Shown here: one piece after another, positions 1 to 64,000 of the stretch | Position numbering within the stretch: the stretch's first letter is position 1 | Layout: each line of letters starts with the position of its first letter | Assembly: GCA_030156535.1 (NCBI GenBank) | Contig: JASGMJ010000009.1 | Location: 5,237 to 69,236, forward strand | DNA length: 64,000 nt | Source: Candidatus Sumerlaeota bacterium | GTDB lineage: Bacteria; Sumerlaeota; Sumerlaeia; SLMS01; JAHLLQ01 | Direction of reading: 5' to 3' | Program-made: the position numbers and the translations under genes | Notes under the pieces: model-generated | What the model was told of the DNA's origin: nothing | Seen by the model: only the letters and a program-made list of their open reading frames with translations | Databases searched by the model: none

Positions 1-2
1 AC

Positions 3-932
3 CATGATGACAGAGGGCAGAGAGTCTTCGGCGCCCTTCCTCTCGGCCTATACTGCAAGTGGGAAGACACGACAGAGTTCTTCTCGCCCCTTGCCAGCTT
101 TCGCGACGCGAAGGACGGCGATTCCTTCCTGAATCTCGGAATGTTTCTCTTCGGTCATATGCGATCGGGGACGTTCTCCAGCTGGTGGGTTCTTGGCAGC
201 ATCCTCGGCACGGCGGCAGACACGGAGAAGGGGCGGGAATGGCACGTCTTTCCGCTCTTCTATCACTCGACCTTCCCCGCGAACAAGACGCGCTGGCGTT
301 CGCTGCTCGGGTTGTTGGCATGGAGTGAGACGGACAAGCGCACCGAGCAGGAGGTCGCGGACGGGTTGGCATCGAGGATGCAGGAGTATCAGCAGACGCT
401 CATGGCTTCGCGGGATGCGCAGGAGACGACGGGAACACTCGCCACGGCATTGCCGGCCCCCGTGTCTCCACGTACCATGTCGATGAGTGAAGACCTCGTC
501 AAACAACGCTATCTTCTTGGCCTTGGAGGGGTGAGCGACAAGTTGGAGTTGAGTGGGAAACTTGATGCCGAGGGCGAACTCACGGAGACAGACACCCACC
601 GTACCAAGAGCTCCTGGCTCTTCCCCGTGTGGTACCAGCGTGACATTGTCGGAGGCCGTCATCGTGCCTGTGTTCTCGGCCGACTCTACGATGAAGTCTC
701 GGAGCCGCACGTCGATGGTGGAACCTACCACCGCCAGCGGGTTCTTTGGCGCGTATACCATCGCGAGCGCCTGGAAGACCACACCAGCATCGACGTGTTC
801 CCCTTCCTCGCGTTCGACACCGCCCCCGATTTGCGCAAGTATTCCTTTGCGGGTGGCTTGGCCGAATACAGCAGGAAGGACGGCAAGCGCCGCATCAAAC
901 TGTTGTGGATTCCGATCGGACTGGGGGACTAG
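3..932 (+). CDS. Hypothetical repeat-containing protein, 5' partial. The frame is open from the window edge and shows recurring W-x-x-F/Y-P-hydrophobic motifs.
   Basis: The frame of ORF 141..932 has no stop back to nt 3. Repeated motifs WHVFPLFYHSTF / WLFPVWYQRD / VLWRVYHRER / IDVFPFLAFDT occur, and the upstream in-frame translation (YCKWEDTTEFFSPLASF) continues the repeat. Confidence 0.5.
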   Translation, partial: HDDRGQRVFGALPLGLYCKWEDTTEFFSPLASFRDAKDGDSFLNLGMFLFGHMRSGTFSSWWVLGSILGTAADTEKGREWHVFPLFYHSTFPANKTRWRSLLGLLAWSETDKRTEQEVADGLASRMQEYQQTLMASRDAQETTGTLATALPAPVSPRTMSMSEDLVKQRYLLGLGGVSDKLELSGKLDAEGELTETDTHRTKSSWLFPVWYQRDIVGGRHRACVLGRLYDEVSEPHVDGGTYHRQRVLWRVYHRERLEDHTSIDVFPFLAFDTAPDLRKYSFAGGLAEYSRKDGKRRIKLLWIPIGLGD

Positions 933-989
933 GTGCGCCCGCAACGCTGGAAAGCAAATGCGTCGGGGAGCGGCTTCGGTTTGCTTCCG

Positions 990-2408
990 CTATTCCACGA
1001 TCCAGCTCTCTGCCGTTTTCTCTGCGGCCAGCACGCCGATTCCCGTCCCCAGGATGTTCTCTCCGCGGCTGGCATCCCACGTGCCCTGATTCGCCATACG
1101 CACGGAATACTCAGGGCGGTCGCGCAGGGAGACGGCGTTGTCCGGCAGCCACAGAACCCATCGCGCTCCCTGGGCGGCATCCACTTCACGTGGCAACGTG
1201 AACAAGCCGTCGAGCACGATCTCGCCGTCCTCTGCCAGCCAACGCCTCGGGTCCGCGTCCTCCATCGGCCACTCGGCAAGCACCTCCGTCCCCAATATCA
1301 GCCGCAGCACCACGGGCCGCGGCTGGTACATCGGTGCGAAGCCCACGTTGCGCACCGTTACGGAAGCCGCGAAGGTTTCGCCACCCCGCACTTCATCCGG
1401 CAACTGCGCCCGTACCAACTCGAACCGGTAGCCCAGCCGCCGCTCGATTTCCGCATAGCACCCGCCCGTCTGCCATTCCGCGATCACGTCGGGGTGGTAG
1501 ACGCGGTTGAGGTACGTCGCGTGAAAGCGCGCCAGTTCGGCCAAGGCATTCGGGCACGTGGTGTACTCCGAGGGCGCACAGGTTTCCCCGCCCATCGGCA
1601 CAAAGCGCGTGTCGGCCGCGAGGAACGCCTTTTGTTCTTCCACGCTTGATGACTCGTAGGTCCCCTGATCCGTTGAGGAGGAAAGAAAGCAGTCGTTGTG
1701 GTGGCCGATCCGCGCGACGGGCGCGCTCGTGAACGCCGTTTCCGCCGTCACCTGCTCACCGGGAAAGAGCGCCTCGTTTCCGAATGCGGGATCCTTGAAC
1801 CACGGACGCCGCACCTGCACGAAGGCATTCGAGGGAAGGAATGCCAGCAGCGCCGAAATCACCGCACGCCGGTTCTCCACCGTCGGCAGATTGTAGCGCA
1901 CTTCGACGCCTTCGGGTCCAAAGTTCGTGGTGCTGTGCCACTCGCCCCATGCACCGATCACGCCCGCCTGCACGAAGGCGATCACGTCGCTGTTGCGCGC
2001 CAGCATCGGCTGCAACTGCAACAGGTGCGCCTGCAGGCGCGAGAAGGACACGTCGTCCTCGTAGCCGTCATTGTAGACGATTCGGACAACCGCCTTCACG
2101 CCCGCATCCCGCACGCGCTCCAGTCCGGATTCCAGATTGTCCAGATGAAGCGGCGAAATCGACGTCGTGCGGAACGCCGAAAGATCCACCCGCGTGTAGA
2201 CCAGCGTCACCCCCTGCGAGCGCATTGCCGCGTAGTTCGTCGTCAGGTCGCTGAGCGAGCCATTGTCGGCGCCGACGAGATAGAAACCGCGCTCGGGATT
2301 CAGGATCGCCGCCGTGGTGGGGGAGTACGTGTAGTCTTGAATTTCGGCTTGGCCTGCCATGGGGAGAACGACCGCCAGAAGGAGAATGATGGTGCGGGCA
2401 AGCGGCAT
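990..2408 (-). CDS. Secreted DUF4832/DUF4874-like (glycoside-hydrolase-like) protein. The true start is the internal Met of the listed 828-aa ORF.
   Basis: Signal peptide MPLARTIILLLAVVLPMAGQA follows a CAT (ATG) at 2406-2408. The upstream part of the long ORF is antisense to a clear epimerase gene. The protein body looks like a TIM-barrel (WGEWH, HNDCF). Confidence 0.6.
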   Translation of the reverse strand: MPLARTIILLLAVVLPMAGQAEIQDYTYSPTTAAILNPERGFYLVGADNGSLSDLTTNYAAMRSQGVTLVYTRVDLSAFRTTSISPLHLDNLESGLERVRDAGVKAVVRIVYNDGYEDDVSFSRLQAHLLQLQPMLARNSDVIAFVQAGVIGAWGEWHSTTNFGPEGVEVRYNLPTVENRRAVISALLAFLPSNAFVQVRRPWFKDPAFGNEALFPGEQVTAETAFTSAPVARIGHHNDCFLSSSTDQGTYESSSVEEQKAFLAADTRFVPMGGETCAPSEYTTCPNALAELARFHATYLNRVYHPDVIAEWQTGGCYAEIERRLGYRFELVRAQLPDEVRGGETFAASVTVRNVGFAPMYQPRPVVLRLILGTEVLAEWPMEDADPRRWLAEDGEIVLDGLFTLPREVDAAQGARWVLWLPDNAVSLRDRPEYSVRMANQGTWDASRGENILGTGIGVLAAEKTAESWIVE

Positions 2409-2555
2409 CGTTGAGTTTATCCCGTCGTTTTGGTACAGCATTAAATAAAATAATGAATCTGGGGCAACCGAATTGTCGATTCTTCTCTGGCGCCCCGGCC
2501 GCCACCCCGGCACGAAAGCTCCGAATTCCTTTCCTTTTCCCCGGAGCTTTCCTCC
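2409..2555. promoter_or_regulatory. Divergent intergenic region containing an AT-rich stretch (ttaaataaaataatgaatc) in an otherwise GC-rich context.
   Basis: The divergent starts of the 990..2408(-) and 2556..3479(+) genes flank it, and it is locally AT-rich. Confidence 0.3.
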
Positions 2556-3479
2556 ATGTCCACACCCACCAGCGTTCTCATCACCGGCGGCGCAGGCTTC
2601 ATCGGCAGTCATCTTGCCCGCGCCTGGGTGGCGCGCGGCGCGCGCGTCGTTGTGCTTGATTCCCTGCGCACCGGGCACCGCGCGAATCTGGCCGGTGTTG
2701 ACTGCCAGTTTGTCGAGGGGTCCGTCGAAGACGCCGCCCTCGTTCGCCGCTGCGCCGAAGGCATCGACGTGATCCACCATCTGGCCGCGCTGGTCTCCGT
2801 GCCCGAGTCGATGGAAAAGCCCGCGCTCACAGAAGCCATCAACGTTCTTGGTACCCTGAACGTTCTCGAAGCCGCCCGTGCCGCCCGTGTCGGCAAGGTC
2901 GTCTTCTCCTCCACGTCGGCCGTTTACGGCATGATCGACCGCCCCATGCATGCCGAGACAGATCTTCCCGCGCCCGCCAGTCCCTACGCCATTACGAAGC
3001 TCGCGGGCGAGCACTACATGCACCTGTATGCCGAGGCGTTCGGCGTTCCCACAATCTGCTTCCGCTACTTCAACGTCTACGGCCCGCGCCAGGATCCCAA
3101 ATCGCCCTACGCCGCCGCCGTCGCGATCTTCGCCGATCTTGCGCGCGCCGGCAAGCCACTGCGCGTGTACGACGACGGCGAGCAGACGCGCGACTTCGTC
3201 CATGTCAACGACGTCGTCGCCGCGAACCTTCTCGGTGCCGAAACGGGGAGCGGCGTCTTCAACGTCGCCTGCGGCACGCGCATCACCGTCAACGATCTCG
3301 CACGAAAGATCATTGCCACGGCGGGCTCTTCCTCCCAGATTGAATACGCTCCGCCGCGCCCGGGCGACATCCGCCATTCCCGGGGCGATTCCACCAAGCT
3401 GCGCGCGCTGGGATGGCAGCCCGCCGTGACGCTTGACGAGGGGTTGCAGCTTACGTTGAACGAGGGAGGCCCCCAATGA
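2556..3479 (+). CDS. NAD-dependent epimerase/dehydratase (SDR; UDP-sugar 4-epimerase-like)
   Basis: N-terminal Rossmann motif LITGGAGFIGSHL and the SAVYG...YAITK catalytic YxxxK motif. Confidence 0.85.
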   Translation: MSTPTSVLITGGAGFIGSHLARAWVARGARVVVLDSLRTGHRANLAGVDCQFVEGSVEDAALVRRCAEGIDVIHHLAALVSVPESMEKPALTEAINVLGTLNVLEAARAARVGKVVFSSTSAVYGMIDRPMHAETDLPAPASPYAITKLAGEHYMHLYAEAFGVPTICFRYFNVYGPRQDPKSPYAAAVAIFADLARAGKPLRVYDDGEQTRDFVHVNDVVAANLLGAETGSGVFNVACGTRITVNDLARKIIATAGSSSQIEYAPPRPGDIRHSRGDSTKLRALGWQPAVTLDEGLQLTLNEGGPQ

Positions 3480-4462
3480 TCGAGGATCGGGAAATCGTTC
3501 AGCTCGAGGCGACGGGCGAACGGGTCAAGCTCCTGGTCCGCCGCGGCGGCAACGCCGGCGAGGCCAACCGCCTGCGCTCCTTTCTCGGGCACAAGGGCTC
3601 GCCCTACACCGAGCACGTGAACGACTTCCTCAAGAACGGCAGCCGTGGCCTGTACGAAGGCCTCGAATGGCGCTTCTACCTCGCCGAGATCGATGGCGTC
3701 TACGCTGCGAACATCTGCACCTGGGAGTACAAGGGCGTCGGCCTGCTCGGGCACGTCTTCACGCATCCCGTCCATCGCCGCAAAGGCCTCGCGCGCCTTC
3801 TCATGGATTTCCTCCACGACGATTTCGAGCAGCGCGGCGGGCACACCATGCAGCTCAACACCCGGCCGGATTCCTACCAGCAGAACTTCTACGCCAGCCT
3901 CGGATACGAACGTCTCGCCGCCGCGCCCGGCTCCATGTTCCGGCTTTTTGGCGAGGACCACACCGAGCCCGACAGCGACGTCGCCCCGGTTGTCTTTGAG
4001 TGGCGCCACTGGCCCACGCTGCACCAGTCGCTGCTGATGGAAGGGCGCCCTTTCGTGCGCTCCGTCGGCATGGGGATTTACGGACCGGGATCCGCCGAGG
4101 GGCGGCTGCTCGACGTCTTCTATCGCGGTGGAATCTCGCGGCACCGCGAATCGCTTTGCGTGCTGGAGGCCGCCGCCTCGCGCGTCGTCGGTTGTGCCAG
4201 CATCCTCCCCGATCGCCTCTGGGGGGGGAAGGGGACGCACAAAGTTCTCGACGTCTATGTCGAGTCCTTTCACCGCCGGTGCACGGGCGACCTGGTGGCC
4301 ACAGTCCTCGAGAAGGCCACAGGTCCACTCCTCTGGTACCGCGAGGTGGAGGAGGACGAGACCGTGAATCCCGCGGCCTTCGGGTTCGAGCCCGCGGGCT
4401 ACCTGCCGGAGTCCGGCGACGGCCGGGACATTGAAATCTGGCAGTTGGCCGCCGGGAAATAA
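3476..4462 (+). CDS. GNAT-family N-acetyltransferase (possibly tandem GNAT)
   Basis: Acetyl-CoA pocket motif HVFTHPVHRRKGLARLLM. It is coupled to the epimerase by an ATGA overlap. Confidence 0.55.
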   Translation: MIEDREIVQLEATGERVKLLVRRGGNAGEANRLRSFLGHKGSPYTEHVNDFLKNGSRGLYEGLEWRFYLAEIDGVYAANICTWEYKGVGLLGHVFTHPVHRRKGLARLLMDFLHDDFEQRGGHTMQLNTRPDSYQQNFYASLGYERLAAAPGSMFRLFGEDHTEPDSDVAPVVFEWRHWPTLHQSLLMEGRPFVRSVGMGIYGPGSAEGRLLDVFYRGGISRHRESLCVLEAAASRVVGCASILPDRLWGGKGTHKVLDVYVESFHRRCTGDLVATVLEKATGPLLWYREVEEDETVNPAAFGFEPAGYLPESGDGRDIEIWQLAAGK

Positions 4463-4567
4463 CACTATTTTATCTGCTTAAATTTAATGCCAAACTAAAT
4501 CCTTGCGCCCCTGCCCTCTCCCGTGCCAGCGAGAGGCATCCTTCATCTTCGCAACCGGGTTGATCCC

Positions 4568-5845
4568 ATGTCTCGCCATCCTCTCTTGCTTCTCCTTTTC
4601 GTGCTTCTTCTCTCCGCCTGCGGGGAGAGCACTTCCACGTCGGAAACCACGTTGCGCTACTCGCGCTGGGGCCTTCCTGAGGAAATCGAAGCCGAGCGCG
4701 AACTGCTCAAGCAATTCGAGGCCGCCAATCCCGGCATTCGCGTCATCGTCGAATACAGCTCGTGGTCCGAGTACTGGAACAAGCTGCAAGCGCAGATGGC
4801 GGCCGGCTCCGCGCCCGACGTTTTCCTGATGGGCGGAACCTATGTGCATGACTACGCGGAGCGCGGCCAGCTCGAGAATCTCAACGCTCTTGCCGCTGCC
4901 GATGAGTCCTTCTCGCTCGACGATTATTTCGCCCGCACCAACGAAGTCTACACGTTCGACGATGGCCTTTGGGCACTGCCGCGCGACTGCAACACACTGG
5001 CCGTCTACTACAACAAGGCGATCTTCGACGAGGCGGGTGTTCCATATCCCGAAGAGGGCTGGACGTGGGACGACCTTGTTGAGAAAGCCCGCGCCACCAC
5101 CATCGACCGCGACAACGACGGCCGCAACGAGACGTGGGGGTTCCTCGCCAGCTTCGAGTCCCTGGAAGTCAACTGGGGCACGTGGGTCTGGCAGAACGGC
5201 GGAGCGATTCTGAACGACGACCGCACGAAGTGCCTGCTCGACCAGCCCGAAGCGGTCGAGGCGCTGCGGTTCTACACCGGGCTCGTGCTCGACGAGAAGG
5301 TCTCCCCGGACACGGCGGAGGCGTCACGCTTCGGCAGCAACATGTTCCTCACGGGCACGCTCGCGATGTCCATGGAGGGCTCCTGGCGTCTGCGCGCCGC
5401 TTCGCGCATCGAGGACTTCGAGTGGGGCATCGCGCCCCTTCCGCGTCACAAGCAGGCCGTTGCTCCTGTCAATGGACTCGGGAATTCCATCTACGCCAAG
5501 TCGAAGAACAAGGAAGCCGCCTGGCGTCTCGTCCGTTTTCTCGCGAGCGAAACGTACCAGGCCAATCTCGCCAAGTCCGGCACCTCGATTCCCGCGCTGA
5601 AGAGTGTTGCCGAGTCCGACGTCTATCTCGATGGAAACCCGCCGGGAAAGGAACTCTTCCTCCGCCAGATCGACTCGGGCCGTACGCTTCCGTTCACCAC
5701 GGGTTTTGCAAAGTGGGAAGACGCGATTCGCGGCCAGCTTGAACTCGTCTGGCTTGGCCGCAAGGACATCGACACAGCCCTGCGCGACGCCACTGTTCAG
5801 GTGGACGCGATCCTCGCCGGCAATGCGGCGGGGGAGAAGCAGTGA
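4568..5845 (+). CDS. Carbohydrate ABC transporter substrate-binding lipoprotein (family 1 SBP). An alternative upstream start exists at 4523.
   Basis: Lipobox LLLSAC-G after a hydrophobic h-region. Sugar-SBP-like body (TLAVYYNKAIFDEAG, WGIAPLP). Confidence 0.8.
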   Translation: MSRHPLLLLLFVLLLSACGESTSTSETTLRYSRWGLPEEIEAERELLKQFEAANPGIRVIVEYSSWSEYWNKLQAQMAAGSAPDVFLMGGTYVHDYAERGQLENLNALAAADESFSLDDYFARTNEVYTFDDGLWALPRDCNTLAVYYNKAIFDEAGVPYPEEGWTWDDLVEKARATTIDRDNDGRNETWGFLASFESLEVNWGTWVWQNGGAILNDDRTKCLLDQPEAVEALRFYTGLVLDEKVSPDTAEASRFGSNMFLTGTLAMSMEGSWRLRAASRIEDFEWGIAPLPRHKQAVAPVNGLGNSIYAKSKNKEAAWRLVRFLASETYQANLAKSGTSIPALKSVAESDVYLDGNPPGKELFLRQIDSGRTLPFTTGFAKWEDAIRGQLELVWLGRKDIDTALRDATVQVDAILAGNAAGEKQ

Positions 5846-6807
5846 CGGAGGGCCCCGTGCCAGCGCATCAGGCCGTTGCTCCACAGCCCGTTCCCGGGCG
5901 CCGCCGTGGTTCCCTGGCGCGCACCGAGCGTTTCTGGGGGCTCCTGCTCAGTTCCCCCTACATTCTTGGCCTGCTGTTCTTCGCCGCCGGTCCCATCCTG
6001 TTCTCCTGGATCATCGGGTTCTTTGAATGGGACAGCCTGACGCCGCCGCGCTTCGTTGCCCTGGCGAACTGGCAACGCCTCTTCACCGATCCGCTCTTTC
6101 ACAAGGCGCTCTTCAACACGCTCTATTTCGTCCTCGGCAGCGTCCCCCCCGGCGTCTTGCTCTCGCTGCTGCTGGCGATGGCGGTGAACCGCGGCATCAA
6201 GGGCATCACGATCTTCCGCACGATTTACTTCACCCCCGTTGTCACGTCCGTTGTGGCCGTTGCCCTTGTGTGGACGTGGATCTACGACACGAACGTCGGC
6301 ATCCTGAATCTGCTGATCGAGCGCACGTTCAAGCTCTTTGGCGCGCGTCCGCCCGAGCCCATCGCCTGGCTCAACGATCCCCGTTTCGCCATGCCCGCCA
6401 TCATCGCCATGAGCATCTGGAAGGGGCTCGGCTACAACATGGTGATCTTCCTGGCGGCACTGCAGGACGTTCCCACCCAGCTCTACGAAGCCGCCGAGCT
6501 CGATGGCGCCGGGCGCCTTGGCAAGTTCCGGCACGTCACGCTTCCCATGATTTCTCCTGTCACGTTCTTCGTTCTCGCGGTTTCCCTGATCGGCGCGTTC
6601 CAGGTCTTCGACCAGATTTACATCATGGCGAAGGATGGCCGCCCCGCCAACTCCACGCTGACGATTGTCTACCACCTGTACAACCACGCGTTCCGGTATC
6701 TGGAAATGGGCTATGCGAGCACCATTGGCGCGGCGCTGTTCCTGATGATCTTCGCGGTCACGCTCTTCCAGCTCTGGGCGCAGAAACGGTGGGTACACTA
6801 CCAATGA
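5842..6807 (+). CDS. Carbohydrate ABC transporter permease (MalF/UgpA-like)
   Basis: Multi-TM protein with the EAA-like loop EAAELDGAG.. and an ATGA overlap with the SBP gene. Confidence 0.85.
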   Translation: MTEGPVPAHQAVAPQPVPGRRRGSLARTERFWGLLLSSPYILGLLFFAAGPILFSWIIGFFEWDSLTPPRFVALANWQRLFTDPLFHKALFNTLYFVLGSVPPGVLLSLLLAMAVNRGIKGITIFRTIYFTPVVTSVVAVALVWTWIYDTNVGILNLLIERTFKLFGARPPEPIAWLNDPRFAMPAIIAMSIWKGLGYNMVIFLAALQDVPTQLYEAAELDGAGRLGKFRHVTLPMISPVTFFVLAVSLIGAFQVFDQIYIMAKDGRPANSTLTIVYHLYNHAFRYLEMGYASTIGAALFLMIFAVTLFQLWAQKRWVHYQ

Positions 6808-7649
6808 GCACCAGGCGCCTTTCTCCCCGTGCGGTTTCCGCGGCGGCGTTGCAGTACCTGCTGCTCGGCCTGCTGGCGTTCCTCATGGTCTTCCCCTTTC
6901 TGTGGATGGCGAGCACCTCGCTCAAGTCTTTCGGCGAGGCCTTCGCCTATCCGCCCACGCTGCTCCCGCGCGCCTGGCGCTGGAGCAACTACGGCGAAAT
7001 CTTCAACGCCATGCCGATGACGCGCTTCCTTCTCAACAGCTGCAAGATCACCGGCCTCACCGTGCTCGGTATGCTGCTCTCCTGCTCCATGGCCGCCTTT
7101 GCACTGGCGCGTCTTGAATTTCCCGGCAAGCGACTGCTGTTCGCCAGCACCCTCGCCACGCTCATGGTTCCGTACCAGGTCACGCTGATCCCCGTCTTCA
7201 TTCTGTTCCAGTATCTCGGCTGGAAGGACACGCACTACCCGCTGTGGGTTCCGGCGTTCTTCGGCGGCGCGTTTGGCGTTTTCCTTCTCCGCCAGTTTTT
7301 CATCGGCGTCCCCAAGGACCTCTATGAAGCCGCGCTCGTGGACGGCAGCACCCCCGGCGGCATCCTCTTCCGGATTTATCTCCCTCTCGCCAAGCCCGCC
7401 CTGACCACGCTCGGCGTCTTCACGTTCATGGCTTCCTGGAATGACCTGTTGAATCCGCTCATCTACATCGACACGCTGGAGAAAATGCCGCTGACGGCCG
7501 GGCTGAGTTTCCTCCAGACCCAGTATGGCAGCGACTGGCCCCTGATGATGGCGGGCGCCATGATCTCCATCCTCCCGATCCTCGCGATCTTCTTCGTGGC
7601 CCAGCGCGCCTTCATTCAAGGCATTGCCACCGCCGGGCTGAAAGGTTGA
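6804..7649 (+). CDS. Carbohydrate ABC transporter permease (MalG/UgpE-like)
   Basis: MSTRRLSPRAV..FPFLWM... and the EAA loop YEAALVDGSTP. It starts at the internal ATG 6804 of the long 6027 ORF and overlaps the previous stop by 4 nt. Confidence 0.85.
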   Translation: MSTRRLSPRAVSAAALQYLLLGLLAFLMVFPFLWMASTSLKSFGEAFAYPPTLLPRAWRWSNYGEIFNAMPMTRFLLNSCKITGLTVLGMLLSCSMAAFALARLEFPGKRLLFASTLATLMVPYQVTLIPVFILFQYLGWKDTHYPLWVPAFFGGAFGVFLLRQFFIGVPKDLYEAALVDGSTPGGILFRIYLPLAKPALTTLGVFTFMASWNDLLNPLIYIDTLEKMPLTAGLSFLQTQYGSDWPLMMAGAMISILPILAIFFVAQRAFIQGIATAGLKG

Positions 7650-7736
7650 GACAGAACAAGCGGGTTTGCCGCATTGTTTTCCGGGATCGTGAATCAATCC
7701 GGCTGACAACCGTGCCCCGCCCGTAGGAAAACAAAA

Positions 7737-9017
7737 GTGCGACACCCCTCCAGACGACCAGCCACTGAACCTTTGGAAACGGACCCCATGACTCCCGCAG
7801 CGAAAATTCCCACCCGCCCCGATCTCGTTGTCGTTCCCAACAGTTCCACGCCCGCCGATCGATCCATCGAGAAGCGCCGCCTGCGCAAGCACTCCGTCCT
7901 CAACGTCGTCCGCGCCCACGGCCCGGTCTCCCGCGCCGGGATTTCCAAAATTTCGAACTTCAACCTCCCCAGCGTCTCCGCTCTCGTCGATGAACTCGTG
8001 GAAGAGGGCCTCGTGCTCGAAGAGGAGGCCCAGCGCGTTCCCCGCGGCCGGCGCCCCATCCCCGTCCACTTGAACGAGAGCGCCGCATCGATCCTCGGCA
8101 TCGACATCGGCAAGAGTTCCACGATCGGGCTTCTTCTCAACCTCGGGGGCACGCTCATCACCCGCGTCGAGAAAAGAACCCCGTCGCTCTCCACGCCCAA
8201 GGCACACGAGGAATGGGTTGCGAAGATCGCCGCTCAGGTCTTTGCCGAGACTGGCGACAAGACTCCCCCCCTCGCCGGCATTGGCATCGGTCTTCCGGGG
8301 CTCATCGGCAAGTCCAGTTCAGGCACGGAAACCCACAACATTGCCACGCATCTGGCCACTTCCCTCGAAGCCATTTACGGCGTGTGCACCATTGTGGAAA
8401 ACGACGCGCGCATGATGGCGCTCGGTTGCATGCTCTTCGGCCAGGGGAAAGCTCTCTCCAGCTTCGCTGTCCTCAACATCGGCTTCGGTCTCGGCATGGG
8501 CCTCGTGCTCGACGGACGCCTCTTCCAGGGCACCCAGGGGTTCGGTGGCGAGATTGGGCACATCCCTCTCGGCGAGTCCGGCGTCCCCTGCTATTGCGGC
8601 AAGAGCGGCTGCCTGGAGAACATCGTTTCCGGTTCCGGCCTCGTTCGCCTGGCCAAGGCCAAGGGCCTTGCCGTCAGCGACGCCGCCGAAGTGGCCGAAC
8701 TTGCCCGCAAGGGCGACCGCAAGGCACTCGCGATCTTCCGCACTTTCTCCGAACACCTCGGCCGCACTGCCGCCGTCGTGATGAACCTCTACGATCCCGA
8801 GGCCGTCATCCTCAGTGGCCGCGTTTGCCGGGCAGGCGACCTGTTCATCGATGGGGCTCGCGCCGAACTCGAACGCCACGTCCTCGCTCCGATTGCCCGG
8901 CACAGCGAACTTCTCGTCAGCACCCTCGACGTCGACCTGGGTCCGATTGGTGCCGCCGCCGCTGTTCTCCACCGCATCTTTTTCTCCAGTCACGTCAGCA
9001 TCGACGAGGTTATCTGA
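7737..9017 (+). CDS. ROK-family transcriptional regulator / sugar kinase-like (NagC/XylR type)
   Basis: N-terminal wHTH (VLNVVRAHGPVSRAGISK), the ROK glycine-rich motifs LGIDIGKSS and GIGIGLPG, and a CxCGxxGC zinc motif (PCYCGKSGCLE). Confidence 0.8.
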   Translation: MRHPSRRPATEPLETDPMTPAAKIPTRPDLVVVPNSSTPADRSIEKRRLRKHSVLNVVRAHGPVSRAGISKISNFNLPSVSALVDELVEEGLVLEEEAQRVPRGRRPIPVHLNESAASILGIDIGKSSTIGLLLNLGGTLITRVEKRTPSLSTPKAHEEWVAKIAAQVFAETGDKTPPLAGIGIGLPGLIGKSSSGTETHNIATHLATSLEAIYGVCTIVENDARMMALGCMLFGQGKALSSFAVLNIGFGLGMGLVLDGRLFQGTQGFGGEIGHIPLGESGVPCYCGKSGCLENIVSGSGLVRLAKAKGLAVSDAAEVAELARKGDRKALAIFRTFSEHLGRTAAVVMNLYDPEAVILSGRVCRAGDLFIDGARAELERHVLAPIARHSELLVSTLDVDLGPIGAAAAVLHRIFFSSHVSIDEVI

Positions 9018-9143
9018 CCCGTTGCGGCCCCGGGCCGCGCCGGGGCGCCGATTTCGCCGTTGACAATCCCCCGGCCAGCCCCCCACACTCCGTTTATTAC
9101 AGGACTAAATTTAATACAAAAGCAACGAACCGGACAACGCCTC

Positions 9144-10241
9144 ATGCATCGCCTCGCCATTATCGGATTCGGAGACATGGGCAGCGCCCACGCTGCCGGC
9201 TTCAACGCCCTCCCCTCCTGCGAGATCGTCGCCACCGTCGAGCCTGACGCCGCACGCCTCGCCTATCGCGACGTCCCCTGGAAGAACGGCGCCCCTCCGA
9301 ACTTTGCCGACACGGCCTCCATGCTCCGCGCCATCAAGCCGGATGCCTGCGTCGTCGCCGTTCCCGACCTCCAGCACCGCGCGGTCTCCGAACTCGTTCT
9401 CGATGCCGGGTGCGACTTGTTCCTCGAAAAGCCCATCACCACCACGCTGCCCGACGCCGACGCCATTATCGCTCGTGCGCGCGAACGCGGGCGGCTTCTC
9501 CAGATCGGTCTCGTCTACCGCTACTCGAATCTTTACCGCCGCATGGCCGAGCGCGCCGCCGAGCCGGGCCATCCCGTCCGCCTCATGTGGTGCAAGGAGT
9601 TGCGCCAGTGTTTTCCCCAGCGCCCCTGGTTCTACTCGCAGCATGCAACAGGTGGCACGCTGGTGGAGAAGGACTGCCATCACTTCGATCTCTTCAACTG
9701 GATGATTGCCAGCCGCCCCGTCCGCGTCTTCGCAACGGGTGGCCAGCACGTGTGGAAGTCCGGCGCCGTCATTGACTGCAATTACTGCCCCGACGAACCC
9801 CGCGCCATCGAGGAGATCGACACCATCGATCACGCGCTCGTCACGATTGACTACGAGAACGGCGCGCGTGCCTGCCTGATCCTGTGCATGTACCTGCGTC
9901 CGGAGAACGTGATGCCCGAGGGGCTCGAAGTCGGCGCCATCGCCCTGAGTGGCAGGCAGATGATCGCGTATCGCGACGAGCGCCTTGGCGTTGGCGGCGT
10001 TGGCGATCCGCTGGCCTTCGAGCGGCTCGACATGTGGGCCGACAACCAGGGCTTCGGGCATATCGGCTGTCAGCAGCAGCGCATCGAGTTCCTCGAATGC
10101 CTGGAACAGCGCCGCGAGCCGTTTGCCAACGGCGAGGTCGGCCGCGATTCCCTTCTCGTCGCTCTCGCCGCCGAACGCTCCATCCGCGAAGAACGTCCCA
10201 TCGACCTCAAGGAGTTTGCCGCATGTCCGACCTGCGCATAA
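9144..10241 (+). CDS. Gfo/Idh/MocA-family NAD(P)-dependent oxidoreductase
   Basis: N-terminal Rossmann LAIIGFGDMGSAHA and an EKP motif (LFLEKPITTT). Confidence 0.8.
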   Translation: MHRLAIIGFGDMGSAHAAGFNALPSCEIVATVEPDAARLAYRDVPWKNGAPPNFADTASMLRAIKPDACVVAVPDLQHRAVSELVLDAGCDLFLEKPITTTLPDADAIIARARERGRLLQIGLVYRYSNLYRRMAERAAEPGHPVRLMWCKELRQCFPQRPWFYSQHATGGTLVEKDCHHFDLFNWMIASRPVRVFATGGQHVWKSGAVIDCNYCPDEPRAIEEIDTIDHALVTIDYENGARACLILCMYLRPENVMPEGLEVGAIALSGRQMIAYRDERLGVGGVGDPLAFERLDMWADNQGFGHIGCQQQRIEFLECLEQRREPFANGEVGRDSLLVALAAERSIREERPIDLKEFAACPTCA

Positions 10242-11323
10242 GCTCCACGGAAGCAGCGGCCGCGATTGAAACATCCGCTCCCGGGCGCATTTGCCTTTTC
10301 GGCGAGCACCAGGACTACCTTGGCCTGCCCGTGATTGCCGCCGGAATCGACCTGCGTGTTTCCATCGTGGCGCGTCCGCGCGCGGCCTCTCCCTTTCGTG
10401 TGGCCATGCCCGACATCCACAAGGTCGTGGAGTTCGACCCCAACAAGGAAAACACGTACTCCCACGACCGCGACTACCTCATTGCCGCCGCCAACGTTCT
10501 TCGCCGCGAAGGCGTCGAGTGGCCCTGCGGATACGACGTCGAAGTCACTAGCACGATTCCGATCAACAGCGGCGCCTCCAGTTCCTCCGCGCTCCAGGTG
10601 GCGTGGTGCGCGTTCCTGCTCGCTGCCGCCGGAGACGTCCGCGCAGCCGATCCCCGCACTGCCGCGCGCTATGCGCATCTTTCCGAGGTTGTGGAGTTCG
10701 GCTCGCCCGGCGGCATGATGGATCACTATTCGACGGCGCTCGGCGGAATCATCTGGCTCGATTGCGCCACGCACACGCCCGCGCCGCTCCCCGCCTGGGC
10801 ATCGGAGTACGTCCTCGTGGATTCCGGCATTCCCAAGGACACGAATGGCGTTCTCGGAAGCGTTCGCGCCCGCGCCGAGAGCATTGACGTCGATTTCCAT
10901 GCTCTCAACGGCGCCGAGGAATGGCCGGCCATCCATGACTCCCTTCCTCCCGATCGCCGGGGCGTCTTCCTCGCCAACGCCCGCAACAAGCAACTAACCC
11001 TGGAGGCGCGTGGCGTGATCGAGAACACCACGGATGCAGTACGCCTGGGCCGTCTCCTGTCCGAGCATCACGTGCAGCTCTCGCGCAATCTCGGTGTGTC
11101 TCTTCCTGCTATCGACGACCTTCTTGCCCGCGGCATTGCTGCGGGAGCACTCGGCGGAAAGATCAACGGTTCCGGCGGGGGAGGATCGCTTTTCCTCTTC
11201 TGTCCGGGGCGCTCGAATGAAATCGCTGCCCTGTATCAGGGCATGGGCCTGCGTGCCTTTGCCGTCGCTGTTTCAAGCGGCCTCGGACTTCTCATCGACG
11301 GAAAGGAAAGAGTCTGCTCATGA
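10223..11323 (+). CDS. GHMP-family sugar kinase (galactokinase/GalNAc-kinase/glucuronokinase-like)
   Basis: GHMP motif PINSGASSSSAL and a C-terminal GGKINGSGGGGS motif. It overlaps the oxidoreductase gene. Confidence 0.8.
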   Translation: MSDLRISSTEAAAAIETSAPGRICLFGEHQDYLGLPVIAAGIDLRVSIVARPRAASPFRVAMPDIHKVVEFDPNKENTYSHDRDYLIAAANVLRREGVEWPCGYDVEVTSTIPINSGASSSSALQVAWCAFLLAAAGDVRAADPRTAARYAHLSEVVEFGSPGGMMDHYSTALGGIIWLDCATHTPAPLPAWASEYVLVDSGIPKDTNGVLGSVRARAESIDVDFHALNGAEEWPAIHDSLPPDRRGVFLANARNKQLTLEARGVIENTTDAVRLGRLLSEHHVQLSRNLGVSLPAIDDLLARGIAAGALGGKINGSGGGGSLFLFCPGRSNEIAALYQGMGLRAFAVAVSSGLGLLIDGKERVCS

Positions 11324-12738
11324 ACAGGATTGCTCCCTCGCTTGCCACAGCGGCGCTTCTCGCGCTCCCCTCAATGATGATGGGCGGAGGCGTCTCCTGG
11401 TCGATGCAGGACACGCTCGACGCGTCTTCCTCTGCCCGGACGCTTGCCTACTTCCGCTCCGATGACTCCGTGCTTTGTCTGGAAGTCGAGGAGGATGTCT
11501 GGAGCGATCCCCGTGTTGCCGACGCAACGCGCCCCTACAAGTGCGTATTTGTTGACGTGAAGTCACCGGCTGCGGCCAGTACGGCGCTCAGGCAAGGCGT
11601 TTACGTCGTGCCCACGACGCTTGTTCTTGAAGGCGGAAGAGAAGTCGGGCGCCTGGAACGCCTTGCCGAACGCGAGGCCACGCTGCGCTTTCTCGAGAAA
11701 CCGGAGACGGTTCTCGCCCAGGCTCCCGCCTCTGCTCCCTTGCCCGCGCAGGGCACCCGGACGGGAAACTCCGAGCCAGTCTTCATGGAAGATTCCGCGG
11801 CTGATTACTCCGTCCCTGAATTGAACCTGATTGGGTTGGCTGCCGTTGAACAGGCTGGCCGCATCACCATTCAGATTCGCCTGCAATCGCCGCCCGATGC
11901 TGGCGCGTTGGGGCGCTACAATGTTTACGTGGACGCGGACGACAACGAGGAAACGGGGTTCGCCGATGCCAAGCATCGCGGCGCTGACTATTTGATTCAG
12001 GGGGCCAATTTCTACAAGTTCGGCGGCGCACAGCCCACCGAGTGGAACTGGCTGCCACCAAGGACGATCACCTTCAACCTCAGGGGGCAGGGAGTTTCCT
12101 ACTCCTTTGATCGTTCCATGATCGCCGCGCCTCCCGATTCGCAGATCAACATCTGGTCCTCCACGGTGGACGACTCCTGGAACCCGGTCGACTGGGCGCC
12201 GGACGATCGCCGCCTCACGCTCGGCAAGGGCATTTCCCTCGCCTCCACGCCCCAGCCTGCGGGTCCCGGCTCTCCCCCCGTCGCCGAGGCAACGGTCTTC
12301 AGTGACCCTGCCGGCGATGCCGATCAGCCACAGAACGACTTTGTCAGCGCGGCCGTCAACTACCAGGGCAACGACCTGCGCGTCGTTCTCGAATACAATG
12401 CGACGCCCAATCTCAACGGCCTGCACGTGATGATCGATGCCGATGCCGATCCCACGACAGGATTTGGGGACGGAGTCCGGGACGGCGCCGATTTTATGGT
12501 CGAGGGCGTTTCTCTCTATCGTCATCCGCCCTCGGCGGGAAAGAACTGGCAGTGGGAGAACCCCGTCGAGATTCCCACACGTGTCATCGGAAAGCGCGTC
12601 GAGATTCTCGTCCCCCGCTCTCGCGCGGGCATCGTTTACAACCAGCCGATTCGTCTCTGGTTCTCCACCACCGATGACGCTTGGGCGCCGTCCGACTGGT
12701 TGCCCGACAGCGGCGTCGTGAAGTTCCCCAAGCAGTAG
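11320..12738 (+). CDS. Hypothetical secreted protein with a thioredoxin-fold-like N-terminus (no CxxC) followed by an internal tandem duplication
   Basis: Signal-like N-terminus. Repeated segments GADYLIQGANFYKF..WNW and GADFMVEGVSLYRH..WQW, also ...IWSSTVDDSWNPVDWAPDD vs ...LWFSTTDDAWAPSDWLPD. ATGA coupling to the kinase gene. Confidence 0.55.
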   Translation: MNRIAPSLATAALLALPSMMMGGGVSWSMQDTLDASSSARTLAYFRSDDSVLCLEVEEDVWSDPRVADATRPYKCVFVDVKSPAAASTALRQGVYVVPTTLVLEGGREVGRLERLAEREATLRFLEKPETVLAQAPASAPLPAQGTRTGNSEPVFMEDSAADYSVPELNLIGLAAVEQAGRITIQIRLQSPPDAGALGRYNVYVDADDNEETGFADAKHRGADYLIQGANFYKFGGAQPTEWNWLPPRTITFNLRGQGVSYSFDRSMIAAPPDSQINIWSSTVDDSWNPVDWAPDDRRLTLGKGISLASTPQPAGPGSPPVAEATVFSDPAGDADQPQNDFVSAAVNYQGNDLRVVLEYNATPNLNGLHVMIDADADPTTGFGDGVRDGADFMVEGVSLYRHPPSAGKNWQWENPVEIPTRVIGKRVEILVPRSRAGIVYNQPIRLWFSTTDDAWAPSDWLPDSGVVKFPKQ

Positions 12739-12837
12739 ACGGCAGGATCCGCAGCTCGTTCTTCATCCCACCGTGAGCTTCCCGCTTAGCACGGGCACGC
12801 TGAACACGCGACGCAACCCAATGCTTCTGGACCGATT

Positions 12838-15800
12838 ATGACGCCCCGCCTTCCGCTCATCGCACTCCTGCTCACTTTCACTCCTCCAGTCCTTGCGGCG
12901 TTAACGCTCGATCCAGCGTCGCCGTCGTTCCTTCTTCAGGACGGCGAGCCACTCTCCCGTACGCCTCCACGGATTCTGCTGACCGAGTGGATTCCGACAG
13001 GAGCTTCCGCTGGCGGCGAGTCGGGTGGCGCCTCGCAAGCCCAGGGTGTCGGCTCGATCATCGAAGCGGAAACGCTCGACGCGCGCGTCCTTTCCTGGCG
13101 CGAGGATCCATGGCTAACTCAACCCACTGTGACATCCGATGGCGCGCCCCTGCACTATCATGCTGTCTTTCCACGCGATCTCGTTGTGGACTACGAATGG
13201 CAGCAGCACGGCGACCACCTTCGTGTCACCGGTGCGCTCCGCAATCTCGCCAACGATCCCGCGCGCCGCGAGGTCCCCGTCACGCTTGGCCTCGCTCTCT
13301 TCGTTGAGGACGCTAATCTGGAGTGGCTGCGCGACCATCACGTCAGCGAATCCGCCGCCAGCAACGACGAACGCATCTGGTCGGTTACGACGACGGCCGG
13401 TCCTCTCGGCGCGATGTCGCGCTACCTGCATGGCGCTGTTCGTGGGGACCGCGTGGCTCTCGCTGCAGCCTTTCCCCCCGATCAACCGCGCATCCAGCGC
13501 ATCCGCTGGGACGGCGTCCACCGGGCGCTTGTTATCGAGTTCGACGCCGTCGTTTCCGATGAGACCCTGAAGTTTCCGAACGAAGTCCCTTTCGAATTCT
13601 GGGTCTTCGATTTTCCCCGCGAGTTCGGTGCGCGTGGCGTCCTGCGTTCCTACTACGACCTCGCTCCCGATTCCTTCGCCGCGCGCAGCATGGACCAGGG
13701 GCAGTGGATGCCCTTCACCCAGATCGATCATGTCCAGCGGCCCGAGGACTTTCATTTTCGCTATCACGAGTACCATCCCAACGTTTCCGTGGCCTACAAC
13801 AACGCCAATGACATCGAGTCGCTGGTCTACTGCGAGCCGCCTGTGCAGTACGTGATTCTGCCGCAGGATGCCTTCGAGGACGCGGCACGTCTCCAGCGCA
13901 TCATCGACTCGAAGAGCGATGTCCAGGGCTCGCAGGTGCGTGGCTCGGCCGCATACAGGAGCGACGGCTCGCTCTTCGCCAACTACGTCGTGACCCCTTG
14001 GGCCACGGGCGCGCGCATACCCACCAACGGCGACCCGGAACTGCCGCGCACCGCCGGGAATCCGTACAACAGTTTCGATGCGAACTGGAAACCGTATCTC
14101 GATCTCTATCGCAACCGGGCTGCCGCGCCACCGCAGTCCTGGACCGGTGGTCTCTCCATGGACGGCGTCGTCGGGGCCAGTGGCAGGGCGTTGATGTTGT
14201 CCGCCGGGGGAAGTACGTCACAGCCAATCGAAACAAAATCAGGGACGGAGTCTCTCTCCGGCTCGGTTCGCGCCAAAGGCCGCGAAGGTGCGCACCTGCG
14301 CGTAGCCCTTTCCGGTCTGGAGGGTGACGTACGCGACTTCGCCCTCTCCGCCTCGTTCGCCGAGTATGCCTTCGAGCTTCCCGGCGGCACGGTGCTCCCC
14401 ACTCTTCTCCTTCAAGCCAGTGGTGCCGATGTCTGGATCGACGAAGTGCGTCTCGATGGCGCCTCGCTCGACAACGCCGGTTTCGAGTCGACGACCGCCG
14501 ATCCCGAACAAGTGACCGGCTTGTATCTCGACAGCTTCGAGGGGTGGGATTCCAAGGACATCAACTTCCGCCGCGAGCATTTTGCCACATCGGATTTCCC
14601 GCTGACGTTCGAAGCCACGACCGGCACCACGGGCCAGGTCATCATGATGGGCAATTTCGAACTCGCCGCGGAAGCGCGCCGCCGTTTGCACGAGCGCGGC
14701 GATTTGCTTATGGCCAACACGGCTCTCTATCAATGGGCGTGGTCCGCCCACTACCTTGACGTTCTCGGCATCGAAACGAATTGGGGAACGGGCGAACGAC
14801 TCAGTCCGCCGGACATCGGCATCATGGACTACATTCGCGCGCTCTGCTATCAGAAGCCCTACTGCTATCTGCAGAACGTGGAGTTCGACAAGTTCCGCGG
14901 CGCGAAAGTCGATCAGTACTTCGCACGCTGCCTCCACTACGGATTCTGGCCCGGGTTCTTCAGCCACAACGCGGCGGAGGCCCCGTACTGGGAGAATCCC
15001 GATCTCTACAACTCCGACCGCGCCCTCTTTATCCGCTTCATGCGCCCGCAGGCCGCCGCGACACGCGCGGGATGGGAACCCATCACGCTGGCCGCCGTTG
15101 ACGATGACGAGCTTCTCGTCGAGCGCTGGGGTGGTGCTCCCTATCGCGGCGAGATCCTCGCGCCGGACACCTTCTTCCTCACCGTTTACAATCCCACGGA
15201 TCGACTTCGCCAAGGCAGTCTGACCCTTGATTCGCGCCTCACAGGCGGGCGGCGCTATCTTGCCATCGACGCGCTTGGCGGCAGCCGGGCCACAACCGAT
15301 TCCAGCGGCAACGTCACGCTTGCGCTCGCTCCTCTCGACGTGACGTTGATTCAGTTCGTCGCACGTGACGACGCGGGAACGGAAACAACTCTCGCGGCCG
15401 CGCAGCAGGAACTCCTCGCTCTCGCCGCCAAGTGGCAGCGCCACGGCATGATCGATGCAGAGGCCGTCCAGCAACTCGCCCGTCTTCAGAACACAGAGGC
15501 ACTCGGCGACCGTCTTGGCATCGTCACCTCCTGGCGCACCGGGCATCGCTCGCAACTCGAACCGCTCTATCAGTTCGAATTCGACCGTGCCTTCTCCACA
15601 TGGCGCCTGCTCCTTGCTGCGCGCGACGAGGCGGCATCGGGTCAGTTGTTCGATCCACAAGTGCCTTCGCTCGTGACGCCCGGCGAAGACGCCATCCTTC
15701 GTGTCAGCGAAGCTTTTGCCGATCGTGATCTGATCGCCAGCGCTGAGTTCGCCGGCACTTCCTCCTCGTATCCGCTCACCGACGGCGTTGCCACGATTCC

Positions 15801-16662
15801 CATTCCCGCGTCACTTCCCATTGGCGAGAAAGTGCGCTTCTCCATTCAGCCCCGCGACGCCCTTGCTCCCTCTCCGCATTTCGAGTCACACGCCGAAGTG
15901 CGTCCGGCACTCGGACTCCTTGCGGTTCCGGCATCCCTGACGGCGGGCGATCAGGTTCCGCTTGGCTTTGCCGTTCGTAACAATCTGGCAAGGCCGCAGG
16001 CGGGAACGCTTCGCCTTGTTCTTCCGCCCGAGTGCGGCGCCGTCGCCCCGATGCCTCTTGAACTCTCGGCGGGCGAGGAGCGCTCGATCCTGATTCCCCT
16101 GTCCATCGAGCAACGCCCTGCCGATCTGGATGCCGTGCGCACGGTTCGTATTGAGTGGCACCGCCGCGATTCCGGCGATCTCATTACGCAATCGCTCCCG
16201 CTCACAATTCTCGCGCGCGGCGCCAGCCTTCTGCGCGGGCATGGTATTACGGCGCATGTCGATTCCGCCTACTTCGGCTACGACACGCGTCCCCTGACGG
16301 ATGGCGTCACGGACACCCGCAACGTTGATTGGGTCGATGCCGCCTGGGCCAGCGAGGAAGCCCTCGTACCGCACTGGGTCGAGTTTCGTTTCGCGGAGCC
16401 GCTTCGCATCTCCGAGGTCAAGATCTGGTGGGCGCTCGACAACGGCGTCTACCACACATCCGCGCACCTCTTGATTCAGGGCACCCGGGATGGAGAGACG
16501 TGGCAGACGCTCGTGACGCACACCGATCCGACTCCGTCCCCGGTTTCCACGTATGCGCTCGATGCCACGCCGTTGCGCGGCTTGCGCCTTCTCCAGCCTG
16601 CGGGTGGTGGTGCTCCCACGCGTCCTGGCATCCTCTGGCTCGGCGAGGTGGAGGCGCGATGA
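12838..16662 (+). CDS. Large (1274 aa) secreted hypothetical protein with a C-terminal F5/8-type-C (discoidin / CBM32-like) domain. Putative glycan-binding or glycan-degrading.
   Basis: Signal peptide MTPRLPLIALLLTFTPPVLAAL. C-terminus WVEFRFAEPLRISEVKIWWALDNG...LIQGTRDGETWQTL is typical of discoidin domains. Confidence 0.6.
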   Translation: MTPRLPLIALLLTFTPPVLAALTLDPASPSFLLQDGEPLSRTPPRILLTEWIPTGASAGGESGGASQAQGVGSIIEAETLDARVLSWREDPWLTQPTVTSDGAPLHYHAVFPRDLVVDYEWQQHGDHLRVTGALRNLANDPARREVPVTLGLALFVEDANLEWLRDHHVSESAASNDERIWSVTTTAGPLGAMSRYLHGAVRGDRVALAAAFPPDQPRIQRIRWDGVHRALVIEFDAVVSDETLKFPNEVPFEFWVFDFPREFGARGVLRSYYDLAPDSFAARSMDQGQWMPFTQIDHVQRPEDFHFRYHEYHPNVSVAYNNANDIESLVYCEPPVQYVILPQDAFEDAARLQRIIDSKSDVQGSQVRGSAAYRSDGSLFANYVVTPWATGARIPTNGDPELPRTAGNPYNSFDANWKPYLDLYRNRAAAPPQSWTGGLSMDGVVGASGRALMLSAGGSTSQPIETKSGTESLSGSVRAKGREGAHLRVALSGLEGDVRDFALSASFAEYAFELPGGTVLPTLLLQASGADVWIDEVRLDGASLDNAGFESTTADPEQVTGLYLDSFEGWDSKDINFRREHFATSDFPLTFEATTGTTGQVIMMGNFELAAEARRRLHERGDLLMANTALYQWAWSAHYLDVLGIETNWGTGERLSPPDIGIMDYIRALCYQKPYCYLQNVEFDKFRGAKVDQYFARCLHYGFWPGFFSHNAAEAPYWENPDLYNSDRALFIRFMRPQAAATRAGWEPITLAAVDDDELLVERWGGAPYRGEILAPDTFFLTVYNPTDRLRQGSLTLDSRLTGGRRYLAIDALGGSRATTDSSGNVTLALAPLDVTLIQFVARDDAGTETTLAAAQQELLALAAKWQRHGMIDAEAVQQLARLQNTEALGDRLGIVTSWRTGHRSQLEPLYQFEFDRAFSTWRLLLAARDEAASGQLFDPQVPSLVTPGEDAILRVSEAFADRDLIASAEFAGTSSSYPLTDGVATIPIPASLPIGEKVRFSIQPRDALAPSPHFESHAEVRPALGLLAVPASLTAGDQVPLGFAVRNNLARPQAGTLRLVLPPECGAVAPMPLELSAGEERSILIPLSIEQRPADLDAVRTVRIEWHRRDSGDLITQSLPLTILARGASLLRGHGITAHVDSAYFGYDTRPLTDGVTDTRNVDWVDAAWASEEALVPHWVEFRFAEPLRISEVKIWWALDNGVYHTSAHLLIQGTRDGETWQTLVTHTDPTPSPVSTYALDATPLRGLRLLQPAGGGAPTRPGILWLGEVEAR

Positions 16663-17702
16663 AGAGCGGCACCGAAGTTCTTCCCGTTCAGGCGTCCCTT
16701 GCGCAGGAGGACGTCCAGACTGCCTTGCAGCGTGCCCGTGACGCCGGTGCTTCCCTGGCCGAATGCCTCGGGATTCTGCAACGCTGGTCCGAGGCCGTTG
16801 GGTACTTCGCGCATCTCGGCGAGCCGAACGAGTTCCTCGTCTTTCCCGACGCGTCGCTTGGCCTCGACCTTCGTTTGCAAATCAACTATTCGCGTCTGGC
16901 GTACAAGGCGCCCGAGGGCCGCCGCATCGGATGCCCCCTGTGCTTTGAGAACATCGGCACACCGGGCAAGGAGCTGCTGCGCGTCTTCGAGTTCAATCTC
17001 GCGGGCGTTCCGTACTTCTCGCACCTCACGCCCTTCCCGCTTCATTCCGGCCACTTCGTCCTGAACGCACGCACGCACGAGCCCATGCGCATCGGCGAGC
17101 CTGCGCTGCGCGAAGCCGCCGCCTTTCTCGCTGAGGCTCCCGGCTGGCTCCTTGCCTCCAACAGTGATGTCGAGTGGGCCGGCGCGTCCGTCCTGAGTCA
17201 TCACCACTGCCAACTTTTCCGCGAGCTTCGCCTACCCATCGAGGACGCCGCCGTTCGTTCTCCAGGCCAAGTGGGTGACGTTGCCTGCGACCTTCTTTGC
17301 TGGCCGGGTCCCGTCTATCGTTTGTCGGGACCAGAGGAAGCGACGCTCGACGCCGCGGCGCGCCTGATTGCGCTCTGGAAAGCGCGCGACCCGGGGCGCT
17401 GCACGTGCAACTATCTCATGCGCCGGACGGACAGCAGCGGGCTCGTTTTGCATCTCTTCATGCGGCATCCCGACTGGCGCACGCCCGAGCACCTGCGTTC
17501 CATCAAAAGTGAGGGCGTTGGCATCATCGAGGTCGCCGGCGAGGTCATCGTTCCGCCTCTTGCCGGCAAGACACGCGCCGAGAACCGTGAGTTCTTCGAG
17601 GCCGAAGGCCTGCGCGTCATCCACGGCATCATCGGCGGCAACGCGCCGCTCGACGAGCGACTCGACTGGGATTTCTACGCCGCTTTTCCATCTCTTCTTT
17701 GA
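16659..17702 (+). CDS. GalT-branch HIT-superfamily nucleotidyltransferase/phosphorylase-like protein (HxHxQ motif)
   Basis: The SHHHCQLF motif fits HxHxQ (GalT / GDP-L-galactose phosphorylase / Apa branch). The upstream CPLC pair resembles the GalT zinc site. ATGA overlap with the preceding gene. Confidence 0.45.
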   Translation: MKSGTEVLPVQASLAQEDVQTALQRARDAGASLAECLGILQRWSEAVGYFAHLGEPNEFLVFPDASLGLDLRLQINYSRLAYKAPEGRRIGCPLCFENIGTPGKELLRVFEFNLAGVPYFSHLTPFPLHSGHFVLNARTHEPMRIGEPALREAAAFLAEAPGWLLASNSDVEWAGASVLSHHHCQLFRELRLPIEDAAVRSPGQVGDVACDLLCWPGPVYRLSGPEEATLDAAARLIALWKARDPGRCTCNYLMRRTDSSGLVLHLFMRHPDWRTPEHLRSIKSEGVGIIEVAGEVIVPPLAGKTRAENREFFEAEGLRVIHGIIGGNAPLDERLDWDFYAAFPSLL

Positions 17703-17719
17703 GAAAGTCGTCCCCCAAC

Positions 17720-17750
17720 AAAAAAGCCCGGAGACATCGTCCCCGGGCCT
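17720..17750 (-). terminator. Rho-independent terminator (GCCCGG-loop-CCGGGC followed by T7 on the minus strand) between convergent genes
   Basis: aaaaaaGCCCGGagacatcgtccCCGGGC. Read on the minus strand this is stem-loop + TTTTTT, immediately downstream of the 17781..18584(-) stop. Confidence 0.5.
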
Positions 17751-17780
17751 TCTGACATTCCTCGTACTGACGAACCCGCC

Positions 17781-18584
17781 TCAGTAATTCATTCCCCGGT
17801 TCGCGTAGTACTGCTTCACCTCGACGTTGGCCATGAAGACCAGCGTCAGGATGCCCGCCGTCATCGTGATAATGTTGCAGTCCAGGATCGTGATAATCAT
17901 CATGACTGTGACCCATTTGACAGGAGCACCGGGCGGATTAGCCAGCATTTTTGCCCCCACAATAATAGCGCCGACTGCCGCCACCAACTCTACAATCCAA
18001 AACACCCACGTGCACATCGCACAAGGTAGCATAACGGCCATGCCCGAAAGGGTGAGCGTGGCAACAATCGGAACCCAAATCAGACTAAAAATTCCGGGAA
18101 TCAGGTAGAGCAGAGCCATCGCCATGATGAGACCCGGCTTCTGATCACCGCCTCCCAGCGCGGTTCCTCCGCTGGTGGGAGGCACCGTGAAGCCGCCAGA
18201 GCCCTGCTGAGTGGGCGGCGGAGGAGGCGGAGGCGTTGGGTAGGCCGAGGCACTCGGCGCGGCCGGGGGAGTTGGATAGGAAGGTTGTGGTGGAGGGGGA
18301 GGAACTGGTGGTGCTGGCGGCGGAGGAGGAGGAGCGGCAAACCCGCTCCCGCCAGTGCCTGAAGGGGGCGGTGGCGGTGGTGGTGGAGGGGGAGGCGGAG
18401 GCGGCGAAGCCCAACTGCTCTTTGCCGGAGCCGAGTCCTTCGGGATGGGGAACTGACTGTCGCTTGCCAGATTTGTCCGCTCGGGATCGTCATTATAGCC
18501 CGAAGACGCTTGCTCCTCGGGCGGCGTCGAGGGAAGGGGGGGCGGTTGCCCGCCGGGGTCTTGGGAAGGATCGTGCGATGTCAT
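17781..18584 (-). CDS. Proline-rich membrane protein (long PPPPP tracts N-terminal, ~4-TM hydrophobic C-terminal domain)
   Basis: SPPPPPPPPPPPPPPSG...APPPPPPAPPVPPPPPQP, then TM segments LIPGIFSLIWVPIVATL, VFWIVELVAAVGAIIVG, VMMIITILDCNIITMTAGILTLVF. Confidence 0.6.
   Translation of the reverse strand: MTSHDPSQDPGGQPPPLPSTPPEEQASSGYNDDPERTNLASDSQFPIPKDSAPAKSSWASPPPPPPPPPPPPPPSGTGGSGFAAPPPPPPAPPVPPPPPQPSYPTPPAAPSASAYPTPPPPPPPTQQGSGGFTVPPTSGGTALGGGDQKPGLIMAMALLYLIPGIFSLIWVPIVATLTLSGMAVMLPCAMCTWVFWIVELVAAVGAIIVGAKMLANPPGAPVKWVTVMMIITILDCNIITMTAGILTLVFMANVEVKQYYANRGMNY
18280..18420. repeat. Low-complexity CCN/GGN (proline-codon) tract inside the proline-rich gene
   Basis: Runs of ggcgg/ggagg on the plus strand (ggcggcggaggaggaggagcggc...ggtggcggtggtggtggaggggg). 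Confidence 0.6.
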
Positions 18585-18727
18585 CGGTCGGCTCCGGAGT
18601 GGGAGTTGGAGTGCCCCCTGCCGGAATCGGGCATCGTCCTCGCTCTGGTCAGCGGCAGGGCATCGGCCTTGGTGAATTCCGATCCAACGTGCCGCTTACT
18701 GATGGAGCAACGAAATAAGGAGCATTC

Positions 18728-19165
18728 ATGGAAAAGATCATCGTTCACGCCAGATTCCACACCGGGCACCGCCAGATCGGCTATCCGGGCAAATGCCGCT
18801 TTGTCCACGGCCACACGTGGCGCGGCACCATCACGGTCGAAACGGATGAATTTCCGCGCGACGAACTCGACATGTCCCTCGATTTTGGGGATCTCAAGCG
18901 AATCCTGCGCGATCTCGACCACAAGATGCTCGTCGTTCCCGACGACAAGGAGTTCATCGACGCGGAGCTCTTCGAGCCCGAAGGTGTTGTCATCCTCGAA
19001 GGCAAGGGCCCGAGCGTCGAAAACGTCGCCAGCTATGCGTGGAACAAGGTCGTCGAGACCATCTGCGGCAAGTACCCGGGACTCGGCAAGACGTACCATG
19101 TCGAAGTCCAGATCCAGGAAACCGAGAACAATTTCTTCATCATTGCCAAGGACACGGTTGTCTAG
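18728..19165 (+). CDS. queD: 6-carboxy-5,6,7,8-tetrahydropterin synthase (QueD) / 6-pyruvoyl-tetrahydropterin synthase family
   Basis: CxxxHGH zinc motif (CRFVHGHTWRG) and a ~145 aa size typical of QueD/PTPS. Confidence 0.75.
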   Translation: MEKIIVHARFHTGHRQIGYPGKCRFVHGHTWRGTITVETDEFPRDELDMSLDFGDLKRILRDLDHKMLVVPDDKEFIDAELFEPEGVVILEGKGPSVENVASYAWNKVVETICGKYPGLGKTYHVEVQIQETENNFFIIAKDTVV

Positions 19166-19180
19166 CCATCAGGCACTCCG

Positions 19181-20680
19181 ATGACGCCCTCTTCCTCTTC
19201 CTCGTCCGCTCCCCCCCCTTTGTCCAGGGGGGAGCGTGAAACGATGGAGGGGAAGGGCGGCTTCCTCCGCCGCCACGCAGACACGTGGATCGCCCTCGGA
19301 TTGCTGGCCTGTTTTGCCCTGTCGCGCTTCATCGCCGTTCGCCAAGGGCTCGTCTTTAATTTCGACATCCTTGATTTCGGCTATCAGTTTCTCGACCCGG
19401 CTCTTCTCAAACACGACCTTTCTCGCAGCCTCTGGTTCCTTCATTCCCAGCCACCTGGCTTCAATCTCTTCCTCGGTGTGATACTGAAGCTCGCGCCCGG
19501 AACGGGCCGCACGCTCTTCGCCTGGGCGTTCCGGTTGATGGGTGTGCTGCTCGTGCCGAGCCTGTTTTTCCTGCAGCGCCGTCTCGGCGTGCCGCGTGCG
19601 GTGGCGGCGGGCGCGACGCTTCTCGTCGTTCTGTCTCCCGCCGCGTTGCTCTATGAAAACTGGCTCTTCTACACGTATCCGGTGGCGTTGTTGCTCGTCG
19701 TTGCCGCGCTCTGCTTCGCCCGTTTTGCCGAGCAGGGCAAAGCCCTCGACGGTTTCGCCCTGTTCGCCGCGCTCGCCGCACTCGTGTATCTTCGCAGCAT
19801 CTTCCACCCCGTCTGGTTTCTCGCGCTCGTGGCGCTGGCCGCATGGAGCCGTGGGCGTGGCGAGTGGCGCCGCACCGCGCTGCTTGCGCTGGGCCCCTTT
19901 GTCCTCGTCCTCGCGCTCTTCGGCAAGAACCTCGTTCTGTTCGGCGAGTTCACGTCGAGCACCTGGCTCGGCATGAGTGCCTCAAAAATGACCACGACCG
20001 GTCTGACGGACGAGGAGTGGGCACGCCTTCGCGCAGAGCCCGGCTATCCCGCGATCCTCGACATCGAAACCTTCGAGAGCGTCGCCCGCTACGAGCCCTT
20101 TCTCCCTCCGCATCAGGCACGCGGCATTCCGGCGCTCGACACGATCGACAAAACAACCGGCTACACCATCGAGGAACGTTTCATTCCGTTCTTCAATCTC
20201 AATCATGCCCAGGTGATCGACGCCGCGCACCTGTACGGAGATGCCGCCAAATGGGTCTTCGCGCGCGAGCCGATGGGCTACTGGCGTTCCGTCAACCTGG
20301 CGCTCATCGTGTTCTTCAAGCCGGCGAGCGAGTATCTCTTCCTTGCACAGACGCCCGGCGACATTCGCGGCTACGAGAAAGCCTACAATCTCATCGTCCA
20401 CGGCAAGATCGGCCGCCACACCTACATCAACGACGAAGGCCGCGTCGAGTATGGCGACCGCCGCAACGATTGGGCAAACATCGGTTTTCTTCTTCCGCCG
20501 CTGGTGCTTCTGCCCATCCTCTACGGTTTTTGGCTGTTCTGCGGAATCGTGCGGAGACGGCGTGCCGCCACTCCGGCCGATCATGCCATCCTGTTTCTGG
20601 CGGCCAACATAACATGGCGTGGATCACGCTGCTTGGGGTCTTTCTGGAAGTGGGCGAGAACAATCGCTTCCGCTACATGA
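19181..20680 (+). CDS. Polytopic membrane protein, GT-C-fold glycosyltransferase-like (ArnT/PMT-like). The start may be an internal Met near 19244.
   Basis: Many TM helices. A first-loop acidic motif (FNFDILDFGY) and HSQPPGF resembling the HPPL motif of GT39/GT83. A possible C-terminal frameshift is listed in the findings. Confidence 0.4.
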   Translation: MTPSSSSSSAPPPLSRGERETMEGKGGFLRRHADTWIALGLLACFALSRFIAVRQGLVFNFDILDFGYQFLDPALLKHDLSRSLWFLHSQPPGFNLFLGVILKLAPGTGRTLFAWAFRLMGVLLVPSLFFLQRRLGVPRAVAAGATLLVVLSPAALLYENWLFYTYPVALLLVVAALCFARFAEQGKALDGFALFAALAALVYLRSIFHPVWFLALVALAAWSRGRGEWRRTALLALGPFVLVLALFGKNLVLFGEFTSSTWLGMSASKMTTTGLTDEEWARLRAEPGYPAILDIETFESVARYEPFLPPHQARGIPALDTIDKTTGYTIEERFIPFFNLNHAQVIDAAHLYGDAAKWVFAREPMGYWRSVNLALIVFFKPASEYLFLAQTPGDIRGYEKAYNLIVHGKIGRHTYINDEGRVEYGDRRNDWANIGFLLPPLVLLPILYGFWLFCGIVRRRRAATPADHAILFLAANITWRGSRCLGSFWKWARTIASAT

Positions 20681-20796
20681 TGGAGCCCGCAAACGTCGCG
20701 TTGGCTGCCGTCCTGTTGGCCCGGGGGGGTGCCTTCGCTCGCGGGAGAGCGGCATCGCGGCGTGCGGAGAACGCCTGATTCCCGTGTGGCGCGGCA

Positions 20797-23205
20797 TCAT
20801 CCCATGCGCGCGGTCATCTTCTCGACTTCTTCCCGGGTGGTGTTGCCCATGCCGCTTTCCGTGGGCACCTTGGGGCTGCTCTTGCTGTCGCGGCGCTGCT
20901 GAGGCTCGGATTTCTTGTCGGGATAGTCGATACGCGTGTGGAAGCGGCTTCTGAGCGTCTTGACGAAGGACTCGCGGATGATGTTCAGATCGCGCAGCGT
21001 CAGGTTGCAGTTGTCGAACTGGCCGTCGTTGAACTTTTCCGTGATGGCGTTGCGCACAATCAGCTCGATGTCGTCCTCGCGCACGGCCCGGGCACTCAGC
21101 TTCGCCGTCGCCGTCGCCTCCACCGTGTCGGCGAGCATCACGATGGCCGACTCGATCGTCTGTGGCTTTGGCCCCGGATAGCGGTAATCGTCCTCGCGCA
21201 CCGGTTCCTTCATCTCGCCTTTCTCGAATGCCTTCTGGGCTTTTCGGTAGAAGTACTGGATCAGGCTCGTGCCGTGGTGTTCCGCGATGAAGTCCGCGAC
21301 CACGGGCGGCAACTTGTGGCGCTTGGCCAGCTCCAGTCCCTCCTTCACGTGATTGCGAATAATCAGCGTGGACATCTGCGGCCGCAGATCGTCGTGGCGC
21401 TTGCGGTCTTCCGGCGTGATCTGGTTCTCCGTGAAGTACTCGGGTTTCGACATCTTGCCCACGTCGTGGTAATAGCACCCCGCGCGCACCAACAGGTAGT
21501 TCACGCCGATCGCCGTGGCCGCCGACTCCGCCAGCTTCGCCACGTTCAGCGTGTGTTGCAGCGTCCCCGGTGCCTCCTCCTCCATGCGCCGGAGCAGCGG
21601 ATGCTGCAGGCCGCACAACTCCAGCAGCCGCATGTCCGTCGTGATCTGAAAGAGCACCTCGAAAACGGGCAGCACCGCGAACGAAATCAGCGAACACATG
21701 ATGCCCGAGAAAGCACCGATGGCCGCGCCCGTCCACGCCGCCTGCAGGTTTCCGCCGATGGCGTGCAGAATCAGGATCGTCGCCGCATTCACGAATCCGA
21801 TCAGCAAACCCGCGTACAGCACCTCGCGGCGTTCGCGGAACGTGTACAACGCCGCAACCGCCGTATAGCCGCCGAACAGCCCCACGATCACGAATTCGTA
21901 CTCCAGATTCGCTTCCACGCCAAAGAGCAGGCAGCCCAGCGTCACGAGCATCAGCGCCATACGCACGTCAAGCATCAGCACCCCGAGGATGCCAATCACG
22001 CCCGCCGGGAACGCATAGCCCGCCAACGGACTGGCGTCCCCCGCGATCAGGAGAAACAGGCGCCCAAGTCCCAGTGCCAGCAACAACGGCAGGCTGAGCA
22101 AAAGCACCGCCGGCGTGCTGAACGTCAGCTCGTGGCTGAACTTGATGACGAAGAACGAAATGATCAGCAGCGCGATCAGAACGAACAGCACTTCCGCCCC
22201 AAATCGCAGCGCACGGTACTTGCCGTAGGGGACCGCATAGGCTCTCAGGAGGTCCGCTTCCTCCTCCGTAATCTCTCTCGGAAACGGCCCGCTTTCCTCG
22301 GCGATCAACGGGGTCTCCTTGGCGATCTCACGGGGCCTGTCGCGCGGAAAGCTCTCCCATCGGCGGCGTGTCTCGTCCTTGCTGAACCGCAGGTTCGGAC
22401 GCACCGCCATGTTCAGCAGCCGCAGCGTCACCTGACCCGGCAGGGAATCGAGAACCGCAAAGCTGTCCGTGCCCGTTTCCGCCGGGGCCTCGTCTCCCAT
22501 CGCGTTTTCCAGCAGCGTTCCCATCCGCTTGGGGATCAGGTTCCTCAGCAAAACTTCCGCATCCTCGGGGAAGCGCCGCACCCGTGGCTCAATGCCGGGA
22601 GGAAGACTGGTGTACTGGACCTCGCGAAACTGTTCCTTGATGCTGCTGTAGTGCGACCAGTCAGGCGTGGTGATCAGGAAGTCGTCCCCGTACAGTTCGC
22701 CCAGCACGAGCGCCGCGCGATTGCGAAACCGCTCGTCCCTGGCCAGCGAAGCCAGCATCCGAAGTTCCGCCGCCGGCCAGTTGCCCAGTTGCGGGTCTCG
22801 CTCGGCAAAGTAGTTCGACAGGGATTCGTCATTACCCAGCACGTGGGGAGGGGCGCTTTGCGCGGCCTGAAGGATGCGCTCCAGCCGCTCCATCCCGCGG
22901 TCCTGAACCGATGAGTCGTAAATGAAGACGCGCCGGTGTTCGCGGTCGCGCCGGGCTTCCCATGCCCGCAGGGCTCCTGTTGGCGAATAGGAAAACGCCA
23001 CTTGGGCAACAATGGGCCCCTCGATTTCCGCACCGGCAACCGTGGGAGGCTGGTCCAGCCAGATCGAAGGCGAGACCAGCAGAACCGTCAGCACGAACAC
23101 GACGCCCAGCATCACCCAGCGAAACGGGTGCTTGCCGCGCGGTGTTTGCACCTCGCGTCCCCGGGCGAGTTCCCGGGCCTTGCGCGCAATCGGAACGACT
23201 TTCAA
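20797..23205 (-). CDS. pgpH: 7TM receptor with intracellular HD/HDIG phosphohydrolase domain (PgpH/YqfF-like, c-di-AMP phosphodiesterase family)
   Basis: N-terminal signal plus extracellular region, a 7-TM block, and a C-terminal HD domain (YYHDVGK, HHGTSLIQYFY, LADTVEA). Confidence 0.85.
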   Translation of the reverse strand: MKVVPIARKARELARGREVQTPRGKHPFRWVMLGVVFVLTVLLVSPSIWLDQPPTVAGAEIEGPIVAQVAFSYSPTGALRAWEARRDREHRRVFIYDSSVQDRGMERLERILQAAQSAPPHVLGNDESLSNYFAERDPQLGNWPAAELRMLASLARDERFRNRAALVLGELYGDDFLITTPDWSHYSSIKEQFREVQYTSLPPGIEPRVRRFPEDAEVLLRNLIPKRMGTLLENAMGDEAPAETGTDSFAVLDSLPGQVTLRLLNMAVRPNLRFSKDETRRRWESFPRDRPREIAKETPLIAEESGPFPREITEEEADLLRAYAVPYGKYRALRFGAEVLFVLIALLIISFFVIKFSHELTFSTPAVLLLSLPLLLALGLGRLFLLIAGDASPLAGYAFPAGVIGILGVLMLDVRMALMLVTLGCLLFGVEANLEYEFVIVGLFGGYTAVAALYTFRERREVLYAGLLIGFVNAATILILHAIGGNLQAAWTGAAIGAFSGIMCSLISFAVLPVFEVLFQITTDMRLLELCGLQHPLLRRMEEEAPGTLQHTLNVAKLAESAATAIGVNYLLVRAGCYYHDVGKMSKPEYFTENQITPEDRKRHDDLRPQMSTLIIRNHVKEGLELAKRHKLPPVVADFIAEHHGTSLIQYFYRKAQKAFEKGEMKEPVREDDYRYPGPKPQTIESAIVMLADTVEATATAKLSARAVREDDIELIVRNAITEKFNDGQFDNCNLTLRDLNIIRESFVKTLRSRFHTRIDYPDKKSEPQQRRDSKSSPKVPTESGMGNTTREEVEKMTARMG

Positions 23206-23372
23206 ACTCGTCTGGCTCCCTCTTCAGAGCGTTGCCTGGTCTCACATCATGCCCCCGCACACAAGGCGCGAGGCATTGCCTGCCAACGGTGCCGCACTCT
23301 CTCGAATTTCCGGCACGAGCGCAAACGATCTTCTCTTGCCTGGCGGGGGAGAGGGAACGGCTGCCCGCCGCA

Positions 23373-24476
23373 TCAGGACGCTTCCTGAGTCGAAGGGAGG
23401 CGGGGCGCCGCTGCTCTCAGGTGCCCGTGGGCGGCCGATTCCGCTGCTTCCTTCTCGTTCTTCTTGTCCTGCTCGTAGGCGTTGATGATCTTGGTCAGCA
23501 GGGGATGGCGCACCACATCGCGGTTCGAGAAGCGCGTGAAGCCGACGCCTTCGATGTTTGTCAGGATGCGGTGTGCATGAACCAGTCCGGAGGTCTGGCC
23601 CCGAGGCAGATCGACCTGCGTCACGTCGCCCGTGATCACGGCCTTGGATTCGAAGCCCAGCCGCGTCAGGAACATCTTCATCTGCTCGATCGTCGTGTTC
23701 TGTCCCTCGTCGAGAATCACGAAGGCGTTGTTCAGCGTGCGCCCGCGCATGTAGGCCAGCGGCGCGATTTCGATCACTCCCGAGGCCACGGCCTCGCGGA
23801 TGCGCTCGGCCTCCATCATCTCGTACAGGGCGTCCCACAGCGGCCGCACGTAGGGGTCGAACTTTTGGGCGAGGTCGCCCGGCAGGAAACCGAGCCGCTC
23901 GCCTGCTTCCACCGCCGGCCGGCAAAGAATGATCCGGTTCACCTCGCCCGCCGTCAGCGACGCCACCGCCATCGCCATCGCCAGATAGGTTTTTCCGGTT
24001 CCCGCTGGTCCAATTCCAAAGATAATCGTGTTCTGGCGAATGGCCATGATGTAATCGCGCTGGGTTGCCGTCAGCGGCGAAAGACGACGCCGTTTCAGTG
24101 GCACGTGGATCGGCTCCAGCAGGTAGTCCGTCAGCTTCTCGCCCGCCCTCTTTTCCGTCTCCCGTTCCGCGGGGAGGGCTCCCTCCACGGGCACGAGGCC
24201 CGAGCGCGCGCGCTCGGCCGCATAGCGCATCGCCGAGCGGAACTGGTGGTCGGACAGACGCCCTCGCTGGCGCACGACTTCCAGAATTTCCTGGATCACG
24301 TGCGACGTGCGCTCCACCTCCTCCGCGCTGCCGATGATCTTTAGCCGATTTCCCCGCAGCACCAGCTTCGCTTCCAGATGGCCCTGCAATTCCCTGATTT
24401 TCTCGTCGTTGCGGCCGCAAAATTCCACTGCTTCCGCTTGGCTCAACATGATGCTCGTTTCAATGAGTTCTGGCAA
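23373..24476 (-). CDS. phoH: PhoH-family ATPase (PhoH/YbeZ)
   Basis: Walker A GPAGTGKTYLA, Walker B FVILDEGQN and a KH-like N-terminus. The phoH-pgpH synteny is conserved. Confidence 0.9.
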   Translation of the reverse strand: MPELIETSIMLSQAEAVEFCGRNDEKIRELQGHLEAKLVLRGNRLKIIGSAEEVERTSHVIQEILEVVRQRGRLSDHQFRSAMRYAAERARSGLVPVEGALPAERETEKRAGEKLTDYLLEPIHVPLKRRRLSPLTATQRDYIMAIRQNTIIFGIGPAGTGKTYLAMAMAVASLTAGEVNRIILCRPAVEAGERLGFLPGDLAQKFDPYVRPLWDALYEMMEAERIREAVASGVIEIAPLAYMRGRTLNNAFVILDEGQNTTIEQMKMFLTRLGFESKAVITGDVTQVDLPRGQTSGLVHAHRILTNIEGVGFTRFSNRDVVRHPLLTKIINAYEQDKKNEKEAAESAAHGHLRAAAPRLPSTQEAS

Positions 24477-24642
24477 AGGGGGGCTGCTCCCAGGTTATTC
24501 ACAGGTTTCTCTCGCAAACTCCGGAACACCCCGGATTCACCTCTTCGCCCACGCAATTGTCAATCGGAACCGGGGTGTGCGTGCATGCCTGCCCATCGTT
24601 GTTGGAACCGGCATGAAGGTTGGGCTTTCAAGTCATATGAAT

Positions 24643-25170
24643 TCAGTAGTGCAGGCGCCTGAGATACGTCACCATGCGTTGGTTGGCGCGCCGCAGCCGC
24701 GCCGCCAGAATCTCCGCCGCATTGCGGTAAATCACGGCCCCGGCTTGCGGGTTCTTTCGGCAGGTGCCGCGCAGTGTCACCGCCGGAATCTGCAGCAGAA
24801 TGGAGGGCTCCGACGCCACCGCCGTCACGTGGCGGCGTTGCTCGTCGAGCAGGATCGTTTCGCCAAAAACCTCGCCCTCGCCCAGCTTCGCAATCTCGAC
24901 TTCCATGTTCGGCGAGATCGATTCCACACGCAGCTCGATCCGCCCCTTCACCACGTGAAACACGTCGGTGGCGAGTTCGCCCTCTTCCATCAGCGTCTGG
25001 CCCCGGTAGGCGACGACGGCCGTTGAGTCCCGCACGACTTCTTCTAGCGCGTCTCTCGCCACTCCCCGCAGCAGCGGACAGCCTATCACCAGCAGCCCCT
25101 TGTCCTGCGTATCCAGCAGGCGTTCCAAGGCAGCCGTCCCGCTCTCCATTCCATCGCTGTACGACGTCAC
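24643..25170 (-). CDS. Cyclic-nucleotide-binding domain protein (stand-alone cNMP-binding, no HTH)
   Basis: FGETILLDEQRRHVTAVA matches the cNMP-binding FGE...RSA-type motif. The small size has no room for a DNA-binding domain. Confidence 0.7.
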   Translation of the reverse strand: MTSYSDGMESGTAALERLLDTQDKGLLVIGCPLLRGVARDALEEVVRDSTAVVAYRGQTLMEEGELATDVFHVVKGRIELRVESISPNMEVEIAKLGEGEVFGETILLDEQRRHVTAVASEPSILLQIPAVTLRGTCRKNPQAGAVIYRNAAEILAARLRRANQRMVTYLRRLHY

Positions 25171-25197
25171 GATCCCACTCCGTCAATAGGGCTGCGC

Positions 25198-25746
25198 TCA
25201 ATCCTTCGAGTTCAGGAACTCCAGGCATGCACGCATCATCGCGGGCAAATCCGGTGGTGTTCTCGATGTGACCAAGTTGCCGTCCACCACGACTTCCTTG
25301 TCTTCATAGGTTCCGCCGGCATTGATGCAGTCGGTCTTGATCGCCCCGACCGAGGTGAAGCGCCTGCCGCGCAGGATGTCCGCTTCGCACATCATCCAGG
25401 GGCCGTGACAGATCGATGCCACCAGGCCGCCCTGCTGGAACACGTCGCGGACGAACTTCACCATCGCCTTGTTCCGCCGCATCTTATCCGGCGCATAGCC
25501 CCCGGGAATCACGACGCCGTCGAAGGCCGATGCCTTGGCCGATGCGATCGCCATGTCGGAGGGGAGTGCGTACCCGTGCTTGCTCTCGTAGACCACGCCC
25601 TTTTCCGGGCCGATCACCCTGACTTCGATTCCGGCCTCGCGCAGGCGAAGGATCGGATACCACGCTTCAAGGTCTTCATACACATTTTCGGCGAGAACCG
25701 CCACCCGCTTGGGCCGGGGGCTTTTTTCGCTCTCATTTTTCGGCAT
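25198..25746 (-). CDS. DJ-1/PfpI family protein (type 1 glutamine amidotransferase-like protease/deglycase)
   Basis: The nucleophile-elbow ICHGP motif and the GG pair (VVIPGGYAPD) are typical. Confidence 0.85.
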   Translation of the reverse strand: MPKNESEKSPRPKRVAVLAENVYEDLEAWYPILRLREAGIEVRVIGPEKGVVYESKHGYALPSDMAIASAKASAFDGVVIPGGYAPDKMRRNKAMVKFVRDVFQQGGLVASICHGPWMMCEADILRGRRFTSVGAIKTDCINAGGTYEDKEVVVDGNLVTSRTPPDLPAMMRACLEFLNSKD

Positions 25747-25785
25747 GGCAGACTCCGCAGGAAAGCAACCTCTTCAGTTGTCACG

Positions 25786-26244
25786 TTACGCACCGATTTC
25801 ATCGCTGTCGAGCCAGATTGTCACTGGGCCGTCGTTGACCAGGCGAACCTGCATCATGGCGCCGAAGACACCGGACTCCACGGGGCCGCTGGAGTAGACC
25901 TCGCGAACCCGCGCGACGAACTTCGCGTACAGTGCCTTGGCCGCCTCTGGCTCCAGACTCCGCGTAAAGGAGGGGCGCCTCCCCTTTCGGATGTCCGCGT
26001 AGAGCGTAAACTGCGAGACAAGAAGGATGCCGCCCTGGACGTCGGCCAGAGCCAGGTTCGTGTTGCCCGCTTCGTCGGCAAACAGCCGAAGGCCCACGAG
26101 CTTGTCGATGACCTTGCCCAGCCGGGCCTCGGTGTCCCCCTCGCCAAAGCCGACGAGCACCACGACGCCGCGTCCGATCCGCCCATGGCAAACGCCGTCG
26201 ATGGTGACTTCTGCTTCCGTAACTCGTTGAATGACAAGCCTCAT
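25786..26244 (-). CDS. dtd: D-aminoacyl-tRNA deacylase
   Basis: MRLVIQRV..., the SQFTL motif and the NDGPVT motif. ~150 aa. Confidence 0.9.
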   Translation of the reverse strand: MRLVIQRVTEAEVTIDGVCHGRIGRGVVVLVGFGEGDTEARLGKVIDKLVGLRLFADEAGNTNLALADVQGGILLVSQFTLYADIRKGRRPSFTRSLEPEAAKALYAKFVARVREVYSSGPVESGVFGAMMQVRLVNDGPVTIWLDSDEIGA

Positions 26245-26403
26245 ACTTTGGCCGACTCCTATTGTCGTGCCTCTTCCCTCACCCCCGCGGGGTGGTCAAC
26301 CCATCTTGCCCGTCCGGATTTGGCGGGTGATTTGGGCAGATGCCCTGTTGTTGATCCTCTTGGCACTGACATCGCTGTGCACCATGCTACCTTGAACGCG
26401 GGA

Positions 26404-27648
26404 ATGGGATCCCATCGCATGGCCTTTCATCTTCCACCTCTCAAGCGGCTTTACCAGCGTCTTCGCACCCGATGGCGCGAGACCATGCGGACGCGTTGGG
26501 TCTACCGCCTTCCCGTCGACGGGGCCGTGTTCATTTTCGTCACGCTGCTCATCGGGCTGGCCGCGATGAACACCGGCGCCCAGCTCCTCTACCTCGTCTT
26601 CGGCATGATGTGCGCCCTGTGGATTCTTTCCGATTTCATGGCGACGTCCTCCATGAGCCGGTTGCGCTTCTCCCGCCATCTTCCCGCCCACGCCGTGGCC
26701 CGCGAGCCCGTTGAGATCGCCGTCACCATCGAGAACCGAAAGCGCACTCTCAGCAGTTTTTCGCTGCGGGTTCAGGACAGCGACAGCGAGGGGCGGCTGG
26801 TGGGCGCCACGTTCTTCACCCGCGTCCCTCCCCGGGGGAGCGCCCGCGAAACCTATCAGTGCGTCTTTCCCCGCCGGGGGACGTACCGCCTCAGCCGTCT
26901 CACCATCGCGACCCGTTTCCCGTTTGGGCTGATCGAACGCCGCATCCACCGCAAGGAGGAGTCCGAGATTCTCGTGCTTCCTCCCACGATTCCCCTCGGT
27001 TCCCTGGCGGCCACCATTCGCGCCGAATTTGGCAACACTGAAACCCGCGTGAAGGGGCACGGTTCGGGCCTCTACGGCATCCGCGAGTACACCGAGGGGG
27101 AATCCGCGCGCGATATCCACTGGAAACTTTCCGCCCGCGCCTCGTCGCTCATGATCCGCGAATTTGAAAGCGACCGCCGCCGCAACGCCACCATCATCCT
27201 CGACAACCGCTTTCCCGCCAGCGCGAACAAGACCGACCGCGACAACCTCGAACGCGGCATCGTTCTCGCCGCCTCCCTGGTGCTTTGGCTCCTCGGCCGT
27301 GGATACGAAGTCGAACTCGCCACGGCCTCCGGGCGCGTTCCTTTTGGGGCGGGTGCGTCCCATCGTACCCGGCTTCTTCGCGCTCTTGCCTTGCTGGAGC
27401 CGCTGTTGGAAACAGGATGCGATCCGATGCTCAGTCTTCAGGATCCGCACAGCCTGCGTCTGGCCGTGCTCTATCGCGATGCCGCCGCACCCGCGGGCAC
27501 GATCCCCATCGCCACGTCCCGCTGGAGCAAACTGCTCGACGAGGTCATCGAGCATCCCCTCGACGACGCTCCCGCCACCGGCACTCTCACGCTCGACGCC
27601 TTGCCCGCTTCTTCCGGGGCCGGCAGGGGGGAGGCGCGCCGGCCATGA
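26404..27648 (+). CDS. DUF58-domain protein (MoxR-system-associated, VWA-like)
   Basis: Two N-terminal TM helices, then GLYGIREYTEGESARDIHWKLSAR (the DUF58 hallmark). It starts at the internal ATG of the long 25405 ORF. Confidence 0.75.
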   Translation: MGSHRMAFHLPPLKRLYQRLRTRWRETMRTRWVYRLPVDGAVFIFVTLLIGLAAMNTGAQLLYLVFGMMCALWILSDFMATSSMSRLRFSRHLPAHAVAREPVEIAVTIENRKRTLSSFSLRVQDSDSEGRLVGATFFTRVPPRGSARETYQCVFPRRGTYRLSRLTIATRFPFGLIERRIHRKEESEILVLPPTIPLGSLAATIRAEFGNTETRVKGHGSGLYGIREYTEGESARDIHWKLSARASSLMIREFESDRRRNATIILDNRFPASANKTDRDNLERGIVLAASLVLWLLGRGYEVELATASGRVPFGAGASHRTRLLRALALLEPLLETGCDPMLSLQDPHSLRLAVLYRDAAAPAGTIPIATSRWSKLLDEVIEHPLDDAPATGTLTLDALPASSGAGRGEARRP

Positions 27649-29984
27649 GTTTCCTGCGCTCCTTTCATCTCCTGACTTACGCCACTGCACTTTGGGCCTT
27701 CCTCGCCCTCGTTTCCACCGGCCAGCTTCATCTCCCGGCCGTGGCGTTCTTTCTTCTCGCGTATATCGTGGCCATCAGCTGCCACCGCCGCGGTATTCGC
27801 TTGCCCGGACTGATGTGGACCTTCGTCTCGCTCGGGGCCTTTGCCCTCGCCTTGTACGGCTGGCAGATCGTGGGAGAACGTCTCTACTCCGTCACGTATT
27901 TCTTCCTGTACCTTGAAATCAACAAACTGTTCACGGCGGAGAAGAACCGCGACTACCTTCAGGTCTACGCGCTTACCTTCTTCCAGGTGCTCGCCGCTTC
28001 CGTCTCCACGGAATCCGTGCTCTTCGCTCCCATGCTTGCCGTCTACGTGTTCCTCGTGATCGCCTCGTTGATGACCTTCACGATCAAGCGCGATGCCGAG
28101 ATCGCGTTCGCCGCAACACGCCGGAAGGATCGCTCCACTGATCCCTCCGCCCCCCGGCCCGCCGCTGCCACGCGCGCCGTGGCCGAGCGCATCGCCGCCG
28201 CGCCCTACCTCGACAGCCGCCTCACCGCCTGGCTGAGCATTCTTACGTTTCTCGTTCTTCTCATTGGCTCTGTTGTTTTCTGGATCGTCCCACGAACTTC
28301 CAGTCCCAACTTCTTCACCGGCCTGTCGGGACGTCAGGGCAACACCGCGAAGAGCGCCTTCTCCGACAACATCGACTTCTCGGGTATGGAGCAAATCCAG
28401 AACGACCCGACCATCGTCATGCGTGCCACTCCCGAAGCAGACGACTTTCAGACCCGCCCGGAGTTCCTGCGCATTCGCGGAACCGCCTTGGATCTCTTTA
28501 CCGGGCGCGAGTGGAGCAAGTCGCCCCTCGTTGCCGGGCGCATCTCCTCCCGCCGCGAGTCATCGGTCATCCTCACCGACCAAGGGGTGCAGGGCACTCC
28601 CTTCACGGCGCGCATCACGCTCGAGCCCGAATCCTCCGGCTATTTGTTCTCCATCGATCAACCCTACAATATCGACCTCCCCGAGTTTCACCATCTCGAC
28701 ATCGACGTTGAAAGCGGCTCGGCACGTTCGCTTGTTTCGCGCTCCGCCCCCATCAGCTACACGTCCACCGGGATGCTCAGCGAAACGGCACAGAGCGCCG
28801 GATCGAATCCGCTGCGCAACAGCCTGGCAGCGCCCGGCGGTGCGCGGCGGGCTCCCGCCATCATCGAGGAGACCGGGCGCCGGCTTGCTGAAATCGCCGA
28901 ATCCATCCGCCTCATTTCCGGTCTTTCCTCCCGGGGCAAGCGTGCCATCGTCAGCGATCCGAACTACCTCCAAACACCCCGCACGGCCGACATGCGCGTC
29001 ATCACCGAGACTGCTGCCGCCTGGACGGAGGGGCTGACGGACGACAATGCCCGGGCGCACCGAATCGAAGAACGCCTCCGCACCGAGTTCGACTACTCAC
29101 TCGACATTTCTTTCAGCAACCGCGAGGACCACCTCGCCTACTTCCTCACCGAAGCACGCCGCGGGCACTGCGAGTACTTTGCCACCACCATGGCACTCAT
29201 GCTCCGCTCCCAGGGCATTCCCTCGCGCGTCGTGAACGGTTACCTCACCGATGAGTGGAGTCCTTCCAGCCGCCGCTACATCGTCCGCCAGGAACACGCA
29301 CACTCCTGGGTGGAAGCCCAGATTGACCACACTGGCCGCTGGTTCACCTTTGATCCAACGCCCGCCTCCGGCATCGGTTCCAATCGTATCTCCCACTCCT
29401 TCTATCACACCTTCAGCCAGTGGACGGACGCGTTGAAGGTGTTCTGGTATGAGAGCTACATCGACTTCAACCTTACCGACCAGCGCGAGGGAATCATCGC
29501 CTTCCTGCGCACCCTGCGAGCGGGGCGCGAGAAGGCCAGAACAGGAATGACATCGCTGGGCAGCTTGTGGACGGGCGATTCGGTTCTACCGATAAACGGA
29601 CGCCAGCTTCTCGGCGGCATGCTTCTCTTCATTGGTCTCGGGCTGGCGGCTTTCCTCAGCGTCCATGTGCGCCGGTTCCTGCCGCTCGCATCGCGTGACG
29701 GCCGCTCTCCCCGCGACGGCTATCTCACGCCTGCGCGGGTCCGCGTGTACATCGGGCTGCTGCGTCAGGCCGAACGGCTTCGTCCGCGCCCACCGTCGCA
29801 GACCCCCCTGGAGTATGCCCGCACCCTGGCTGACCAATCCGGGGAACAACTGCGGCCGTTCCACGAGCTGACCCAGGCCTACTACGCCGTGCGTTACGAT
29901 CAGGCGCCTTGGACGCCTGAACTCGACGAGCTCGCCGCCCAGGCACGCCAGCGTTTCGCTGAACTCAGCCCGGAAACGTCATGA
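27645..29984 (+). CDS. Transglutaminase-like membrane protein (DUF3488-TGase core-DUF4129 architecture)
   Basis: N-terminal multi-TM region. TGase Cys motif GHCEYFATTMALMLRSQGIPSRVVNGY plus HAW(V)E. ATGA overlap with the DUF58 gene. Confidence 0.8.
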   Translation: MSFLRSFHLLTYATALWAFLALVSTGQLHLPAVAFFLLAYIVAISCHRRGIRLPGLMWTFVSLGAFALALYGWQIVGERLYSVTYFFLYLEINKLFTAEKNRDYLQVYALTFFQVLAASVSTESVLFAPMLAVYVFLVIASLMTFTIKRDAEIAFAATRRKDRSTDPSAPRPAAATRAVAERIAAAPYLDSRLTAWLSILTFLVLLIGSVVFWIVPRTSSPNFFTGLSGRQGNTAKSAFSDNIDFSGMEQIQNDPTIVMRATPEADDFQTRPEFLRIRGTALDLFTGREWSKSPLVAGRISSRRESSVILTDQGVQGTPFTARITLEPESSGYLFSIDQPYNIDLPEFHHLDIDVESGSARSLVSRSAPISYTSTGMLSETAQSAGSNPLRNSLAAPGGARRAPAIIEETGRRLAEIAESIRLISGLSSRGKRAIVSDPNYLQTPRTADMRVITETAAAWTEGLTDDNARAHRIEERLRTEFDYSLDISFSNREDHLAYFLTEARRGHCEYFATTMALMLRSQGIPSRVVNGYLTDEWSPSSRRYIVRQEHAHSWVEAQIDHTGRWFTFDPTPASGIGSNRISHSFYHTFSQWTDALKVFWYESYIDFNLTDQREGIIAFLRTLRAGREKARTGMTSLGSLWTGDSVLPINGRQLLGGMLLFIGLGLAAFLSVHVRRFLPLASRDGRSPRDGYLTPARVRVYIGLLRQAERLRPRPPSQTPLEYARTLADQSGEQLRPFHELTQAYYAVRYDQAPWTPELDELAAQARQRFAELSPETS

Positions 29985-30070
29985 CCACTCTTTCCGCCAT
30001 TGCCACCACTCGTCCCGGTGCTTAGCACGGGGCGACGCAACCCCGCACTCCATCGCGCAGGCAGCTTCCC

Positions 30071-30949
30071 GTGACTACCGCTTCTCTTCCGCAAGATCTC
30101 CTGAAGTGCCACTCCTTCTCCATCGGCTCCGTCCCCGTGGGAGGGGCCAATCCCCTCGTCCTGATCGCCGGACCGTGTGTGATCGAGAGCCGCGAGCACG
30201 CCCTCGAAATGGCCGAGCGCATCGCCCGCATCGCCCAGCGCCTTTCGATTCCGCTCATCTTCAAGGCTTCCTACGACAAGGCGAACCGCAGTTCCTCGCA
30301 ATCCTACCGGGGGCCGGGTCTCGAACGCGGGCTGGCGATTCTCGGGGAAGTCCGCTCTTCCGTCGGGTGTCCCGTTCTCACGGATGTTCACACCGAAGAG
30401 CAGGCTGCCGTTGCCGCCAGCGTGGTCGATGTCCTGCAACTCCCCGCTTTTCTCTGCCGCCAGACGGATTTCGTTCAGGCATGCGGACGCACGGGCAAGC
30501 CAGTTGCCGTGAAAAAGGGGCAGTTCCTTGCTCCCGAGGACATGACCAACGTTGTCGAGAAGCTGCGCGAAGTTGGGTGCAACGACATCCTGCTCACCGA
30601 ACGCGGCGCTTCGTTCGGCTACCGCAATCTTGTCTCCGACTTCCGTTCACTTGCCATCATGCAGGCGCTGACCGGTCTTCCCGTTTGCTTCGACGCAACG
30701 CATAGCGTTCAGCAACCCGGTGGCCTCGGAACGGCTTCTGGTGGCAAGCGCGAGTTCGTTCCGCTCTTGGCGCGGGCGGCCTGTGCCGTTGGCATCAACG
30801 TCTTGTTTCTCGAAGTACACGACCGGCCCGAGCAGGCGCTGAGCGACGGCCCCAACATGGTGCCTCTCACTGATCTCGAAGCCCTGCTCAAGGTCTGCCT
30901 GGCACTTGATGCCGCTGTTCGCTCGGCTCTGCAGGACGGTGCGCAGTGA
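30071..30949 (+). CDS. kdsA: 3-deoxy-8-phosphooctulonate synthase (KDO8P synthase), GTG start
   Basis: [23 protein letters not shown] and ATHSVQ motifs are characteristic of KdsA. Confidence 0.9.
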
Positions 30950-31806
30950 CTTCGGATTCTCCCACCGGCACCGCGAAGGTTGTTGTCCTGCCGCGCCAAC
31001 CGCTGATGCGGGTGGCCGCCATTGTGGAGTACGACGGCACGGGCTTCGCCGGCCTCCAGCGCCAGGTCGGTCAGCCCTCCATCCAAGCCTGCTTCGAGAA
31101 AATGGCGGCGGCCTTTGGGGTGCGCGATGCCGGATTCAGGGCTGCCGGACGCACCGATGCGGGCGTCAACGCACGGGGACAGGTCATCGCCATCCATATC
31201 CCCGAAACGATTCGTGGCAAGAACCTCATCAGCGCCATGAACTGGCACCTTCCCGAATCCATTCGCGTGCGCCGCGCCGAAATTGTCGGCCCGGACTTTG
31301 ATCCCCGGATCGATGCCCGCCTGCGCACCTACCGCTATCATCTTTGTGGTGGGCAGGCGTTTCCGCCCCTGATGCGTGGACGCATGGGACGCGTGCGTGC
31401 CCATCTCGACCTTGATCTCATGCGCGAAGCCGCCCAGGTTCTTCAGGGTCAGCATGACTTCAAGGCATGGCGGTCCACGATGTGCCAGGCCAAGCGCACG
31501 CTGCTGGACCTCGTGCACGTGTCCGTCGAGCCCTGGCGCGACGCCGGTCCCCACGGCATGGACACCCAGTGCTTCCAACTCGAATTCTCGTGCCGTTCCT
31601 TCCTCCACCGCATGGTTCGCTATCTCGTCGGCGGCATTGCCCGCGCAGGGGCAGGTGATCTCACGCCAGACGATCTGCGCGCTCATTTGAAGGCTGGCAC
31701 GTTGCCTCCGCGCGTCGCACCCGCCGACGCCAATGGGCTTTCACTGGAGCGCGTTGAGTACCTGCCGGAGAAAGACCCTTTTCGTGGGCCGCCATCCTGC
31801 GTCTGA
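30946..31806 (+). CDS. truA: tRNA pseudouridine(38-40) synthase
   Basis: GRTDAGVNA catalytic-Asp motif. ~270 aa. ATGA overlap with kdsA. Confidence 0.9.
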
Positions 31807-31824
31807 ACGTCGTCGCGAAGGAAC

Positions 31825-31847
31825 AAAAAAAGCGCGCCGCAGCGCGC
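31825..31847. terminator. Bidirectional rho-independent terminator (A7-GCGCGC-cgca-GCGCGC) between convergent truA and the NusG-paralog gene
   Basis: A perfect 6-bp GC stem with a 4-nt loop. An A-tract lies on the plus strand (T-tract for the minus-strand transcript) and a T-rich run follows on the plus strand. Confidence 0.5.
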
Positions 31848-31881
31848 CAGTCCTTCGTCTTCACGTCCTTTGCGACCGTCT

Positions 31882-32547
31882 CTAGGCAACCACGTCCTCG
31901 ACGTTCGCCACGACGTTCGCCAGGTTGGCGTCTGGCATTTCGCGAATCGTGGACTTCCGCCCGCGGCGGCCTGCGCGATGAGTCTTCTTGTAGGGAACAC
32001 CGCCGGTCTCGTAATCCGCCAGCACCACCCAGTCGAGCGGCACGACAATCTCCACTGCCTGGCCCACCACGGAAATCGCGGAAGCCACGCGTGCTTCGCG
32101 CTTGTTGCGCCAGACAACGATCCCCTCCACGCCTTCCAGCGGCCCCGTCACAACGCGTGCTCGTCGTCCGCGCTCGGGGATGGGGCCCAGCCGGACATCG
32201 CGCTCAAGCCCGGCAACGTAGCGCACGACGCGCATCTCCTGCTCGGGAATCGCCGAGGGCGTACCCGGACGCATTCCCACCAGATAGCGAGCCTCCGGGA
32301 TTCGGGCAGTGGATGCCGAGAGTCCCTGGCTCATCCGTGCGAGAAAGAAAACATACGAGGGAAACAGTGGCTCGGCTGCGGCACCAGCGGCACCGCCTTT
32401 CACCGTTGGCACCAGAACTTCCTCCACGGCCGGAAGGTCTTGCAGGGCATCCGCAACCCGGCACTCGGCGCCCGTGCGCGTATGCACGGCATACCAACAC
32501 GGTGCGCCACCGGATTCACGTGCTGTACTGGAAGAGGCTACTGCCAT
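31882..32547 (-). CDS. NusG-paralog transcription antiterminator (UpxY/LoaP/RfaH-like specialised NusG)
   Basis: NGN domain WYAVHTRTGAEC and KOW motif VVTGPLEGVEGIVV. It lies at the distal end of the polysaccharide export operon. Confidence 0.65.
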   Translation of the reverse strand: MAVASSSTARESGGAPCWYAVHTRTGAECRVADALQDLPAVEEVLVPTVKGGAAGAAAEPLFPSYVFFLARMSQGLSASTARIPEARYLVGMRPGTPSAIPEQEMRVVRYVAGLERDVRLGPIPERGRRARVVTGPLEGVEGIVVWRNKREARVASAISVVGQAVEIVVPLDWVVLADYETGGVPYKKTHRAGRRGRKSTIREMPDANLANVVANVEDVVA

Positions 32548-32582
32548 ACTTCGATTGCCGATTCTGCCTGAGAGTCCCGCGA

Positions 32583-33710
32583 CTACAACGGGTTGTAGGT
32601 GGCGTTCACGCCGGCCCTTGTGCCGCTGGCAAACACGTCGCCCAGGATTGCCGCGAAGGTTCTCCAGTTCGACTTGTAGATGAAGATCTGGTCATTGTCT
32701 TCGAGCACCAGGTCGGGCTGCTTGCGGCGCATCATCTCGCGGACATTCACGAAGTAGGACTCCGTCGAGCCGTTGGGATGCGTGCGCACGACTTCGGCAA
32801 TCGACTTCGCCTTGAAGTCGAGCCCGCCCGTCTCGGTGATGACCTGCACCAAAGTGCGGAGACTGGGGCCCAGGAAGACGACGCGCGGATTGCGCACGTT
32901 GCCGTTGATCGAAATCGTTCCAGCGGGCGGCACGTAGATCACGTCGTAGGGACGCAGCGGGATGTTATAGCGCAGGTCGCCGCCAAGGATGAACTCGTCA
33001 AGAGGCAGGACGATCTCCTCGCGCGGGACGATGCGTCCGTCGTCCTGGAGAAGGCGCAGCAACGCTTCCGGTTCCATTTCGACGCGCTGCTTCTGCGTCA
33101 CCTTCTCGCGGTAGATCTTCAAGATGCGCGCCGGAGGCAATCCGCCCGTGCGGCCGCCGAAGGTAAGCCCGCCCGCCTTGAAGATGGCGTCGAGCACCGT
33201 ATCGCCCACGGCCAGCTCGTAACGACCGGGTTCGCGAATGCTGCCGAGTACCGTGACCTGATTGGCGTAGTACTTCTTGATGCGAACGACGGGCACCGGG
33301 TCCTTGATGAACGGCGAATAGGCGACCTTGATTTCCTGCTGCAATTGTTCCGTCGTCTTGCCGTGCACCGTAATGGCGCCGATGTAGGGGAGCGTGATCG
33401 TCGGGCTGTCCGAGACAGTGATCTCATAGCCTTCCTGATCGCTGCCCGTCGGGCCCAGAAGGTCGGGGCGTCCGACGAACGTCAGCGACATCACGTCGCC
33501 CGGCCCGATGGCATACTCGCGCCGCGACGGCAACTGCATGTCCATGTCGGCCAGACGTTCAACTGATGTCTCCCAGTCCCGGCGCGCGGGATCGAAGGCC
33601 GGAGGAAGCCCGGCGTCGAAGGGACTGCGGGAAGGCGAGTAGCAAGCTCCCAGAAATACTGTCAGTGCCAGAAGGAACAACTGGCCCGCACTTGCGAACG
33701 CTTTTTTCAT
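32583..33710 (-). CDS. Polysaccharide export outer-membrane lipoprotein (Wza/GumB-like, SLBB domains). The start is the internal Met of the listed ORF.
   Basis: Lipoprotein signal MKKAFASAGQLFLLALTVFLGAC. Poly_export-like PGDVMSLTF motif and SLBB-like repeats. Confidence 0.8.
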   Translation of the reverse strand: MKKAFASAGQLFLLALTVFLGACYSPSRSPFDAGLPPAFDPARRDWETSVERLADMDMQLPSRREYAIGPGDVMSLTFVGRPDLLGPTGSDQEGYEITVSDSPTITLPYIGAITVHGKTTEQLQQEIKVAYSPFIKDPVPVVRIKKYYANQVTVLGSIREPGRYELAVGDTVLDAIFKAGGLTFGGRTGGLPPARILKIYREKVTQKQRVEMEPEALLRLLQDDGRIVPREEIVLPLDEFILGGDLRYNIPLRPYDVIYVPPAGTISINGNVRNPRVVFLGPSLRTLVQVITETGGLDFKAKSIAEVVRTHPNGSTESYFVNVREMMRRKQPDLVLEDNDQIFIYKSNWRTFAAILGDVFASGTRAGVNATYNPL

Positions 33711-33741
33711 CGGATCAAACCTCACACTTTCGTCAGTCGGT

Positions 33742-34923
33742 TCATGTGCCGCGTGTCGGCGCCAGCACTTGCTGGGCCGCGGTGGTGTCCTCCGAGGCAG
33801 ACGATTCGCGTGCTGCCTGGATTTCCTTCTGCTCTTCTTCCCTGCGGTGGGCGAGAAAGGAAACATTCTCGATCATGATGATGAATCCCGCGAACAGAAA
33901 AGCGGCGTTCGCCAGAATCAGCGCCGGCGATCCCGCCTTCTCGAGCGTGAACGCTGTCAGGCCAAGGTAGGCCGTCAGGAACCACAGGATCCAGACGACG
34001 CGCTTCTGTGACAAGCCCAGCCCCAGCAGGCGGTGGTGAAGGTGCTCCTTGTCGGCACTGAAGGGATGACGTCCTTGTCGTGTTCGCCGCACAATCGCCA
34101 GTGCCGTGTCCATCACGGGCACCGCAATGCACAGCAACGGAATCACCAGTGTCAGGATCGCCGTGCTCTTCGTCCCGGTTGTCAGCGTTGTGCACGCCAG
34201 CATGTAACCCAGGAAAAGACTTCCCGTGTCGCCGAGAAAAATCTTCGCGGGATGGTAATTATGAAAAAGAAAGCCGACGCACAAACCGGCCGTGAGCGCC
34301 GGCATAATCGCGTAGAACGACGTGTCGAACTGGGCGATGATCGCGGCCAGCACCAGACTCGAAATGCCACTGATGCCCGCGCACAACCCGTCCAGACCGT
34401 CGATGATGTTCAGTGCGTTCATCAGTCCGGCAAACCACAGGATCGTGATCGGCAGGCCCCAGTATCCCAGCGCAATGCGCCCCGATTCCACAAACGGCCA
34501 CGTGAGCGATTCCAGGCGCAGGCCGCCCGCGAAGACGATAACGGCCACCACGATCTGAGCTCCGAGCTTGTACAACGGGCGCATTCCCCGTGAATCATCC
34601 CAGATCCCCACAACGACGATGATCGTGGCTCCCAGAATGATCGCCAGAAACTCGCGCCCCGCTCCGGCGAACAGGGCGGGAGCCAGAAAATAGAGAGCAA
34701 GTGTCACGAGGGCGAAGCTGGTGAACAGCGCGAGCCCGCCCAGTCGAGGTGTCGGCTTCGTGTGAACCCGGCGGGCATCAACCTGATCGATCGCTCCGAT
34801 CACGTAAGCGATCCGCCCCGCCACGGGTGTCAGCAACCACGTCAGCACCGCTCCCGCAGCGCACGCAAGTGCCAGCAGAACCCAAAGTGGAACTTCGCCT
34901 CCCAGTGTCGGGATCACTGTCAT
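33742..34923 (-). CDS. Undecaprenyl-phosphate sugar-1-phosphate transferase (GT4 MraY/WecA family; initiating GlcNAc-1-P transferase-like)
   Basis: DD motif (IWDDSRG), NALNIIDGLDGL and HLHHRL motifs, and ~10 TM segments. Confidence 0.85.
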   Translation of the reverse strand: MTVIPTLGGEVPLWVLLALACAAGAVLTWLLTPVAGRIAYVIGAIDQVDARRVHTKPTPRLGGLALFTSFALVTLALYFLAPALFAGAGREFLAIILGATIIVVVGIWDDSRGMRPLYKLGAQIVVAVIVFAGGLRLESLTWPFVESGRIALGYWGLPITILWFAGLMNALNIIDGLDGLCAGISGISSLVLAAIIAQFDTSFYAIMPALTAGLCVGFLFHNYHPAKIFLGDTGSLFLGYMLACTTLTTGTKSTAILTLVIPLLCIAVPVMDTALAIVRRTRQGRHPFSADKEHLHHRLLGLGLSQKRVVWILWFLTAYLGLTAFTLEKAGSPALILANAAFLFAGFIIMIENVSFLAHRREEEQKEIQAARESSASEDTTAAQQVLAPTRGT

Positions 34924-37259
34924 TTATCTCTGCCCGTCGAGCCAGCCAATGCCGGCTTTGTGATTTCCCCAGACTCGTCCTTCGACGCGTCCTTCCCGTA
35001 ACTGTATCCGTATCCGTAGCCGTATCCATAGCCGTAGTCGTTGCCGCTGTTGCTTCGCTTCATCGTGTTGTAGACCACGCCCAGAATCTTCGCTTCCATC
35101 GAGCGCAGCTTCTTCGTTGTGTGAACGAGAGCTTCCATCTGGGTCTTGCCAGGCCGCACGACGAGGATGACGCCGTCGGCCTTCTGGGAGAGCACCAGAG
35201 CATCGGCCATCCCATGCGCCGGGCACGTATCGAGCAGGATCGTCGAATAGCGTCCGCGAAGCTGGGTGATCAAATCCGTCATTGCCTTGCTGTCGAGCAG
35301 CGACACCGACGACGGTGTTGCACGTCCTGCCGGGAGCACGTCCAGATTATCGCGCACGGAGGAGACGATGGCCTCGTCGATGGTGGTCTGCCCCGTCAGC
35401 ACGTCGCTCAATCCGGGCACCTTGGCCAACTGGAACTCGCGATGCACCACCGGTCGCTTGAGGTCTGCGTCGATAAGCAACGTCCGCTCGGAACGTTCGC
35501 CAAAGAACGACGCCAGATTCGAGGAGACCGTGGACTTCCCTTCCTGGGGAAAGCAGCTTGTGATGACGATCACCTGCGGCGAGCGTCCTGCACTGGAATA
35601 TTGAATCGATGTGCGGACATAGCGCACGGCTTCGGCAGCTGGCGTCTTGGAATTCTGAGCCAGCGGTGCATGTACCCGCTTGCCCCGTCCGCGGATAAGA
35701 CCTTTCTCGCCGGCATGCAGGTAGGGGAGGACTCCGAGGAAGGGGAGGCTCAGGCTGTTCTCCACGGCTCTGGGGTCTCTCACCGAGCGGTCGAGAATGC
35801 TGATCGAAAGAACCAGGCCCGCGCCGAACAGCAGACCGAGGATCCCCGCGATGACAAGGATGCGCGAGACGTTGGGTGAAATGGGCTTGGTTGGAATGCT
35901 TGCCGGCCCCAGCACCGAAACGTTCGACTTCCGTGCATCATCCGTCACTTCGATCTTCTTGTACTGATCAAGCAACGAGTTGAGCACCTGGCGCGTGGCT
36001 TCGATCTCCCTCTGGGGGATTCTCAGGGAAATCAACTGCTTCTCCAGCGCATCGACGCGTTCGCGCTGAGCTTCCAGACGGTTTTCAAGTGCGGCGAGTT
36101 TCAGCCGGGCGACTTCCAGCTTGTCCTCGTTCAGTTCCTGATAGTCCGCCGTTGCCTTTCGGATTTGTTCCTCAATGCCATCGAGTTCCTTCTTCAAGCG
36201 AACGAGTGGCAGGAAGGTGTCATCGTTTTCCGCTGAGAGCTTCGCGTATTCCGCCAGCAACTCGGACTTGCGCTCCAGCAATCCCTGGATCAGCCGGTTG
36301 TCCATGTCGAGCATCATGCGGCTGTCCGGCGAGCGGTAGGCCGCCGCCTCCGCCTCCAGCAGGTCCACCTCATAACGCTGCGTCTCGACCTGCTTGGTCA
36401 GCGTCGTCAACGTTTCGATCGCGATCTGGCGTTCAGCGTCCGTGACGCTGAGGTCCGCCTTTCCGCTCACCTGATACAGTTCTTTCTCGGCCTTGGCGAG
36501 TTCGCTCTTGGTCTTGTCGATCTGGTCCTTCACATAGCCACGGGCGTAAGTCGACGATTGCCGCTGTCCCCGTTCCATGTAAGCGATGAATTCGTTCGCG
36601 TAGGCATTGGCGATTTGTGCCGCCCGTTCCTTGTTGCTGCTTCGCACCTTCACTTCGATGATGCGTGTTTCGGGGCGAAGGCGCACGTCAATGCTGTTGA
36701 TCAGCGAATTGATGCGTCGTTGTTGCCGGACGACTTCGCCGTCCACACTCTTCTGCTCCGATACGAGCACATTGTTGACCTTCTCTGACACAAAACTCAC
36801 GAACTCGCGAATGCGTGCCAGAGGTGATTCGTCCTTCACCTGTTCCGTTGTCTTCATTGGGCCCAGCACGCGCAACACTTCCGTTGCGATTGCCGGGCTC
36901 TTCAACATTTCGACAGCCGTATTGATCTCATCGCGGGGAAACATCATTGACTGGCTTTCGCCGAAATCCACCACGGCCGACTTGGGGTCGTACTTGATTT
37001 GCACGACGGATTCGTACACCAGGGCCGAACGCTTGATCTGGAAGGCGCCCAGCATCAGGAACAGCACGACGAAAAACAGTACGAACCACCGGCGATGCCA
37101 GAGAAGTTCGATGTAACGGCGCACTTCCGCGAAGTCGTCTCCCGACTCCGCTTCCCGAGGCACTGCCTCCAGCAAAATCGGCTGCATTGCTGCCGTGGGA
37201 ACCATTTGGGAGTTCGCCGCCGGGGCACTCCCTTGCTCACGATTCGATGAGTTGCTCAA
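34920..37259 (-). CDS. Polysaccharide co-polymerase + BY-kinase (Wzc/GumC-like) with a C-terminal tyrosine cluster
   Basis: Wzz-like N-terminus with a TM helix and a long coiled-coil periplasmic region. Walker A GKSTVSSNLA, DxD. C-terminal YGYGYGYGYSYG tail. Confidence 0.85.
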   Translation of the reverse strand: MSNSSNREQGSAPAANSQMVPTAAMQPILLEAVPREAESGDDFAEVRRYIELLWHRRWFVLFFVVLFLMLGAFQIKRSALVYESVVQIKYDPKSAVVDFGESQSMMFPRDEINTAVEMLKSPAIATEVLRVLGPMKTTEQVKDESPLARIREFVSFVSEKVNNVLVSEQKSVDGEVVRQQRRINSLINSIDVRLRPETRIIEVKVRSSNKERAAQIANAYANEFIAYMERGQRQSSTYARGYVKDQIDKTKSELAKAEKELYQVSGKADLSVTDAERQIAIETLTTLTKQVETQRYEVDLLEAEAAAYRSPDSRMMLDMDNRLIQGLLERKSELLAEYAKLSAENDDTFLPLVRLKKELDGIEEQIRKATADYQELNEDKLEVARLKLAALENRLEAQRERVDALEKQLISLRIPQREIEATRQVLNSLLDQYKKIEVTDDARKSNVSVLGPASIPTKPISPNVSRILVIAGILGLLFGAGLVLSISILDRSVRDPRAVENSLSLPFLGVLPYLHAGEKGLIRGRGKRVHAPLAQNSKTPAAEAVRYVRTSIQYSSAGRSPQVIVITSCFPQEGKSTVSSNLASFFGERSERTLLIDADLKRPVVHREFQLAKVPGLSDVLTGQTTIDEAIVSSVRDNLDVLPAGRATPSSVSLLDSKAMTDLITQLRGRYSTILLDTCPAHGMADALVLSQKADGVILVVRPGKTQMEALVHTTKKLRSMEAKILGVVYNTMKRSNSGNDYGYGYGYGYGYSYGKDASKDESGEITKPALAGSTGRDK

Positions 37260-37407
37260 CGATCCACACCTGTCTGGGCCACCCGCGGTATCTGCAAGGG
37301 AAGGCCTTCTTTTTTTGGAATTAAGAATAACGCCGGATTGGGAATGCTGACAATTCGGAAGATAAATGGTTCAATTGTAGTCTTCGGCAGAAGCCGATCT
37401 ATATTAC

Positions 37408-38871
37408 TCATGTCTGCCCACGTGAGCCTATTGCCTTGGTGCCCGTCAAGAGTAAGGCACCCACCAAGAGAAAATGAAATCCCACGATGGGCAGCCGTAG
37501 ATGAAAGTCGAAAAAGGCATGAACAAGCGTGATGGCCATTCCCGCCAATGCAGCCCGGCGGAATCCTCTCATCCGCCTGCCAAGAATCGCACTTCCACTG
37601 TCCCATTCTCTCTTGAAGCATCGCAGGAACCACACCAAGGCGCCAAGAACGGCCGCCGTCCAGACCAACCCCAGTTCCGAAACTACTTGCACATAATCGT
37701 TGTGCGACCAAACGGCAAGAACACTTGTGGGTCTGCCAAGCAGGAAACGGTTTATGGATGCCTCGGCTCCGCCCAGCCCCAAACCCAGCAGCGGAACCTG
37801 TGCCAAACCCTTCAGTGTCGCCAGCCAGTACGCGGCTCGCCCTCCCAAATCCTCGGTCTCTGGCAGCCGGGCCGCGAAACCTTCGAGCGCCGACGAAAAG
37901 AGAAGAAGAGTGATGCCGGAAGCAGCAATCAGCCCCATCACCCAGACGTTTACCCCCAGCAGCCCGCCACCGTCACTCTTGCGCTTCTGTGTGCCTTGTT
38001 CGCGCTTCCTCCCAATCGGAAGGCGCATCGCAACATCGGCCAGTCCCACCAAGGCGACGGCTAGCAACGAACCGCGCGAAAGCGCCAGCATCCAGCCGAT
38101 AAAAGCCACCGCGACCACGCCACCCAGAAACAGCATCAGGTCGCGCCGCTGCGACTCCATGTAGCCGTAGCGATTGTATTTCTGCCGCGTTGCCACCCAC
38201 CATGCGGCAATGGGCAGACCCAGCATCACAAGCGCTGCGTGATGGTTCGAGTTGTACGCAATGCCGAAAGCACGGTCGGTGCTTCCCAGCACATAGACCA
38301 CAGCCCCGATCCACGCCTCCACCACGGCACCACCCGCCACCAGGACAGCCAGAATGACAAAGCCGCGCTGGCGCGATGCCACGACGCAGGCACCGATGAA
38401 ATACAGCAGACTCGCTGCCATCTGGTTCCAGCCGCGCCATGCCGCTTCGGGCGTGATGGCCAGTGGCACGCGGTCGGGCACCGGATAGCCTGCCTGCCGC
38501 ATGGCCGCCAATGCTTCACGCCAAAAGGGCGACACCCGTTCGACAAAATCCACGGGTAGGGGAATCAGCGTCGCCCCCGACCACAGAAGCGTTCCCACGC
38601 CAATCGCCAGCAGAACGCGCAACGCCGTGTACGGACGCAGGCTGAACCGCCCCGATGCCCAGAACGCAACTCCCCACACTCCCAGCAGCCCGCAGGCAAT
38701 CCAGCCCCAGGCCCGCAACATATCCTCATACCCATATCCAAAAGAAAAGCACGCGCCCGCCTCGATCAGCAAAACCAACGCAGGCCCTACCCAGTAAAAT
38801 GCCTCCCGAAGGGTGACCCCCGAGCCCAGCCCACCACTCTCCCACTCCTGCTCCCAAGACGCATGGGTCAT
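37408..38871 (-). CDS. O-antigen ligase / Wzy_C-family membrane protein
   Basis: Polytopic. Wzy_C signature SHNDYVQVVSELG in a large periplasmic loop. Confidence 0.7.
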   Translation of the reverse strand: MTHASWEQEWESGGLGSGVTLREAFYWVGPALVLLIEAGACFSFGYGYEDMLRAWGWIACGLLGVWGVAFWASGRFSLRPYTALRVLLAIGVGTLLWSGATLIPLPVDFVERVSPFWREALAAMRQAGYPVPDRVPLAITPEAAWRGWNQMAASLLYFIGACVVASRQRGFVILAVLVAGGAVVEAWIGAVVYVLGSTDRAFGIAYNSNHHAALVMLGLPIAAWWVATRQKYNRYGYMESQRRDLMLFLGGVVAVAFIGWMLALSRGSLLAVALVGLADVAMRLPIGRKREQGTQKRKSDGGGLLGVNVWVMGLIAASGITLLLFSSALEGFAARLPETEDLGGRAAYWLATLKGLAQVPLLGLGLGGAEASINRFLLGRPTSVLAVWSHNDYVQVVSELGLVWTAAVLGALVWFLRCFKREWDSGSAILGRRMRGFRRAALAGMAITLVHAFFDFHLRLPIVGFHFLLVGALLLTGTKAIGSRGQT

Positions 38872-40178
38872 TGAGTGACTTCTCCTTGCGCGGTGGCGAA
38901 CTCGATGCCTTCCAGATAAACGACCTGATCCCCGGCCTCCGGGGCATCACGGTGTGTGCGCCCCAAGGAAAGCGACAGCATTACCGGTGCATCGGTGGGA
39001 GCGAGAACAGCTTCGTACACGCTTTCTTCCTCCGCCATTGGCACCTTGCGTGCGCTATTGTGAAAGGCTTCTCCCTGCTTGGCGATCAGGATGCACGGCG
39101 ACTCGGTCGCACCTTCCGCCCGCAGGCGAATGCGCACGCGGACAGGATGCTCGTGCGCGGGCATCGGCAACTCATACATCAGCCAGCGGAACTCTTTGCT
39201 CTTCACCGGAGAGGCGCGGAACGTCAGCCTCAGCCTTCCTGCTCCCTCGCCTTCCAGCCAGTACAACTCCGCGTTCGGTGTTATTGTGAAAGGCCGCCAG
39301 CCAAAAGGAAAATTGTCTGACAACGGCGAGCGTTCCAGCGTCAGGTTCTCCGCCAGCAGAGGAGGTTGCGTGTTGGCGCCGGGCACCTGCTCCAGGCTGC
39401 CGCTCTCCAACTGCCAGACCTTCCAGGCCGCTTCCAGCACGACAGGGCTCTTCAGCAGTCGTGCCAGTCGCTGGCGAAACTCCGCGTCCGAATATGTCTC
39501 TTCGGGGATCAAGGACACGACTTCGGCTACGGCGTCCGCATCATTGTACCAGAGTCCCTCAAGAAGATCCGCCGTCTCGGCAGGGGAGAGCCCCTCGCGC
39601 CACAAGAGACCCCAAGCCTCGCTCGGAGGCACTCCGATCCACAGCAGGCGTTGCGCGGCGGCCTTGCGTGCGCTTGCCGTCGTACCGCCAATCTGCACTG
39701 CCAGAGCAACGGCCCGGTCGCGCTCACCGAGCAAGTCCCACAACTCGACGGCCATCAGACGCCGATCGGTGTGGAACGGATGGAGGACGTCGGAATGCTC
39801 CAGCGCCGCTCTTGCCTGGTCGGGTTCGCCCTGAAACAACCGGTAACGTGCTCCATAGAGCCAGAGTTTGGACTTCATGGGCGCCAGCAGCAACGCGCGT
39901 GCGATCAACTCCTGGGCCCCTTCGTACTGCGGCGGAATTGGCTGCTCGCCAAGGAAGTACGCCATCGTCAGCAGCTGCTCCGAGTCGGCGGGAACATCCG
40001 CGAGCGTCTGCGACGCCAGAAATTCGAAGTCATCGCGCTCCCACTGCACCCGCCAGGCCTCGCGTTCCTCGAGCGACTGCAGATTCGCTCGCCCCCAATA
40101 CGCGACGGTGGGGACAAGAAATGCCAGAACCAACCAACGGTGCCAGCGGGAGCTTCTCTTTTTGCCTGATGGGGACAC
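38868..40178 (-). CDS. Membrane-anchored hypothetical protein (N-terminal TM, helical-repeat-like region). Co-transcribed with the O-antigen ligase-like gene.
   Basis: N-terminal TM WLVLAFLVPTVAY. ATGA-type 4-nt overlap with the downstream gene. Confidence 0.45.
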   Translation of the reverse strand: MSPSGKKRSSRWHRWLVLAFLVPTVAYWGRANLQSLEEREAWRVQWERDDFEFLASQTLADVPADSEQLLTMAYFLGEQPIPPQYEGAQELIARALLLAPMKSKLWLYGARYRLFQGEPDQARAALEHSDVLHPFHTDRRLMAVELWDLLGERDRAVALAVQIGGTTASARKAAAQRLLWIGVPPSEAWGLLWREGLSPAETADLLEGLWYNDADAVAEVVSLIPEETYSDAEFRQRLARLLKSPVVLEAAWKVWQLESGSLEQVPGANTQPPLLAENLTLERSPLSDNFPFGWRPFTITPNAELYWLEGEGAGRLRLTFRASPVKSKEFRWLMYELPMPAHEHPVRVRIRLRAEGATESPCILIAKQGEAFHNSARKVPMAEEESVYEAVLAPTDAPVMLSLSLGRTHRDAPEAGDQVVYLEGIEFATAQGEVTQ

Positions 40179-40292
40179 GGGAGAATCGCGAAAGGGGAGT
40201 GTGCAGAAGGAGCAGCGGTGCAGTCACAAAAAAGCGCCGGGGCAAGCAACCGCCCCGGCGCACGTATCATTGTAAGGAAAGGACTTCGCCGA

Positions 40293-41132
40293 TCAGGGGA
40301 TCAGGTCGCTGGCATCCAGATCGTTGAGTTCCTTGCGGAGCTTGTGCACGTCGTCTTCCAGATTGCTGGACTTGTTCAGGCCATAGATTCCAACGCCCAG
40401 GCCTGCAACGCCAACGCCAACACCGGCGAGACCCACTGCGGAACCGCCGCCACCGCCGCCACCGCTGGATGCTGCGGGTGCGGTGGTCTGGGCTGCATCC
40501 TGCTGGGCCAGCGGCTGGAGGCCGCGCGTACCGGGCATCCACTTGCCCGCTTCGTTCAGCACCATTTCGAGCGTATCGTTGGCGCCGACCACGGCAAGCT
40601 GCGCGCCGGTCTTGATATCCTTGACCACGGCCATCTCGTTGAGCGCGGAGAGGCGGATCGTCTGCGGGCCAAGCTGTTCCACGGCGAGAACCGCGGACTT
40701 CGCTTCGCCAGCCGTCGGCACCACTTCCGTCTCACCCTCTTCGGCGAGCGGCTGAACCGTGCTGAAATCAATCGTGTCGTACTCAACACTCATCGGGTTG
40801 CCCGACTGGAAACCGGCAGCCACGGTGCCCGACTGCAAGCGGACAATGCGCTCCTGGACCATGGAGACTTCCGAGTTGCTGCCAACCAGCACAGTGCCGT
40901 TGTCCGCGAGGCGGATTGTCACAGGCTCGGCACCCGCGATGACGCGGTCGCCCACCATCAGGCGCGCCATCTGGCCAGCACCCGGTGTCATCGTGTCCGT
41001 TGCCTGGACGATTTCATAGCCACCCTTCCCATCCACAACCCCAACCCAAGTTGCGGCGGCCTCAGCCCCCATTCCAAAGGCGGGCAGCGATAGCACTCCC
41101 GCTGTCAGCAAGATTCCGAGAAACTTCTTCAT
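40293..41132 (-). CDS. Secreted hypothetical protein with a Gly-rich C-terminal hydrophobic segment
   Basis: Signal peptide MKKFLGILLTAGVLSLPAFG. C-terminal SSGGGGGGGSAVGLAGVGVGVAGLGVGIYGL. Confidence 0.5.
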   Translation of the reverse strand: MKKFLGILLTAGVLSLPAFGMGAEAAATWVGVVDGKGGYEIVQATDTMTPGAGQMARLMVGDRVIAGAEPVTIRLADNGTVLVGSNSEVSMVQERIVRLQSGTVAAGFQSGNPMSVEYDTIDFSTVQPLAEEGETEVVPTAGEAKSAVLAVEQLGPQTIRLSALNEMAVVKDIKTGAQLAVVGANDTLEMVLNEAGKWMPGTRGLQPLAQQDAAQTTAPAASSGGGGGGGSAVGLAGVGVGVAGLGVGIYGLNKSSNLEDDVHKLRKELNDLDASDLIP

Positions 41133-41442
41133 GTTGAGCTGCCTGTCCTATATTGAGATAGTGAAATGCTTAAAGACGAGAATGGATACGCCTCGACTTG
41201 CCGGTGATGAGAACCGCTCCCATGCCCCGTGTCAAGCTGGAAGGGAGACTTTTTTGCAGATACTTCTCGCCGATCCACAAATCGAAGAGATTTTCTGTCT
41301 GATACTTTGCATTCTGATTCTATTGGGCTTGAGGGTGGGTGGAGATGCGTGTCGCCGGGCTCTGAAGCTGGCTGCTTAGTTGTCGGGGCCAAAAAAAATC
41401 ACATTCGGCACCCTGAATCTATCGCGCTCCACATTGCCGTCA

Positions 41443-42042
41443 TCAGGCGGGATCTTCTGCTGCGCCATCAGCCGATATCATGGTGGACTTCTCTGGACGC
41501 CCGGCGGCAAGACCTCTCCGCCGCCCTATAATTGAAGCTACCCTCCTTGCCGCTCCCCAGGCAATCAGGAAAGCGCCCCATCCTGCAATAATCCCCCCCC
41601 AAGCCCACTGGAGGTCCTCCCATGTTGCGTTGCGTTTTGGGATGAACTGTTGCCGATACTCATCATAAGCGGGAATCAGGAGCACCGCCAGCAGCGGAAT
41701 CCCCAGTGCCACCCACTTCCACCGCCGCCCCAGAAGGCGTATTCCCAGAAACCCCAGAAAACCGGCCAGCAACCCGTAGGGCACGGAGACGGCGAAGTGG
41801 AGATAGTAGTCGATATGCCTGGGAGGGGTCTTGCGCCATCTCGGGGGAGTCAGTGCATGGACGATCCGGTTGCTCCGGATTTCCTTCTCATACCGTTGCG
41901 TCGTCGCAACGGGGGAGGTGGCCAATGTCGTGGTGAAGGCAAAGTAGCCTCCCAGAATACAGAGGGCCAAGCCGAGCAGCACGCTCAACCTAAGGTGACT
42001 CCGGCGAGACTGATTATTCTTTTGTGGGGAACATTCCTGCAT
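41443..42042 (-). CDS. Small polytopic membrane protein, possibly VanZ-like
   Basis: Four predicted TM helices. The assignment is weak. Confidence 0.35.
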   Translation of the reverse strand: MQECSPQKNNQSRRSHLRLSVLLGLALCILGGYFAFTTTLATSPVATTQRYEKEIRSNRIVHALTPPRWRKTPPRHIDYYLHFAVSVPYGLLAGFLGFLGIRLLGRRWKWVALGIPLLAVLLIPAYDEYRQQFIPKRNATWEDLQWAWGGIIAGWGAFLIAWGAARRVASIIGRRRGLAAGRPEKSTMISADGAAEDPA

Positions 42043-42130
42043 TGTCGGGGCAACTTCCCTATGTTGTCATTCTTCCGGAAAGAGCAACTCGCGGGCCGGA
42101 GAGTCAGCACGGCTTTCGTGCCTGCAATCT

Positions 42131-42192
42131 CGTGTCAAGCCGCGCAACGTGTCCACCCTTTTGCATATGCAAGCACAACGTGGCTTGACACG
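42131..42192. promoter_or_regulatory. Nested palindromic element in a 440-bp divergent intergenic region. A 14-bp inverted repeat (cgtgtcaagccgcg / cgtggcttgacacg, 1 mismatch) flanks a perfect palindrome TTGCATATGCAA.
   Basis: Seen directly. Each IR arm carries TTGACA (a -35-like hexamer) facing a divergent gene. Confidence 0.35.
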
Positions 42193-42483
42193 CGAAATCC
42201 TCCGCCCTTACATCCCCCCGCCACTGCGAGGGGCGTCGCGTTCAAGGCTCCATGGATTGTTGTTTTCCATGTCGAAGCCGTTCTGCTCTCCGTCTCTCCG
42301 TCTCCTGAAATGACTCTCTCGAGCCTTTTCCGTTTGTTCGGAAATCGGCAACGGGGAAGATTTCGTCTTCCCTCACCCACTTGATTCCCAATCCTGAAGT
42401 CTTGTTCGAGAGCACCTCGCATTGCGCTGCGCCAGTTGATCTGGCTTCTGTGACAGTAACAATTCCCCCAAGGTAGGAAATTA

Positions 42484-43845
42484 ATGACAGCAACAGCTTC
42501 TCTTCTCGATCAATCCTTGAATCCTGCTGCCACGCAACTCATCGACAAAATCCGCAACCGCACCGCAGTGATCGGTGTCATCGGCCTTGGCTATGTCGGG
42601 CTTCCGCTGCTCATCGAGTTCCACAAGGCTGGCTTTCCGGTTATTGGGCTCGACATCGACACCAGCAAAATCGAGAGCCTGCGTGCCGGCAAGTCCTACA
42701 TCCTCCACATCCCCGGCGAGAACGTCGCGGCGATGGCTGCGAGCGAAAAGTTCTCCGCCTCCTCCGACATGGCCGACGCGAACAAGTGCGACGCGCTGCT
42801 TCTGTGCGTTCCGACGCCACTAACCCATCACCGCGAACCGGACATCACGTATGTCACCTGCACCTGCGAGAGCATCGCTCCGGCCATGCGCGCCGGCCAG
42901 ATCGTCATCCTCGAATCCACAACCTACCCGGGCACGACCGATGAAGTCATGGTGCCGATTCTGGAGAAGGGCTCGGGCCTGAAGGCCGGGCGCGACTTCT
43001 TCGTCGCCTACTCGCCCGAACGCGAAGACCCCAGCAACAAGAGCTTCAGCACGGCAACGATCCCAAAGGTCGTCGGCGCCATGACGCCCCAGGGACTCGA
43101 AGCGGCCAAGAGCCTCTACGATGCCGTCGTCGTGAAGACGATCCCCGTTTCCTCCACGCGCGTCGCCGAAGCCACCAAGCTGATGGAGAACATCTTCCGC
43201 TGCGTCAACATCGCGATGGTCAACGAACTCAAAGTCGTTTTCCAGCGGATGGACATCGACATCTGGGAGGTCATCGAGGCCGCCAAGACCAAGCCCTTCG
43301 GCTTTATGCCCTTCTATCCCGGCCCCGGCCTGGGTGGACACTGCATCCCCATCGACCCCTTCTATCTGACGTGGAAGGCGCGCGAGTACGAAACGCCCAC
43401 CCGCTTCATCGAACTCGCTGGTGAAATCAACACCGAGATGCCCAAGTACGTCGTTTCGCAGACGATGGAAGCTCTCAACGAGCAGGGCAAGGCACTCAAG
43501 GGAAGCCGCATCCTGCTCATCGGATTGGCCTACAAGGCTGATGTCGACGACTTGCGCGAAAGCCCCACCTTCAAGCTCATCGAACTCTTCGAGAAGCGCG
43601 GCGCCGAAGTTCTCTTCCACGACCCGCACATTCCCGAAATCATGATGACGCGTGAACACGCCGCCCTTGCAGGCCGCAAATCCGTCCCGCTGGACGAGGC
43701 TGCGAAGTGCGACGCAACGGTCATCTCCACCGCGCACGCCGCCGTCGATTACGCCAAGCTTGGTAAGATCGCCAAGGTCATCGTCGACACGCGCAACGCC
43801 ATGGTGGGTGTCACCGACGCCACCGCCGCCATCCACAAAGCCTGA
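42484..43845 (+). CDS. UDP-N-acetyl-D-mannosamine/glucosamine 6-dehydrogenase family (nucleotide-sugar dehydrogenase, WecC/Cap5O/WbpA-like)
   Basis: N-terminal Rossmann IGVIGLGYVGLP, catalytic-Cys region GGHCIPIDP and a UDP-binding C-terminal domain. Confidence 0.9.
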   Translation: MTATASLLDQSLNPAATQLIDKIRNRTAVIGVIGLGYVGLPLLIEFHKAGFPVIGLDIDTSKIESLRAGKSYILHIPGENVAAMAASEKFSASSDMADANKCDALLLCVPTPLTHHREPDITYVTCTCESIAPAMRAGQIVILESTTYPGTTDEVMVPILEKGSGLKAGRDFFVAYSPEREDPSNKSFSTATIPKVVGAMTPQGLEAAKSLYDAVVVKTIPVSSTRVAEATKLMENIFRCVNIAMVNELKVVFQRMDIDIWEVIEAAKTKPFGFMPFYPGPGLGGHCIPIDPFYLTWKAREYETPTRFIELAGEINTEMPKYVVSQTMEALNEQGKALKGSRILLIGLAYKADVDDLRESPTFKLIELFEKRGAEVLFHDPHIPEIMMTREHAALAGRKSVPLDEAAKCDATVISTAHAAVDYAKLGKIAKVIVDTRNAMVGVTDATAAIHKA

Positions 43846-43938
43846 TCGCCTTCAACATTCGACTGCCGGCCGGGGGTCTTCTTTGACCGTTCCCCTCCCT
43901 GGCCGGCACATCTTCCCTCCCCCTACAAGAGCAAACTC

Positions 43939-44949
43939 ATGAAGATTCTCGTTACCGGAACGGCCGGTTTCATCGGCTTCCATCTTGCCAACTCGCTGCT
44001 CGATGACGGCCATGAAGTCGTCGGACTCGACAACTTCAATCAGTACTACGCCCCCGTTTTGAAGGAACGCCGTCACGCCATCCTCGAAGCACGCGAAGGC
44101 TTCCGCCCGTTCAAGTGCTCGCTCGAGGACTCTGATCGCGTCCTTGCCTGCATGAAGCAGGAGCGCTTTGACGTGGTCGTCAACCTGGCCGCACAGGCCG
44201 GCGTGCGCCACTCGCTCACACATCCCTTCGATTACATGCGCTGCAATCTCGAAGGGTTCCTCAGCATCCTCGAAGGCTGCCGTCACTCCGAAGTCCCGCG
44301 ACTGGTGTACGCCTCCAGTTCCAGCGTCTATGGCAGCAACACCAAGCTGCCCTTCAGCGAGTCCGACAGCGTCGATACTCCCGTCAGCCTCTACGCCGCC
44401 ACAAAGAAGGCCAACGAGCTGATGGCCCACACCTACACGCACCTCTACGGCCTCCAGACCATCGGCCTGCGGTTCTTCACGGTCTACGGCCCGTGGGGAC
44501 GCCCCGACATGGCCATGTGGCTGTTCGCCGACGCCATTCAGCAAGGCAAGCCCATCAAGGTCTTCAACCACGGCGACATGCGCCGCGACTTCACCTACAT
44601 CGCAGAAATTGTCGATGGCGTGAAGCGTTGCGTTGTCACCGAAGGCCTCGACAAGTACGAAGTCTTCAACCTCGGCAACCATCGCAGCGAAAAGCTGATG
44701 GATATGATCGAGTACCTCGGAAAGTGCATGGGCAAGCAGCCCGAAATGGAACTGCTTCCCATGCAGCCTGGCGATGTGCCCGCGAGCTTTGCCGACATTG
44801 ATCGCGCCCGCACGAAGCTGGGCTTCGAGCCGCGCACGACCATCTTCGACGGCGTCTCCGCATTCGTCGAGTGGTTCAAGGAAAACCAGGACCTCGTCGA
44901 CCAGGTACGTGCCTGGGAATCCCGGCCGCAAACCGGCACAAAGGTCTGA
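43939..44949 (+). CDS. NAD-dependent epimerase (UDP-glucuronate 4-epimerase-like, GalE/WcaG family)
   Basis: ILVTGTAGFIGFHL and the YAATKKANE catalytic motif. Confidence 0.9.
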   Translation: MKILVTGTAGFIGFHLANSLLDDGHEVVGLDNFNQYYAPVLKERRHAILEAREGFRPFKCSLEDSDRVLACMKQERFDVVVNLAAQAGVRHSLTHPFDYMRCNLEGFLSILEGCRHSEVPRLVYASSSSVYGSNTKLPFSESDSVDTPVSLYAATKKANELMAHTYTHLYGLQTIGLRFFTVYGPWGRPDMAMWLFADAIQQGKPIKVFNHGDMRRDFTYIAEIVDGVKRCVVTEGLDKYEVFNLGNHRSEKLMDMIEYLGKCMGKQPEMELLPMQPGDVPASFADIDRARTKLGFEPRTTIFDGVSAFVEWFKENQDLVDQVRAWESRPQTGTKV

Positions 44950-44960
44950 GCAACAAACCC

Positions 44961-46256
44961 ATGACATCTCCCCTTATCCGCATCGAAGGTCCCACGCCGC
45001 TCTTCGGCGAAATCGACGTGCGTGGCGCCAAGAACGCCGCGCTGCCGCTCCTCATGGCCGCCGCGGCAGGCTCCGCGCCAGTCACACTGACGAACCTGCC
45101 CACGGAACTCCGTGACATCCAGGCCGAGATCGAAGCCCTGCGCTATATCGGCTGCAACGTCGAGCAGGCCGACGGCACCGCCACGCTCGCGCTCTCCGAC
45201 CCCACGACCACCGAGCTTCCCCCGGAAATCTCCGGCAAGATTCGCACATCCCTACTCTTCCTTGGTCTTCTGGCCGGCAGATTCGGACACGCGAAGATCA
45301 CCATGCCGGGGGGGTGCGATCTCGGTGACCGCAAGTTCGACCTCCATCTCGAAGGCCTGCGCCTTCTTGGGGCCGATATTCACGTCGACGAGCACTCCAT
45401 CGAAGTCACGGCCAAAAAGCTGAAGGGCGCCGACATTCACTTCTACCTTCCTTCAACCACCGGGACGGAGAACGTGATGATTGCGGCGTGCTTTGCCGAG
45501 GGCCGCACGCGCATCTTCAATGCGAACACCCGCCCCGAAGTCGCCGACCTTGCCGTCTGCCTCAACGCGATGGGAGCACGCATCTCCGTGCGCAACCGCG
45601 TCGTCGAAGTGGAGGGCGGCCGCCTTCTTGGTGGTGCCACGCACAAGGTGATGAAGGGCTGGGACGAAGCGGTGACGTACATTCTCGCCGCGGGACTCTC
45701 CGGGGGGGAAATCTGTATCCGGGATTTCAGCACCGACTTCATCCGCAACGATGTCGCCTACATGCGCGACGCCGGACTCGATGTTTTCGAATGGGGCGGA
45801 AATCTCTATGCCAGCGGCAAGGGCAAGAAGCTCCGCGCCTTTGATCTCTTCACGGCTCCCTATCCGGGAGTAAACTCCGACATGCAGCCGCTCTTCGCCG
45901 CCTTCGCCAGCAAGTGCGAGGGCTCGACGAGTGTCACCGACCAGCGATTCACCGAACGCTTCCAATACGCCGCCGAACTCCGCAAGATGGGCGTGCCGAT
46001 CGAATCCTACGGCAATTGCGCCGTGATCGAAGGACCTGCCCGCCTCAAGGGCGCCAATGTCCGCGCGCTCGATCTGCGTTGCGGAGCCGCCCTTGTCATG
46101 GCCGGCCTTGCCGCGGAAGGCACGACGGTCATCGACAATTGCCAGCAAATCTATCGCGGCTACGAGCTTCTCGTTCCGCGCCTTCGTTCGCTTGGGGCCA
46201 ATATCAGCGGCGAGACCGAAGAAACAAATGTCCGGTTGCAACCCTCTCATGCCTGA
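44961..46256 (+). CDS. murA: UDP-N-acetylglucosamine 1-carboxyvinyltransferase paralog (MurA-like enolpyruvyl transferase) embedded in the polysaccharide cluster
   Basis: KNAALPLL motif and active-site Cys loop GGCDLGDRKFDLH. ~430 aa, EPSP-synthase-fold repeats. Confidence 0.85.
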   Translation: MTSPLIRIEGPTPLFGEIDVRGAKNAALPLLMAAAAGSAPVTLTNLPTELRDIQAEIEALRYIGCNVEQADGTATLALSDPTTTELPPEISGKIRTSLLFLGLLAGRFGHAKITMPGGCDLGDRKFDLHLEGLRLLGADIHVDEHSIEVTAKKLKGADIHFYLPSTTGTENVMIAACFAEGRTRIFNANTRPEVADLAVCLNAMGARISVRNRVVEVEGGRLLGGATHKVMKGWDEAVTYILAAGLSGGEICIRDFSTDFIRNDVAYMRDAGLDVFEWGGNLYASGKGKKLRAFDLFTAPYPGVNSDMQPLFAAFASKCEGSTSVTDQRFTERFQYAAELRKMGVPIESYGNCAVIEGPARLKGANVRALDLRCGAALVMAGLAAEGTTVIDNCQQIYRGYELLVPRLRSLGANISGETEETNVRLQPSHA

Positions 46257-47208
46257 ATCCGGCGCGCTTCTCAAGCCGCCGGGTGAACACATCGTCGGCA
46301 CTGTTCGCTGCAACGAGCCACTCTGTCTCCACGCAAACTGGGAGATTGGCGGGCCTGCGGACTACTTGCTCGAACCTGCCAGTCCCGCGCAGCTTGCCGC
46401 CGGACTGCAATGGATTCGCGAGAACTCTCTTCCCTTTGCCATCATTGGTGACGGCACAAACATCCTCTTTCCCGACGAGGGGTTTCGTGGCGCGATCATC
46501 AAGATTGGCCGCCGGATGAGCAGCCATCGCATCGAGGGCATGACGATCGACGCGCAGGCAGGCGCGTGGATTCCCAGTCTTGCACGCATTGCCGCCGCCG
46601 CCGGCATTGGTGGCATGGAGCACACGATCGGCATTCCAGGCACGCTGGGCGGACTTGTTCTGATGAATGGCGGCAGCCTGCGGAAAAGCATCGGGACCAT
46701 GGTGCGCCGCGTCTGGGCACTTGATCGCGAAGGCAATGAGCACCAACTCGATCATGAGGAGTGCGCCTTCGAGTACCGCAAGTCCGCGCTCCAGTCCAAC
46801 GGTCTCATCGTCACGCGGGTGCTTCTCGAAGGTACGCCGCGCGATCCCGGCGAATCCCGGCGCGAAATGCTCGACATCATTCGCAAACGCCGCCTGAAGT
46901 TTCCCAAGAAGCTCCCGAACTGCGGTTCCGTCTTCATCAGCCGCCCCGAAATGTACGACACCTACGGCCCTCCGGGAAAGATCATCGAGGAGACCGGCCT
47001 CAAGGGGACGCGTATTGGCGGCGCCATGATCCCCGATCTGCACGCGAATTTCATCGTCAACGCGGGAGGCGCCACGGCGGCCGACATCAAGAGCATGGTT
47101 CGGCTCGTCCGGGAAAAGGTGCATGCCCGCACCGGTTTCTGGATGATCTGCGAAGTGCGCACTCTCCTGCCCGACGGTTCTTTCCGCCCCGTCCACGAGG
47201 TCCTCTAG
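46228..47208 (+). CDS. murB: UDP-N-acetylenolpyruvoylglucosamine reductase (MurB) paralog. An alternative start is at 46249.
   Basis: FAD-binding PCMH domain (FAIIGDGTNILF), and C-terminal KLPNCGSVF and GGAMIP..HANFIVN MurB motifs. It overlaps murA. Confidence 0.85.
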   Translation: MSGCNPLMPESGALLKPPGEHIVGTVRCNEPLCLHANWEIGGPADYLLEPASPAQLAAGLQWIRENSLPFAIIGDGTNILFPDEGFRGAIIKIGRRMSSHRIEGMTIDAQAGAWIPSLARIAAAAGIGGMEHTIGIPGTLGGLVLMNGGSLRKSIGTMVRRVWALDREGNEHQLDHEECAFEYRKSALQSNGLIVTRVLLEGTPRDPGESRREMLDIIRKRRLKFPKKLPNCGSVFISRPEMYDTYGPPGKIIEETGLKGTRIGGAMIPDLHANFIVNAGGATAADIKSMVRLVREKVHARTGFWMICEVRTLLPDGSFRPVHEVL

Positions 47209-47217
47209 CTCCACCAC

Positions 47218-47787
47218 ATGGGACTCTTCGCTTGTTTCTCCCAAGACCTTCGCGCGCGTGGCCGCCGCGTTCCCGGGCCGGGTGCCCTGCTTGCCCGCTA
47301 CTTGTTCAATCCGGGCTATCGCGTCGTTGTTCTCTACCGTCTTGCCGAGTGGCTCCGCCGTCTGCCGTTGCCGATGCGCATCGGCCGTCTGTTTGCCCTC
47401 GCGATTCTGACGCGTCTTTCCCGTGTTCCCGGCGTCGAGATTCGCACTCGCCAGCCCATCGGCGAGGGCGTGGTGTTTCCACATCCGCACGACATCGTCA
47501 TCGGCGGGGGAGCCCGCATTGGCCGCAACGCGACCATCTATAACGGTGTGACGTTTGGGGGTAAAGGGGGCGACATCGAGGACGAATCCGGCGATCTGTT
47601 TGCCCGCTATCCGCGGATTGGCGACGACGTGATTGTTTATCCCGGTGCAAAGATCATTGGGCCGGTGGAGATCGGCTCGCGCTGCGTGATCGGAGCCAAC
47701 TCCGTTGTTCTTCAGTCCTTTGATGAAGACTGCGTGATTGCCGGAGTTCCAGCACGTCTTGTCAGGCGGATATCCCGTGAATCGTAG
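47218..47787 (+). CDS. Hexapeptide-repeat acetyltransferase (serine O-acetyltransferase-like / polysaccharide O-acetyltransferase)
   Basis: Left-handed beta-helix hexapeptide repeats (IGRNATIYNGVTFGG, IGDDVIVYPGAKIIG, IGANSVVL). Confidence 0.75.
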   Translation: MGLFACFSQDLRARGRRVPGPGALLARYLFNPGYRVVVLYRLAEWLRRLPLPMRIGRLFALAILTRLSRVPGVEIRTRQPIGEGVVFPHPHDIVIGGGARIGRNATIYNGVTFGGKGGDIEDESGDLFARYPRIGDDVIVYPGAKIIGPVEIGSRCVIGANSVVLQSFDEDCVIAGVPARLVRRISRES

Positions 47788-49165
47788 TACCGGGCCGTCA
47801 CGGCAACGGCCTCCCCAGGAAACCTTTGCAAAGTCCAGTGTCCAGACGATCGGTGTTCGCTTTATCCTTCTCGTGGCGAACTTCGGAACGGGCATCATTA
47901 CGGCACGCTGGCTCGGCCCCGAAGGTGTTGGCCTGTGCGCCCTGCTCTACATGATCAAGGACGTTGCCTTTCGATTCGGCAACCTTGGCATCGGGACGGC
48001 CTTCTCGTTCTTCATTGCGCGCAAGCTCGCCGGCACGCGGCGCCTCACTTTTCTCGCCTGGGTTCTCGGAGCAACTCTCGCGCTCGTGAGCAGCGGGGTT
48101 CTCCTCGCCATTCGCAAGCAGGCCTGGAGCCCCTGGAACAACGTCGATCTGCCGCTGTTCCTCCTCGCGTTGGGCACCGTTCCCGTGATGTATCTCACGA
48201 CGTTCTTCCAGCGCATCCTCAGCGGCCAGCTCCGCATTACACCCGTCAATGTTTCCAGCATCATCGGCGACTTCGCTCAGTTCGCCGGGCTTGTTGTTTT
48301 CATCGTGATTCTGCCTTGGGGGATTGCTGGCGCCGTTCTCGCCCTCCTTGTCAGCGACCTTCTCCGGCTCTCGTACCTTGTCCTGACGATGATTCGATTT
48401 CCATTCGATGACGAGGACAAAGCCCACGCCGACGACGCAAAGCCTGCGAGGGAATTGATTCCAGCCATTTGGCGCTATGGCCGCTGGCAGTACCTCATTA
48501 TGTTCGCCATGTATCTGGTCGAGGAGATGCCCATTCTCCTGCTCAAGGGAATCACGATGAACGATTCCTTTGTCGGCTTCTTTGCCCGCGCCCGTGGGCT
48601 GGGGCGCCAGACACGCCTGATGACGATGCCGATTTCACAGGTGCTGTTCCCCTTTACGGCGGCCTCCGAGGAAAAGGTCGCCGTTCGCCGCACCAACATG
48701 TTGTGCCGAAACCTCCTGATGATTTCGACTGTCGGCATCGCCTTTTCCTGTCTCATCATCGAGCCCGTCATTGTGTTCCTCTACGGCGAGGAGTTCCGCA
48801 CGGCGGCGTCGGTTTTCTATGTCCTGGCGCCAGGCGTGATCAGTTGGCCAATCGGCCATTTCCTGGCCACGCATCTCTCCGCCTCGGGCGAGCCGCACAA
48901 GGTCTTCTGGGCCTCGCTCCCTCCCGTTATTGTCGGCGGCATTGTTGGCTACTGGCTTGTTGGCGCCTACGGCGTTGTTGGCGCCGGCATGACGGCGACG
49001 ATCATCTACACCCTGCAAACATTCGTGCGTCTCCTGCAATACCACGCAACCTATACCACCACGTACCGCGAGATCCTTGTTGTTACCAGCGAGGATCTCG
49101 CGCGCTACAAGCAGCTCCCATCGCTCGTCATGGGCCGTCTGCGCAGAAAGCCCGCTTCTTCATGA
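47738..49165 (+). CDS. Wzx-like oligosaccharide flippase (MOP superfamily polysaccharide biosynthesis protein). The true start is probably downstream of 47738, possibly non-ATG.
   Basis: 12-14 TM helices and a PST-family-like composition. It lies within the glycan cluster and has a 50-nt overlap with the upstream gene. Confidence 0.65.
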   Translation: MPEFQHVLSGGYPVNRSTGPSRQRPPQETFAKSSVQTIGVRFILLVANFGTGIITARWLGPEGVGLCALLYMIKDVAFRFGNLGIGTAFSFFIARKLAGTRRLTFLAWVLGATLALVSSGVLLAIRKQAWSPWNNVDLPLFLLALGTVPVMYLTTFFQRILSGQLRITPVNVSSIIGDFAQFAGLVVFIVILPWGIAGAVLALLVSDLLRLSYLVLTMIRFPFDDEDKAHADDAKPARELIPAIWRYGRWQYLIMFAMYLVEEMPILLLKGITMNDSFVGFFARARGLGRQTRLMTMPISQVLFPFTAASEEKVAVRRTNMLCRNLLMISTVGIAFSCLIIEPVIVFLYGEEFRTAASVFYVLAPGVISWPIGHFLATHLSASGEPHKVFWASLPPVIVGGIVGYWLVGAYGVVGAGMTATIIYTLQTFVRLLQYHATYTTTYREILVVTSEDLARYKQLPSLVMGRLRRKPASS

Positions 49166-50349
49166 ATGCACCAGCCACCGAGCCCCGCGTCCTCTTCTTT
49201 ATTTCCGTCATGGGACACGGACGGGGCGGCCACTTCTATAGCCTTCGTACGACGGCTGAGGCTCTATCCGCGCACTTCCCCTGCCGGATTGTGATGCTTG
49301 GCAAGAAAGTCTCTCCCGTCATTGCTTCCTCCTCCGTCCCCCATTCGCTTGTTCGCGCAACGGGATGGAATCATCCGGCGGCCGTGCTTGCCATCAAGCG
49401 CGAGATTCGCGAGTTCCGTCCCACCGTCCTGCATTCCTTTGATGTCTCCAGTCACGGGTTGGTCCGCGCCGCAGGGGTATTGAGCAGGCTGCCCGTCGTG
49501 ATGACCAAAGCAGGAGGCCCCAATCCCAAGCGTTTCTTTCCGCGCGCGGACCACATTGTACTCTTCAGCAAGGAGAACGCCGACTTCTTCGCGGCGCATC
49601 CCAAGTTCCGCCGCGCACGCCGCTATCACATTCCCAACCGAGCTGTCGAAATCCAGGACGACCCCCGCCGCATCGCCAAGGCTCGCGCCACGCTCGATCC
49701 CAACCGTCCCACGTTCTTGCGCATCGCACGATTCAACCCTCACTATCGCGAGAGTCTGGTCCAGGCGGTCAACCTCGTAAAACGCCTGAACGGGGATGGT
49801 GCGCCCTGCCAGCTCGTGCTCATCGGTACCCCACAGATTCCGGCCGTTTACGGCGAGATTCTCGCTCTGCGCGACGAGCACATCCACATCTTTGCCGAGG
49901 ACGAGTACACCGTCGAAGCGAGCCAGCTACTTGGCCTTGCCGATTTTGTTGTCTCCACAGGCCGCTCCATCATGGAAGCCAGCAGCAAAGGGAAAGTCCT
50001 GCTGACGCCCTATGCAGGCGGCACGATCCCCGTTCTCGTCACTCCGGAGAACTTCCAGTCGTTCTTTGAGACCAACTTTTCGCCGCGCAATTCGCTTGCC
50101 GACTACAACGAAGAGGCCAACTACGCGCGGCTACGCACCCTGGTTACTGATCGCTCTCAGGCAGATCAACTCAAGAACCAGTCGCGCGAATGGTTCGACC
50201 GCCATTTCAGCATCCACGGTGCCATCGACGCTTACCGTGACGTCTACGAAACCGCCATGAGAGTTGGAGTTGGCTCTCCGCATCCTGTGGATGCTCTCCT
50301 TAACTCGGCCCTCTCACTTCGCCATTATGCCCGCGCAGCCAATGAATAA
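49162..50349 (+). CDS. Glycosyltransferase (GT-B fold, GT4-like)
   Basis: Size and context. ATGA overlap with the flippase. The start is an internal ATG of the long 48469 ORF. Confidence 0.6.
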   Translation: MNAPATEPRVLFFISVMGHGRGGHFYSLRTTAEALSAHFPCRIVMLGKKVSPVIASSSVPHSLVRATGWNHPAAVLAIKREIREFRPTVLHSFDVSSHGLVRAAGVLSRLPVVMTKAGGPNPKRFFPRADHIVLFSKENADFFAAHPKFRRARRYHIPNRAVEIQDDPRRIAKARATLDPNRPTFLRIARFNPHYRESLVQAVNLVKRLNGDGAPCQLVLIGTPQIPAVYGEILALRDEHIHIFAEDEYTVEASQLLGLADFVVSTGRSIMEASSKGKVLLTPYAGGTIPVLVTPENFQSFFETNFSPRNSLADYNEEANYARLRTLVTDRSQADQLKNQSREWFDRHFSIHGAIDAYRDVYETAMRVGVGSPHPVDALLNSALSLRHYARAANE

Positions 50350-51532
50350 TCCGCCCACAGCCTCATCTCCGGTTCGTGAAGAGGGACGTCCCCTTTTGAT
50401 TGTGGGCGATCTGTGCCCCATCAATGCGAATGAGTCTCTCTTTAGAGAAGCGACCTCTCCCGAGGATTTCGGCGGCGAGTGGACAGCCCTTTTTCACAAG
50501 GCAGCTTACTCGATCGCTAATCTGGAGTGTCCGCTAATCGAGTCCCCCTCTCCGGTGATCAAGACCGGTACGGTTATTGGGGCGCCACACGAGACGGCCA
50601 CAGGTCTCTCCCAACTGGGGCTAAAGGCCGTCAGTCTCGCCAACAACCACATAATGGATCATGGTGCGGCGGGGCTCACCACCACCATGAATACCTTGCA
50701 GGGAATCGGAATCGAGCACTTCGGAGCCGGTGATTCTGATGTTATTGCCCGGCGGCAGCATGAGTTCATGTTGGGTGGGCAGAGCGTCATTGTCTTTTCT
50801 GCAGCTGAGCATGAGTTCTCTATCGCGGGCCCGGGTACTCCTGGAGCAAACGGACTCGATCCGGCTCGTCTTGTTCTGGATGTTCATCGTGCCGCCGAGG
50901 CAGGCAAGTTTGTGATCGTTCTGCTTCATGCCGGCAAAGAGTATCACCCCTACCCGCCGCCCGCTCTTCGCGCCCTGTGTGCCGTCCTTGTCGAGGCCGG
51001 AGCCCGCTGCATTGTCTGCCAGCATTCTCATTGCATGGGGGCCATCGAGCGCTTCAACGACAGCGTTGTGTTCTATGGCCAGGGCAACTTCCTGTTTGAC
51101 TGGCACACGCGCCGGCCAGCCTCGTGGTATGAGGGCTTCCTGATTGAACTGGCCATTGATGATTCCGGAAAATTCGATTTCGACCTCCATTGCCTGAAGG
51201 CCGAGAGGGGACGACCGGGAACCCGTCTTCTCGCTCCCGAAGAGTCCACCGCCATACGCGAGCGTCTGTGCGCGATGGGGGCTCAATGCTCCGATCCACT
51301 TTTTCTGGAAGCCGAGTGGCGCCGCTTGTGCGACGCGAAGGCTGCGTTGTATTTCGCCATACTCCGAGGCCACGGGAGAATCCGGCGGGCTCTTGACGCG
51401 AAGATTGGCAGGATCCCCGCACACAAGGGAGAAGAGCTCACGACGCTCCTCAATATAATACGATGCGAAAGCCATCGAGAGGTTCTTTTGACAATCCTGG
51501 AACAAGCCCATGCAGCACGGAAAGGCTCGTGA
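50327..51532 (+). CDS. CapA/PGA_cap-family metallophosphatase-like protein
   Basis: GDLCPIN...LECPL...LANNHIMDHG...HAGKEYHPYP...CQHSHCMGAIE...VFYGQGNF pattern typical of CapA (calcineurin-like). Confidence 0.65.
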   Translation: MPAQPMNNPPTASSPVREEGRPLLIVGDLCPINANESLFREATSPEDFGGEWTALFHKAAYSIANLECPLIESPSPVIKTGTVIGAPHETATGLSQLGLKAVSLANNHIMDHGAAGLTTTMNTLQGIGIEHFGAGDSDVIARRQHEFMLGGQSVIVFSAAEHEFSIAGPGTPGANGLDPARLVLDVHRAAEAGKFVIVLLHAGKEYHPYPPPALRALCAVLVEAGARCIVCQHSHCMGAIERFNDSVVFYGQGNFLFDWHTRRPASWYEGFLIELAIDDSGKFDFDLHCLKAERGRPGTRLLAPEESTAIRERLCAMGAQCSDPLFLEAEWRRLCDAKAALYFAILRGHGRIRRALDAKIGRIPAHKGEELTTLLNIIRCESHREVLLTILEQAHAARKGS

Positions 51533-53141
51533 CTCTATGAATACATCGCGCGCCCATGAATTGGAATCGCCTCTTCACCTCTATCAGGCCGCCCGCTATC
51601 AGAGTGCGGATGGAAAATGGCACGACAAATTCGACTCCGCTGTAGAGGCACTTCCGGCGGAATGCCATGTCTTGACCTCTTCGATTTTGTCGCTTCTCTG
51701 TTTCAGTCAAGTCTGTGGGAACGCAACGCTCCTGCGGGAGATCGTTCGCCAACCGTGGCTCTCGTCCATAAATCCTGATGGAACAGTCAAGCTTTCCGAG
51801 ATTCCTCCGCACGGCTTTCTCGCTCCTTCGGTTGATACAATCGGGAAGGAACTCCTGAGCCGCCTGGAAGCGGAAGCGGAACGAGTTTGTTCGCGATTCT
51901 CCCGCGTTTATCTTCTTCTTTCCGGTGGACTCGACAGCCGGATCATCGCTGGTGTCACGGCGAAGCTTCATCGCAAGGGGATTTTGAAGGAAGCCCCCGT
52001 TGCCGTTACATGGGGATTCGCGGATTCCCGAGACGCCCACTATGCAAGGAAGATCGCTGAGCACTACAACTTTGAATGGATCAACATCCCCTTTGGCCCA
52101 AAGGAGGTGGAGGTCAACATCTCGGAGACCGCTTTGCACCTGGGGGCGCTCCATTCACCCGAGATGCTCCACTACATGACCTGGTTTGAGCGCATCGAGC
52201 CTGATGCACTTGTTCTCGCTGGCAGCTTTGGCGACTCGATCGGTAGGGCAGAGTTCTCCGGCCGGCACCTGCTGGAGTTGAATGAGTTCAAGCCCTCCGA
52301 CCCGTTTTCCCTGCTAAAGCCGGAGGTACGTGGCGCTTCGATTCAGGGCGTCAAGCGTGCGATTGCCGAGCTTGGCGAGCGGGCACCTGGAGCACCCAGG
52401 CATGCCAAGCTTGAGCACTACATGCAGGGATACCGGATGCGAGGGAACCTCTGCCATGCGTTGGGGCTCATCAACAGATACGCAACCATTTACCAGATGT
52501 TCACGGACCCAAGCGTCTATGGCTACATGTGGTCGCTTCATCCATCGTCTCGTACAGACGAAGTGTATGCGAGCCTGCTGGAGGAACTGGACCCCTTTCT
52601 GGCGCGCCTCCCCTGGGCTCGTAACAACAAGGCCGTGAGAGGGAAGACGGCCGGTGCCGAGCAGCGCCTGCTTGCCGCCTATCACGACTACACGGGATGG
52701 TCGGCAGGTCCATTGCGCAGCCATCTGGAAAAGCTCGTTGATCCTGAATGGTTTGAGGCTCAGGGCGTCTTCAATCCTGATGCGCTTGTCGCCATGCGCA
52801 ACACGGTCGCTACGTCGACAACCCGTGTCGGGCGAATCAACGACGTTTGGCTCTGGCTTGCCGGATTCCGCGTCATGGTTGACCACCTGGAACAAACGGG
52901 CCGCAAGATCTCCTACGAGATTCCCGAGCCAATGGATGGGAAGGGCCAGATCAAGGACGAGAGCAGAAGTCTAAAGGTGACCGTTCTCTCTCCTCTCCTG
53001 CGCACAGCCCAGCGTTCTGCTCCGCTTACTGCTTTCCTCAAGGAATGTCGAACGAGATTCCGCCATCTCAAGCGTCTCCGCTTGCGCGCACAGGCACTGA
53101 AGGAATTCCCGCCCACAATGGGGAGCCATGATGCCTCATGA
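51510..53141 (+). CDS. Asparagine-synthetase-family amidotransferase-like protein (PP-loop synthetase domain) lacking the N-terminal Cys nucleophile. WbpS-like sugar-amidating enzyme candidate.
   Basis: PP-loop LLLSGGLDSRIIAG. The N-terminus MQHGK has no MCG glutaminase start. Confidence 0.65.
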   Translation: MQHGKARDSMNTSRAHELESPLHLYQAARYQSADGKWHDKFDSAVEALPAECHVLTSSILSLLCFSQVCGNATLLREIVRQPWLSSINPDGTVKLSEIPPHGFLAPSVDTIGKELLSRLEAEAERVCSRFSRVYLLLSGGLDSRIIAGVTAKLHRKGILKEAPVAVTWGFADSRDAHYARKIAEHYNFEWINIPFGPKEVEVNISETALHLGALHSPEMLHYMTWFERIEPDALVLAGSFGDSIGRAEFSGRHLLELNEFKPSDPFSLLKPEVRGASIQGVKRAIAELGERAPGAPRHAKLEHYMQGYRMRGNLCHALGLINRYATIYQMFTDPSVYGYMWSLHPSSRTDEVYASLLEELDPFLARLPWARNNKAVRGKTAGAEQRLLAAYHDYTGWSAGPLRSHLEKLVDPEWFEAQGVFNPDALVAMRNTVATSTTRVGRINDVWLWLAGFRVMVDHLEQTGRKISYEIPEPMDGKGQIKDESRSLKVTVLSPLLRTAQRSAPLTAFLKECRTRFRHLKRLRLRAQALKEFPPTMGSHDAS

Positions 53142-53400
53142 CGCTTGCAGGCCGAGGTGTTTTTCGCGGAAAGAAGTCTGCGCCATTGGCGCTGCCCCGC
53201 CTGTGAATCAGTTGCCACGTCATTTGGGCACGACGGGATTGCACAGGATTTACCTCCTTGACGTGGGTGTGGGCGAATGATCCGGAGGGTGGGCGGAAGG
53301 GCTGATGAGCCTCGCGGAAGCGACTTTCGCCAGAGCCCCCGCTTTGGCCGGCAGCTCTCTCGTCTGCCCAGATCTATAGAAGCAATCAGAAGGGCATCCA

Positions 53401-54744
53401 ATGCAGGCTGAGCAAACAATGAACGCCACTACCGCTTTACCCCCCTCCTCCTTCAGGGTGGTGCGGAAAGACGACAAGAGCCGCGCTGATGTGCCTTTCT
53501 GGGATTCCATCACGGCTGGCATTCTTTGTTTTGGATTGGTCTACCTGACATTTACCGACTGGCTGGTCGAGTATTTCAATCAAGACATCTTTGTCGCTAT
53601 CAGCCGTTTTTCCCGTGCCATTCTTCTCGGTTACTTCCTGTACTATTTGGCGCGTACTGGTTTTTCGTTCACCCGGTATGGCTTTCGTTTTGGCGGAATG
53701 CTGTTCATTCTGGCCATTTCACTTTTCGTCTACGCACTGTTCGACAACCATGTGCTCGAAGGGCTATATGCGTACGTTCGTACTCTGCATTGGATTATCG
53801 GTATAGTTGTCGCCTATCGTCTGGTGAGAAGCGGGGCTCTGACTCTTGAAAAGCTGGCGAATGCAATACGTGCCATTATTGTGATCGCAGTTGTGTTTAC
53901 TCTTTTCTATATGCGCACACCTGCTTTTGAGACCAGTTACAACGCCAGCGCCTACCCTTTGCTCTACACTCTTCCACTCCTGTTGATGAGGCCCAAACTC
54001 GGCGCCAAGGACCTGATCTTTCTCGCCATGGCTGTCCTTGGCATTATCGTCACAGTCAAGCGCGGGGCTGTGCTGGGGCTTGGGGCGTCTGTTCTTACGT
54101 ATCTTGTCTGTGCCTTCTATGTTACGCGCAGTGCCCGCCATGTTACCCGCCTCATCATGCTCTCGTTTGTTCTTCTCGTTGCGATTTCGGCAACGGCGGC
54201 CTGGCGATGGGAACGAATCCAGGAGAGAACCACGGACGAGAAGTTGCTCGATCCCCAGAAGGGTGGCTCCGGGCGCTTCGGATTGTGGAGGCGAATTTAC
54301 TACAACTGGTCCAGTGGCGACACGACGGTCATTCTGTTTGGCCGTGGCAATCGTACGCACATGTTTACGCATCCAAATCCCAAGCGTATTGTTCACGCGC
54401 ATAGCGATTTGTTTGCCTTCCTCCATGATCAGGGATTGTATGGCGTTCTCCTTCTGGGCCTCTTTCATCTCTCCTATCTCCGAATATTGTTCCCACTTCT
54501 ATTCCGGAGGGATGCGCGTGCGCCTTCCTTTGCGATGGGCTATGTTGTCTTGTGTTGCGTGAATCTTTACTCCGGCGCTTTTAAGGACCCCAATTTCCTG
54601 GTGTTTGCCCTTCTGATCTCCTACGTGGCCGGAACGAGTGCCAAGCCGCCTGCGCGCTACTTCTTCCTTCTCAATCCCCCTCCTGATCCGCCCGCCTCCG
54701 AGGAGGTCAAGGCACAGGCCTTGGTTCATGACCCGGTCTCCTGA
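53401..54744 (+). CDS. Wzy-family O-antigen/capsule polymerase (Wzy_C domain), low-GC gene
   Basis: ~10 TM helices. HAHSDLFAFLHDQGLYG resembles the Wzy_C motif. Local GC is ~45% vs ~65% background. Confidence 0.65.
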   Translation: MQAEQTMNATTALPPSSFRVVRKDDKSRADVPFWDSITAGILCFGLVYLTFTDWLVEYFNQDIFVAISRFSRAILLGYFLYYLARTGFSFTRYGFRFGGMLFILAISLFVYALFDNHVLEGLYAYVRTLHWIIGIVVAYRLVRSGALTLEKLANAIRAIIVIAVVFTLFYMRTPAFETSYNASAYPLLYTLPLLLMRPKLGAKDLIFLAMAVLGIIVTVKRGAVLGLGASVLTYLVCAFYVTRSARHVTRLIMLSFVLLVAISATAAWRWERIQERTTDEKLLDPQKGGSGRFGLWRRIYYNWSSGDTTVILFGRGNRTHMFTHPNPKRIVHAHSDLFAFLHDQGLYGVLLLGLFHLSYLRILFPLLFRRDARAPSFAMGYVVLCCVNLYSGAFKDPNFLVFALLISYVAGTSAKPPARYFFLLNPPPDPPASEEVKAQALVHDPVS

Positions 54745-55876
54745 CGTTCCGGCGGTTCTGATCGCTACGAAGGATGCCGAAAGCCGGGGAGGGGTCGCGG
54801 GATACTACCGCCTCTTCTTCGAGCGCTACGCTCACTCTTCGCCGCGCATCCTCCGCTTCGAGATCGGTTCACGCTCGAAGGATTATTACCGGCGCACCTC
54901 CCGCCCGGTGGCCTATGCTCTCGATTTGCTTCGGGATCTTTGGCGCCTTGGTGCTCTGCTGCGGCGCGACCGTTCCATTCGCGTTGTGCATGTGAACCCC
55001 TCCCTGATTCCGGTTCCTCTGCTGCGCGACGGTCTCGCCATCTTGGTAGCCCGTTTGCTGCGGCGCAGGACACTCGTTTTCTACCGAGGCTGGGATGAGT
55101 CGGAAGTCGCGCGCATCGACCGGTCATCCGTACTCCGAACTCTGTTTCGCGCCGTTTTTGGACACGCGGATCATTCGATTGTCCTCTCGGAGGGATTTGT
55201 TCCGCCTCTTCTCCGTTGGGGCGTCCCCTCCGGAAGCATCAGTGTCTCGAAGACGATGTTCGACGGCCGACTTGTCCAGATGCCTGTCGACCGAACGGGT
55301 CAGCCCCCACGCATCGTTTTTCTCAGCCGCGTCAGTCCCCTCAAGGGCGTCGGCGAACTCCTCCAGGCCGCCGCGGCTCTCCATCGCGAGGGGCATCAAT
55401 TCTCACTCGACATCTACGGCCATGGGGCCACGGACACAATCATCGCCGAACTCGAAGCCATGGCCCATCGCGAGGGGCTCGACGGAATTTGCCGCTTCCC
55501 CGGTTTCGTGGATGGGCCCGACAAGTACGCGGCACTCGCCGACACCGACATCTTCGCGCTTCCGTCATATCAAGAGGGGTGCCCCAACGCCGTGACAGAG
55601 GCCCTCGCTTCAGGGGCTTTTGTGGTCTCAACGCGCGTTGGGGCGATACCCGAGCTCGTCACGCAGGACTATCAGGGCTCGCTGGTCGAACCGCGCGACA
55701 GCCAGGCACTGACAGAGGCGCTCCGCAGTGCACTCGAGAACATCGATGCCATTCGTGGTGGCGCCCTGCGCCGCCGAGCCGCCGCGCTGGAGTCCTTTGA
55801 GGCTGACATCATCATCAAGCAAGTCCACCAAATCTACGGTACTCTCCTTGAGTCACCTTCCCCGGCGAATCAATGA
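54728..55876 (+). CDS. Glycosyltransferase family 4 (retaining GT-B)
   Basis: EX7E motif region PSYQEGCPNAVTEALASGAFVV. It starts at the internal ATG of the long 54638 ORF. Confidence 0.85.
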   Translation: MTRSPDVPAVLIATKDAESRGGVAGYYRLFFERYAHSSPRILRFEIGSRSKDYYRRTSRPVAYALDLLRDLWRLGALLRRDRSIRVVHVNPSLIPVPLLRDGLAILVARLLRRRTLVFYRGWDESEVARIDRSSVLRTLFRAVFGHADHSIVLSEGFVPPLLRWGVPSGSISVSKTMFDGRLVQMPVDRTGQPPRIVFLSRVSPLKGVGELLQAAAALHREGHQFSLDIYGHGATDTIIAELEAMAHREGLDGICRFPGFVDGPDKYAALADTDIFALPSYQEGCPNAVTEALASGAFVVSTRVGAIPELVTQDYQGSLVEPRDSQALTEALRSALENIDAIRGGALRRRAAALESFEADIIIKQVHQIYGTLLESPSPANQ

Positions 55877-57096
55877 CCAAGCCTTCATCCGAACCGATCG
55901 TCTACATCGTAACTCCCTTTGAGAACCGAATGGCAAAGCGGGGAACGCGCTTGCCCGTCCTGGCAGACATGCTGGCCGACCGGGGATTCCAGGTGGAGTA
56001 TCTCACGACGAATTTCAGCCATGCCTACAAGCGTCACTTCACTGAGGAAGAAATCGCGACGGAGCAGGCAAAGCTGAAGTACCGGATGACCGTCTTCTCT
56101 GTTCCCGGTTATCGTTCGAACATCTCGGTGCGGCGTATTATCTGCAATCTCTTGATGGCTTGGCAGATCTGCCTGCATCTGACAAGGAAGCTGCGCAGAG
56201 ACAGCGTCATCGTTGTTCCCTCAAGGCCAGTGGAGTTGGTCTTTTGCATCGCCATCGTCAGGCGCTTGCGTGCGTGCCGGGCAGTCCTGGATATCCGCGA
56301 CATTTGGCCGGATGCGCTGATGATTCGCAGCGCCCCGAAGAAAGCTGTATTTTCCGCTTACTGCAACATCCACCTTCATCCGTCTCTTGCGCGCTACGAC
56401 AGGTACGTCCACATCTCTCCCAGCTTCGTCGATTGGCTGCACCGATACGCCCCGGCCAAGGACTCCATTTTTCTCCCTCCGGGTTTCGATGCATGGCGTT
56501 GGGAGGGGCTGACCAAGAAGGACTATACTGCTTTTCCCCAGCCGCTGCGCATTGTGTGCGTCGGCCTGCTCCAGCACCAGATCGACGTCATGCCGGTCCT
56601 TGAGGCGTTGGTTACCCGCCCCGACGTCACCCTCACGATTGTGGGTGATCCCGGAGAAGGCCAGAGGTACCCGAAGGTGAAGGCGTTCATCGAGGAACAC
56701 CGCATGGCGAACGTGGAGCTCATCGGCGCCGTTCCCCCCGAGCGCATGCGCGACTACCTGGCCGACAAGCACATTGGTCTGGTTCCGATGATCTCCGACT
56801 CGATTCCGAACAAGGTTTTCGACTACATCGGCGCCTTTTTGCCCATTCTTGCTCTTGGTGATTTCGACACAGCAGATTTTGTCGAAGACCAGGGAATCGG
56901 ATGGCGTGCGGGATTCGACGGAGAGTCGGTTGGGAAACTCTTGGACGCCCTGAGTGTCTCCGATCTTCGCGAGAAGTCGCACCGTGTCGCCGAGATACGC
57001 GACAGTTGGAACCGCGAGACGCTCTTTGAGAAATTTATAGATATCATTACGAGCCTGCTGCCTGAGGGCGCTCGAACTAGGAAGGTTAAGTCCTGA
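55873..57096 (+). CDS. Glycosyltransferase family 4-like (WbuB/TuaC-like)
   Basis: GT-B architecture with a C-terminal LVPMISDSIPNKVFDYIGAFLPIL region. ATGA coupling to the upstream GT. Confidence 0.7.
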   Translation: MTKPSSEPIVYIVTPFENRMAKRGTRLPVLADMLADRGFQVEYLTTNFSHAYKRHFTEEEIATEQAKLKYRMTVFSVPGYRSNISVRRIICNLLMAWQICLHLTRKLRRDSVIVVPSRPVELVFCIAIVRRLRACRAVLDIRDIWPDALMIRSAPKKAVFSAYCNIHLHPSLARYDRYVHISPSFVDWLHRYAPAKDSIFLPPGFDAWRWEGLTKKDYTAFPQPLRIVCVGLLQHQIDVMPVLEALVTRPDVTLTIVGDPGEGQRYPKVKAFIEEHRMANVELIGAVPPERMRDYLADKHIGLVPMISDSIPNKVFDYIGAFLPILALGDFDTADFVEDQGIGWRAGFDGESVGKLLDALSVSDLREKSHRVAEIRDSWNRETLFEKFIDIITSLLPEGARTRKVKS

Positions 57097-59246
57097 TGGA
57101 ACAACTCACTCAGAAACTCGGCTCCGGCGAGATGAAAATCCAGGAAGTCCCCGTTCCCCAACTTGGGGCGGGCGAAGTCCTCGTCCAGAATCATTATTCG
57201 CTCATCAGCAGCGGCACCGAAGGCTCCACCGTCAAGACGGCGCGCAAGGGACTCATCGGCAAGGCGAAGGAACGCCCGCAGCAGGTGAAGCAGGTCCTCG
57301 ACGTTTTGCGGAAACAGGGACCCGTCCAGACCTACCGCGCTGTGATGAAGAAGCTGGAAGCGTACTCGCCGCTGGGCTATAGTTCCGCGGGCATCGTTGT
57401 CGACGTGGCCACCGATGTGCGTGGCATCGCCGTTGGCGACCGCGTGGCCTGTGCGGGTGTTGGCTATGCGAATCATGCCGAGTTCGTTGCCGTCCCCGAG
57501 AACCTTGTTGTCAAGCTCCCCGCCGATGCCGATCTCAAGCGCGCGTGCTACAACACGCTCGGCGCCATCGCGCTTCAGGGAGTTCGCCAGGCCGACCTGC
57601 GCCTGGGCGAGTCGTGCGTCGTGATCGGCCTTGGCCTCATTGGCCAGCTGACGTGCCTGATGCTGCGCGCCAGCGGTGTTCGCACGTTCGGGATCGACGT
57701 CGATCCCGCAGCAGCGCAGACGGCGCGCACGCATTGCGCCGACGAGGCATGGGCGCGCTCCGAGCCCGGCGTCGCCGAACGCATCGACGAACTCACCGGT
57801 GGCCTGGGCTCCGACGCCGTCATCATCACGGCAGGCACCAGCAGCCTCGACCCCATCAACTTTGCCGGACGCCTCGCCCGCAAGAAGGGGCGCGTCGTTG
57901 TTGTCGGTGCCGTTCCCACCGGCTTCGACCGCGATCCCCACTACTACCGCAAGGAACTCGATCTGCGCATGTCGTGCTCCTATGGGCCGGGACGCTATGA
58001 TCTCGACTACGAGGAGAAGGGGCTCGATTATCCGGCCGCTTATGTTCGCTGGACAGAGAACCGAAACATGCAGGCCTTCCAGCACCTCGTGCATTCAGGC
58101 TCACTCGATCTCGACTACCTTAGCACGCACGAGTTCGCCTTCGAGGAAGCCGCCGGTGCCTACGATCTGATCGTCGCACGCTCCGAGCCCTTTCTTGGCA
58201 TCGTTCTGAAGTACGACACGTCGAAGACGCTCAAGCGCGAGCCCATCGCACTCAGGGCCCCGCGCCCCGCAGGCCGCGTGCACCTCGCTTTCATCGGTGC
58301 GGGCAGCTACGCGCAGGGCAATCTGCTGCCGAATATTCCGGAGGATGGGAAGATCATTCGCCGGGGAGTCCTGACGAACTCTGGTACAACCTCCAAGCGT
58401 GTCGCAGAGCGCTTCTCCTTCGAGTTCTGTGCCGACCAGGAAAGCGACCTCCTGGCAAACGACACGATCGACACCATCTTCATCGCGACACGCCATGATT
58501 CCCACGCGGACTACGTTTTGAAGGCGCTGCGCGCGGACAAGCATGTCTTTGTGGAGAAGCCTCTTTGTCTTCGAGAGGACGAACTCGAAGAGATCAGCAC
58601 CGCCTTCGCCGACCGGGCCGCCGGCAAAAATCCCGCTCACCTCCTTGTCGGCTTCAACCGCCGTTTCGCTCCACTGGCCGTTGACCTCAAGAAGTCGCTC
58701 GGCAGTGGTCCGATGGCGATGATCTATCGGGTCAACGCGGGGGCGATTCCGCCCGATACGTGGATTCAGGATCCCGATATCGGCGGCGGCCGCATCGTCG
58801 GAGAAGGATGCCATTTCATCGACTTCCTCGCGTTCCTCTGTGGATCGCTGCCCGTGTCCGTTTCGGCAATGGCCGTGCCCGATCCCAACGCGCTCAACGA
58901 CACTGTCAGCATTTCGATCACCTTCGCGAATGGGTCGATCGGAACGGTTCACTACTTCGCCAACGGATCGAAGGAGTTGCCGAAGGAGTACGTCGAAGTC
59001 TACCAGGCGGGGCGCACGGGAATTCTCCGCGACTTCAAGGCACTCGAAATCTATGGGAGCGGCAAGCCGAAGAAGCAGAGCCTCGTGAATCAGGACAAGG
59101 GCCAGGCCGTAATGGTTCGACGTTTCATCGAAGCGATTTGCGACGGCGCCGACCCTCTGATTGCATTCGAAGAAATTGCCGCAGTGACCCGCGCCACCTT
59201 TGCCGCGCATCACTCGCTGCAGTCCAAGCAAACCGTCGTTCTCTGA
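57096..59246 (+). CDS. Bi-domain oxidoreductase: N-terminal Zn-dependent alcohol dehydrogenase (MDR) fused to a C-terminal Gfo/Idh/MocA dehydrogenase
   Basis: N-terminal GroES-like + Rossmann (VIGLGLIGQL), then a second Rossmann AFIGAGSYAQGN and an EKP motif (VFVEKPLCL). Confidence 0.8.
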   Translation: MEQLTQKLGSGEMKIQEVPVPQLGAGEVLVQNHYSLISSGTEGSTVKTARKGLIGKAKERPQQVKQVLDVLRKQGPVQTYRAVMKKLEAYSPLGYSSAGIVVDVATDVRGIAVGDRVACAGVGYANHAEFVAVPENLVVKLPADADLKRACYNTLGAIALQGVRQADLRLGESCVVIGLGLIGQLTCLMLRASGVRTFGIDVDPAAAQTARTHCADEAWARSEPGVAERIDELTGGLGSDAVIITAGTSSLDPINFAGRLARKKGRVVVVGAVPTGFDRDPHYYRKELDLRMSCSYGPGRYDLDYEEKGLDYPAAYVRWTENRNMQAFQHLVHSGSLDLDYLSTHEFAFEEAAGAYDLIVARSEPFLGIVLKYDTSKTLKREPIALRAPRPAGRVHLAFIGAGSYAQGNLLPNIPEDGKIIRRGVLTNSGTTSKRVAERFSFEFCADQESDLLANDTIDTIFIATRHDSHADYVLKALRADKHVFVEKPLCLREDELEEISTAFADRAAGKNPAHLLVGFNRRFAPLAVDLKKSLGSGPMAMIYRVNAGAIPPDTWIQDPDIGGGRIVGEGCHFIDFLAFLCGSLPVSVSAMAVPDPNALNDTVSISITFANGSIGTVHYFANGSKELPKEYVEVYQAGRTGILRDFKALEIYGSGKPKKQSLVNQDKGQAVMVRRFIEAICDGADPLIAFEEIAAVTRATFAAHHSLQSKQTVVL

Positions 59247-59273
59247 CCGTTTCGATTCGAGTTCACTTCTCCG

Positions 59274-61253
59274 ATGCCTTCTCTCTCATGGTACCGCCAA
59301 CGCCTCTCCGCGATGAAGCCCGCAGAGCTTCCATGGCGTCTGCGGCGCAAAATCGCTGCAGAAGCCGGGCGCTTTCGAACCTGGCCTCAGGCCGCTGATC
59401 TTGCACCCGCTGCCTTCTGGCGTAGCGGTGTTTCCCCCATGCAATTCGCGGCGGGAAATGACTCCCGCCTTCCGCATCGCCCCGGGGCAGAGGAACTTGC
59501 CGCGTGGCCAGCGGAATGGCGCGAGCGATGCATCGCCGAAGCCGAGGACGTTCTTGCCGGCCGCGTGACGTTCTTTCATCTCGACCGACACCAGCTCGCC
59601 GATCCCATCGATTGGTCACGTGATGAAGACAGCGGTCTCTCCGTCCCTGTTTTCTATTCCCCCAAGCTCGACTACCGGGATCCGGCGCGCGTAGGCGACG
59701 TCAAAATCATTTGGGAACTCAATCGCCTCCAGCACCTCGTGCGTCTGGGCCAGGCGTGGCTCCTGACACGCGACGAGCGTTTTCCTGCTGCGGCCTGCCG
59801 TCTTGTCGAATCATGGATCGCGGCGAATCCGTGGATGCACGGCATCAACTGGACAAGTGCCATGGAGGCCGGACTCCGCGCGCTCTCGCTCACGTTTCTT
59901 TTTGAATACATCCGCGACTGGCCCGGCATGGAAGCGCGCTTCGTGCAGTTGCTCGCCGCTTCCATCCATCAACATCTCTCATTCATCGACTCGCACTACT
60001 CGCTTCATAGTTCCGCCAATAATCATCTCGTGGCCGAAGCCAGTGGCGCCGCCGTTGCCGCCGCCTACTGGACGCCTTTGCGCAACGCCGCTGCCTGGCA
60101 CGAACGCGCGCGCGCACTTCTCGAACGCGAGATCATCAACCAAAACCACCCCGACGGCGTGAACAAGGAACAGGCGTTCCTCTACCAGTTCTTCGTCTTC
60201 GATCTTTTTCTCCTTCCAGCTCTTCAAGCCCGGCGTAGTGGCCGGGCTTTTTCGTCTGCGTATCACGAGCGGCTCGAACGCATGGCCGAGTTCCTCGCAT
60301 GGGTCACTGATGCGCGCGGCAATACCCCCAACGTTGGCGACCAGGATGACGGCCGGGCCCTGCAGCTGGCTGGTCCTCACGAGTCCACCTGGCCGTCGCT
60401 CTGCCATGCCGCTGGTTGCTTCTTCCAGCGGGCCGACTTCCTTCGGTGGGGGAGTGGCACGCTCGACGAGCGCAACGCCTGGCTCTTTCGCCCGGATGAA
60501 AAAGAACCTTACCTTGCTTTGTCCGCCCAGGCAGACGCCGCCCCGCCCCGGCGCACGCGTCTCTTTCCCGATGGCGGCTATGCCGTCCTGCGGGAGGGTG
60601 AAGGCGATTCCGAGTTTCTCGCCTTGTTCGATGTCGGACCGCATGGATGGCCTGCCACTGCTGCCCATGCTCATTGCGATGCCCTCTCGCTTATCGTGCA
60701 CATTGGCGGGCATCCCGTGCTGGTCGATCCAGGCACGCACTCCTATCGCGACGGCAAGTGGCGTCGTTTTTCTCGCTCCGCTGCCGCGCACAACACGGTG
60801 GCCTTTTCTGGCACCGAGCAGGCGGAATATCTGAATCGTTTCATGTGGGGTCGTCAGCCCTCTATCACTCTAGGCGAATGGACGAATGATGATAAGGGTG
60901 TTTCCGTGGCCGCTTCAGTGGTCTGGCATACGGGCCAGCGGCACACGCGCCAGGTCGAGTTTTGCCCCCGCCAAGGGCGTCTCACTGTCAGTGACAGCTG
61001 GTCAGGGGCGGGCTCCGCAGTCTCTCTTGGATGGTTGCTCGCCACTGACGTAAAGGCACTTGGCTCTGATGAGGCACTCCGAATCTCCGTCGGAACGCGG
61101 GAGTGCATTCTCCATTTCGAGGGAGCAACTCCGCAACTGGTCGCGGCGCTTCACTCCCCGGTTTGCTATCGGTTCCGCGAGACCAGCAGGTACCAGGCGG
61201 AATTGGAGACAAATCAGACATCAACTATAACGGAGTTTATTTGTCCTGCATAA
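59274..61253 (+). CDS. Heparinase II/III-like (alginate-lyase-superfamily) protein
   Basis: ~660 aa. Alpha/alpha-toroid-like N-terminal half (NWTSAMEAGLRALSL, HSSANNHLVAEA), then HAHCDALS...VDPGTHSY...AAHNTV typical of heparinase II/III C-terminal domains. Confidence 0.6.
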   Translation: MPSLSWYRQRLSAMKPAELPWRLRRKIAAEAGRFRTWPQAADLAPAAFWRSGVSPMQFAAGNDSRLPHRPGAEELAAWPAEWRERCIAEAEDVLAGRVTFFHLDRHQLADPIDWSRDEDSGLSVPVFYSPKLDYRDPARVGDVKIIWELNRLQHLVRLGQAWLLTRDERFPAAACRLVESWIAANPWMHGINWTSAMEAGLRALSLTFLFEYIRDWPGMEARFVQLLAASIHQHLSFIDSHYSLHSSANNHLVAEASGAAVAAAYWTPLRNAAAWHERARALLEREIINQNHPDGVNKEQAFLYQFFVFDLFLLPALQARRSGRAFSSAYHERLERMAEFLAWVTDARGNTPNVGDQDDGRALQLAGPHESTWPSLCHAAGCFFQRADFLRWGSGTLDERNAWLFRPDEKEPYLALSAQADAAPPRRTRLFPDGGYAVLREGEGDSEFLALFDVGPHGWPATAAHAHCDALSLIVHIGGHPVLVDPGTHSYRDGKWRRFSRSAAAHNTVAFSGTEQAEYLNRFMWGRQPSITLGEWTNDDKGVSVAASVVWHTGQRHTRQVEFCPRQGRLTVSDSWSGAGSAVSLGWLLATDVKALGSDEALRISVGTRECILHFEGATPQLVAALHSPVCYRFRETSRYQAELETNQTSTITEFICPA

Positions 61254-61522
61254 CCTCATTGTCCGCTTGCGCCTGTTTGTTCGCTTCAAGTAGGCGCTTC
61301 ATTGAAAACACATTTTTGTGTCACAAGTTAGCACTGGACACGCGGGAAATGCTTCCACTAATGTCCGCTCCACTATTGAGTTAGCACTTGGTCACTAACC
61401 CACATAACGTTCCTACAAAGCAATGAACCTCGGTTAACGTCAGTGCAGGGTGGCGAAAGACCCGGCTGCTCTACACCAATTCAGAATCAATCGAATCACG
61501 GACAGGCGGGCGGCTATGCCTG
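61254..61522. promoter_or_regulatory. Lower-GC intergenic region with a direct repeat AGTTAGCACTGG / AGTTAGCACTTGG and the partial palindrome GTTAGCACTTGGTCACTAAC. Probable promoter/operator for the wecG-wecB unit.
   Basis: Seen directly. The TTAGCAC core recurs in other intergenic sites (12786, 30022). Confidence 0.3.
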
Positions 61523-62455
61523 TTGTTCACTATGGATCAAGCCTCAGGGTGGTGCATACAAATGTCAGCGAATAACACATCTTACTACACCAGTACGGCA
61601 ACGCCGATGCCTGTCGGGATGATGTCCTCGGCATCGCTTGAAGGTTTCTCCAGTTCGGCGGTTATCACCCCGGGCTTTCGCCGCGAACGCGTTCAGGGGC
61701 ACCCCGAGAACACTGGCACGCTCCTGCCCGACAACGTTGATGTGCACGGCATTCCCGTCACGATGTTCGACAGCTATGAGCACGCGGTGCGCTGCGTGCG
61801 CGACCGCATCAATGCCGGACGCAAGACGTTCTGCGTGGCCATCAATCCCGAGAAGATTTTCGGGGCCCATCGCAAGCCCGTGTTGCGCGACATTCTCCTC
61901 AAAGCCAACATGCACATTTGCGACGGCGTCGGCGCTGCCATTGCCGCTCGTTTGCTCCATGGCGAGCGTCTTCCCCGCATCACGGGCGTCGGCTTGTTCA
62001 CGGAGTTGATGAAGGCCGCTCCCCGCGAGCGCTGGTGCATCTACCTGCTTGGCGCTTCGCCCGAGGCAAACGAAGGCGCGCGGCGCAGGCTGGAGCAGGA
62101 TCACCCCGGCATCCGCATTGTCGGTGCACGCGACGGATTCTTTGAGTCCAACGAAGAAGTCGTCCGCGACATCAACGACAGTGGTGCCCACATGCTCTTC
62201 GTTGCGATGGGATCACCCAAGCAGGAACAGTGGATCATCGACAACTATGAGCGCCTTGACACGACTTTCATGATGGGAGTCGGCGGAACATATGACGTTG
62301 TCAGTGGCCGCGTGAATCGCGCGCCCGCCTTCTTCCGCAAGACCGGCACAGAATGGCTTTACCGCCTTTTGTCCCAGCCCAGCCGCTGGCGCCGCCAGAC
62401 GGTACTTCCTCGTTTCGCCCTTCTCACGCTTAAGGCCAAGCTCTCGTTCAAATGA
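61523..62455 (+). CDS. WecB/TagA/CpsF-family glycosyltransferase (GT26, N-acetylmannosaminyl(uronate) transferase-like). The start is probably an internal Met.
   Basis: VHGIPVTMFDSYEHAV...FCVAINPEKI...HICDGVG...LLGASPE..MGSPKQEQW pattern of the GT26 WecG/TagA family. Confidence 0.8.
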   Translation: MFTMDQASGWCIQMSANNTSYYTSTATPMPVGMMSSASLEGFSSSAVITPGFRRERVQGHPENTGTLLPDNVDVHGIPVTMFDSYEHAVRCVRDRINAGRKTFCVAINPEKIFGAHRKPVLRDILLKANMHICDGVGAAIAARLLHGERLPRITGVGLFTELMKAAPRERWCIYLLGASPEANEGARRRLEQDHPGIRIVGARDGFFESNEEVVRDINDSGAHMLFVAMGSPKQEQWIIDNYERLDTTFMMGVGGTYDVVSGRVNRAPAFFRKTGTEWLYRLLSQPSRWRRQTVLPRFALLTLKAKLSFK

Positions 62456-63591
62456 AAATTGTCAACATTGTCGGTGCACGACCCAACTTCATGAAAATCG
62501 CCCCCATTATGGAGGCGTACCGTTCAGTACCCGAACTCACTCCGATCCTCGTCCACACTGGTCAGCATTACGACGAGCGGATGAGCGATTTGTTCTTCCG
62601 CCAGCTTGGCATTCCCCGCCCTGACATCAATCTTGGAGTCGGCTCTGGCAGTCATGCCACCCAGACAGCCGAGATCATGAAGGCCTTCGAGCGCGTCGTC
62701 CTCGAGGAAGAGCCCGACGCTCTCCTCGTCGTTGGCGATGTCAACAGCACCATCGCCTGTGGACTCGTCGCGGTGAAGCTCGGCGTTCCTCTTATCCACG
62801 TCGAAGCAGGTTTGCGCAGCGGCGACCGCTCCATGCCCGAGGAGATCAACCGCATCCTCACCGATGCGATCACCGACCTCTTCTTCTGCACCGAGCAGGG
62901 AGCCATCGACAACCTGGTCCGCGAGGGACACGATCCCAGCCGCATCCACTTTGTCGGCAATGTGATGATCGACACCCTGCTCAAGAATCTCGACCGCGCG
63001 CGCCAGTCCACCATTCTCGACGACCTCTCGCTCGATGAACGTGGCTACGCCGTTCTCACGCTCCACCGTCCTTCCAACGTCGACAACCACGCCACGCTCA
63101 CGGGACTGCTCGATTCCGTTGAGGAAATCCAGCGCGATCTCCCCGTCGTCTTCCCCATTCATCCCCGCACCCGTGCCCGCCTTGCCGAGAACGGCCTGGG
63201 AGCGCGCATGGAGGCGATGCCCGGCCTGCGCGTGATCGACCCCGTTGGCTATCTCGATTTCCTGCGCATTCTCGCTGGCGCCCGGGTTGTCCTCACGGAT
63301 TCCGGCGGCATCCAGGAGGAAACGACGATCCTCAAGGTGCCCTGCCTTACCCTGCGCGAGAACACCGAGCGCCCGATTACCGTGCAAGCCGGCTCCAACC
63401 AGATCGTTGGCACCTGCCCCGAGCGAATCCTGCAGGCCTATCGCTCCCTGCCCGCCGACTCCGGGAGCACCTGCGGCACGCCTCCCTTGTGGGACGGCTC
63501 GGCGGCCACCCGCATCGTCCGGATCATCGCCGACACCTACTGCCCCGGCAGCGCAGAAGCAGAGCCCGCGGCTGCCTCAAAGCCTTCCTGA
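62452..63591 (+). CDS. wecB: UDP-N-acetylglucosamine 2-epimerase (non-hydrolysing)
   Basis: MKIVNIVGARPNFMKIAPI..., HTGQHYD, DVNST and HVEAGLRS motifs. Confidence 0.9.
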   Translation: MKIVNIVGARPNFMKIAPIMEAYRSVPELTPILVHTGQHYDERMSDLFFRQLGIPRPDINLGVGSGSHATQTAEIMKAFERVVLEEEPDALLVVGDVNSTIACGLVAVKLGVPLIHVEAGLRSGDRSMPEEINRILTDAITDLFFCTEQGAIDNLVREGHDPSRIHFVGNVMIDTLLKNLDRARQSTILDDLSLDERGYAVLTLHRPSNVDNHATLTGLLDSVEEIQRDLPVVFPIHPRTRARLAENGLGARMEAMPGLRVIDPVGYLDFLRILAGARVVLTDSGGIQEETTILKVPCLTLRENTERPITVQAGSNQIVGTCPERILQAYRSLPADSGSTCGTPPLWDGSAATRIVRIIADTYCPGSAEAEPAAASKPS

Positions 63592-63843
63592 CGCCTCTCC
63601 CTTCGCCGCACCGGCACGCACAAGCCGGAATCCGCCTCTCACCTCCTCTTTTCGCTTGAAGAGCCCCCCGAGCACCCACTAAACACCTCCTCCCTTGCCG
63701 GGAAGCTCTCACGCAACATTGCACCATTCGCGCAACCGGCATCGCCCGGGAGAACCACCTGCCACTCCGGCAGTGGCGCCCTCCCTCCACAACGGCCCCG
63801 ACCACGGCCGCCATTCACGGAGTTCGACTCGAAGGAGCACCCA

Positions 63844-64000
63844 GTGTCCGACAATCCTGCTGAATCCGCCGCCACCATGGAAACAGACGGCGATACCCTT
63901 TCCGCCGTTCTCGACAAAAAGAACGAGCAAGTTCCCCACGAAGTGCTCGCCGCTGAGAACCTCGAAAACTCCCGCATCCGCTATTCCGTCAAAGTCCCCT
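63844..64000 (+). CDS. Hypothetical protein, 3' truncated by the window edge (GTG start preceded by a consensus SD AAGGAG)
   Basis: AAGGAG at 63832-63837, 6 nt before GTG 63844. The frame is open to the window end (VSDNPAESAATMETDGDTLSAVLDKKNEQ...). Confidence 0.35.
   Translation, partial: MSDNPAESAATMETDGDTLSAVLDKKNEQVPHEVLAAENLENSRIRYSVKVP

Follow-up and report, generated by a model that had tools for sequence, protein, structure and literature searches.

An A/T-rich quasi-palindrome at three sites in a Sumerlaeota sugar-utilisation gene cluster, a probable operator of the cluster's own ROK regulator

The DNA analysed here, a single stretch of 64 kb from the MAG of an uncultured Candidatus Sumerlaeota bacterium that we call the window, carries a sugar-utilisation gene cluster (Table 1). 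Genes for an epimerase and an acetyltransferase are followed by those for a sugar ABC transporter, a ROK regulator and an oxidoreductase operon, and a gene for a DUF4874/DUF4832 protein is divergent from the epimerase gene. The combination of kinase, epimerase and acetyltransferase suggests a substrate of the galactose or amino-sugar type. The ROK gene is probably co-transcribed with the ABC transporter genes, because it starts 2-22 nt after the permease gene in orthologous clusters. An earlier note on this DNA had described two operon starts flanking the ROK gene. The first of these operons, that of the transporter, appears to contain the ROK gene itself.

The rough gene caller that we used was imperfect, missing some genes and keeping an artefactual ORF at 990-3476, and served only to count the other intergenic regions of the window. 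An Rfam scan of positions 1-17000 found no families at threshold and hence gave no sign of a riboswitch or leader RNA there. The hairpin considered as a terminator after the ROK gene was no better than shuffled sequence (z = -0.56), and a literature search on the function of DUF4832 returned nothing usable.

Table 1. Genes, A/T-rich sites and candidate promoter elements of the cluster, in window coordinates. The two halves of each symmetric site are given separately.
Feature	Position	Strand	Basis	Remark
DUF4874/DUF4832 protein	990-2408	-	Pfam, E = 6e-58 and 4e-37	putative divergent target gene, third site
Third site, TTTTGGTACAGC and ATTAAATAAAAT	2428-2451			between the divergent DUF4874/DUF4832 and epimerase genes
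GalE-like NAD-dependent epimerase	2556-3479	+	Pfam/NCBIfam	downstream of third site
GNAT acetyltransferase	3476-4462	+	Pfam/NCBIfam	downstream of third site
Weaker overlapping site, CTATTTTATCTGCTTAAATTTAAT	4465-4488			12 bp upstream of the 'sbp' site; right arm is the decamer
'sbp' site, CTTAAATTTAAT and GCCAAACTAAAT	4477-4500			left arm is the decamer at 4479-4488; 10/12 consensus positions
TTGCGC, candidate -35, ABC-transporter/ROK operon	4503-4508	+		begins 2 nt past the 'sbp' site
Sugar ABC substrate-binding lipoprotein	4568-5845	+	Pfam SBP_bac_1	
Permease 1	5842-6807	+	Pfam BPD_transp_1	
Permease 2	~6804-7649	+	Pfam BPD_transp_1	
ROK regulator	7788-9017	+	Pfam ROK and MarR_2	
TTGACA, candidate -35, Gfo/Idh/MocA-kinase operon	9060-9065	+	conserved hexamer	
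CACACT, candidate -10, Gfo/Idh/MocA-kinase operon	9084-9089	+		after TTGACA
'gfo' site, GTTTATTACAGG and ACTAAATTTAAT	9092-9115			right arm is the decamer at 9106-9115; 10/12 consensus positions
Gfo/Idh/MocA oxidoreductase	9144-10241	+		first gene of the operon after the 'gfo' site
Galactokinase-like GHMP kinase	~10238-11323	+		oxidoreductase operon
Conserved 472-aa protein, no family hit	11320-12738	+		oxidoreductase operon
1274-aa protein with F5/8 type C domain	12838-16662	+		oxidoreductase operon

The only DNA-binding regulator encoded in the cluster, across all ten genomes that we compared, is the ROK protein. It combines an N-terminal winged helix-turn-helix (HTH), matched by Pfam MarR_2, with a sugar-binding domain (Pfam ROK, 2e-52). 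Its sequence is the same as that of P0001, protein PWP23_1210 in a Candidatus Sumerlaeota MAG. An exact protein look-up with a longer, 426-aa version of the ORF gave no match, because the deposited protein starts at 7788. Its best solved relatives in full-length alignments are Lmo0178, VC2007 and Mlc. The best NCBIfam matches are NagC and Mlc, both below cut-off, and scores so far under the equivalog cut-offs (158 against 650 and 129 against 530) rule out that the protein is NagC or Mlc itself.

Two sequence features of the ROK protein bear on its family. The linker or wing carries the motif PRGRRP, within ...EEEAQRVPRGRRPIPVHLN..., and this P-R-G-R-R-P is invariant or nearly so across the aligned orthologues, as is the HTH. 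The sugar-binding domain of the window's protein has the zinc motif CxCGxxGCxE, in the form CYCGKSGCLE. Most of the ROK orthologues have lost the zinc-binding cysteines, which are regarded as essential to the structure of Mlc-type repressors.

The A/T-only decamer TAAATTTAAT occurs exactly twice in the 64 kb, at 4479-4488 and 9106-9115, both on the plus strand, which bears out the recurrence at two places reported in the earlier note. Allowing up to one mismatch added no further locus, and each of the two was then matched on the minus strand too because the decamer is nearly self-complementary. At that stringency 0.26 hits were expected, and 0/100 dinucleotide shuffles reached 4. The recurrence of the decamer is non-random.

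Some details of that first description need correction. The string cTTAAATTTAATgc, placed at 4478-4490, actually covers 4477-4490, and the G+C content, put at 65% for the genome, measures 61.5% in the window. A third copy, at 2428-2451, had been overlooked. The ten pure-A/T 10-mer windows in the 64 kb are confined to 2440-2454, 4478-4488 and 9106-9116, so the three sites are the most A/T-rich spots of the window. In other genomes the decamer as such is not preserved letter for letter. The real unit is an A/T-rich quasi-palindrome of about 24-28 bp, not a 10-mer, and the window holds three copies of it.

This larger unit emerged from comparison with related gene clusters. Syntenic loci came from exact look-ups of closer homologous proteins, and the first set comprised seven of them, with 55-62% identity in the ROK protein (L035, L037, L039, L040, L041, L044 and L045). 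Two more, L046 and L047, were fetched once the matrix was fixed, giving nine related loci in total. Scans of genomes and metagenomes with back-translated ROK peptides returned mostly distant paralogues or sequences from other phyla. Two paralogues with 50-53% identity and unrelated contexts (P0017 and P0021) were left out of the motif set.

A ROK orthologue is encoded in 9/9 of the related clusters. The order epimerase-GNAT-SBP-permease-permease-ROK-...-Gfo-kinase, where SBP is the substrate-binding protein, is kept in most first-set loci whose contigs extend far enough. The gene order of the oxidoreductase operon matches the window in L035, L037, L039, L040 and L041, and the DUF4874/DUF4832 gene is divergent from the epimerase gene in L035, L037, L039 and L040. 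The A/T-rich elements of the first-set loci lie in the same intergenic regions as in the window: before the epimerase gene, before the SBP gene and after the ROK stop codon.

Unconstrained Gibbs sampling of 21 such regions gave one motif of 24-28 bp, found in 21/21, with 32.7 bits at 24 columns. A palindromic model lost little by comparison: it reached 29.6 bits, with the consensus halves ATTTAATTTAAT and ATTAAATTAAAT, and has TT at -6/-5 and AA at +5/+6. In the unconstrained alignment the axis of symmetry separates columns 15 and 16, and the mean complementarity of 0.545 exceeds the maximum of a column-permuted null, 0.462 +/- 0.032 (p about 0.013). Of the pairs, 152/273 were complementary, against a fraction of 0.34 expected from composition.

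Symmetric models of even width (22, 24 and 26) gave 27.8, 29.6 and 30.1 bits, while those of odd width (23, 25 and 27) gave 25.4, 25.7 and 26.3 bits, values between which low-complexity A/T sequence makes a 1-bp register unsafe. Single sites are moderately palindromic, with 4-10 of 12-13 pairs, in A/T-only sequence that is itself of low complexity. The register and the definition of the half-site are accordingly somewhat uncertain in such sequence, as is whether the repeats are inverted or direct.

With the symmetric 24-bp matrix, the 'sbp' site scores 27.9 bits and has an orthologous site at the same position in nine other loci. The 'gfo' site scores 27.5 bits, and orthologous sites lie 3' of the ROK stop codon in nine other loci. 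At both of these sites the decamer is the best-matching arm. The third site scores 24.2 bits and has orthologous sites in the same region of L035, L037, L039, L040 and L044. The weaker site that overlaps the 'sbp' site scores 15.6 bits, and its left arm, ATTTTAT, aligns with ATTTTATT in L037, L044 and L039.

The motif is specific to the cluster. With a leave-one-genome-out matrix, the top three matches in the 64 kb were 4474-4501 (27.1 bits), 9091-9118 (27.0 bits) and 2427-2454 (25.6 bits), and the next, unrelated match had 8.2 bits. Each other locus, left out in turn, gave the same pattern, with a wide score gap and three sites per full locus. In L046 and L047, the loci fetched after the matrix was fixed, the top two matches (23.4-34.4 bits) lie exactly before the SBP gene and after the ROK gene, and the next has at most 11.3 bits.

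The symmetric matrix found no other site of at least 10 bits in the window, its best match in other intergenic regions being at most 9.9 bits. The motif is thus absent from at least 20 other intergenic regions in a window of about 40 or more genes. The intergenic scan proposed in the earlier note therefore confines the motif, within the 64 kb, to the three cluster sites, and the decamer does not behave as a generic -10 box lying upstream of most genes. In 10/10 genomes the motif accompanies the ROK orthologue, and neither the 64-kb window nor the 15-kb loci contain it anywhere else. The element is a conserved, cluster-specific signal. Matrix scans of low-G+C loci from Bacillota and Bacteroidota gave many A/T-rich matches and were uninformative.

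We located the sites relative to candidate promoters using the conserved hexamers around them. Between the ROK stop codon and the site, TTGAC[AG] is present in 8/8 first-set loci, in surrounding sequence that has diverged; L046 and L047 have TTGCC. An nAnnnT hexamer follows TTGAC[AG] at a spacer of 16-19 in 4/8 loci, against a null of 0.128, and the site begins 0-29 bp after TTGAC[AG]. From these elements, the start of the oxidoreductase promoter in the window would be near 9096, with the site spanning about -5 to +20. A site so placed is the classic arrangement for a repressor that acts by steric hindrance.

At the transporter, GCTTGCG/TTGCR occurs within 2-3 nt after the site in 7/7 first-set loci and also in L046 and L047. 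In 6/7 loci TTGCGY has an nAnnnT hexamer after it with a spacer of 17-18, again against a null of 0.128; the window has only CAGCGA there. The transporter promoter would thus start near 4539, with the site centred near -50. A site near -50 is unusual for a simple repressor.

The start codon of the transporter operon affects how these distances are read. The earlier note had placed its two sites at a similar distance from the first start codon, which holds only if GTG 4523 is used (34 and 28 nt); the supported ATG 4568 gives 79 and 28 nt. With ATG 4568 the spacing from site to start is 67 nt in the window, and it is 57-72 nt in the orthologues. ATG 4568 also opens a lipoprotein signal peptide, whose N-terminus, MSRHPLLLLLFVLLLSACG, was compared with the orthologues. 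The orthologous spacing, this signal peptide and the likely transcription start near 4539 together disfavour GTG 4523.

A number of promoter readings were tried and did not fit. A simple promoter scan found no plus-strand sigma-70 match at either decamer site. TTGACA and the decamer were rejected as a -35/-10 pair, as they are 40-42 bp apart in the window and variably spaced between genomes. A sigma-54 reading of GCTTGCG fails by eye, with no TGGCAC at the required spacing, and so does an IHF reading of TTCAAT-N-TAAA, whose 3' part does not fit WATCAANNNNTTR.

We think it likely that the sites are operators of the cluster's own NagC/Mlc-like ROK regulator and define a local sugar regulon. The conservation of position in nine clusters, the confinement within 64 kb, the dyad symmetry and the likeness to known ROK operators all point this way. 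Relative to the -35-like hexamers, the site comes after one and before the other, which fits a trans-acting protein and does not fit a core promoter element. The earlier note had left the choice between a -10 element and a ROK operator defining a regulon; the comparative evidence favours the operator and lends no support to the -10 element. That the ROK protein is the one that binds is most likely, given its co-localisation with the sites and the analogy with its family.

The predicted mechanism would be as follows. A ROK dimer, or a dimer of dimers, may bind the three sites through its winged HTH domains, with the arginine-rich PRGRRP wings inserted into the A/T-rich minor grooves of the arms. 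When the cognate sugar is lacking, the ROK protein would keep the cluster off, and a sugar or sugar-phosphate derived from the pathway would release it from the DNA. Being encoded within the transporter operon, the regulator would also control its own synthesis. At the oxidoreductase promoter the position of the site would allow steric repression. The mode of action at the transporter promoter is less clear: the regulator could occlude the UP/alpha-CTD region, bind cooperatively or activate.

There is a small but real chance that the same ROK protein acts in two ways, repressing at the oxidoreductase promoter while activating, or gating a UP-like element, at the transporter promoter, with a geometry particular to its subfamily. 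The apparently even-centred 24-bp operator would then imply a dimer geometry unlike that on the 23-bp NagC/Mlc sites, and the loss of the zinc-binding cysteines from most orthologues would be a second trait separating it from NagC/Mlc. If this were true, the protein would belong to a separate subfamily of ROK regulators that binds DNA in a geometry of its own and regulates in two modes.

It is unlikely that the sites are operators for another protein encoded elsewhere, such as a nucleoid protein that binds A/T-rich DNA or a global regulator of carbon use. Xenogeneic silencers and IHF/HU-like proteins typically target A/T-rich DNA where the genome is G+C-rich, the binding of the ROK protein is predicted from sequence, and the scan covered 64 kb of the genome. 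Against this stands the joint occurrence of motif and ROK orthologue in every one of the ten genomes, and the cluster encodes no other regulator. The class of motif and the conserved RGR wing match published ROK operators (PMC4288165, PMC13482132). The loci of ROK paralogues in related MAGs also bear related palindromes of their own beside the ROK gene: in L001, L002, L023, L042 and L043 the best matrix match or an A/T palindrome of the locus's own adjoins it, as at 5497-5524 in L023, ACTATTTATTTA-N4-TAAATAAATAGT.

We consider it very unlikely that the decamer is a -10 or extended -10 box of the housekeeping sigma factor, conspicuous only because the genome is G+C-rich. Hexamers in the arms such as TTTAAT and those like TAAAAT do match TATAAT at 4-5/6 positions, in L035 an arm sits 17 nt after TTGACA, and 28 nt separate the decamer at 9106-9115 from its start codon. 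A box of this kind should recur before many genes, whereas the matrix has three matches in the 64 kb. The decamers in the window have no -35 or TG correctly spaced upstream, and the best orientation of the motif relative to the downstream gene is mixed. The site follows its -35-like hexamer in the post-ROK region yet immediately precedes it at the transporter. What is conserved is a 24-28-bp unit with dyad symmetry and not a mere hexamer.

The A/T blocks are just as improbable as UP elements, contacted by the alpha-CTD at -40 to -60 and boosting weak promoters with no dedicated regulator. This would suit the transporter, where the block ends 2-3 nt before TTGCGY and the putative -10 boxes are weak. 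It does not suit the site at 9092-9115, which is 26 nt after TTGACA and so close to the ATG, at 28 nt, that there is no room for a promoter downstream of it. The motif also has position-specific information and dyad symmetry, rather than the simple A- or T-tracts of such an element, and is confined to one gene cluster.

Chance recurrence of a functionless decamer, for which one could cite the mere two exact copies and the want of exact conservation in other genomes, is almost certainly not the explanation, given the 0.26 hits expected even when one mismatch is allowed and a 24-28-bp motif at orthologous positions in nine genomes, two of them predicted prospectively.

To our knowledge, no transcription factor or promoter has been characterised in the Sumerlaeota (formerly BRC1), and our literature search found no paper on regulators of this phylum. 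The ROK operator reading offers a testable regulon for an uncultured candidate phylum, with one putative regulator, three to four predicted operators and about 13 genes. Likely promoter elements, a TTGACA-like -35 and a weak nAnnnT -10, emerge from the conserved positions of the operators. The regulon would also tie the DUF4874/DUF4832 protein, the 472-aa orphan and the 1274-aa F5/8-type-C protein to one sugar pathway, which could guide their functional assignment. The value of the prediction lies at the level of annotation and not in a new principle, as a local sugar regulon under ROK control is routine.

The closest solved structure by sequence is Lmo0178 of Listeria monocytogenes (PDB 5F7P/5F7Q/5F7R), which aligns over residues 32-398 with E = 5e-38. 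It has the same wHTH-linker-ROK architecture and the CxCGxxGCxE zinc motif, although the two proteins are only remote relatives. A literature search for the operator of Lmo0178 returned nothing usable.

The E. coli regulators NagC and Mlc allow a closer comparison at the level of DNA. The operators of ROK repressors are A/T-rich quasi-palindromes about 23 bp long in which TT/AA stand at +/-5,6 (PMC4288165, PMC3553997). A glycine/arginine linker with a near-invariant GR pair follows the ROK recognition helix (PMC4288165, PMC13482132), and in the Mlc-DNA structure the R-G-R wing is inserted in A/T-rich minor grooves near +/-9 to 11 (PMC13482132). The present sites are likewise A/T-rich quasi-palindromes of similar length with TT/AA about 5-6 bp off centre, and they lie at the promoters of sugar transport and catabolism genes. 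The protein predicted to bind them has the N-terminal wHTH and the glycine/arginine linker, here PRGRRP. The differences lie in the centre and in the targets. NagC, Mlc and Thermotogae sites have 23 bp around a central base, whereas our best model has 24 bp and no central base, its midpoint falling between base pairs, and the centre is A/T-rich here but mixed or GC-containing in NagC/Mlc sites. The predicted targets here comprise an ABC transporter together with a kinase/epimerase set of Leloir-like type, in contrast to the PTS or nag genes of NagC/Mlc. Mlc is released by sequestration and not by a sugar.

The arrangement of the cluster recalls the ROK sugar regulons of the Thermotogae (XylR, BglR, TreR and others), where sites were predicted by comparing orthologous upstream regions and validated by EMSA with sugars (PMC3553997). 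There too the regulator lies inside a sugar ABC-transporter or catabolic cluster, with palindromic A/T-rich sites of about 23 bp before the operons, and validated sites such as ATTATTTCCTGCATATAATTAAT resemble the present ones (PMC3553997). The phylum, the sequence motif and the gene content differ, and the sites here are predicted from sequence. Most likely, then, the Sumerlaeota cluster is an ordinary kind of local ROK sugar regulon, newly seen in this phylum, and its operators and regulator make up the first concrete regulator-operator prediction there.

All ten of the pure-A/T 10-mer windows found in the 64 kb lie within the three operator-like sites, the A/T-rich quasi-palindromes to which the cluster's ROK regulator presumably binds (runs at 2440-2454, 4478-4488 and 9106-9116). 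No pure A/T run of at least 10 nt occurs elsewhere in the 64-kb window. Immediately 3' of the site before the transporter operon stands GCTTGCG (4503-4509, and the orthologous positions in related genomes), which is conserved in all loci and to the same degree as the operator-like site it adjoins. Our reading of this motif is a -35-like hexamer; alternatively, it may belong to the protein-binding site or to the transcription start region.

In one syntenic locus, L044, a conserved TTGACG is flanked by two operator-like sites (8235-8258 and 8292-8319), one immediately upstream and the other about 25 bp downstream. Such a layout is suggestive of a tetramer that binds cooperatively or loops the DNA. 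At two loci encoding ROK paralogues, L023 and L001, the ROK operon is adjoined by A/T palindromes of its own (see table), a hint that operator specificities in the phylum form a related family.

Prepilin-type N-terminal methylation (N_methyl) genes, and A/T palindromes at ROK paralogue loci (L001 palindromes and their sequences paired in the order listed)
Feature	Locus	Coordinates	Sequence
N_methyl gene	L035	8333-8929	
N_methyl gene	L037	8329-8901	
N_methyl gene	L039	8338-8928	
N_methyl gene	L040	8331-8900	
N_methyl gene	L041	2525-3130	
Palindrome	L023	5497-5524	ACTATTTATTTA-N4-TAAATAAATAGT, perfect 12-bp arms
Palindrome	L001	2349-2388	TTTATAAT-N9-ATTATAAA
Palindrome	L001	5824-5847	ATTTAC-N7-GTAAAT

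Every sufficiently long orthologous locus carries an N_methyl gene between the ROK and oxidoreductase genes. The corresponding interval of the window (9018-9143) has no such gene, and the operator-like site therefore directly precedes the oxidoreductase gene there. On the other side of the regulator, 138 nt (7650-7787) separate the second permease gene from the annotated ROK start at 7788, whereas the orthologues have 2-22 nt. This gap contains no operator-like site; an internal promoter or a mis-set ROK start are possible readings of it.

The 472-aa protein encoded at 11320-12738 has a counterpart at the equivalent position in four related loci (L035, L037, L040 and L041), and matched no Pfam or NCBIfam family. 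Its slot, after the galactokinase-like kinase, might be the expected place for a sugar-1-phosphate nucleotidyltransferase. The 828-aa ORF of the mechanical listing (990-3476, minus strand) is an artefact of read-through on the strand opposite the epimerase gene, and the true gene within it is the DUF4874/DUF4832 gene at 990-2408, also of 472 aa.

The window's ROK protein retains the zinc-binding motif CYCGKSGCLE (residues ~262-272; window 8520-8560), while in alignment A2 the motif cysteines are substituted in most of the syntenic orthologues (P0003, P0004, P0006, P0008, P0009, P0015 and P0002), which have, for example, GFLGHPECLQ or GYSECPAALE in its place. In Mlc-type repressors this zinc-binding motif is regarded as structurally important.

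Follow-up and report, generated by a model that had tools for sequence, protein, structure and literature searches.

A conserved candidate polysaccharide-scavenging locus with a short class II-like GalT in an uncultured Sumerlaeota bacterium

The DNA analysed here, hereafter the window, is a stretch of 64,000 nucleotides from a metagenome-assembled genome (MAG) of Candidatus Sumerlaeota, and all positions are counted from its first letter. Five genes are read in one direction at 9144-17702 and encode, in order, a Gfo/Idh/MocA protein, a GHMP kinase, a 472-aa protein, a 1274-aa protein, and a 347-aa protein. The kinase gene overlaps the preceding Gfo/Idh/MocA gene by 19 nt, and ATGA stop/start overlaps were found at 11320, where the start codon of the 472-aa gene overlaps the kinase stop, and at 16659; the sequence coordinates bear out the five genes, their order, and both ATGA overlaps as given in a preliminary description of this DNA. 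The functional unit is wider than first stated, at 990-17702, because that description overlooked an epimerase gene at 2556-3479, and it also takes in a candidate DUF4874/DUF4832 hydrolase, this GalE-like epimerase, and an ABC importer. A ROK regulator, a sugar ABC importer, and a DUF4832 gene had been placed immediately upstream of the operon; all three are present, but the DUF4832 gene is not immediately adjacent, lying about 6.7 kb away in divergent orientation. The features of the unit, with the evidence used to assign them, are as follows.

990-2408, minus strand: secreted DUF4874+DUF4832 protein, 472 aa, candidate extracellular glycoside hydrolase (Pfam)
2556-3479, plus strand: NAD-dependent GalE-like UDP-hexose 4-epimerase, 307 aa, third Leloir-like enzyme (Pfam, NCBIfam)
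3476-4462, plus strand: GNAT acetyltransferase-domain protein, 328 aa (Pfam Acetyltransf_1, E=5e-12)
4568-7649, plus strand: sugar ABC importer, comprising a lipoprotein solute-binding protein (SBP; 4568-5845) and permeases (5842-6807 and 6804-7649) (Pfam SBP_bac_1, E=1e-43)
7737-9017, plus strand: ROK-family transcriptional regulator, NagC/Mlc-like (Pfam ROK, E=2e-52, and a MarR-like HTH)
9144-10241, plus strand: cytoplasmic Gfo/Idh/MocA protein, 365 aa, candidate NAD+-dependent glycosidase related to GH188 (Pfam, PDB matches, residues)
10223-11323, plus strand: GHMP anomeric sugar kinase with galactokinase signature, 366 aa (Pfam, PDB match)
11320-12738, plus strand: exported, fast-evolving accessory protein, 472 aa (AF2 model)
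12838-16662, plus strand: secreted multidomain α-glycosidase-like protein, 1274 aa (structure model, Pfam)
16659-17702, plus strand: short class II-like GalT, 347 aa, candidate UDP-sugar:N-acetylhexosamine-1-phosphate uridylyltransferase (NCBIfam, tblastn, residues)

Besides the complete BY40 genome of Ca. Sumerlaea chitinivorans, seven further MAGs keep the gene order (at least eight Sumerlaeota genomes in all), at protein identities of 27-70%. This is far beyond chance, and the neighbourhood is thereby conserved in relatives, as the reading in the preliminary description required. The 4-nt overlaps recur in BY40 and in two other loci (L001 and L002). Across the Sumerlaeota loci the ABC importer is conserved at 60-81% identity, and the orthologues of the exported 472-aa protein, only 27-38% identical, always occupy the same position. 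The epimerase is 62% identical to the gene in the BY40 locus, from which the GNAT protein is absent, and a DUF4874/DUF4832 homologue sits in the matching divergent position in BY40, with others close to the block in L002 and, as a weaker match (24% identity), in L013. We lean, by a narrow balance, towards reading the locus as a conserved sugar- or polysaccharide-scavenging cluster of an uncultured Sumerlaeota bacterium.

By sequence, the 347-aa protein is related to class II GalT, though distantly and in shortened form. It matched the NCBIfam class II GalT model TIGR01239 (IPR000766) at E=3.7e-19; the score was 69.2 bits, well under the cutoff of 650, and the alignment was confined to residues 92-242 (profile positions 171-330). 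In a tblastn search the protein picked up genes annotated as class II galT at 1e-9 to 1e-12. Of the profiles named in the preliminary description, GHMP_kinases, GFO_IDH_MocA, and F5/8 type C were all matched within the operon, but the Pfam GalT models gave no match to the 347-aa protein in the Pfam search, and DUF4922 reached only E=0.012. The motif H181-H-H183-C-Q185 aligns with that of the Collinsella and Bacillus class II GalTs, and its H181, H183, and Q185 are invariant among 33 family members; this HxHxQ, a modified HIT motif with a nucleophilic second His, served as one criterion for class II GalT, and the earlier placement of the protein in the GalT/HIT branch stands. A predicted Zn site is formed by C92 (nearly invariant in the family), C95, H132, and H181, which fall in the columns of BlGalT2 C195, C198, H245, and H286. 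Towards the C-terminus, the invariant K283, E285, and E291 and the nearly invariant I290 line up with IKKENIGLIEVMG in true class II GalTs. The auxiliary-domain sugar ligands of BlGalT2 are K412, E414, and E420, with I419 next to C6 (preprint), and I290 is the equivalent of I419, which packs against C6 of GalNAc. The invariant residues are common to true class II GalTs and map onto BlGalT2, whereas the roughly 100 N-terminal and 60 C-terminal residues of a full-length class II GalT, which has an N-terminal helical domain and about 490-515 aa, are missing.

A HIT-like protein of this kind could also be an NDP-sugar phosphorylase, like GDP-L-galactose or ADP-glucose phosphorylase, that is degradative or regulates a sugar-nucleotide pool. 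DUF4922, which is the HIT-like domain found in GDP-L-galactose phosphorylases, is matched by all 33 family members at E≤1, at best 5e-12, and the nearest structural relatives of BlGalT2 are Ap4A and ADP-Glc phosphorylases (preprint). We nevertheless regard a phosphorylase as improbable, given that the class II GalT match is far stronger (E=3.7e-19 vs 0.012), that every family member keeps the K-x-E…E motif by which class II GalTs bind the sugar, and that the constant partners, an anomeric kinase and a 4-epimerase, are what a transferase needs.

The kinase matched Pfam GalKase_gal_bdg (PF10509) at 41 bits (cutoff 23.1) and PF00288 at 43 bits, with both GHMP_kinases_N and GHMP_kinases_C recovered. 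It carries GRICLFGEHQDY and a GGMMDH segment, and shows both of the marks used to recognise a galactokinase, namely the galactose-binding signature GRxxLxGEHxDY and the GHMP ATP-binding motif; its best PDB match is the archaeal galactokinase 1s4e (1.7e-16). The kinase scored below all NCBIfam galactokinase cutoffs (best model 89 bits vs 443; TIGR00131 71 vs 227). In two other loci (L012 and L037) the kinase gene lies directly upstream of the GalT-like gene, and the earlier proposal of a Leloir-like activation module made up of the kinase and the HxHxQ GalT-branch enzyme was correct. The third enzyme, the epimerase, matched Pfam Epimerase at E=4e-61 and NCBIfam GalE at E=9e-52, the latter under the cutoff, and the ROK regulator matched NCBIfam NagC at E=5e-46, again under the cutoff.

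These enzymes could serve an ordinary galactose Leloir pathway acting on galactan-derived galactose or galacto-oligosaccharides, with a divergent galactokinase and with the 347-aa protein as a Gal-1-P uridylyltransferase working alongside GalE. Consistent with this are the galactokinase signature and the galactokinases that are the best PDB matches of the kinase, the class II galT genes in galK-galT(-galE) operons of Bacillus and Collinsella, the galactose-binding-like F5/8 type C domain in the 1274-aa protein, and an SBP that weakly resembles the galacto-oligosaccharide binder GanS. BlGalT2 prefers GalNAc-1P and also accepts Gal-1P (preprint), an acceptance that favours plain galactose and counts against GalNAc; the position of the kinase and the GalT-like protein, both far under their curated family cutoffs, also speaks against GalNAc. 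We consider the galactose pathway rather unlikely, however, as the kinase is far under the galactokinase equivalog cutoffs, the regulator is closest to NagC, galactosaminidases are the top fold matches of the 1274-aa protein, and homologues in the 347-aa GalT clade pair with NahK (N-acetylhexosamine 1-kinase), NagA, GH109, and GH123 and not with canonical GalK.

The GalT-like homologues in question occur in Sumerlaeota, Spirochaetota, Gammaproteobacteria, KSB1, Calditrichota, Fibrobacterota, and Bacteroidota. In seven gammaproteobacterial loci the homologue is accompanied by a NahK homologue, an epimerase, NagA, and an MFS transporter; NahK-like kinases lie beside it in Spirochaetes; and in Oceanispirochaeta a GHMP kinase and NagA are nearby. 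The NahK homologue of the gammaproteobacterial loci matched PDB 4ocu at E=4e-84, and the epimerase of the window is 45-50% identical to those in the NahK-GalT-like clusters of Gammaproteobacteria and Spirochaetes. A Persicobacter polysaccharide utilization locus (PUL) combines a true GH109 α-N-acetylgalactosaminidase (E=1.7e-135) with a NahK-like kinase, and in the Sumerlaeales locus L012 the orthologous kinase-GalT pair is immediately preceded by a GH123 gene. The preliminary description had left the sugar unnamed; from the genomic partners of the homologues (NahK, NagA, a GalE-like epimerase, GH109, and GH123), we infer that it is an N-acetylhexosamine, most likely GalNAc. Because homologues in other phyla adjoin NahK, a GalE-like epimerase, NagA, and GH109 or GH123, the probable substrate of the 347-aa protein is an N-acetylhexosamine-1-phosphate, most likely GalNAc-1-P. 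Genes for NagA, NagB, and phosphoacetylglucosamine mutase were found neither in the locus nor among the other scanned ORFs of the window, which counts against the GalNAc reading.

The 365-aa Gfo/Idh/MocA protein, which had been taken for a pathway dehydrogenase, matches Pfam GFO_IDH_MocA and has as its best PDB sequence matches the GH188 sulfoquinovosidases 8zn9, 8qc3, and 8qc2 (8e-21 to 1e-18). The next match is at 2.8e-12, and the GH188 matches are eight orders of magnitude better than those to dehydrogenases. In the phmmer alignment, K96, Y125, E175, and H179 correspond to ArSqgA K107, Y136, E189, and H193, and H306 was assigned to ArSqgA H321 by its spacing from the aligned C-terminal segment; these five GH188 catalytic residues are invariant in three Sumerlaeota orthologues. 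Most of the region that aligns with GH188 proteins falls within residues 3-253, and the C-terminal region gave only a 4.6-bit second segment in phmmer, the family itself being defined by a C-terminal-domain HMM. No signal peptide was found. Since the protein most closely resembles the GH188 NAD+-dependent glycosidases and keeps their catalytic residues, it more likely acts as a glycosidase in the cytoplasm than as a pathway dehydrogenase.

R154 and R/K160 align with the sulfonate ligands R166 and K172, and L170, a backbone ligand, is replaced by P158. Because the protein retains the two C6-sulfonate-binding basic residues of GH188, an anionic sugar in its -1 subsite is suggested; retention of these residues is a poor fit with neutral GalNAc. 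Under such a reading a C6-anionic sugar (sulfoquinovose, a 6-sulfo sugar, or a uronic acid) would be freed by the GH188-like enzyme and converted through its 1-phosphate to a UDP-sugar. GHMP anomeric kinases for uronic acids exist, and the SDR (the epimerase) has a weak, partial match to UDP-sulfoquinovose synthase (1.5e-10). The SDR matches GalE far better (9e-52) and resembles the NahK-cluster epimerases, however; the GalT-like protein keeps I290, the counterpart of the BlGalT2 residue packed against GalNAc C6; the GH188 similarity lies mainly in the first 250 residues; and no sulfoquinovose catabolic (sulfoglycolysis or sulfolysis) gene was found in the locus in Pfam and NCBIfam scans. We accordingly hold an anionic sugar to be very unlikely and retain an N-acetylhexosamine as the preferred substrate.

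The 1274-aa protein had been described as of unknown fold, but it models confidently as an α-glycosidase-type TIM barrel resembling clan GH-D, with carbohydrate-binding additions. From N- to C-terminus, the model comprises a β-sandwich, a (β/α)8 barrel split by an inserted β-sandwich of roughly 100 residues, a further β-sandwich, a helical bundle, two β-sandwiches, and an F5/8 type C domain (Pfam, residues 1152-1250). α-Galactosaminidases were its top structural matches in both fold searches, at an identity of at most 12% among the fold matches; no Pfam GH domain was found at E≤0.01 and no PDB sequence match, and the core of the protein defines a large family for which Pfam offers no model. 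The exported 472-aa protein, for which no above-threshold Pfam match was found, gave a weak AF2 model (pLDDT 62) with a thioredoxin-like domain lacking CxxC, which matches DsbDγ and thioredoxins, and two β-sandwich repeats; the top match of the model is the glucodextranase 1ug9. The divergently encoded protein at 990-2408 has a visible N-terminal hydrophobic signal and matches DUF4832 (E=6e-58, 196.5 bits) and DUF4874 (E=4e-37, 127.6 bits), both above the gathering threshold. In S. intermedius, experiments have shown a DUF4832 protein to be an active hydrolase that dissolves Pel (PMC12345266).

Polysaccharide biosynthesis operons encode this DUF4832 protein (SIR_1591) as well as PelA, Sph3, and Ega3, which are structural neighbours of the 1274-aa protein, and 15 kb downstream the window contains a cluster for EPS biosynthesis. 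The locus might accordingly be biosynthetic or remodelling, making UDP-GalNAc for the bacterium's own exopolysaccharide while the secreted hydrolases trim the polymer in the manner of PelA, Sph3, and Ega3. We judge this quite improbable: no glycosyltransferase, synthase, or exporter was found within 990-17702, an SBP-type ABC importer and a ROK repressor-type regulator are hallmarks of uptake, and unrelated genes on both strands separate the EPS cluster from the locus.

On balance, scavenging is somewhat the likelier function of 990-17702, with secreted cutting enzymes and a cytoplasmic kinase/uridylyltransferase/epimerase route, all of whose substrates and activities we infer. The DUF4874/DUF4832 protein and the clan-GH-D-like 1274-aa protein, perhaps assisted by the exported 472-aa protein, would cut a glycan outside the cell in which α-linked GalNAc/GalN is abundant, for instance a biofilm polymer resembling Pel or galactosaminogalactan, or a glycoconjugate related to these. 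Oligosaccharides would enter through the ABC importer and be cleaved in the cytoplasm by the Gfo/Idh/MocA enzyme through NAD+-dependent oxidation-elimination (the mechanism of GH188, GH109, and GH4). The GHMP kinase would phosphorylate the freed N-acetylhexosamine, which has the galacto configuration and is most likely GalNAc, at C1; the short class II-like GalT would then swap UMP (GalNAc-1-P + UDP-Glc(NAc) → UDP-GalNAc + Glc(NAc)-1-P), and the GalE-like epimerase would convert UDP-GalNAc to UDP-GlcNAc, feeding amino-sugar metabolism. The ROK protein would regulate the locus, and the GNAT protein possibly re-acetylates GalN, a role that is purely conjectural.

The claim that this combination is not a described PUL type was overstated, because loci joining an ABC importer and secreted glycosidases to a cytoplasmic kinase, GalT, and GalE are known, among them the bifidobacterial GNB/LNB cluster, and Persicobacter has an analogous GH109-NahK-DUF4922 PUL; the pathway type is already known, and it is the enzyme lineages building it that are undescribed. 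By analogy, the Sumerlaeota locus resembles the GNB/LNB pathway (lnpABCD with the GL-BP ABC transporter) in its SBP-equipped ABC importer, its presumed anomeric N-acetylhexosamine kinase step, its class II-type GalT (a preference for GalNAc-1P being known for the bifidobacterial enzyme), and its UDP-Glc/UDP-GlcNAc 4-epimerase. It differs in that no GH112 GNB/LNB phosphorylase was found within 990-17702, cytoplasmic cleavage being assigned instead to the proposed NAD+-dependent Gfo/Idh/MocA enzyme; in that the kinase is of GHMP type and not an APH-type NahK, none of which lies within 990-17702 and which partners the GalT-like gene only in other phyla; in its minimal 347-aa transferase without the N-terminal helical domain and C-terminal extension; and in the large secreted glycosidase-like proteins embedded in the operon.

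With class II GalT, the 347-aa protein shares the CxxC…H…H zinc site, HxHxQ, the SNxD…G.S.L segment, and the K-x-E…E ligands with adjacent Ile, but it is about 25% identical, some 150 residues shorter, and at 69 bits against a cutoff of 650. Class II GalT has been described as confined to Bacillota and Actinomycetota (preprint), whereas homologues of the 347-aa protein span the groups listed above. The Gfo/Idh/MocA protein has in common with GH188 SqgA and GH109 the fold and the Lys, Tyr, Glu-x3-His, and C-terminal His, these being its closest PDB sequence relatives, and GH109 occupies the equivalent position in the Persicobacter PUL. GH109 enzymes carry a Tat/Sec signal, whereas the Gfo/Idh/MocA protein is predicted to be cytoplasmic and has none; it departs from GH188 in the missing sulfoglycolysis genes around it, in similarity that is strong over the first 250 residues only, and in the L170-to-Pro change. 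Lastly, the 1274-aa protein shares with clan GH-D-type enzymes (GH36 FpGalNase, GH31, GH129 NagBb, GH101 EngBF) and GH114/135/166/191 a predicted architecture of N-terminal β-sandwich, (β/α)8 barrel, β-sandwich, and C-terminal carbohydrate-binding modules; its similarity to clan GH-D (GH27/31/36/66/101/129) and GH114/135/166/191 is at the fold level only, and the barrel insert and the helical bundle after the barrel set it apart from the clan GH-D-type enzymes.

The preliminary description placed five co-directional genes between 9144 and 17702, and all five proved to be real and correctly located, as were the ATGA overlaps that it reported between the kinase stop and the start of the 472-aa gene and between the stop of the 1274-aa gene and the start of the 347-aa gene. 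Pfam recovered the GFO_IDH_MocA and GHMP domains, a galactokinase signature, and an F5/8 type C domain at the C terminus of the 1274-aa protein. The Gfo/Idh/MocA (hereafter Gfo) and kinase genes share 19 nt, and a 99-nt gap lies between the genes for the 472-aa and 1274-aa proteins.

Genes of the locus and neighboring genes, in window coordinates
990-2408, - strand (divergent), upstream: secreted DUF4874/DUF4832 protein
2556-3479, upstream: GalE-like epimerase
upstream of the Gfo gene: ROK regulator
upstream: sugar ABC importer with lipoprotein solute-binding protein
upstream: GNAT protein
9144-10241, + strand: Gfo/Idh/MocA gene, Pfam GFO_IDH_MocA
10223-11323, + strand: GHMP kinase gene, Pfam GHMP domains and galactokinase signature
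11320-12738, + strand: 472-aa protein gene, without Pfam domain
12838-16662, + strand: 1274-aa protein gene, Pfam F5/8 type C domain at the C terminus
16659-17702, + strand: 347-aa protein gene, class II GalT-like
20797-23205, - strand: 7TM receptor with HD hydrolase domain, unrelated neighbor
23373-24476, - strand: PhoH, unrelated neighbor
27285-29984: TgpA-type transglutaminase, unrelated neighbor
within 20797-29984: cNMP-binding protein and DJ-1/PfpI protein, unrelated neighbors

The neighborhood is conserved: in Ca. Sumerlaea chitinivorans BY40, whose genome is complete, the same arrangement recurs (DUF4832 protein, epimerase, ABC importer, Gfo, kinase, a 484-aa protein, a 1272-aa protein, and the GalT-like protein), and seven further MAGs have the block from Gfo to GalT in common with it. 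Given this conservation, the upstream partner genes, and the unrelated content of the genes 3' of 17702, the functional unit is 990-17702. A consensus scan of 900-18700 was uninformative on transcription units, since it found 13 terminators against 13.8 expected from shuffling, not above expectation, and placed no sigma-70-type site 5' of the operon. Between the convergent genes that meet at the 3' end, a hairpin at 17720-17748 (GCCCGGAGAC-ATC-GTCCCCGGGC, with A6 before it) reads as an intrinsic terminator with its T-tract on the minus strand and is absent from the output of that scan; the gene that converges on the operon (17781-18584, - strand) encodes a membrane protein that has long PPPPP runs in an extremely proline-rich N-terminal half. 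In three other Sumerlaeota loci, the gene for a small prepilin-type N_methyl protein separates the Gfo gene from the regulator or importer (L001, 1980-2576; L002, 1592-2203; L054, 5721-6305); in the window, ROK and Gfo lie 126 nt apart, and no N_methyl gene was called between them. The GC content of the window is high (~63%), and, as is typical of such DNA, many positions carry long ORFs that are antisense or extended, e.g., 14239-15660 (-), 3107-4465 (-), and 990-3476 (-); in the last of these (828 aa), only the part that begins with the Met at 2408 is real.

Farther downstream, an EPS/O-antigen-type polysaccharide biosynthesis cluster spans 32583-63591 and contains a Wza-like exporter, a GT4 initiating transferase, a Wzc-like tyrosine kinase, a Wzy-like polymerase, a UDP-sugar dehydrogenase, an epimerase, MurA- and MurB-like proteins, a Wzx flippase, GT1 transferases, WecG, and a UDP-GlcNAc 2-epimerase. 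Also inside it, at 57096-59246 (+), lies a 716-aa fusion of a zinc-type ADH module (ADH_N/ADH_zinc_N) with a Gfo/Idh/MocA module. GC dips to 0.56-0.57 at 36-38 kb and 50-54 kb.

The 347-aa protein is 100% identical to one from a Candidatus Sumerlaeota MAG, and its assignment to the GalT/HIT family held. Pfam GalT models gave no match and DUF4922 reached E = 0.012 at best, while the class II GalT models of NCBIfam matched at E = 3.7e-19, over the core only and far under the family cutoff. With the 347-aa protein as the tblastn query against plasmids, the annotated class II galT genes of Bacillus, Enterococcus, and Collinsella were recovered at 1e-9 to 1e-12 and ~25% identity. We set aside the non-GalT reading that the missing Pfam match might suggest, as the NCBIfam class II models, tblastn, and the active-site residues agree. 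Single-sequence and profile searches of the family against PDB sequences returned noise only (dynein, E ~0.05), so an alignment with annotated class II GalTs was used in place of structure-based confirmation. C95, H132, SNSD..WAGAS.L.H.H.Q, and K283-x-E285..G288..E291 are invariant and C92 is nearly invariant among the 33 members of the family, and all of these residues fall in invariant columns shared with true class II GalTs. In BlGalT2, the first class II GalT structure (2026 preprint), zinc is bound by C195, C198, H245, and H286, the nucleophile is H288 within the H286/H288/Q290 HIT motif, K412, E414, E420, and Q290 of that motif are ligands of the GalNAc hydroxyls, and I419 adjoins C6 of GalNAc; its Km is 50-fold lower for GalNAc-1P than for Gal-1P (2026 preprint). 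The residues shared with class II GalTs and BlGalT2 thus make the 347-aa protein a candidate enzyme with a class II GalT mode of action, and a reading of this HIT enzyme as a phosphorylase appears improbable. It does not qualify as a regular class II GalT: with 347 aa against ~500, it has neither the N-terminal helical domain nor the C-terminal extension. The phylogenetically widespread clade of short class II-like GalTs to which it belongs is a new element. In an Oceanispirochaeta MAG (L045, 8999-11056), a 685-aa ORF joins a regulator of the GntR-HTH/periplasmic-binding-protein type to a GalT-like (DUF4922) domain; this ORF may represent a genuine regulator-enzyme fusion or an artifact of mechanical ORF calling that merged two genes.

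The three best PDB sequence matches of the Gfo protein are the GH188 NAD+-dependent sulfoquinovosidases 8zn9, 8qc3, and 8qc2 (8e-21 to 1e-18), followed by a dehydrogenase at 2.8e-12. The Gfo protein keeps the catalytic Lys, Tyr, Glu-x3-His, and C-terminal His of the GH188 enzyme ArSqgA and has no signal peptide; on these grounds it is probably a cytoplasmic NAD+-dependent glycosidase that would cleave imported oligosaccharides. An inositol-type dehydrogenase feeding the pathway was rejected: the TIGR04380 score of 95 falls short of the 355 cutoff, and similarity to GH188 proteins is much greater. R154 and R/K160 preserve the pair of basic residues that bind the C6 sulfonate in GH188, which suggests that the −1 subsite of the Gfo protein accommodates an anionic group. 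Beyond these two residues the locus contains no pointers to sulfoquinovose (SQ), and a GH188-like enzyme in a non-sulfoquinovose context is a new element. We regard a pathway for a C6-anionic sugar as highly improbable. Its Leloir-type form, with SQ as the extreme, would combine GH188-type release, 1-phosphorylation by the GHMP kinase, UDP-sugar formation by the short GalT, and conversion by the GalE-like SDR at 2556-3479 into an undescribed sulfolytic pathway, in which the SDR step could be, e.g., UDP-SQ to UDP-glucose plus sulfite, the SQD1 reaction reversed; drawn solely from the conserved sulfonate-binding Arg and Lys/Arg, this form is extremely improbable.

The partners of GalT-like genes in other genomes bear on the sugar. 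Seven gammaproteobacterial loci (Thiotrichales, Francisellaceae) have the order NagA, MFS transporter, GalE-like epimerase, APH-family kinase, GalT-like, and the kinase is a clear homologue of N-acetylhexosamine 1-kinase (NahK; E = 4e-84 to 4ocu). Spirochaete loci pair the GalT-like gene with a NahK-type kinase, an epimerase, or both, and in Oceanispirochaeta it is followed by a GHMP kinase with a galactokinase signature and a NagA-like amidohydrolase. In a SusD-type PUL on a Persicobacter plasmid, a true GH109 α-N-acetylgalactosaminidase (E = 1.7e-135 to 2ixa), which fills the oligosaccharide-cleaving role proposed for the Gfo protein, precedes a second Gfo/Idh/MocA protein, a NahK-like kinase, a GH2 enzyme, and a DUF4922/GalT-like protein. 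Two further Sumerlaeota loci (L012 and L037) have an orthologous GHMP kinase directly 5' of the GalT-like gene, and in L012 a GH123 gene (β-N-acetylgalactosaminidase family) stands immediately 5' of that pair. The distant homologues L003 (Deferribacteres/KSB1) and P0047 have no sugar-related neighbors and are therefore uninformative. The informative contexts point to an N-acetylhexosamine, most likely GalNAc, as the sugar of the pathway, and they identify the kinase-GalT pair as the system's core; the two exported proteins are an insertion into this core in one Sumerlaeota lineage. A plain galactose Leloir route is unlikely, and a biosynthetic or remodeling locus quite improbable; these two readings, the phosphorylase, and the C6-anionic pathway each fit the comparative data less well than GalNAc salvage.

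The 1274-aa protein, formerly described as of unknown fold, yielded a confident model (pLDDT 87.8, pTM 0.85) with a predicted order, from N to C terminus, of a β-sandwich, a (β/α)8 barrel split by a β-sandwich insert, a β-sandwich, a helical bundle, two β-sandwiches, and the F5/8 type C domain. Its carboxylates D565, D641, E646, and E762 (protein numbering) do not vary within the family. Because the full-length alignment exceeded 1200 positions, the family was searched with a profile of the barrel core only, which retrieved 1419 cluster representatives across metagenomes, 461 of them at E ≤ 1e-30; Pfam recognized only carbohydrate-binding and other accessory domains (e.g., SLH, Ig-like, GDSL lipase) in them. 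Judged by the predicted fold, this sizeable, uncharacterized family is glycosidase-like and constitutes a further new element. One member (P0115, 882 aa) adjoins a GatZ/KbaZ-like gene followed by a DUF6785 membrane protein (L052, 943-2223; L053, 77-1357); GatZ/KbaZ belongs to the tagatose-bisphosphate aldolase system of galactitol and GalNAc catabolism. The 472-aa protein evolves quickly (27-38% identity between orthologues) and contains no Pfam domain, and its model, a thioredoxin-like domain without CxxC plus two β-sandwich repeats, is weak (pLDDT 62, from a 3-row alignment), so its fold matches are tentative. Its NCBI name, "primary-amine oxidase" (P0090, 11320-12738), found no backing in Pfam or the fold search and probably reflects misannotation. 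In experiments, a DUF4832 protein from Streptococcus intermedius dissolved Pel, which is a polymer of GalNAc/GalN (PMC12345266).

The best-supported model, which we hold with moderate confidence and for which we infer all substrate assignments, is a six-step GalNAc salvage: a GalNAc/GalN-rich glycan would be cut extracellularly, the oligosaccharides taken up by the ABC importer and cleaved in the cytoplasm in an NAD+-dependent manner, and the released sugar phosphorylated at C1 by the GHMP kinase, converted to its UDP form through UMP exchange by the short GalT, and 4-epimerized. If the model is true, the uncultured Sumerlaeota would gain a capacity for GalNAc salvage in their metabolic picture, and the rare class II GalT would reach past the two phyla now thought to be its limit by way of a compact ~350-aa clade in at least seven other phyla, today mostly annotated as hypothetical or DUF4922. 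Likewise, the >1400 protein clusters of the 1274-aa core family, without a Pfam model, would gain a testable function in the extracellular cleavage of GalNAc/GalN-rich glycans as a candidate new glycoside hydrolase family, with practical interest as enzymes that degrade Pel-like or galactosaminogalactan-like biofilm matrices.

The preliminary statement that the locus is not a described PUL type was too strong, as the proposed route runs along the same lines as the bifidobacterial GNB/LNB pathway and is built from other components: it has no GH112 phosphorylase, a GHMP kinase replaces NahK, and the GalT is minimal. Should the model be true, non-orthologous parts appear to have been swapped inside one pathway logic, with cleavage by GH109 or a GH188-like enzyme and phosphorylation by NahK or a GHMP kinase, in both cases together with a short GalT and GalE.

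Follow-up and report, generated by a model that had tools for sequence, protein, structure and literature searches.

Among described bacterial elements, two kinds of short conserved sequence come closest to the one considered here. REP units, imperfect palindromes that are often accompanied by a RAYT transposase, usually number tens to hundreds of copies. JUMPStart/ops, the RfaH recruitment site of enterobacterial polysaccharide operons, is a 5' UTR element of the gene that opens the operon. In the current study, analysis of a 64,000-nucleotide stretch of a Candidatus Sumerlaeota contig (the window) revealed a two-box element which resembles REP/BIME and BOX repeats in that it is short (20–60 nt), species-private and located in intra-operon spacers that are probably transcribed, and in that it is built of modules with variable linkers and near-identical copies. 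It differs from REP/BIME in not being palindromic, in being visible as only two copies in the window and in the lack of a RAYT gene in the window; the one near-palindrome observed occurs in copy 2 only, through the private flank of that copy. With JUMPStart/ops it shares the character of a short conserved, non-promoter sequence positioned 5' of envelope-polysaccharide genes (kdsA and possibly a WecG-family gene), where it would act in a transcribed leader. In contrast to JUMPStart, which belongs to the 5' UTR at the head of polysaccharide operons, the two-box element is found at internal junctions, and the discoidin-domain gene behind copy 1 is part of a sugar-utilisation operon. The ops core GGCGGTAG is absent from both leaders, its only two copies in the window being in coding DNA on the minus strand (26502 and 54805), and no NusG paralog was seen in the window. 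On these comparisons the element is most like a private repeat of the REP/BIME or BOX type or a leader sequence of the JUMPStart kind, yet it lacks the testable defining feature of each, namely the palindrome and the ops core, respectively.

The initial annotation had located two 12-mers, here termed Box 1 and Box 2, at 12784/12808 and again at 30020/30032, separated by 12 and 0 nt, upstream of a gene for a 1274-aa secreted protein and of kdsA. Both the coordinates, all on the plus strand, and the identity of the downstream genes were confirmed, the former gene encoding 1274 aa with a signal-peptide-like N-terminus and an F5/8 type C domain, and the latter a protein with a DAHP_synth_1 domain whose homologues are named KDO-8-P synthase. 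The features referred to throughout are as follows:

12739 to 12837, plus strand: spacer 1 (99 nt), from the 472-aa conserved gene (stop at 12738) to the 1274-aa discoidin-domain gene (ATG at 12838); no SD.
12773 to 12841, plus strand: candidate uORF 1, from GTG to TGA, reading VSFPLSTGTLNTRRNPMLLDRL and then stop; the stop overlaps the main ATG (ATGA).
12784 to 12795, plus strand: Box 1 of copy 1, GCTTAGCACGGG, exact match.
12796 to 12807, plus strand: linker present in copy 1 only, CACGCTGAACAC, 12 nt (a multiple of 3), weakly similar to Box 2.
12808 to 12819, plus strand: Box 2 of copy 1, GCGACGCAACCC, exact match.
29985 to 30070, plus strand: spacer 2 (86 nt), from the TgpA-like transglutaminase gene (stop at 29984) to kdsA (GTG at 30071); no SD.
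30018 to 30074, plus strand: candidate uORF 2, whose stop overlaps the kdsA GTG (GTGA) and which is continuous with the TgpA frame past its TGA.
30020 to 30031, plus strand: Box 1 of copy 2, GCTTAGCACGGG, exact match.
30032 to 30043, plus strand: Box 2 of copy 2, GCGACGCAACCC, exact match, abutting Box 1 (gap of 0 nt).
61328 to 61355, plus strand: possible partial relative 5' of the WecG-family gene, with TTAGCAC, CTGGACACGCG and AATGCTTC, colinear with 12786, 12800 and 12820 of copy 1.
61381 to 61387, plus strand: second TTAGCAC 5' of the WecG-family gene, followed by AACCCA; weak.

The boxes of the two copies are identical at 24 of 24 positions. Despite the internal difference of 12 nt, Box 1 begins at a similar distance from the start codon in both cases (54 nt in copy 1 and 51 nt in copy 2), and the end of Box 2 is 18 nt from the ATG at 12838 and 27 nt from the GTG at 30071. 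On the left, a short flank, TCCC(GGT)GCTTAG, is common to both copies apart from an indel; on the right, similarity ends immediately after Box 2. The near-palindrome CCGGTGCTTAGCACGGG is composed of Box 1 of copy 2 and its private left flank, and is absent from copy 1. Box 1, linker and Box 2 were also examined as a tandem 12-nt direct repeat of the response-regulator type, a reading that was rejected as the best in-phase identity is 5/12, which is the chance level. Comparison of the boxes with 16S rRNA segments, PurR and cre half-sites, LexA boxes and boxA never produced matches beyond 6–8 nt, while the shared 9-mer AGCTTCCCG is uninformative because it is present four times in the window.

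Both operons have a conserved gene order, DUF58-TgpA-kdsA-truA in the one and GFO_IDH-GHMP kinase-unknown-discoidin in the other. The junction between TgpA and kdsA, which spans 86 nt in the window, measures −4 nt in L004, 34 nt in L001 (the relative with an 82%-identical KdsA, where the junction carries an SD-like GGAG) and 227 nt in L002, and the junction before the discoidin gene, which spans 99 nt in the window, measures 11 nt in L006 and 27 nt in L007, a complete Candidatus Sumerlaea genome. Tight junctions (−4 to 34 nt) are thus seen in relatives at three of four kdsA and both of two discoidin-gene junctions and, since the same junctions are tight in most relatives, the two copies are placed by this comparison in extra, lineage-specific DNA at internal operon junctions. 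The element itself is found neither at the orthologous kdsA junctions of L001, L002 and L004 nor at the orthologous discoidin-gene junctions of L006 and L007, all of these being distant relatives (identity of up to 82% for KdsA and up to 47% for the discoidin protein). KdsA of the window is 100% identical to the Candidatus Sumerlaeota protein P0001, the next relative being 82% identical and the rest at most 74%; for the 1274-aa protein no homologue exceeding 47% identity was present among 5.8 billion proteins. SD-like motifs precede approximately 20 of the 46 genes in the window, with none ahead of the discoidin gene or kdsA. The GC content of the spacers (0.61 and 0.67) is coding-like, compared to 0.43–0.55 in the likely promoter regions of the window.

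The origin of the additional DNA was considered from two sides. The spacers do not represent decayed C-terminal tails: the 472-aa protein ends level with its homologues and the TgpA end falls within a length-variable tail, and no conserved C-terminal part has been lost, as both upstream genes end where their homologues end. Partial duplication of neighbouring coding DNA was likewise rejected for the spacers (P = 0.06–0.77, not significant). Spacer 2 contains short matches to the first 70 nt of kdsA (CCACTCyTTC, CGTCCCsGTG and CTCCATCG), and it is possible that it derives from a partial duplication of the kdsA 5' region (alignment P = 0.06). The start of this spacer (29984–30017) harbours a 13-nt imperfect direct repeat, ACCACTCTTTCCG / ACCACTCGTCCCG, 21 nt apart. 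The TgpA frame remains open for a further 29 codons past its TGA (29982–30074), the closing TGA overlapping the kdsA GTG, and this open frame could be the product of a recent nonsense mutation, a sequencing error or coincidence; the same stop-over-start arrangement occurs directly at the TgpA/kdsA junction of L004. The P0001 record (270 aa) begins 22 codons downstream of the GTG at 30071, at 30137, and its deposited start is probably too short because orthologues of 287–293 aa align from 30071.

The recurrence of the two 12-mers had been regarded as negligibly probable by chance, an estimate which does not hold for the window as a whole and which survives in weaker form, as unlikely (approximately 1e-3), once the location of the copies in spacers and on the sense strand is considered. 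Single 12-mers recur abundantly, there being 941 distinct repeated 12-mers and approximately 990 recurring pairs (557 direct and 434 inverted), and spacer 1 alone has four further exact 12–13-mers matched elsewhere in the window. The colinear 12+12 pair is the only instance in the real window; at the 11+11 level the one other colinear pair is the local hairpin at 42131–42192, and at the 10+10 level there are nine clusters of such pairs. When 64-kb windows were simulated and searched for a 12+12 pair with gaps of at most 30 nt, at any place and in either orientation, 7% (order-3 Markov) and 11% (order-5) contained one, so that the window-wide chance is about 0.1 and not negligible. What makes the pair improbable is its position, both copies lying on the sense strand in short spacers 5' of genes: spacer 1 (12739–12837) shared a chain of 24 or more matched bases with any other intergenic region in one of 150 dinucleotide shuffles (approximately 0.007), the gapped local alignment of the two spacers scored 45, above all 400 shuffles (P < 0.0025), and an analytic estimate restricted to leaders (up to 100 nt 5' of starts) gave approximately 1e-3. 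The possibility that two unrelated 12-mer matches have simply fallen side by side draws on the abundance of such matches, on the simulated windows and on the fact that the element has neither conservation nor a third copy; set against the position of both copies in spacers of less than 100 nt, about 50 nt from start codons, and against the shuffle, alignment and leader-restricted probabilities, it is unlikely. The similarity of the spacers is probably real, with a small residual share for coincidence.

Beyond the two copies, the composite pattern CTTAGCACGGG-N0-30-GCGACGCAACC (11+11 bases) gave no exact match in one genome per species of 185,579 species, in 241 million JGI metagenome records or in IMG/VR. 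When relaxed to 10+10, the metagenome scan gave five loci, of which three have one and the same sequence (two of these labelled as human-gut contigs) and two are unrelated; they are considered chance-level matches because all of them lack the flanking bases. With an nhmmer profile of the two copies, no third copy was detected in the window or in 105 kb from Sumerlaeota relatives, the next match having E = 9.7. A candidate third copy at 41226–41237 (GCTTGACACGGG, minus strand) was rejected, its local alignment having P = 0.35, and is better described as a TTGACA −35-like word.

The initial annotation had further reported that TTAGCAC, the core of Box 1, occurs twice upstream of wecG; both occurrences are present, although the first begins at 61328 rather than at 61329, the second being at 61381 as given. 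In the window TTAGCAC has five copies, all on the plus strand and four of five intergenic, which places it among the most intergenic-enriched 7-mers, where all others at its level are A/T-rich; the enrichment is lost after correction for testing all 7-mers. Copy 1 and the wecG upstream region share the blocks TTAGCA, CTG(A/G)ACACGCG and AATGCTTC, a chain whose score of 22 is the second best among all intergenic pairs, and in none of 150 shuffles did the second-best chain of spacer 1 reach 22. The local alignment of the two regions is marginal (P ~0.04), and the wecG upstream site was not detected by the nhmmer profile of the two copies. The genomic relatives of WecG are at most 54% identical and derive mostly from Planctomycetota, Acidobacteriota and Sporosarcina, none being labelled Sumerlaeota; because the closest are labelled Planctomycetota and Acidobacteriota and not Sumerlaeota, there are hints that WecG was horizontally acquired. 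TTAGCAC matches in Sporosarcina lie not in a leader but at or beside the aligned homologous gene, in a position that is conserved. Within the 269-nt region 5' of the WecG-family gene, the sequence AGTTAGCACT(T)GG is present twice, 53 nt apart (61326–61392).

Among the functions that had been suggested for the motif was that of a promoter element, for which no support was obtained given the variable spacing of the boxes, the GC-rich spacers, the mostly tight intra-operon junctions found in their place in relatives and the lack of a sigma-70-like −35/−10 pair in either spacer. A regulator operator or other site for a trans-acting factor, likewise among the suggestions, may apply; the window offers two full sites and the marginal sites 5' of wecG. 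A sigma-70 consensus scan for −35-like and −10-like hexamers 16–18 nt apart returned no sites in 12600–12900 or 29900–30150. The hexamers 17 nt after TTAGCA are CGACGC and GCACTC, and neither copy has a −10-like hexamer 16–19 nt past TTAGCA. No intrinsic terminator (GC-rich hairpin and T-run) was found in either spacer and, as both promoter and terminator are lacking and the junctions of most relatives are tight, the spacers are probably transcribed within polycistronic mRNAs. A sigma-54 promoter, TGGCAC-N5-TTGC with its invariant GG and GC 10 nt apart, was rejected since Box 1 has AG for GG and the nearest GC is displaced by one position, being too distant in copy 2 and too close in copy 1. 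Taken together, the two boxes do not fit a fixed −35/−10 or −24/−12 geometry, as their spacing differs by 12 nt between the copies. Elsewhere in the window GCTTGACACG is located at 41228–41237 (minus), 42131–42140 (minus) and 42183–42192 (plus), in each case intergenic and facing the downstream gene. TTGACA occurs 13 times in the window against 21.7 expected, with 99 of 100 shuffles having at least as many, and this under-representation suggests that it is a functional −35 here; in combination with the placement of GCTTGACACG, it suggests that GCTTGACACG may be an extended −35 element of the housekeeping sigma factor of this organism.

The boxes may still be read in duplex DNA, as an operator or internal promoter that drives or represses the downstream gene within the operon, Box 1 being a −35-like element or a transcription factor half-site and Box 2 a second contact. 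Box 1 GCTTAGCACG matches GCTTGACACG, the local form of the sigma-70 −35 (TTGACA), at 8 of 10 positions, and this reading gains from the three gene-facing intergenic occurrences of GCTTGACACG, from the scarcity of TTGACA and from the near-palindrome around Box 1 of copy 2. Box 1 differs from a −35 in the loss of the third-position G, in the missing −10 partner at 16–19 nt and in its variable spacing to Box 2, while the sigma-54 GG-N10-GC spacing misses by one position, in a different direction in each copy, the near-palindrome is not shared by copy 1, and the spacers lack the AT-richness seen in the likely promoter regions of the window; a role in duplex DNA is therefore considered unlikely. 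If the boxes were instead conserved helices of a structured cis-regulatory RNA, be it riboswitch-like or a protein-binding hairpin, folding should be apparent, and each spacer can indeed form a hairpin with CACGG of Box 1 in its 3' arm (−12.8 and −16.5 kcal/mol). These local hairpins have private, non-shared 5' arms and different registers, however, and fold z-scores range overall from −1.5 to +1.3, being +1.33 and −0.06 for the spacers and +1.26 and +1.04 for the shared 36-nt and 24-nt segments, which fold worse than their own shuffles. At gathering thresholds Rfam had no match in the whole window, and at E ≤ 10 only meaningless matches of 3.7–12.8 bits, so that the structured leader-RNA motif proposed at the outset is without support and a structured RNA is largely refuted. 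A further possibility is that the boxes are read as a leader peptide (..LSTG..RRNP..) within relay uORFs whose stop/start overlap would permit termination-reinitiation at the SD-less main cistron. As in stop/start-overlap translational coupling, which real gene pairs in the window commonly employ in the ATGA form, the boxes lie in short frames that end as ATGA or GTGA at the main start; both boxes occupy a single reading frame in each candidate uORF, the same in both copies and preserved by the 12-nt indel, and both main genes are without an SD. What differs is that the upstream frame is here a candidate ORF of 18–22 codons with a GTG start and no SD, and that the overlap is common by chance: A follows 21 of 46 gene starts in the window, so that an NTGA overlap is not distinctive, and the joint chance of frame and overlap is roughly 0.02–0.05. 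The two copies show no synonymous variation, and the junctions of relatives do not encode a peptide of this kind; the relay uORFs are improbable.

Two further readings, about equally likely, account for more of the observations, and of these a recognition site is ranked first. On this interpretation, which we hold tentatively, the element is a lineage-specific, cis-acting and spacing-tolerant site ahead of two SD-less cistrons of conserved operons. It accords with a pair that is non-random once position is counted, with the sense-strand placement of both copies and the position of Box 1 54 and 51 nt before the start codon, with spacers that are probably transcribed and stand where most relatives have tight junctions, with the lack of an SD ahead of either downstream gene when approximately 20 of 46 window genes have one, and with the intergenic enrichment of TTAGCAC and its two additional occurrences 5' of the WecG-family envelope-polysaccharide gene, one of them with two further colinear blocks. 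The shared sequence would be accessible, being unstructured (z of +1.0 and +1.3). Against a recognition site stand the limitation to two copies in the window, the putative nature of the factor, the marginal wecG similarity (missed by the profile search), the failure of the TTAGCAC enrichment under correction for all 7-mers, the lack of conservation at the two orthologous junctions, the closest relative (KdsA 82%) included, and the absence from every public collection scanned; moreover, an identity of 24/24 with sharp edges is unusual for independent binding sites and more like recent copying. Such copying is central to the other reading, almost as likely as the first, in which the element arose as an ectopic short-patch copy or is a short interspersed repeat that is young and private to the lineage, co-transcribed and essentially neutral or at most affecting mRNA stability. 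The unit would be a mosaic of REP/BIME- or BOX-like kind and of about 29–43 nt, TCCC(GGT)GCTTAGCACGGG(N0/12)GCGACGCAACCC, recently copied into two spacers that have grown in this lineage. Perfect identity within blocks, abrupt edges and a whole-block indel are what would be expected of it, as are the location of both copies in extra DNA that has no counterpart in most relatives, the absence from relatives and from all collections scanned, and the mosaic of blocks, copy 1 having blocks that are missing from copy 2 or from the wecG site. It is weakened by a shared part that is not palindromic, by the presence of only two copies in 64 kb with no degenerate ones found by the profile search, and by the absence of a transposase or RAYT-like gene among the window proteins, while the shared orientation and near-equal distance to the start codon would have to be coincidence. 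Outside the unit the two enlarged spacers are unrelated, and insertion of a single element would therefore not by itself account for their greater length. A MITE or IS remnant finds no flanking inverted or direct repeats (neither terminal inverted repeats nor target duplications) around either copy and no transposase domains in the window proteins. An attachment site or island boundary, with the copies as direct repeats 17 kb apart, was rejected because TgpA-kdsA synteny spans the right-hand copy in relatives.

Were the recognition site to be real, the two boxes would be read independently of each other by a trans-acting factor, be it a protein or a small antisense RNA, and the extra 12 nt between them would thereby be tolerated. 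The target of this factor would be the co-transcribed spacer, with single-stranded mRNA a likelier form than duplex DNA, and the factor would set the translation or processing of the downstream SD-less cistron. A broader and rather unlikely extension is that of an undescribed control module of the Sumerlaeota lineage, marked by the two boxes and the partial copies 5' of the WecG-family gene and inserted at internal junctions ahead of SD-less envelope/glycan cistrons, in which a spacing-tolerant two-box mRNA site or a relay uORF would have replaced the ancestral tight translational coupling, with kdsA, the discoidin-domain protein and wecG under one putative trans-acting factor. The two-box element as it stands is a private example of a short conserved intergenic word, and a new mechanism is not evidenced. 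The literature found on the Sumerlaeota comprises genomic and ecological surveys (for example PMC8092238), and no description of cis-regulatory elements of this phylum was found in their titles and abstracts. A true recognition site would hence provide an entry point to regulation inside operons or after transcription in an uncultured phylum, and would show how a longer regulated spacer can take the place of a tight operon junction with translational coupling. If the element is a neutral private repeat, its value is as a caution only: identical 12-mers are abundant in a GC-rich 64-kb window, and significance must therefore rest on position and not on length.

The wider gene content of the window was also recorded. 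Copy 1 resides in a sugar-utilisation locus (4523–16662) encoding a solute-binding protein, an ABC permease, a ROK-family regulator (with a weak, sub-threshold MarR-type HTH match), a GHMP (galactokinase-like) kinase, the 472-aa protein and the 1274-aa discoidin-domain protein. The order GHMP kinase/472-aa/discoidin is kept across Sumerlaeota (L006 and L007), and in relatives it is preceded by a GFO/IDH/MocA oxidoreductase gene. From about 32500 to 63600 the window is taken up by a large envelope or exopolysaccharide cluster, which includes a Wza-like exporter, a Wzc-like tyrosine kinase, a Wzy/O-antigen ligase-like protein, UDP-glucose dehydrogenase, PGA_cap, an asparagine-synthase-like protein, two GT1 glycosyltransferases, a heparinase II/III-like protein, WecG and UDP-GlcNAc 2-epimerase. 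In the region between the divergent VanZ-like gene (41443–42042, minus strand) and the UDP-glucose dehydrogenase gene (42484–43845, plus strand) there is an inverted repeat at 42128–42195 with 17-nt arms (TCTCGTGTCAAGCCGCG / CGTGGCTTGACACGCGA, 88% complementary) around a perfect 12-nt palindrome, TTGCATATGCAA (42161–42172). Each arm contains an outward-facing TTGACA, and the arrangement looks like an operator between two divergent promoters.

Follow-up and report, generated by a model that had tools for sequence, protein, structure and literature searches.

A specialised NusG paralog encoded at the distal end of a polysaccharide export operon in Candidatus Sumerlaeota

Among the known means by which bacteria transcribe very long operons for capsule, LPS, antibiotics and conjugation, NusG paralogs are the main one. 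Recruitment is where RfaH, UpxY and LoaP mostly differ; their genes precede their targets or lie apart from them, and taA and actX come at the head of their operons. RfaH of Proteobacteria is a specialised paralog that activates long LPS, capsule and EPS operons in trans. LoaP, known from Bacillota, Actinomycetota and Spirochaetota, is encoded adjacent to or upstream of its target cluster; it reads through intrinsic terminators and requires a leader RNA hairpin of the UNCG type (PMC12691694). In Bacteroides, each operon begins with upxY, followed by the gene for the anti-Y inhibitor UpxZ, and opsX pause sites in the leader recruit the upxY product (PMC11685472). TaA, ActX and PrfaH are cis-encoded within long xenogeneic target operons (PMC7819879, PMC7593976), and PrfaH is reported to be autoregulated via an ops-like site just downstream of the prfaH promoter (PMC11880322). 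More generally, specialised NusG paralogs (NusG-SPs) serve as activators of long operons for polysaccharides or antibiotics, with some of the cis-encoded ones acting in trans (PMC7819879).

Here we analyse a 64,000-nucleotide stretch of contig JASGMJ010000009.1 from a Candidatus Sumerlaeota bacterium (the window), in which an EPS locus carries a gene for a specialised NusG paralog, below called NusG-SP. The protein shares with LoaP an NGN domain followed by a KOW domain in its β form, as well as a genetic link to long polysaccharide or secondary-metabolite clusters; with UpxY, its dedication to a capsule/EPS locus and a place inside the presumed target locus; and with TaA, ActX and PrfaH, its being encoded in cis within a presumed target operon, while RfaH provides the model for its proposed action in trans. 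New here are a conserved distal gene position, a discrete arginine-tailed subfamily and a link to one export module. The gene and the parts of its product are:

31882..32547, minus strand: NusG-SP gene including the stop codon, ATG start, 221 aa
32212..32499, minus strand: NGN domain, residues ~17-112 (Pfam PF02357 and AlphaFold2)
32008..32193, minus strand: KOW-type β-barrel, residues ~119-180, of which 174-180 form an additional strand (AlphaFold2 and profile alignments)
31954..31989, minus strand: arginine-rich tail motif, residues 187-198, KKTHRAGRRGRK (subfamily alignment A8)
31885..31953, minus strand: variable, predicted-disordered C-terminal end, terminating in -VVA (pLDDT <50)

The open reading frame, the Pfam NGN match, the full-length profiles and the AlphaFold2 (AF2) barrel all agree on the NGN-plus-KOW protein that the original prediction had placed at 31882-32547; protein P0001, 100% identical to NusG-SP, is annotated as 'hypothetical protein, Candidatus Sumerlaeota bacterium'. 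The Pfam NusG/NGN model (PF02357) aligns to residues 17-107 with 42.2 bits, above its gathering score of 22.2, and the AF2 model, built on a 25-sequence family alignment (mean pLDDT 84.7, pTM 0.74), predicts the NGN elements E17-23, H28-36, E41-45, E65-70, H74-81, E86-89 and H102-112 at pLDDT >90. Structural comparison of this model with Foldseek returns NusG matches and places its NGN domain on that of E. coli NusG in an elongation complex (6c6u_N) at 1.9 Å; the NGN core is intact and conserved, with an LFPxY motif at residues 61-65 that is invariant across the subfamily. The KOW-type domain is modelled as a five-strand barrel (127-132, 141-147, 151-158, 163-170 and 174-180, pLDDT >90), and G127, G135 and G142 are invariant in the subfamily alignment, while the Pfam KOW model itself has no reported match on NusG-SP at E <= 0.01. 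In contrast to the autoinhibitory α-hairpin of the RfaH KOW, only the β form is predicted for NusG-SP by AF2, a method that cannot exclude fold switching. The top PDB sequence match, 8f5g 'NusG-RNA complex' (E = 1.7e-12), is what we take to be a LoaP-RNA complex, probably, and the GC content of the gene equals that of its neighbours, which makes recent horizontal acquisition of the NusG-SP gene alone unlikely.

The NCBIfam full-length models for LoaP, UpxY, NusG and RfaH all span residues 18-172 of NusG-SP, that is, NGN plus KOW. LoaP (NF033641) scores 68.3 bits against a curated cut-off of 125 and UpxY (NF033644) 51.1 bits against 100, both alignments reaching residue 170-172, followed by the housekeeping nusG equivalog TIGR00922 at 32.4 bits against 135.7 and by RfaH (TIGR01955) at 26.8 bits against 144.5; all 22 of the 22 subfamily members scanned fall below the LoaP and UpxY cut-offs. 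Lying under every curated cut-off, NusG-SP is by its profile scores neither a housekeeping NusG nor a member of any named paralog family. Housekeeping nusG invariably sits in a secE-nusG-rplKA locus (PMC7593976); the NusG-SP gene is flanked by wza and a convergent truA in place of a secE/rplK context, and no second NusG-like ORF was found in the window. Its TIGR00922 score and these two observations bear out the original prediction of a specialised paralog. As for the likeness to UpxY/LoaP/RfaH-type proteins that had also been claimed, NusG-SP is closer to LoaP and UpxY, the best and second-best HMM matches, than to NusG or RfaH.

What defines the subfamily is a motif behind the KOW barrel, [KR]x[RPT]HR[GAS]G[RK]Rx[RK]R, at positions that lie outside the reach of the LoaP, UpxY, NusG and RfaH profiles and have low AF2 confidence. 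Counted with the expression HR[GAS]G[RKA]R, with SR instead in two members, the motif is present in 26/26 subfamily members versus 0/164 other NusG-like matches. R191, G193 and R195 are invariant in alignment A8 and H190 is kept at 90% or more, and 8-11 basic residues fall within ~15 positions of the tail. An hmmsearch of 1.84 billion representatives recovered ~20 proteins, each standing for a cluster at 50% identity, at 85-172 bits, aligned through the tail; the next-best NusG-like proteins score <=72 bits, in alignments that stop near profile position 174. Members share 30-60% identity, indicative of rapid divergence, and 15/26 of them end in [AV]A, versus 15/164 of the other NusG-like proteins. 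These comparisons delimit a small, previously unnamed and discrete NusG-SP subfamily, largely or wholly from Candidatus Sumerlaeota, which differs from LoaP in belonging to another phylum, in falling below the 125-bit cut-off and in its arginine tail beyond the LoaP profile.

The RHRGGRRxRR stretch of the NusG-SP tail presumably resembles the arginine-rich motifs of lambda/P22 N, HK022 Nun and the BIV Tat ARM. In common with these systems, a short Arg/Gly-rich peptide is carried by a factor that modifies, or here would modify, the elongation complex; NusG-SP shows no sequence homology to them, however, and its motif, instead of working alongside NusG, is fused to the NusG fold itself. By analogy, the tail might contact nucleic acid, most likely nascent RNA, and such contacts would serve recruitment or counter hairpin-dependent termination, as a counterpart of LoaP-RNA recognition or of phage N-type arginine-rich motifs. 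TaA, ActX and PrfaH are not known to have an arginine-rich tail.

The gene closes a run of minus-strand genes for polysaccharide export, with the following surroundings (L001 and the like denote related loci):

30946-31806, plus strand: convergent truA, the neighbour past the NusG-SP 3' end
31824..31848, minus strand: T3, the intrinsic terminator that ends the export/NusG-SP transcript, GGCGCGC-UGCG-GCGCGC then U7
32548..32582, minus strand: 35-nt spacer between wza and the NusG-SP gene, without a promoter-like or terminator-like site
32583..33710, minus strand: wza-type outer-membrane polysaccharide export lipoprotein (Pfam Poly_export and SLBB; refined start ATG 33710, lipobox LGAC; product 77% identical to the L001 and L010 orthologs)
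33742..34923, minus strand: WecA/MraY-family initiating phosphoglycosyl transferase (Pfam Glycos_transf_4, 131 bits; TIGR02380 147 bits, under its cut-off)
34920..37259, minus strand: Wzc-type polysaccharide co-polymerase / tyrosine autokinase (Wzz, GNVR and AAA_31 domains; passes TIGR01007 with 157 bits versus a cut-off of 108)
37408..38871, minus strand: Wzy_C-family polymerase/ligase-like membrane protein (Pfam PF04932, 33 bits)
38868..40178, minus strand: hyp436, a conserved, weakly TPR-like protein without Pfam match, first gene of the export block
40228..40261, minus strand: internal intrinsic terminator T1, 10-12-bp GC stem then U6
40293..41132, minus strand: hyp279, a secreted or anchored protein, ahead of T1 (tblastn matches in L001, L010 and L014)

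The gene order confirms the NusG-like gene as the last of the proposed Wzc-WecA-Wza-NusG unit on the minus strand, 35 nt from wza. Three features had been overlooked there: the strong internal terminator at 40261-40234 that splits the minus-strand genes, the conserved arginine-rich tail, and scores too low for every named family. NusG-SP is, on the evidence of gene order and spacing, the terminal cistron of hyp436-wzy-wzc-wecA-wza-nusG(SP), without a detectable promoter of its own in a sigma-70 consensus scan, which may not fit Sumerlaeota and may miss an internal promoter of the gene.

The 3' position, flagged as unusual in the original prediction, recurs in most lineages of the subfamily. 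At nine loci, representing six of the eight lineages with readable context, the NusG-SP gene directly follows wza (the window, L001/L002, L003, L010, L012, L015, L016 and L017) or, once, wza-PHP (L014), and the distal position is thus conserved across these sequences in most subfamily lineages. The gaps before it in relatives are 35, 32, 32, 30, 12, 3 and -4 nt, and their overall range of -4 to 35 nt at the nine loci argues for co-transcription with the upstream gene. Its downstream neighbours vary, with truA in the window and unrelated convergent genes at other loci, so that what the gene is linked to is wza rather than anything beyond its own 3' end; in L016 and L017 the gene lies at a convergent junction with a biosynthesis operon. 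It is the first gene of its locus in L013 only, and stands alone as a monocistronic gene in one lineage (L018). LoaP genes, by contrast, adjoin or precede their target cluster and are not encoded last after wza, upxY comes first in its operon where the NusG-SP gene comes last, both in the window and at eight other loci of the subfamily, and RfaH is monocistronic, which NusG-SP in this genome is not. Nor does NusG-SP have an evident partner of the UpxZ kind, no small gene of this type being conserved next to it in related loci.

Of the strong bidirectional terminator originally proposed behind the gene, the minus-strand half stands: the T3 hairpin, with a 7-bp stem at 31848-31831 and then U7, is canonical on that strand only. 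On the plus strand it has A7 before it and no U-tract after it, and 'bidirectional' is therefore weakly supported. The internal terminator T1 lies ~50 nt ahead of hyp436, too little room for a standard promoter; L001 (2163-2203) and L010 (around 2229) conserve both its place and its stem, including one G-C to A-T compensatory pair. Hairpin terminators also occur in L013, in the GT4/hyp442 and wza/wzc gaps. Together with long operons, T1 and the L013 terminators are compatible with antitermination, as far as sequence can tell. Internal terminators are thus present in the window, L001, L010 and L013; none was seen in L014 and L016, and in L017 the upstream gene has a terminator behind it and then 205 nt that include a promoter-like site. 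On these grounds we rejected the terminator-laden operon as a family-wide hallmark, and since internal terminators are not general among the subfamily loci, T1 may simply end the hyp279 transcript.

The presumed trans target is the plus-strand biosynthesis unit, which lies beyond a regulatory region:

41229..41237, minus strand: GCTTGACAC, a promoter-like (-35-type) motif upstream of hyp279
41443-42042, minus strand: VanZ-like gene, at the upstream end of the minus-strand genes
42128..42195, no strand assigned: divergent GCTTGACAC pair, a 17-nt inverted repeat, between the vanZ-like gene (minus) and the biosynthesis unit (plus)
42192..42483, plus strand: candidate leader of the biosynthesis operon, ~290 nt, a possible target region
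42484..63591, plus strand: EPS biosynthesis unit of at least 18 co-oriented genes, 21 kb, to the window end (Pfam matches)

The biosynthesis unit encodes UGDH, an epimerase, MurA/MurB-like proteins, Wzx, GTs, PGA_cap, AsnB-like, Wzy-like and heparinase-like proteins, WecG and a 2-epimerase. Both the ~440-bp gap at 42043-42483 (441 bp) and the plus-strand unit from 42484 are as originally described. The whole window contains three exact copies of GCTTGACAC, all within this regulatory region; the motif is conserved ahead of the hyp279 orthologs of L001 and L010, and the NusG-SP gene has no copy ahead of it.

An ops-like site suggested for the 42043-42483 leader was searched for in its E. coli and Bacteroides forms and not found. 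The E. coli ops element GGCGGTAGnnTG, with up to 2 mismatches allowed, gives 65 matches in the whole window versus 66.5 expected and none in 42043-42483; the opsX core YGCGNAGCR, a hairpin of non-template DNA, gives 21 matches in the window versus 27.8 expected and none in 40179-40292, 41133-41442 or 42043-42483; and the ops core GCGNNAGC is not enriched in the window and does not occur in sense orientation in the leaders. In this, NusG-SP differs from both RfaH and UpxY. One ops-like match with 1 mismatch, at 40243-40254 in the T1 loop, is attributed to chance, L001 and L010 having no counterpart of it, and the only k-mer common to leaders in a comparison of five lineages, (T/C)CCGGCGTT, reflects a GC-rich background throughout all loci. 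Rfam returned no family match in the whole window at gathering thresholds, and folding of 42215-42490, 41125-41205 and 40170-40300 revealed nothing notable except the T1 hairpin. The fold of the 42192-42483 leader is not unusual (z = -1.5), and it contains a GAAGA-UUUCG-UCUUC hairpin. For an orthologous plus-strand leader, a metagenome scan with the hyp279 alignment gave no match, and a search with the VanZ-like gene returned only itself and one 1-kb contig; the family alignments diverge too far for scanning by pattern.

With due reserve, we lean towards a model in which NusG-SP, produced as the last export cistron upon full export transcription, acts as a processivity/antitermination factor of the EPS locus. 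It would be made only once transcription has run through the whole export operon, would then load on RNA polymerase at the EPS locus, in trans or locally, and would most likely target its own terminator-interrupted operon (P-hyp279, T1 and the export genes) together with the 21-kb biosynthesis operon. The outcome would be a positive-feedback, commit-to-capsule switch. Action in trans on the plus-strand biosynthesis unit, a part of the original prediction, and positive feedback through NusG-SP are plausible inferences, and the regulation would be of the activating kind. Action on intrinsic terminators combined with RNA contact would be a mechanism of the LoaP kind (PMC12691694). It is doubtful, in our judgement, that NusG-SP goes further and represents a new class, in which a KOW-fused, N-like RNA-binding tail, last-cistron timing and a possible [AV]A degron make for a self-amplifying, resettable switch. 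In such a class, completed transcription of the export machinery would be coupled to read-through of internal terminators and activation of the 21-kb operon, and a C-terminal [AV]A degron might render the protein short-lived and the switch rapidly resettable.

Gene position bears on a further reading, which we consider unlikely: a stand-alone, RfaH-like trans regulator with its own, unrecognised promoter in the wza 3' end. Such a regulator would use a leader element specific to its lineage to act on the biosynthesis operon, and possibly elsewhere, its linkage to wza involving no feedback. RfaH, encoded at a locus of its own, does act in trans (PMC7593976), the monocistronic L018 gene and the first-gene L013 copy indicate that the distal position is not obligatory, and the sigma-70 consensus scan may overlook Sumerlaeota promoters; yet the short gaps at nine loci, 4-nt overlaps included, suggest co-transcription and often translational coupling, and the locus-specific promoter-like GCTTGACAC does not precede the gene. 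Displacement of the housekeeping NusG itself from its secE-nusG-rplK locus is barely conceivable, given a TIGR00922 score some hundred bits short of the cut-off, an EPS locus in place of the secE-nusG-rplKA locus that is the invariable place of nusG (PMC7593976), and a rare family (~20 clusters among the 1.84 billion representatives) that diverges rapidly. The KOW domain and arginine tail might alternatively work on the ribosome or mRNA, in translation or coupling of membrane-protein-rich EPS mRNAs, with RNAP binding secondary: ribosomal protein S10 is a binding partner of the KOW domains of RfaH and NusG, translation is activated by RfaH (PMC7819879), and so basic a tail would suit such a role. 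The intact and conserved NGN core with its LFPxY motif nonetheless makes this not primarily transcriptional role quite improbable, and it would belong within the NusG-SP mechanism as one of its branches rather than stand as a true alternative.

In B. subtilis and in mycobacteria, NusG makes pausing and intrinsic termination more efficient, and NusG-SP could likewise be a negative or pausing factor that strengthens termination at T1, T3 or convergent junctions; since it is made only after full-length transcription, the consequence would be negative feedback or insulation. The sign of the effect does differ among NusG homologs (PMC7819879, PMC11685472), and the convergent junctions with the biosynthesis operon in L016 and L017 and the strong terminator adjoining the gene in the window would offer sites for it. 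RfaH, UpxY, LoaP and TaA, all the characterised cluster-linked paralogs, are however activators (PMC7819879), and by HMM NusG-SP is most similar to LoaP and UpxY rather than NusG, so that we regard a pausing role as improbable.

The subfamily is a candidate new recruitment or antitermination module, and being both tailed and 3'-encoded it offers a natural test of cis versus trans recruitment of nascent NusG paralogs (PMC7819879). Its tail motif can serve as a diagnostic for annotating proteins now labelled 'hypothetical' or 'NusG'. The analysis also flags a conserved EPS export module in Sumerlaeota, a group reported from biofilms and microbial mats (PMC10866078), with two uncharacterised proteins. 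The module, with which the subfamily always occurs, in whole or in part, comprises hyp279-like, hyp436, Wzy, Wzc and Wza proteins, with identities across loci of 44-77% for Wza, 37-60% for Wzc, 34-55% for Wzy and 28-44% for hyp436. The hyp436-Wzy-Wzc-Wza set is complete in the window, L001, L010, L013, L016 and L017; L014 has all but Wzc in the stretch read, L018 has Wzc only, and the short contigs L003, L012 and L015 hold part of it. Orthologs of wzy are found in L001, L010, L013, L014, L016 and L017, in each of which a hyp436 homolog adjoins Wzy, and the hyp279 gene is tandemly duplicated in relatives.

The minus-strand ORF at 31882-32547, read from the window with an ATG start, encodes a 221-residue protein in which Pfam places an NGN domain at residues 17-107 (42 bits vs. 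a cut-off of 22). The full-length NCBIfam models align with it over residues 18-172, spanning NGN and KOW, but all score far below their curated cut-offs (LoaP 68 vs. 125 bits, UpxY 51 vs. 100, NusG 32 vs. 136, RfaH 27 vs. 144). AlphaFold2, given a family alignment of 25 sequences, yields a confident NGN domain and five-stranded KOW barrel (mean pLDDT 84.7, pTM 0.74), and a Foldseek search with this model returns NusG structures: by itself the NGN domain fits RNAP-bound E. coli NusG at 1.9 Å, and the two domains together fit best with T. maritima NusG (2lq8) and a "NusG-RNA complex" (8f5g). The latter is also the top PDB sequence match (E = 1.7e-12), and is probably the structure of LoaP with RNA to which PMC12691694 refers. 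The product is an NGN+KOW protein of NusG fold with its NGN core intact; an identical deposited protein, from a Candidatus Sumerlaeota MAG, is annotated as hypothetical. Low HMM score, EPS context and family rarity make a housekeeping NusG role very unlikely, a judgment resting on the window and the 20-kb related loci, and the proposed specialized paralog (NusG-SP) is upheld.

A profile built from the four closest sequences and searched against 1.84 billion cluster representatives retrieved 2388 NusG-like proteins, about 20 of which score 85-172 bits with alignments extending through profile positions 205-209; the next matches reach at most 72 bits and end near position 174. Beyond the KOW domain the high scorers share an arginine-rich motif, [KR]x[RPT]HR[GAS]G[RK]Rx[RK]R, with R191, G193 and R195 invariant; its core is present in 26/26 family sequences vs. 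0/164 of the other NusG-like sequences retrieved and lies outside the reach of the LoaP, UpxY, NusG and RfaH profiles. Each of the 22 scanned members falls under the cut-off of every named family. Members with a source name are Candidatus Sumerlaeota, several others carrying no taxonomy, and the family always accompanies one export module in which Wza, Wzc, Wzy and hyp436, a protein without assigned function, recur at 28-77% identity across loci. Neither such a tail nor such a gene position was found described in the NusG literature as searched. NusG-SP is best classed as an unnamed, Sumerlaeota-centered subfamily defined by its arginine-rich C-terminal tail and habitual terminal-cistron placement after wza; should these prove to reflect a distinct recruitment and feedback mechanism, the interest would be high. 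Separately, 15 of the 26 tailed paralogs (P0001-P0004, P0020-P0038 and P0171; nucleotides 31885-31893 in the window) end in [AV]A-COOH vs. 15 of the 164 other NusG-like proteins, an ending that recalls ssrA/ClpX-type C-terminal degrons and might mark a short-lived factor.

In 5'-to-3' order, the minus-strand export region comprises:

41443-42042, minus strand: VanZ-like gene
40293-41132, minus strand: hyp279, without assigned function
40261-40228, minus strand: T1, strong intrinsic terminator (10-12 bp GC stem, then U6)
38868-40178, minus strand: hyp436
37408-38871, minus strand: Wzy_C protein, then a 148-nt gap
34920-37259, minus strand: Wzc
33742-34923, minus strand: WecA-like transferase
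32583-33710, minus strand: Wza, start revised to the lipoprotein signal, then a 35-nt spacer
31882-32547, minus strand: nusG-SP
31848-31824, minus strand: T3, terminator, then convergent truA

The locus holds both T1 and T3, and the paralog is indeed the last gene of the predicted Wzc-WecA-Wza-NusG-like unit, a distal placement that extends to related loci. T3 has textbook form as a minus-strand terminator, but the "bidirectional" label it had been given is weakly justified since on the plus strand its hairpin is preceded by A7 and followed by no U-tract. The longest Wza ORF (32583-33866, minus strand) runs 125 nt into wecA; translation more likely begins at ATG 33710, giving a lipoprotein signal with an LGAC lipobox and 375 residues, matching relatives.

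The distal placement is not due to chance. Close relatives (57-63% identity) in two JGI metagenomes (L001, L002), a Logan assembly (L003) and a GTDB Sumerlaeia MAG (L010) share the order hyp-hyp-hyp440-wzy-wzc-wecA-wza-nusG with 32-35-nt spacers, and their downstream gene is convergent and other than the window's. Distant members (30-42% identity) also lie immediately 3' of wza in L012 (30-nt spacer), L015 (4-nt overlap), L016 (12 nt; hyp441-wzy-wzc-wza-nusG) and L017 (3 nt; another Sumerlaeota MAG), and in L014 nusG is the next gene after wza-PHP phosphatase, the two overlapping by 4 nt. Linkage to wza is close, conserved and often translationally coupled. Exceptions are L018, with a monocistronic nusG adjoining wzc and UGDH, and L013, where nusG opens the locus and a 328-nt leader separates it from GT4-hyp442-wzy-wza-wzc; this downstream L013 operon carries two hairpin terminators, one (12339-12362; UUCG loop, 10-bp stem) separating GT4 from hyp442 and the other (16415-16436) separating wza from wzc. 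Tail-less paralogs outside the subfamily (~30% identity) show classical arrangements, heading an EPS operon (L007) or an NRPS-like cluster (L008), or, in L004 (GCA_030157145.1, 6868-20510; ~31% identity), lying between wza-PCP-kinase export genes and a biosynthesis block that starts with UGDH, all on one strand, a layout that may resemble the ancestral state giving rise to the "after wza" position. The JGI call for P0004 (198 residues; L001, Ga0484959_000061) lacks the N-terminus with its WYAV strand; starting from the correct ATG (9905-10597) gives 230 residues and again a 35-nt wza spacer.

NusG-SP is probably made only when the export operon is transcribed to its end, and would then probably bind RNAP and raise processivity at the EPS locus. 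T1 could act as an attenuator of the export genes: in the window as in L001 and L010, it lies ~45-50 nt ahead of the hyp436 start codon, both its stem and its location are kept (L001 2163-2203, L010 around 2229), a single G-C to A-T change in the stem being compensatory, and no room is left for a conventional promoter. The export genes and NusG-SP itself would on these grounds plausibly depend on T1 read-through from the hyp279 promoter, and if NusG-SP is an antiterminator, its location beyond T1 would close a positive-feedback loop. Since internal terminators were not found in every family locus examined, T1 may instead merely end the hyp279 transcript. Processivity effect, feedback, trans action and tail contact are all inferred, and regulation could be of either sign. 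In hyp279 itself, a signal peptide is accompanied by a hydrophobic segment rich in Gly and by a C-terminus that is charged and coiled; relatives carry the gene as a tandem duplicate (L001 133-1026 and 1241-2134; L010 103-2181), and L001, L010 and L014 (6759-8081) are the only related loci in which it was detected.

The obvious second target would be the 21-kb biosynthesis operon, on which the protein would act in trans; since the biosynthesis and export operons converge in L016 and L017, any action on the former there would have to be in trans or by local concentration. LoaP requires a leader RNA hairpin and, at intrinsic terminators, counteracts NusA (PMC12691694); the arginine-rich tail may plausibly contact nucleic acid and could supply an equivalent RNA grip. 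The ops-like site proposed for the 440-bp leader finds no support from known consensus sequences, the canonical ops and Bacteroides opsX cores being absent from the leaders. No Rfam family matched in the window, the leader folds are unremarkable, and a k-mer signal common to leaders of several lineages was rejected as background, so that these searches yielded no recruitment element.

From 42484 at least 18 co-oriented biosynthesis genes run on the plus strand through to the window end. The 64 kb contain just three exact copies of the 9-mer GCTTGACAC, each of them inside the 1-kb EPS regulatory region:

41229-41237, minus strand: copy upstream of hyp279
42132-42140, minus strand: copy in the left arm (42128-42144) of a divergent inverted repeat
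42183-42191, plus strand: copy in the right arm (42179-42195)

The 17-nt arms lie between the VanZ-like gene and UGDH, and the 9-mer also precedes hyp279 orthologs in L001 (1136-1144) and L010 (1179-1187). Judged from sequence, these sites are most simply putative promoters of the locus, the 9-mer probably being an extended -35 element or locus-regulator site, which would give the biosynthesis unit a leader of ~290 nt. Within this operon, overlapping MurA-like (EPSP_synthase fold) and MurB-like paralogs (44871-47208, plus strand) suggest that the polymer contains a muramic-acid-like sugar bearing an enolpyruvyl or lactyl modification; further genes here are of PGA_cap, AsnB-like and heparinase II/III-like type. 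Inside the heparinase II/III-like ORF, a terminator-like hairpin (60226-60249, plus strand; 9-bp stem, seven G-C pairs, U-rich tail) may mark intragenic termination of the LoaP-suppressed kind, or be due to chance.
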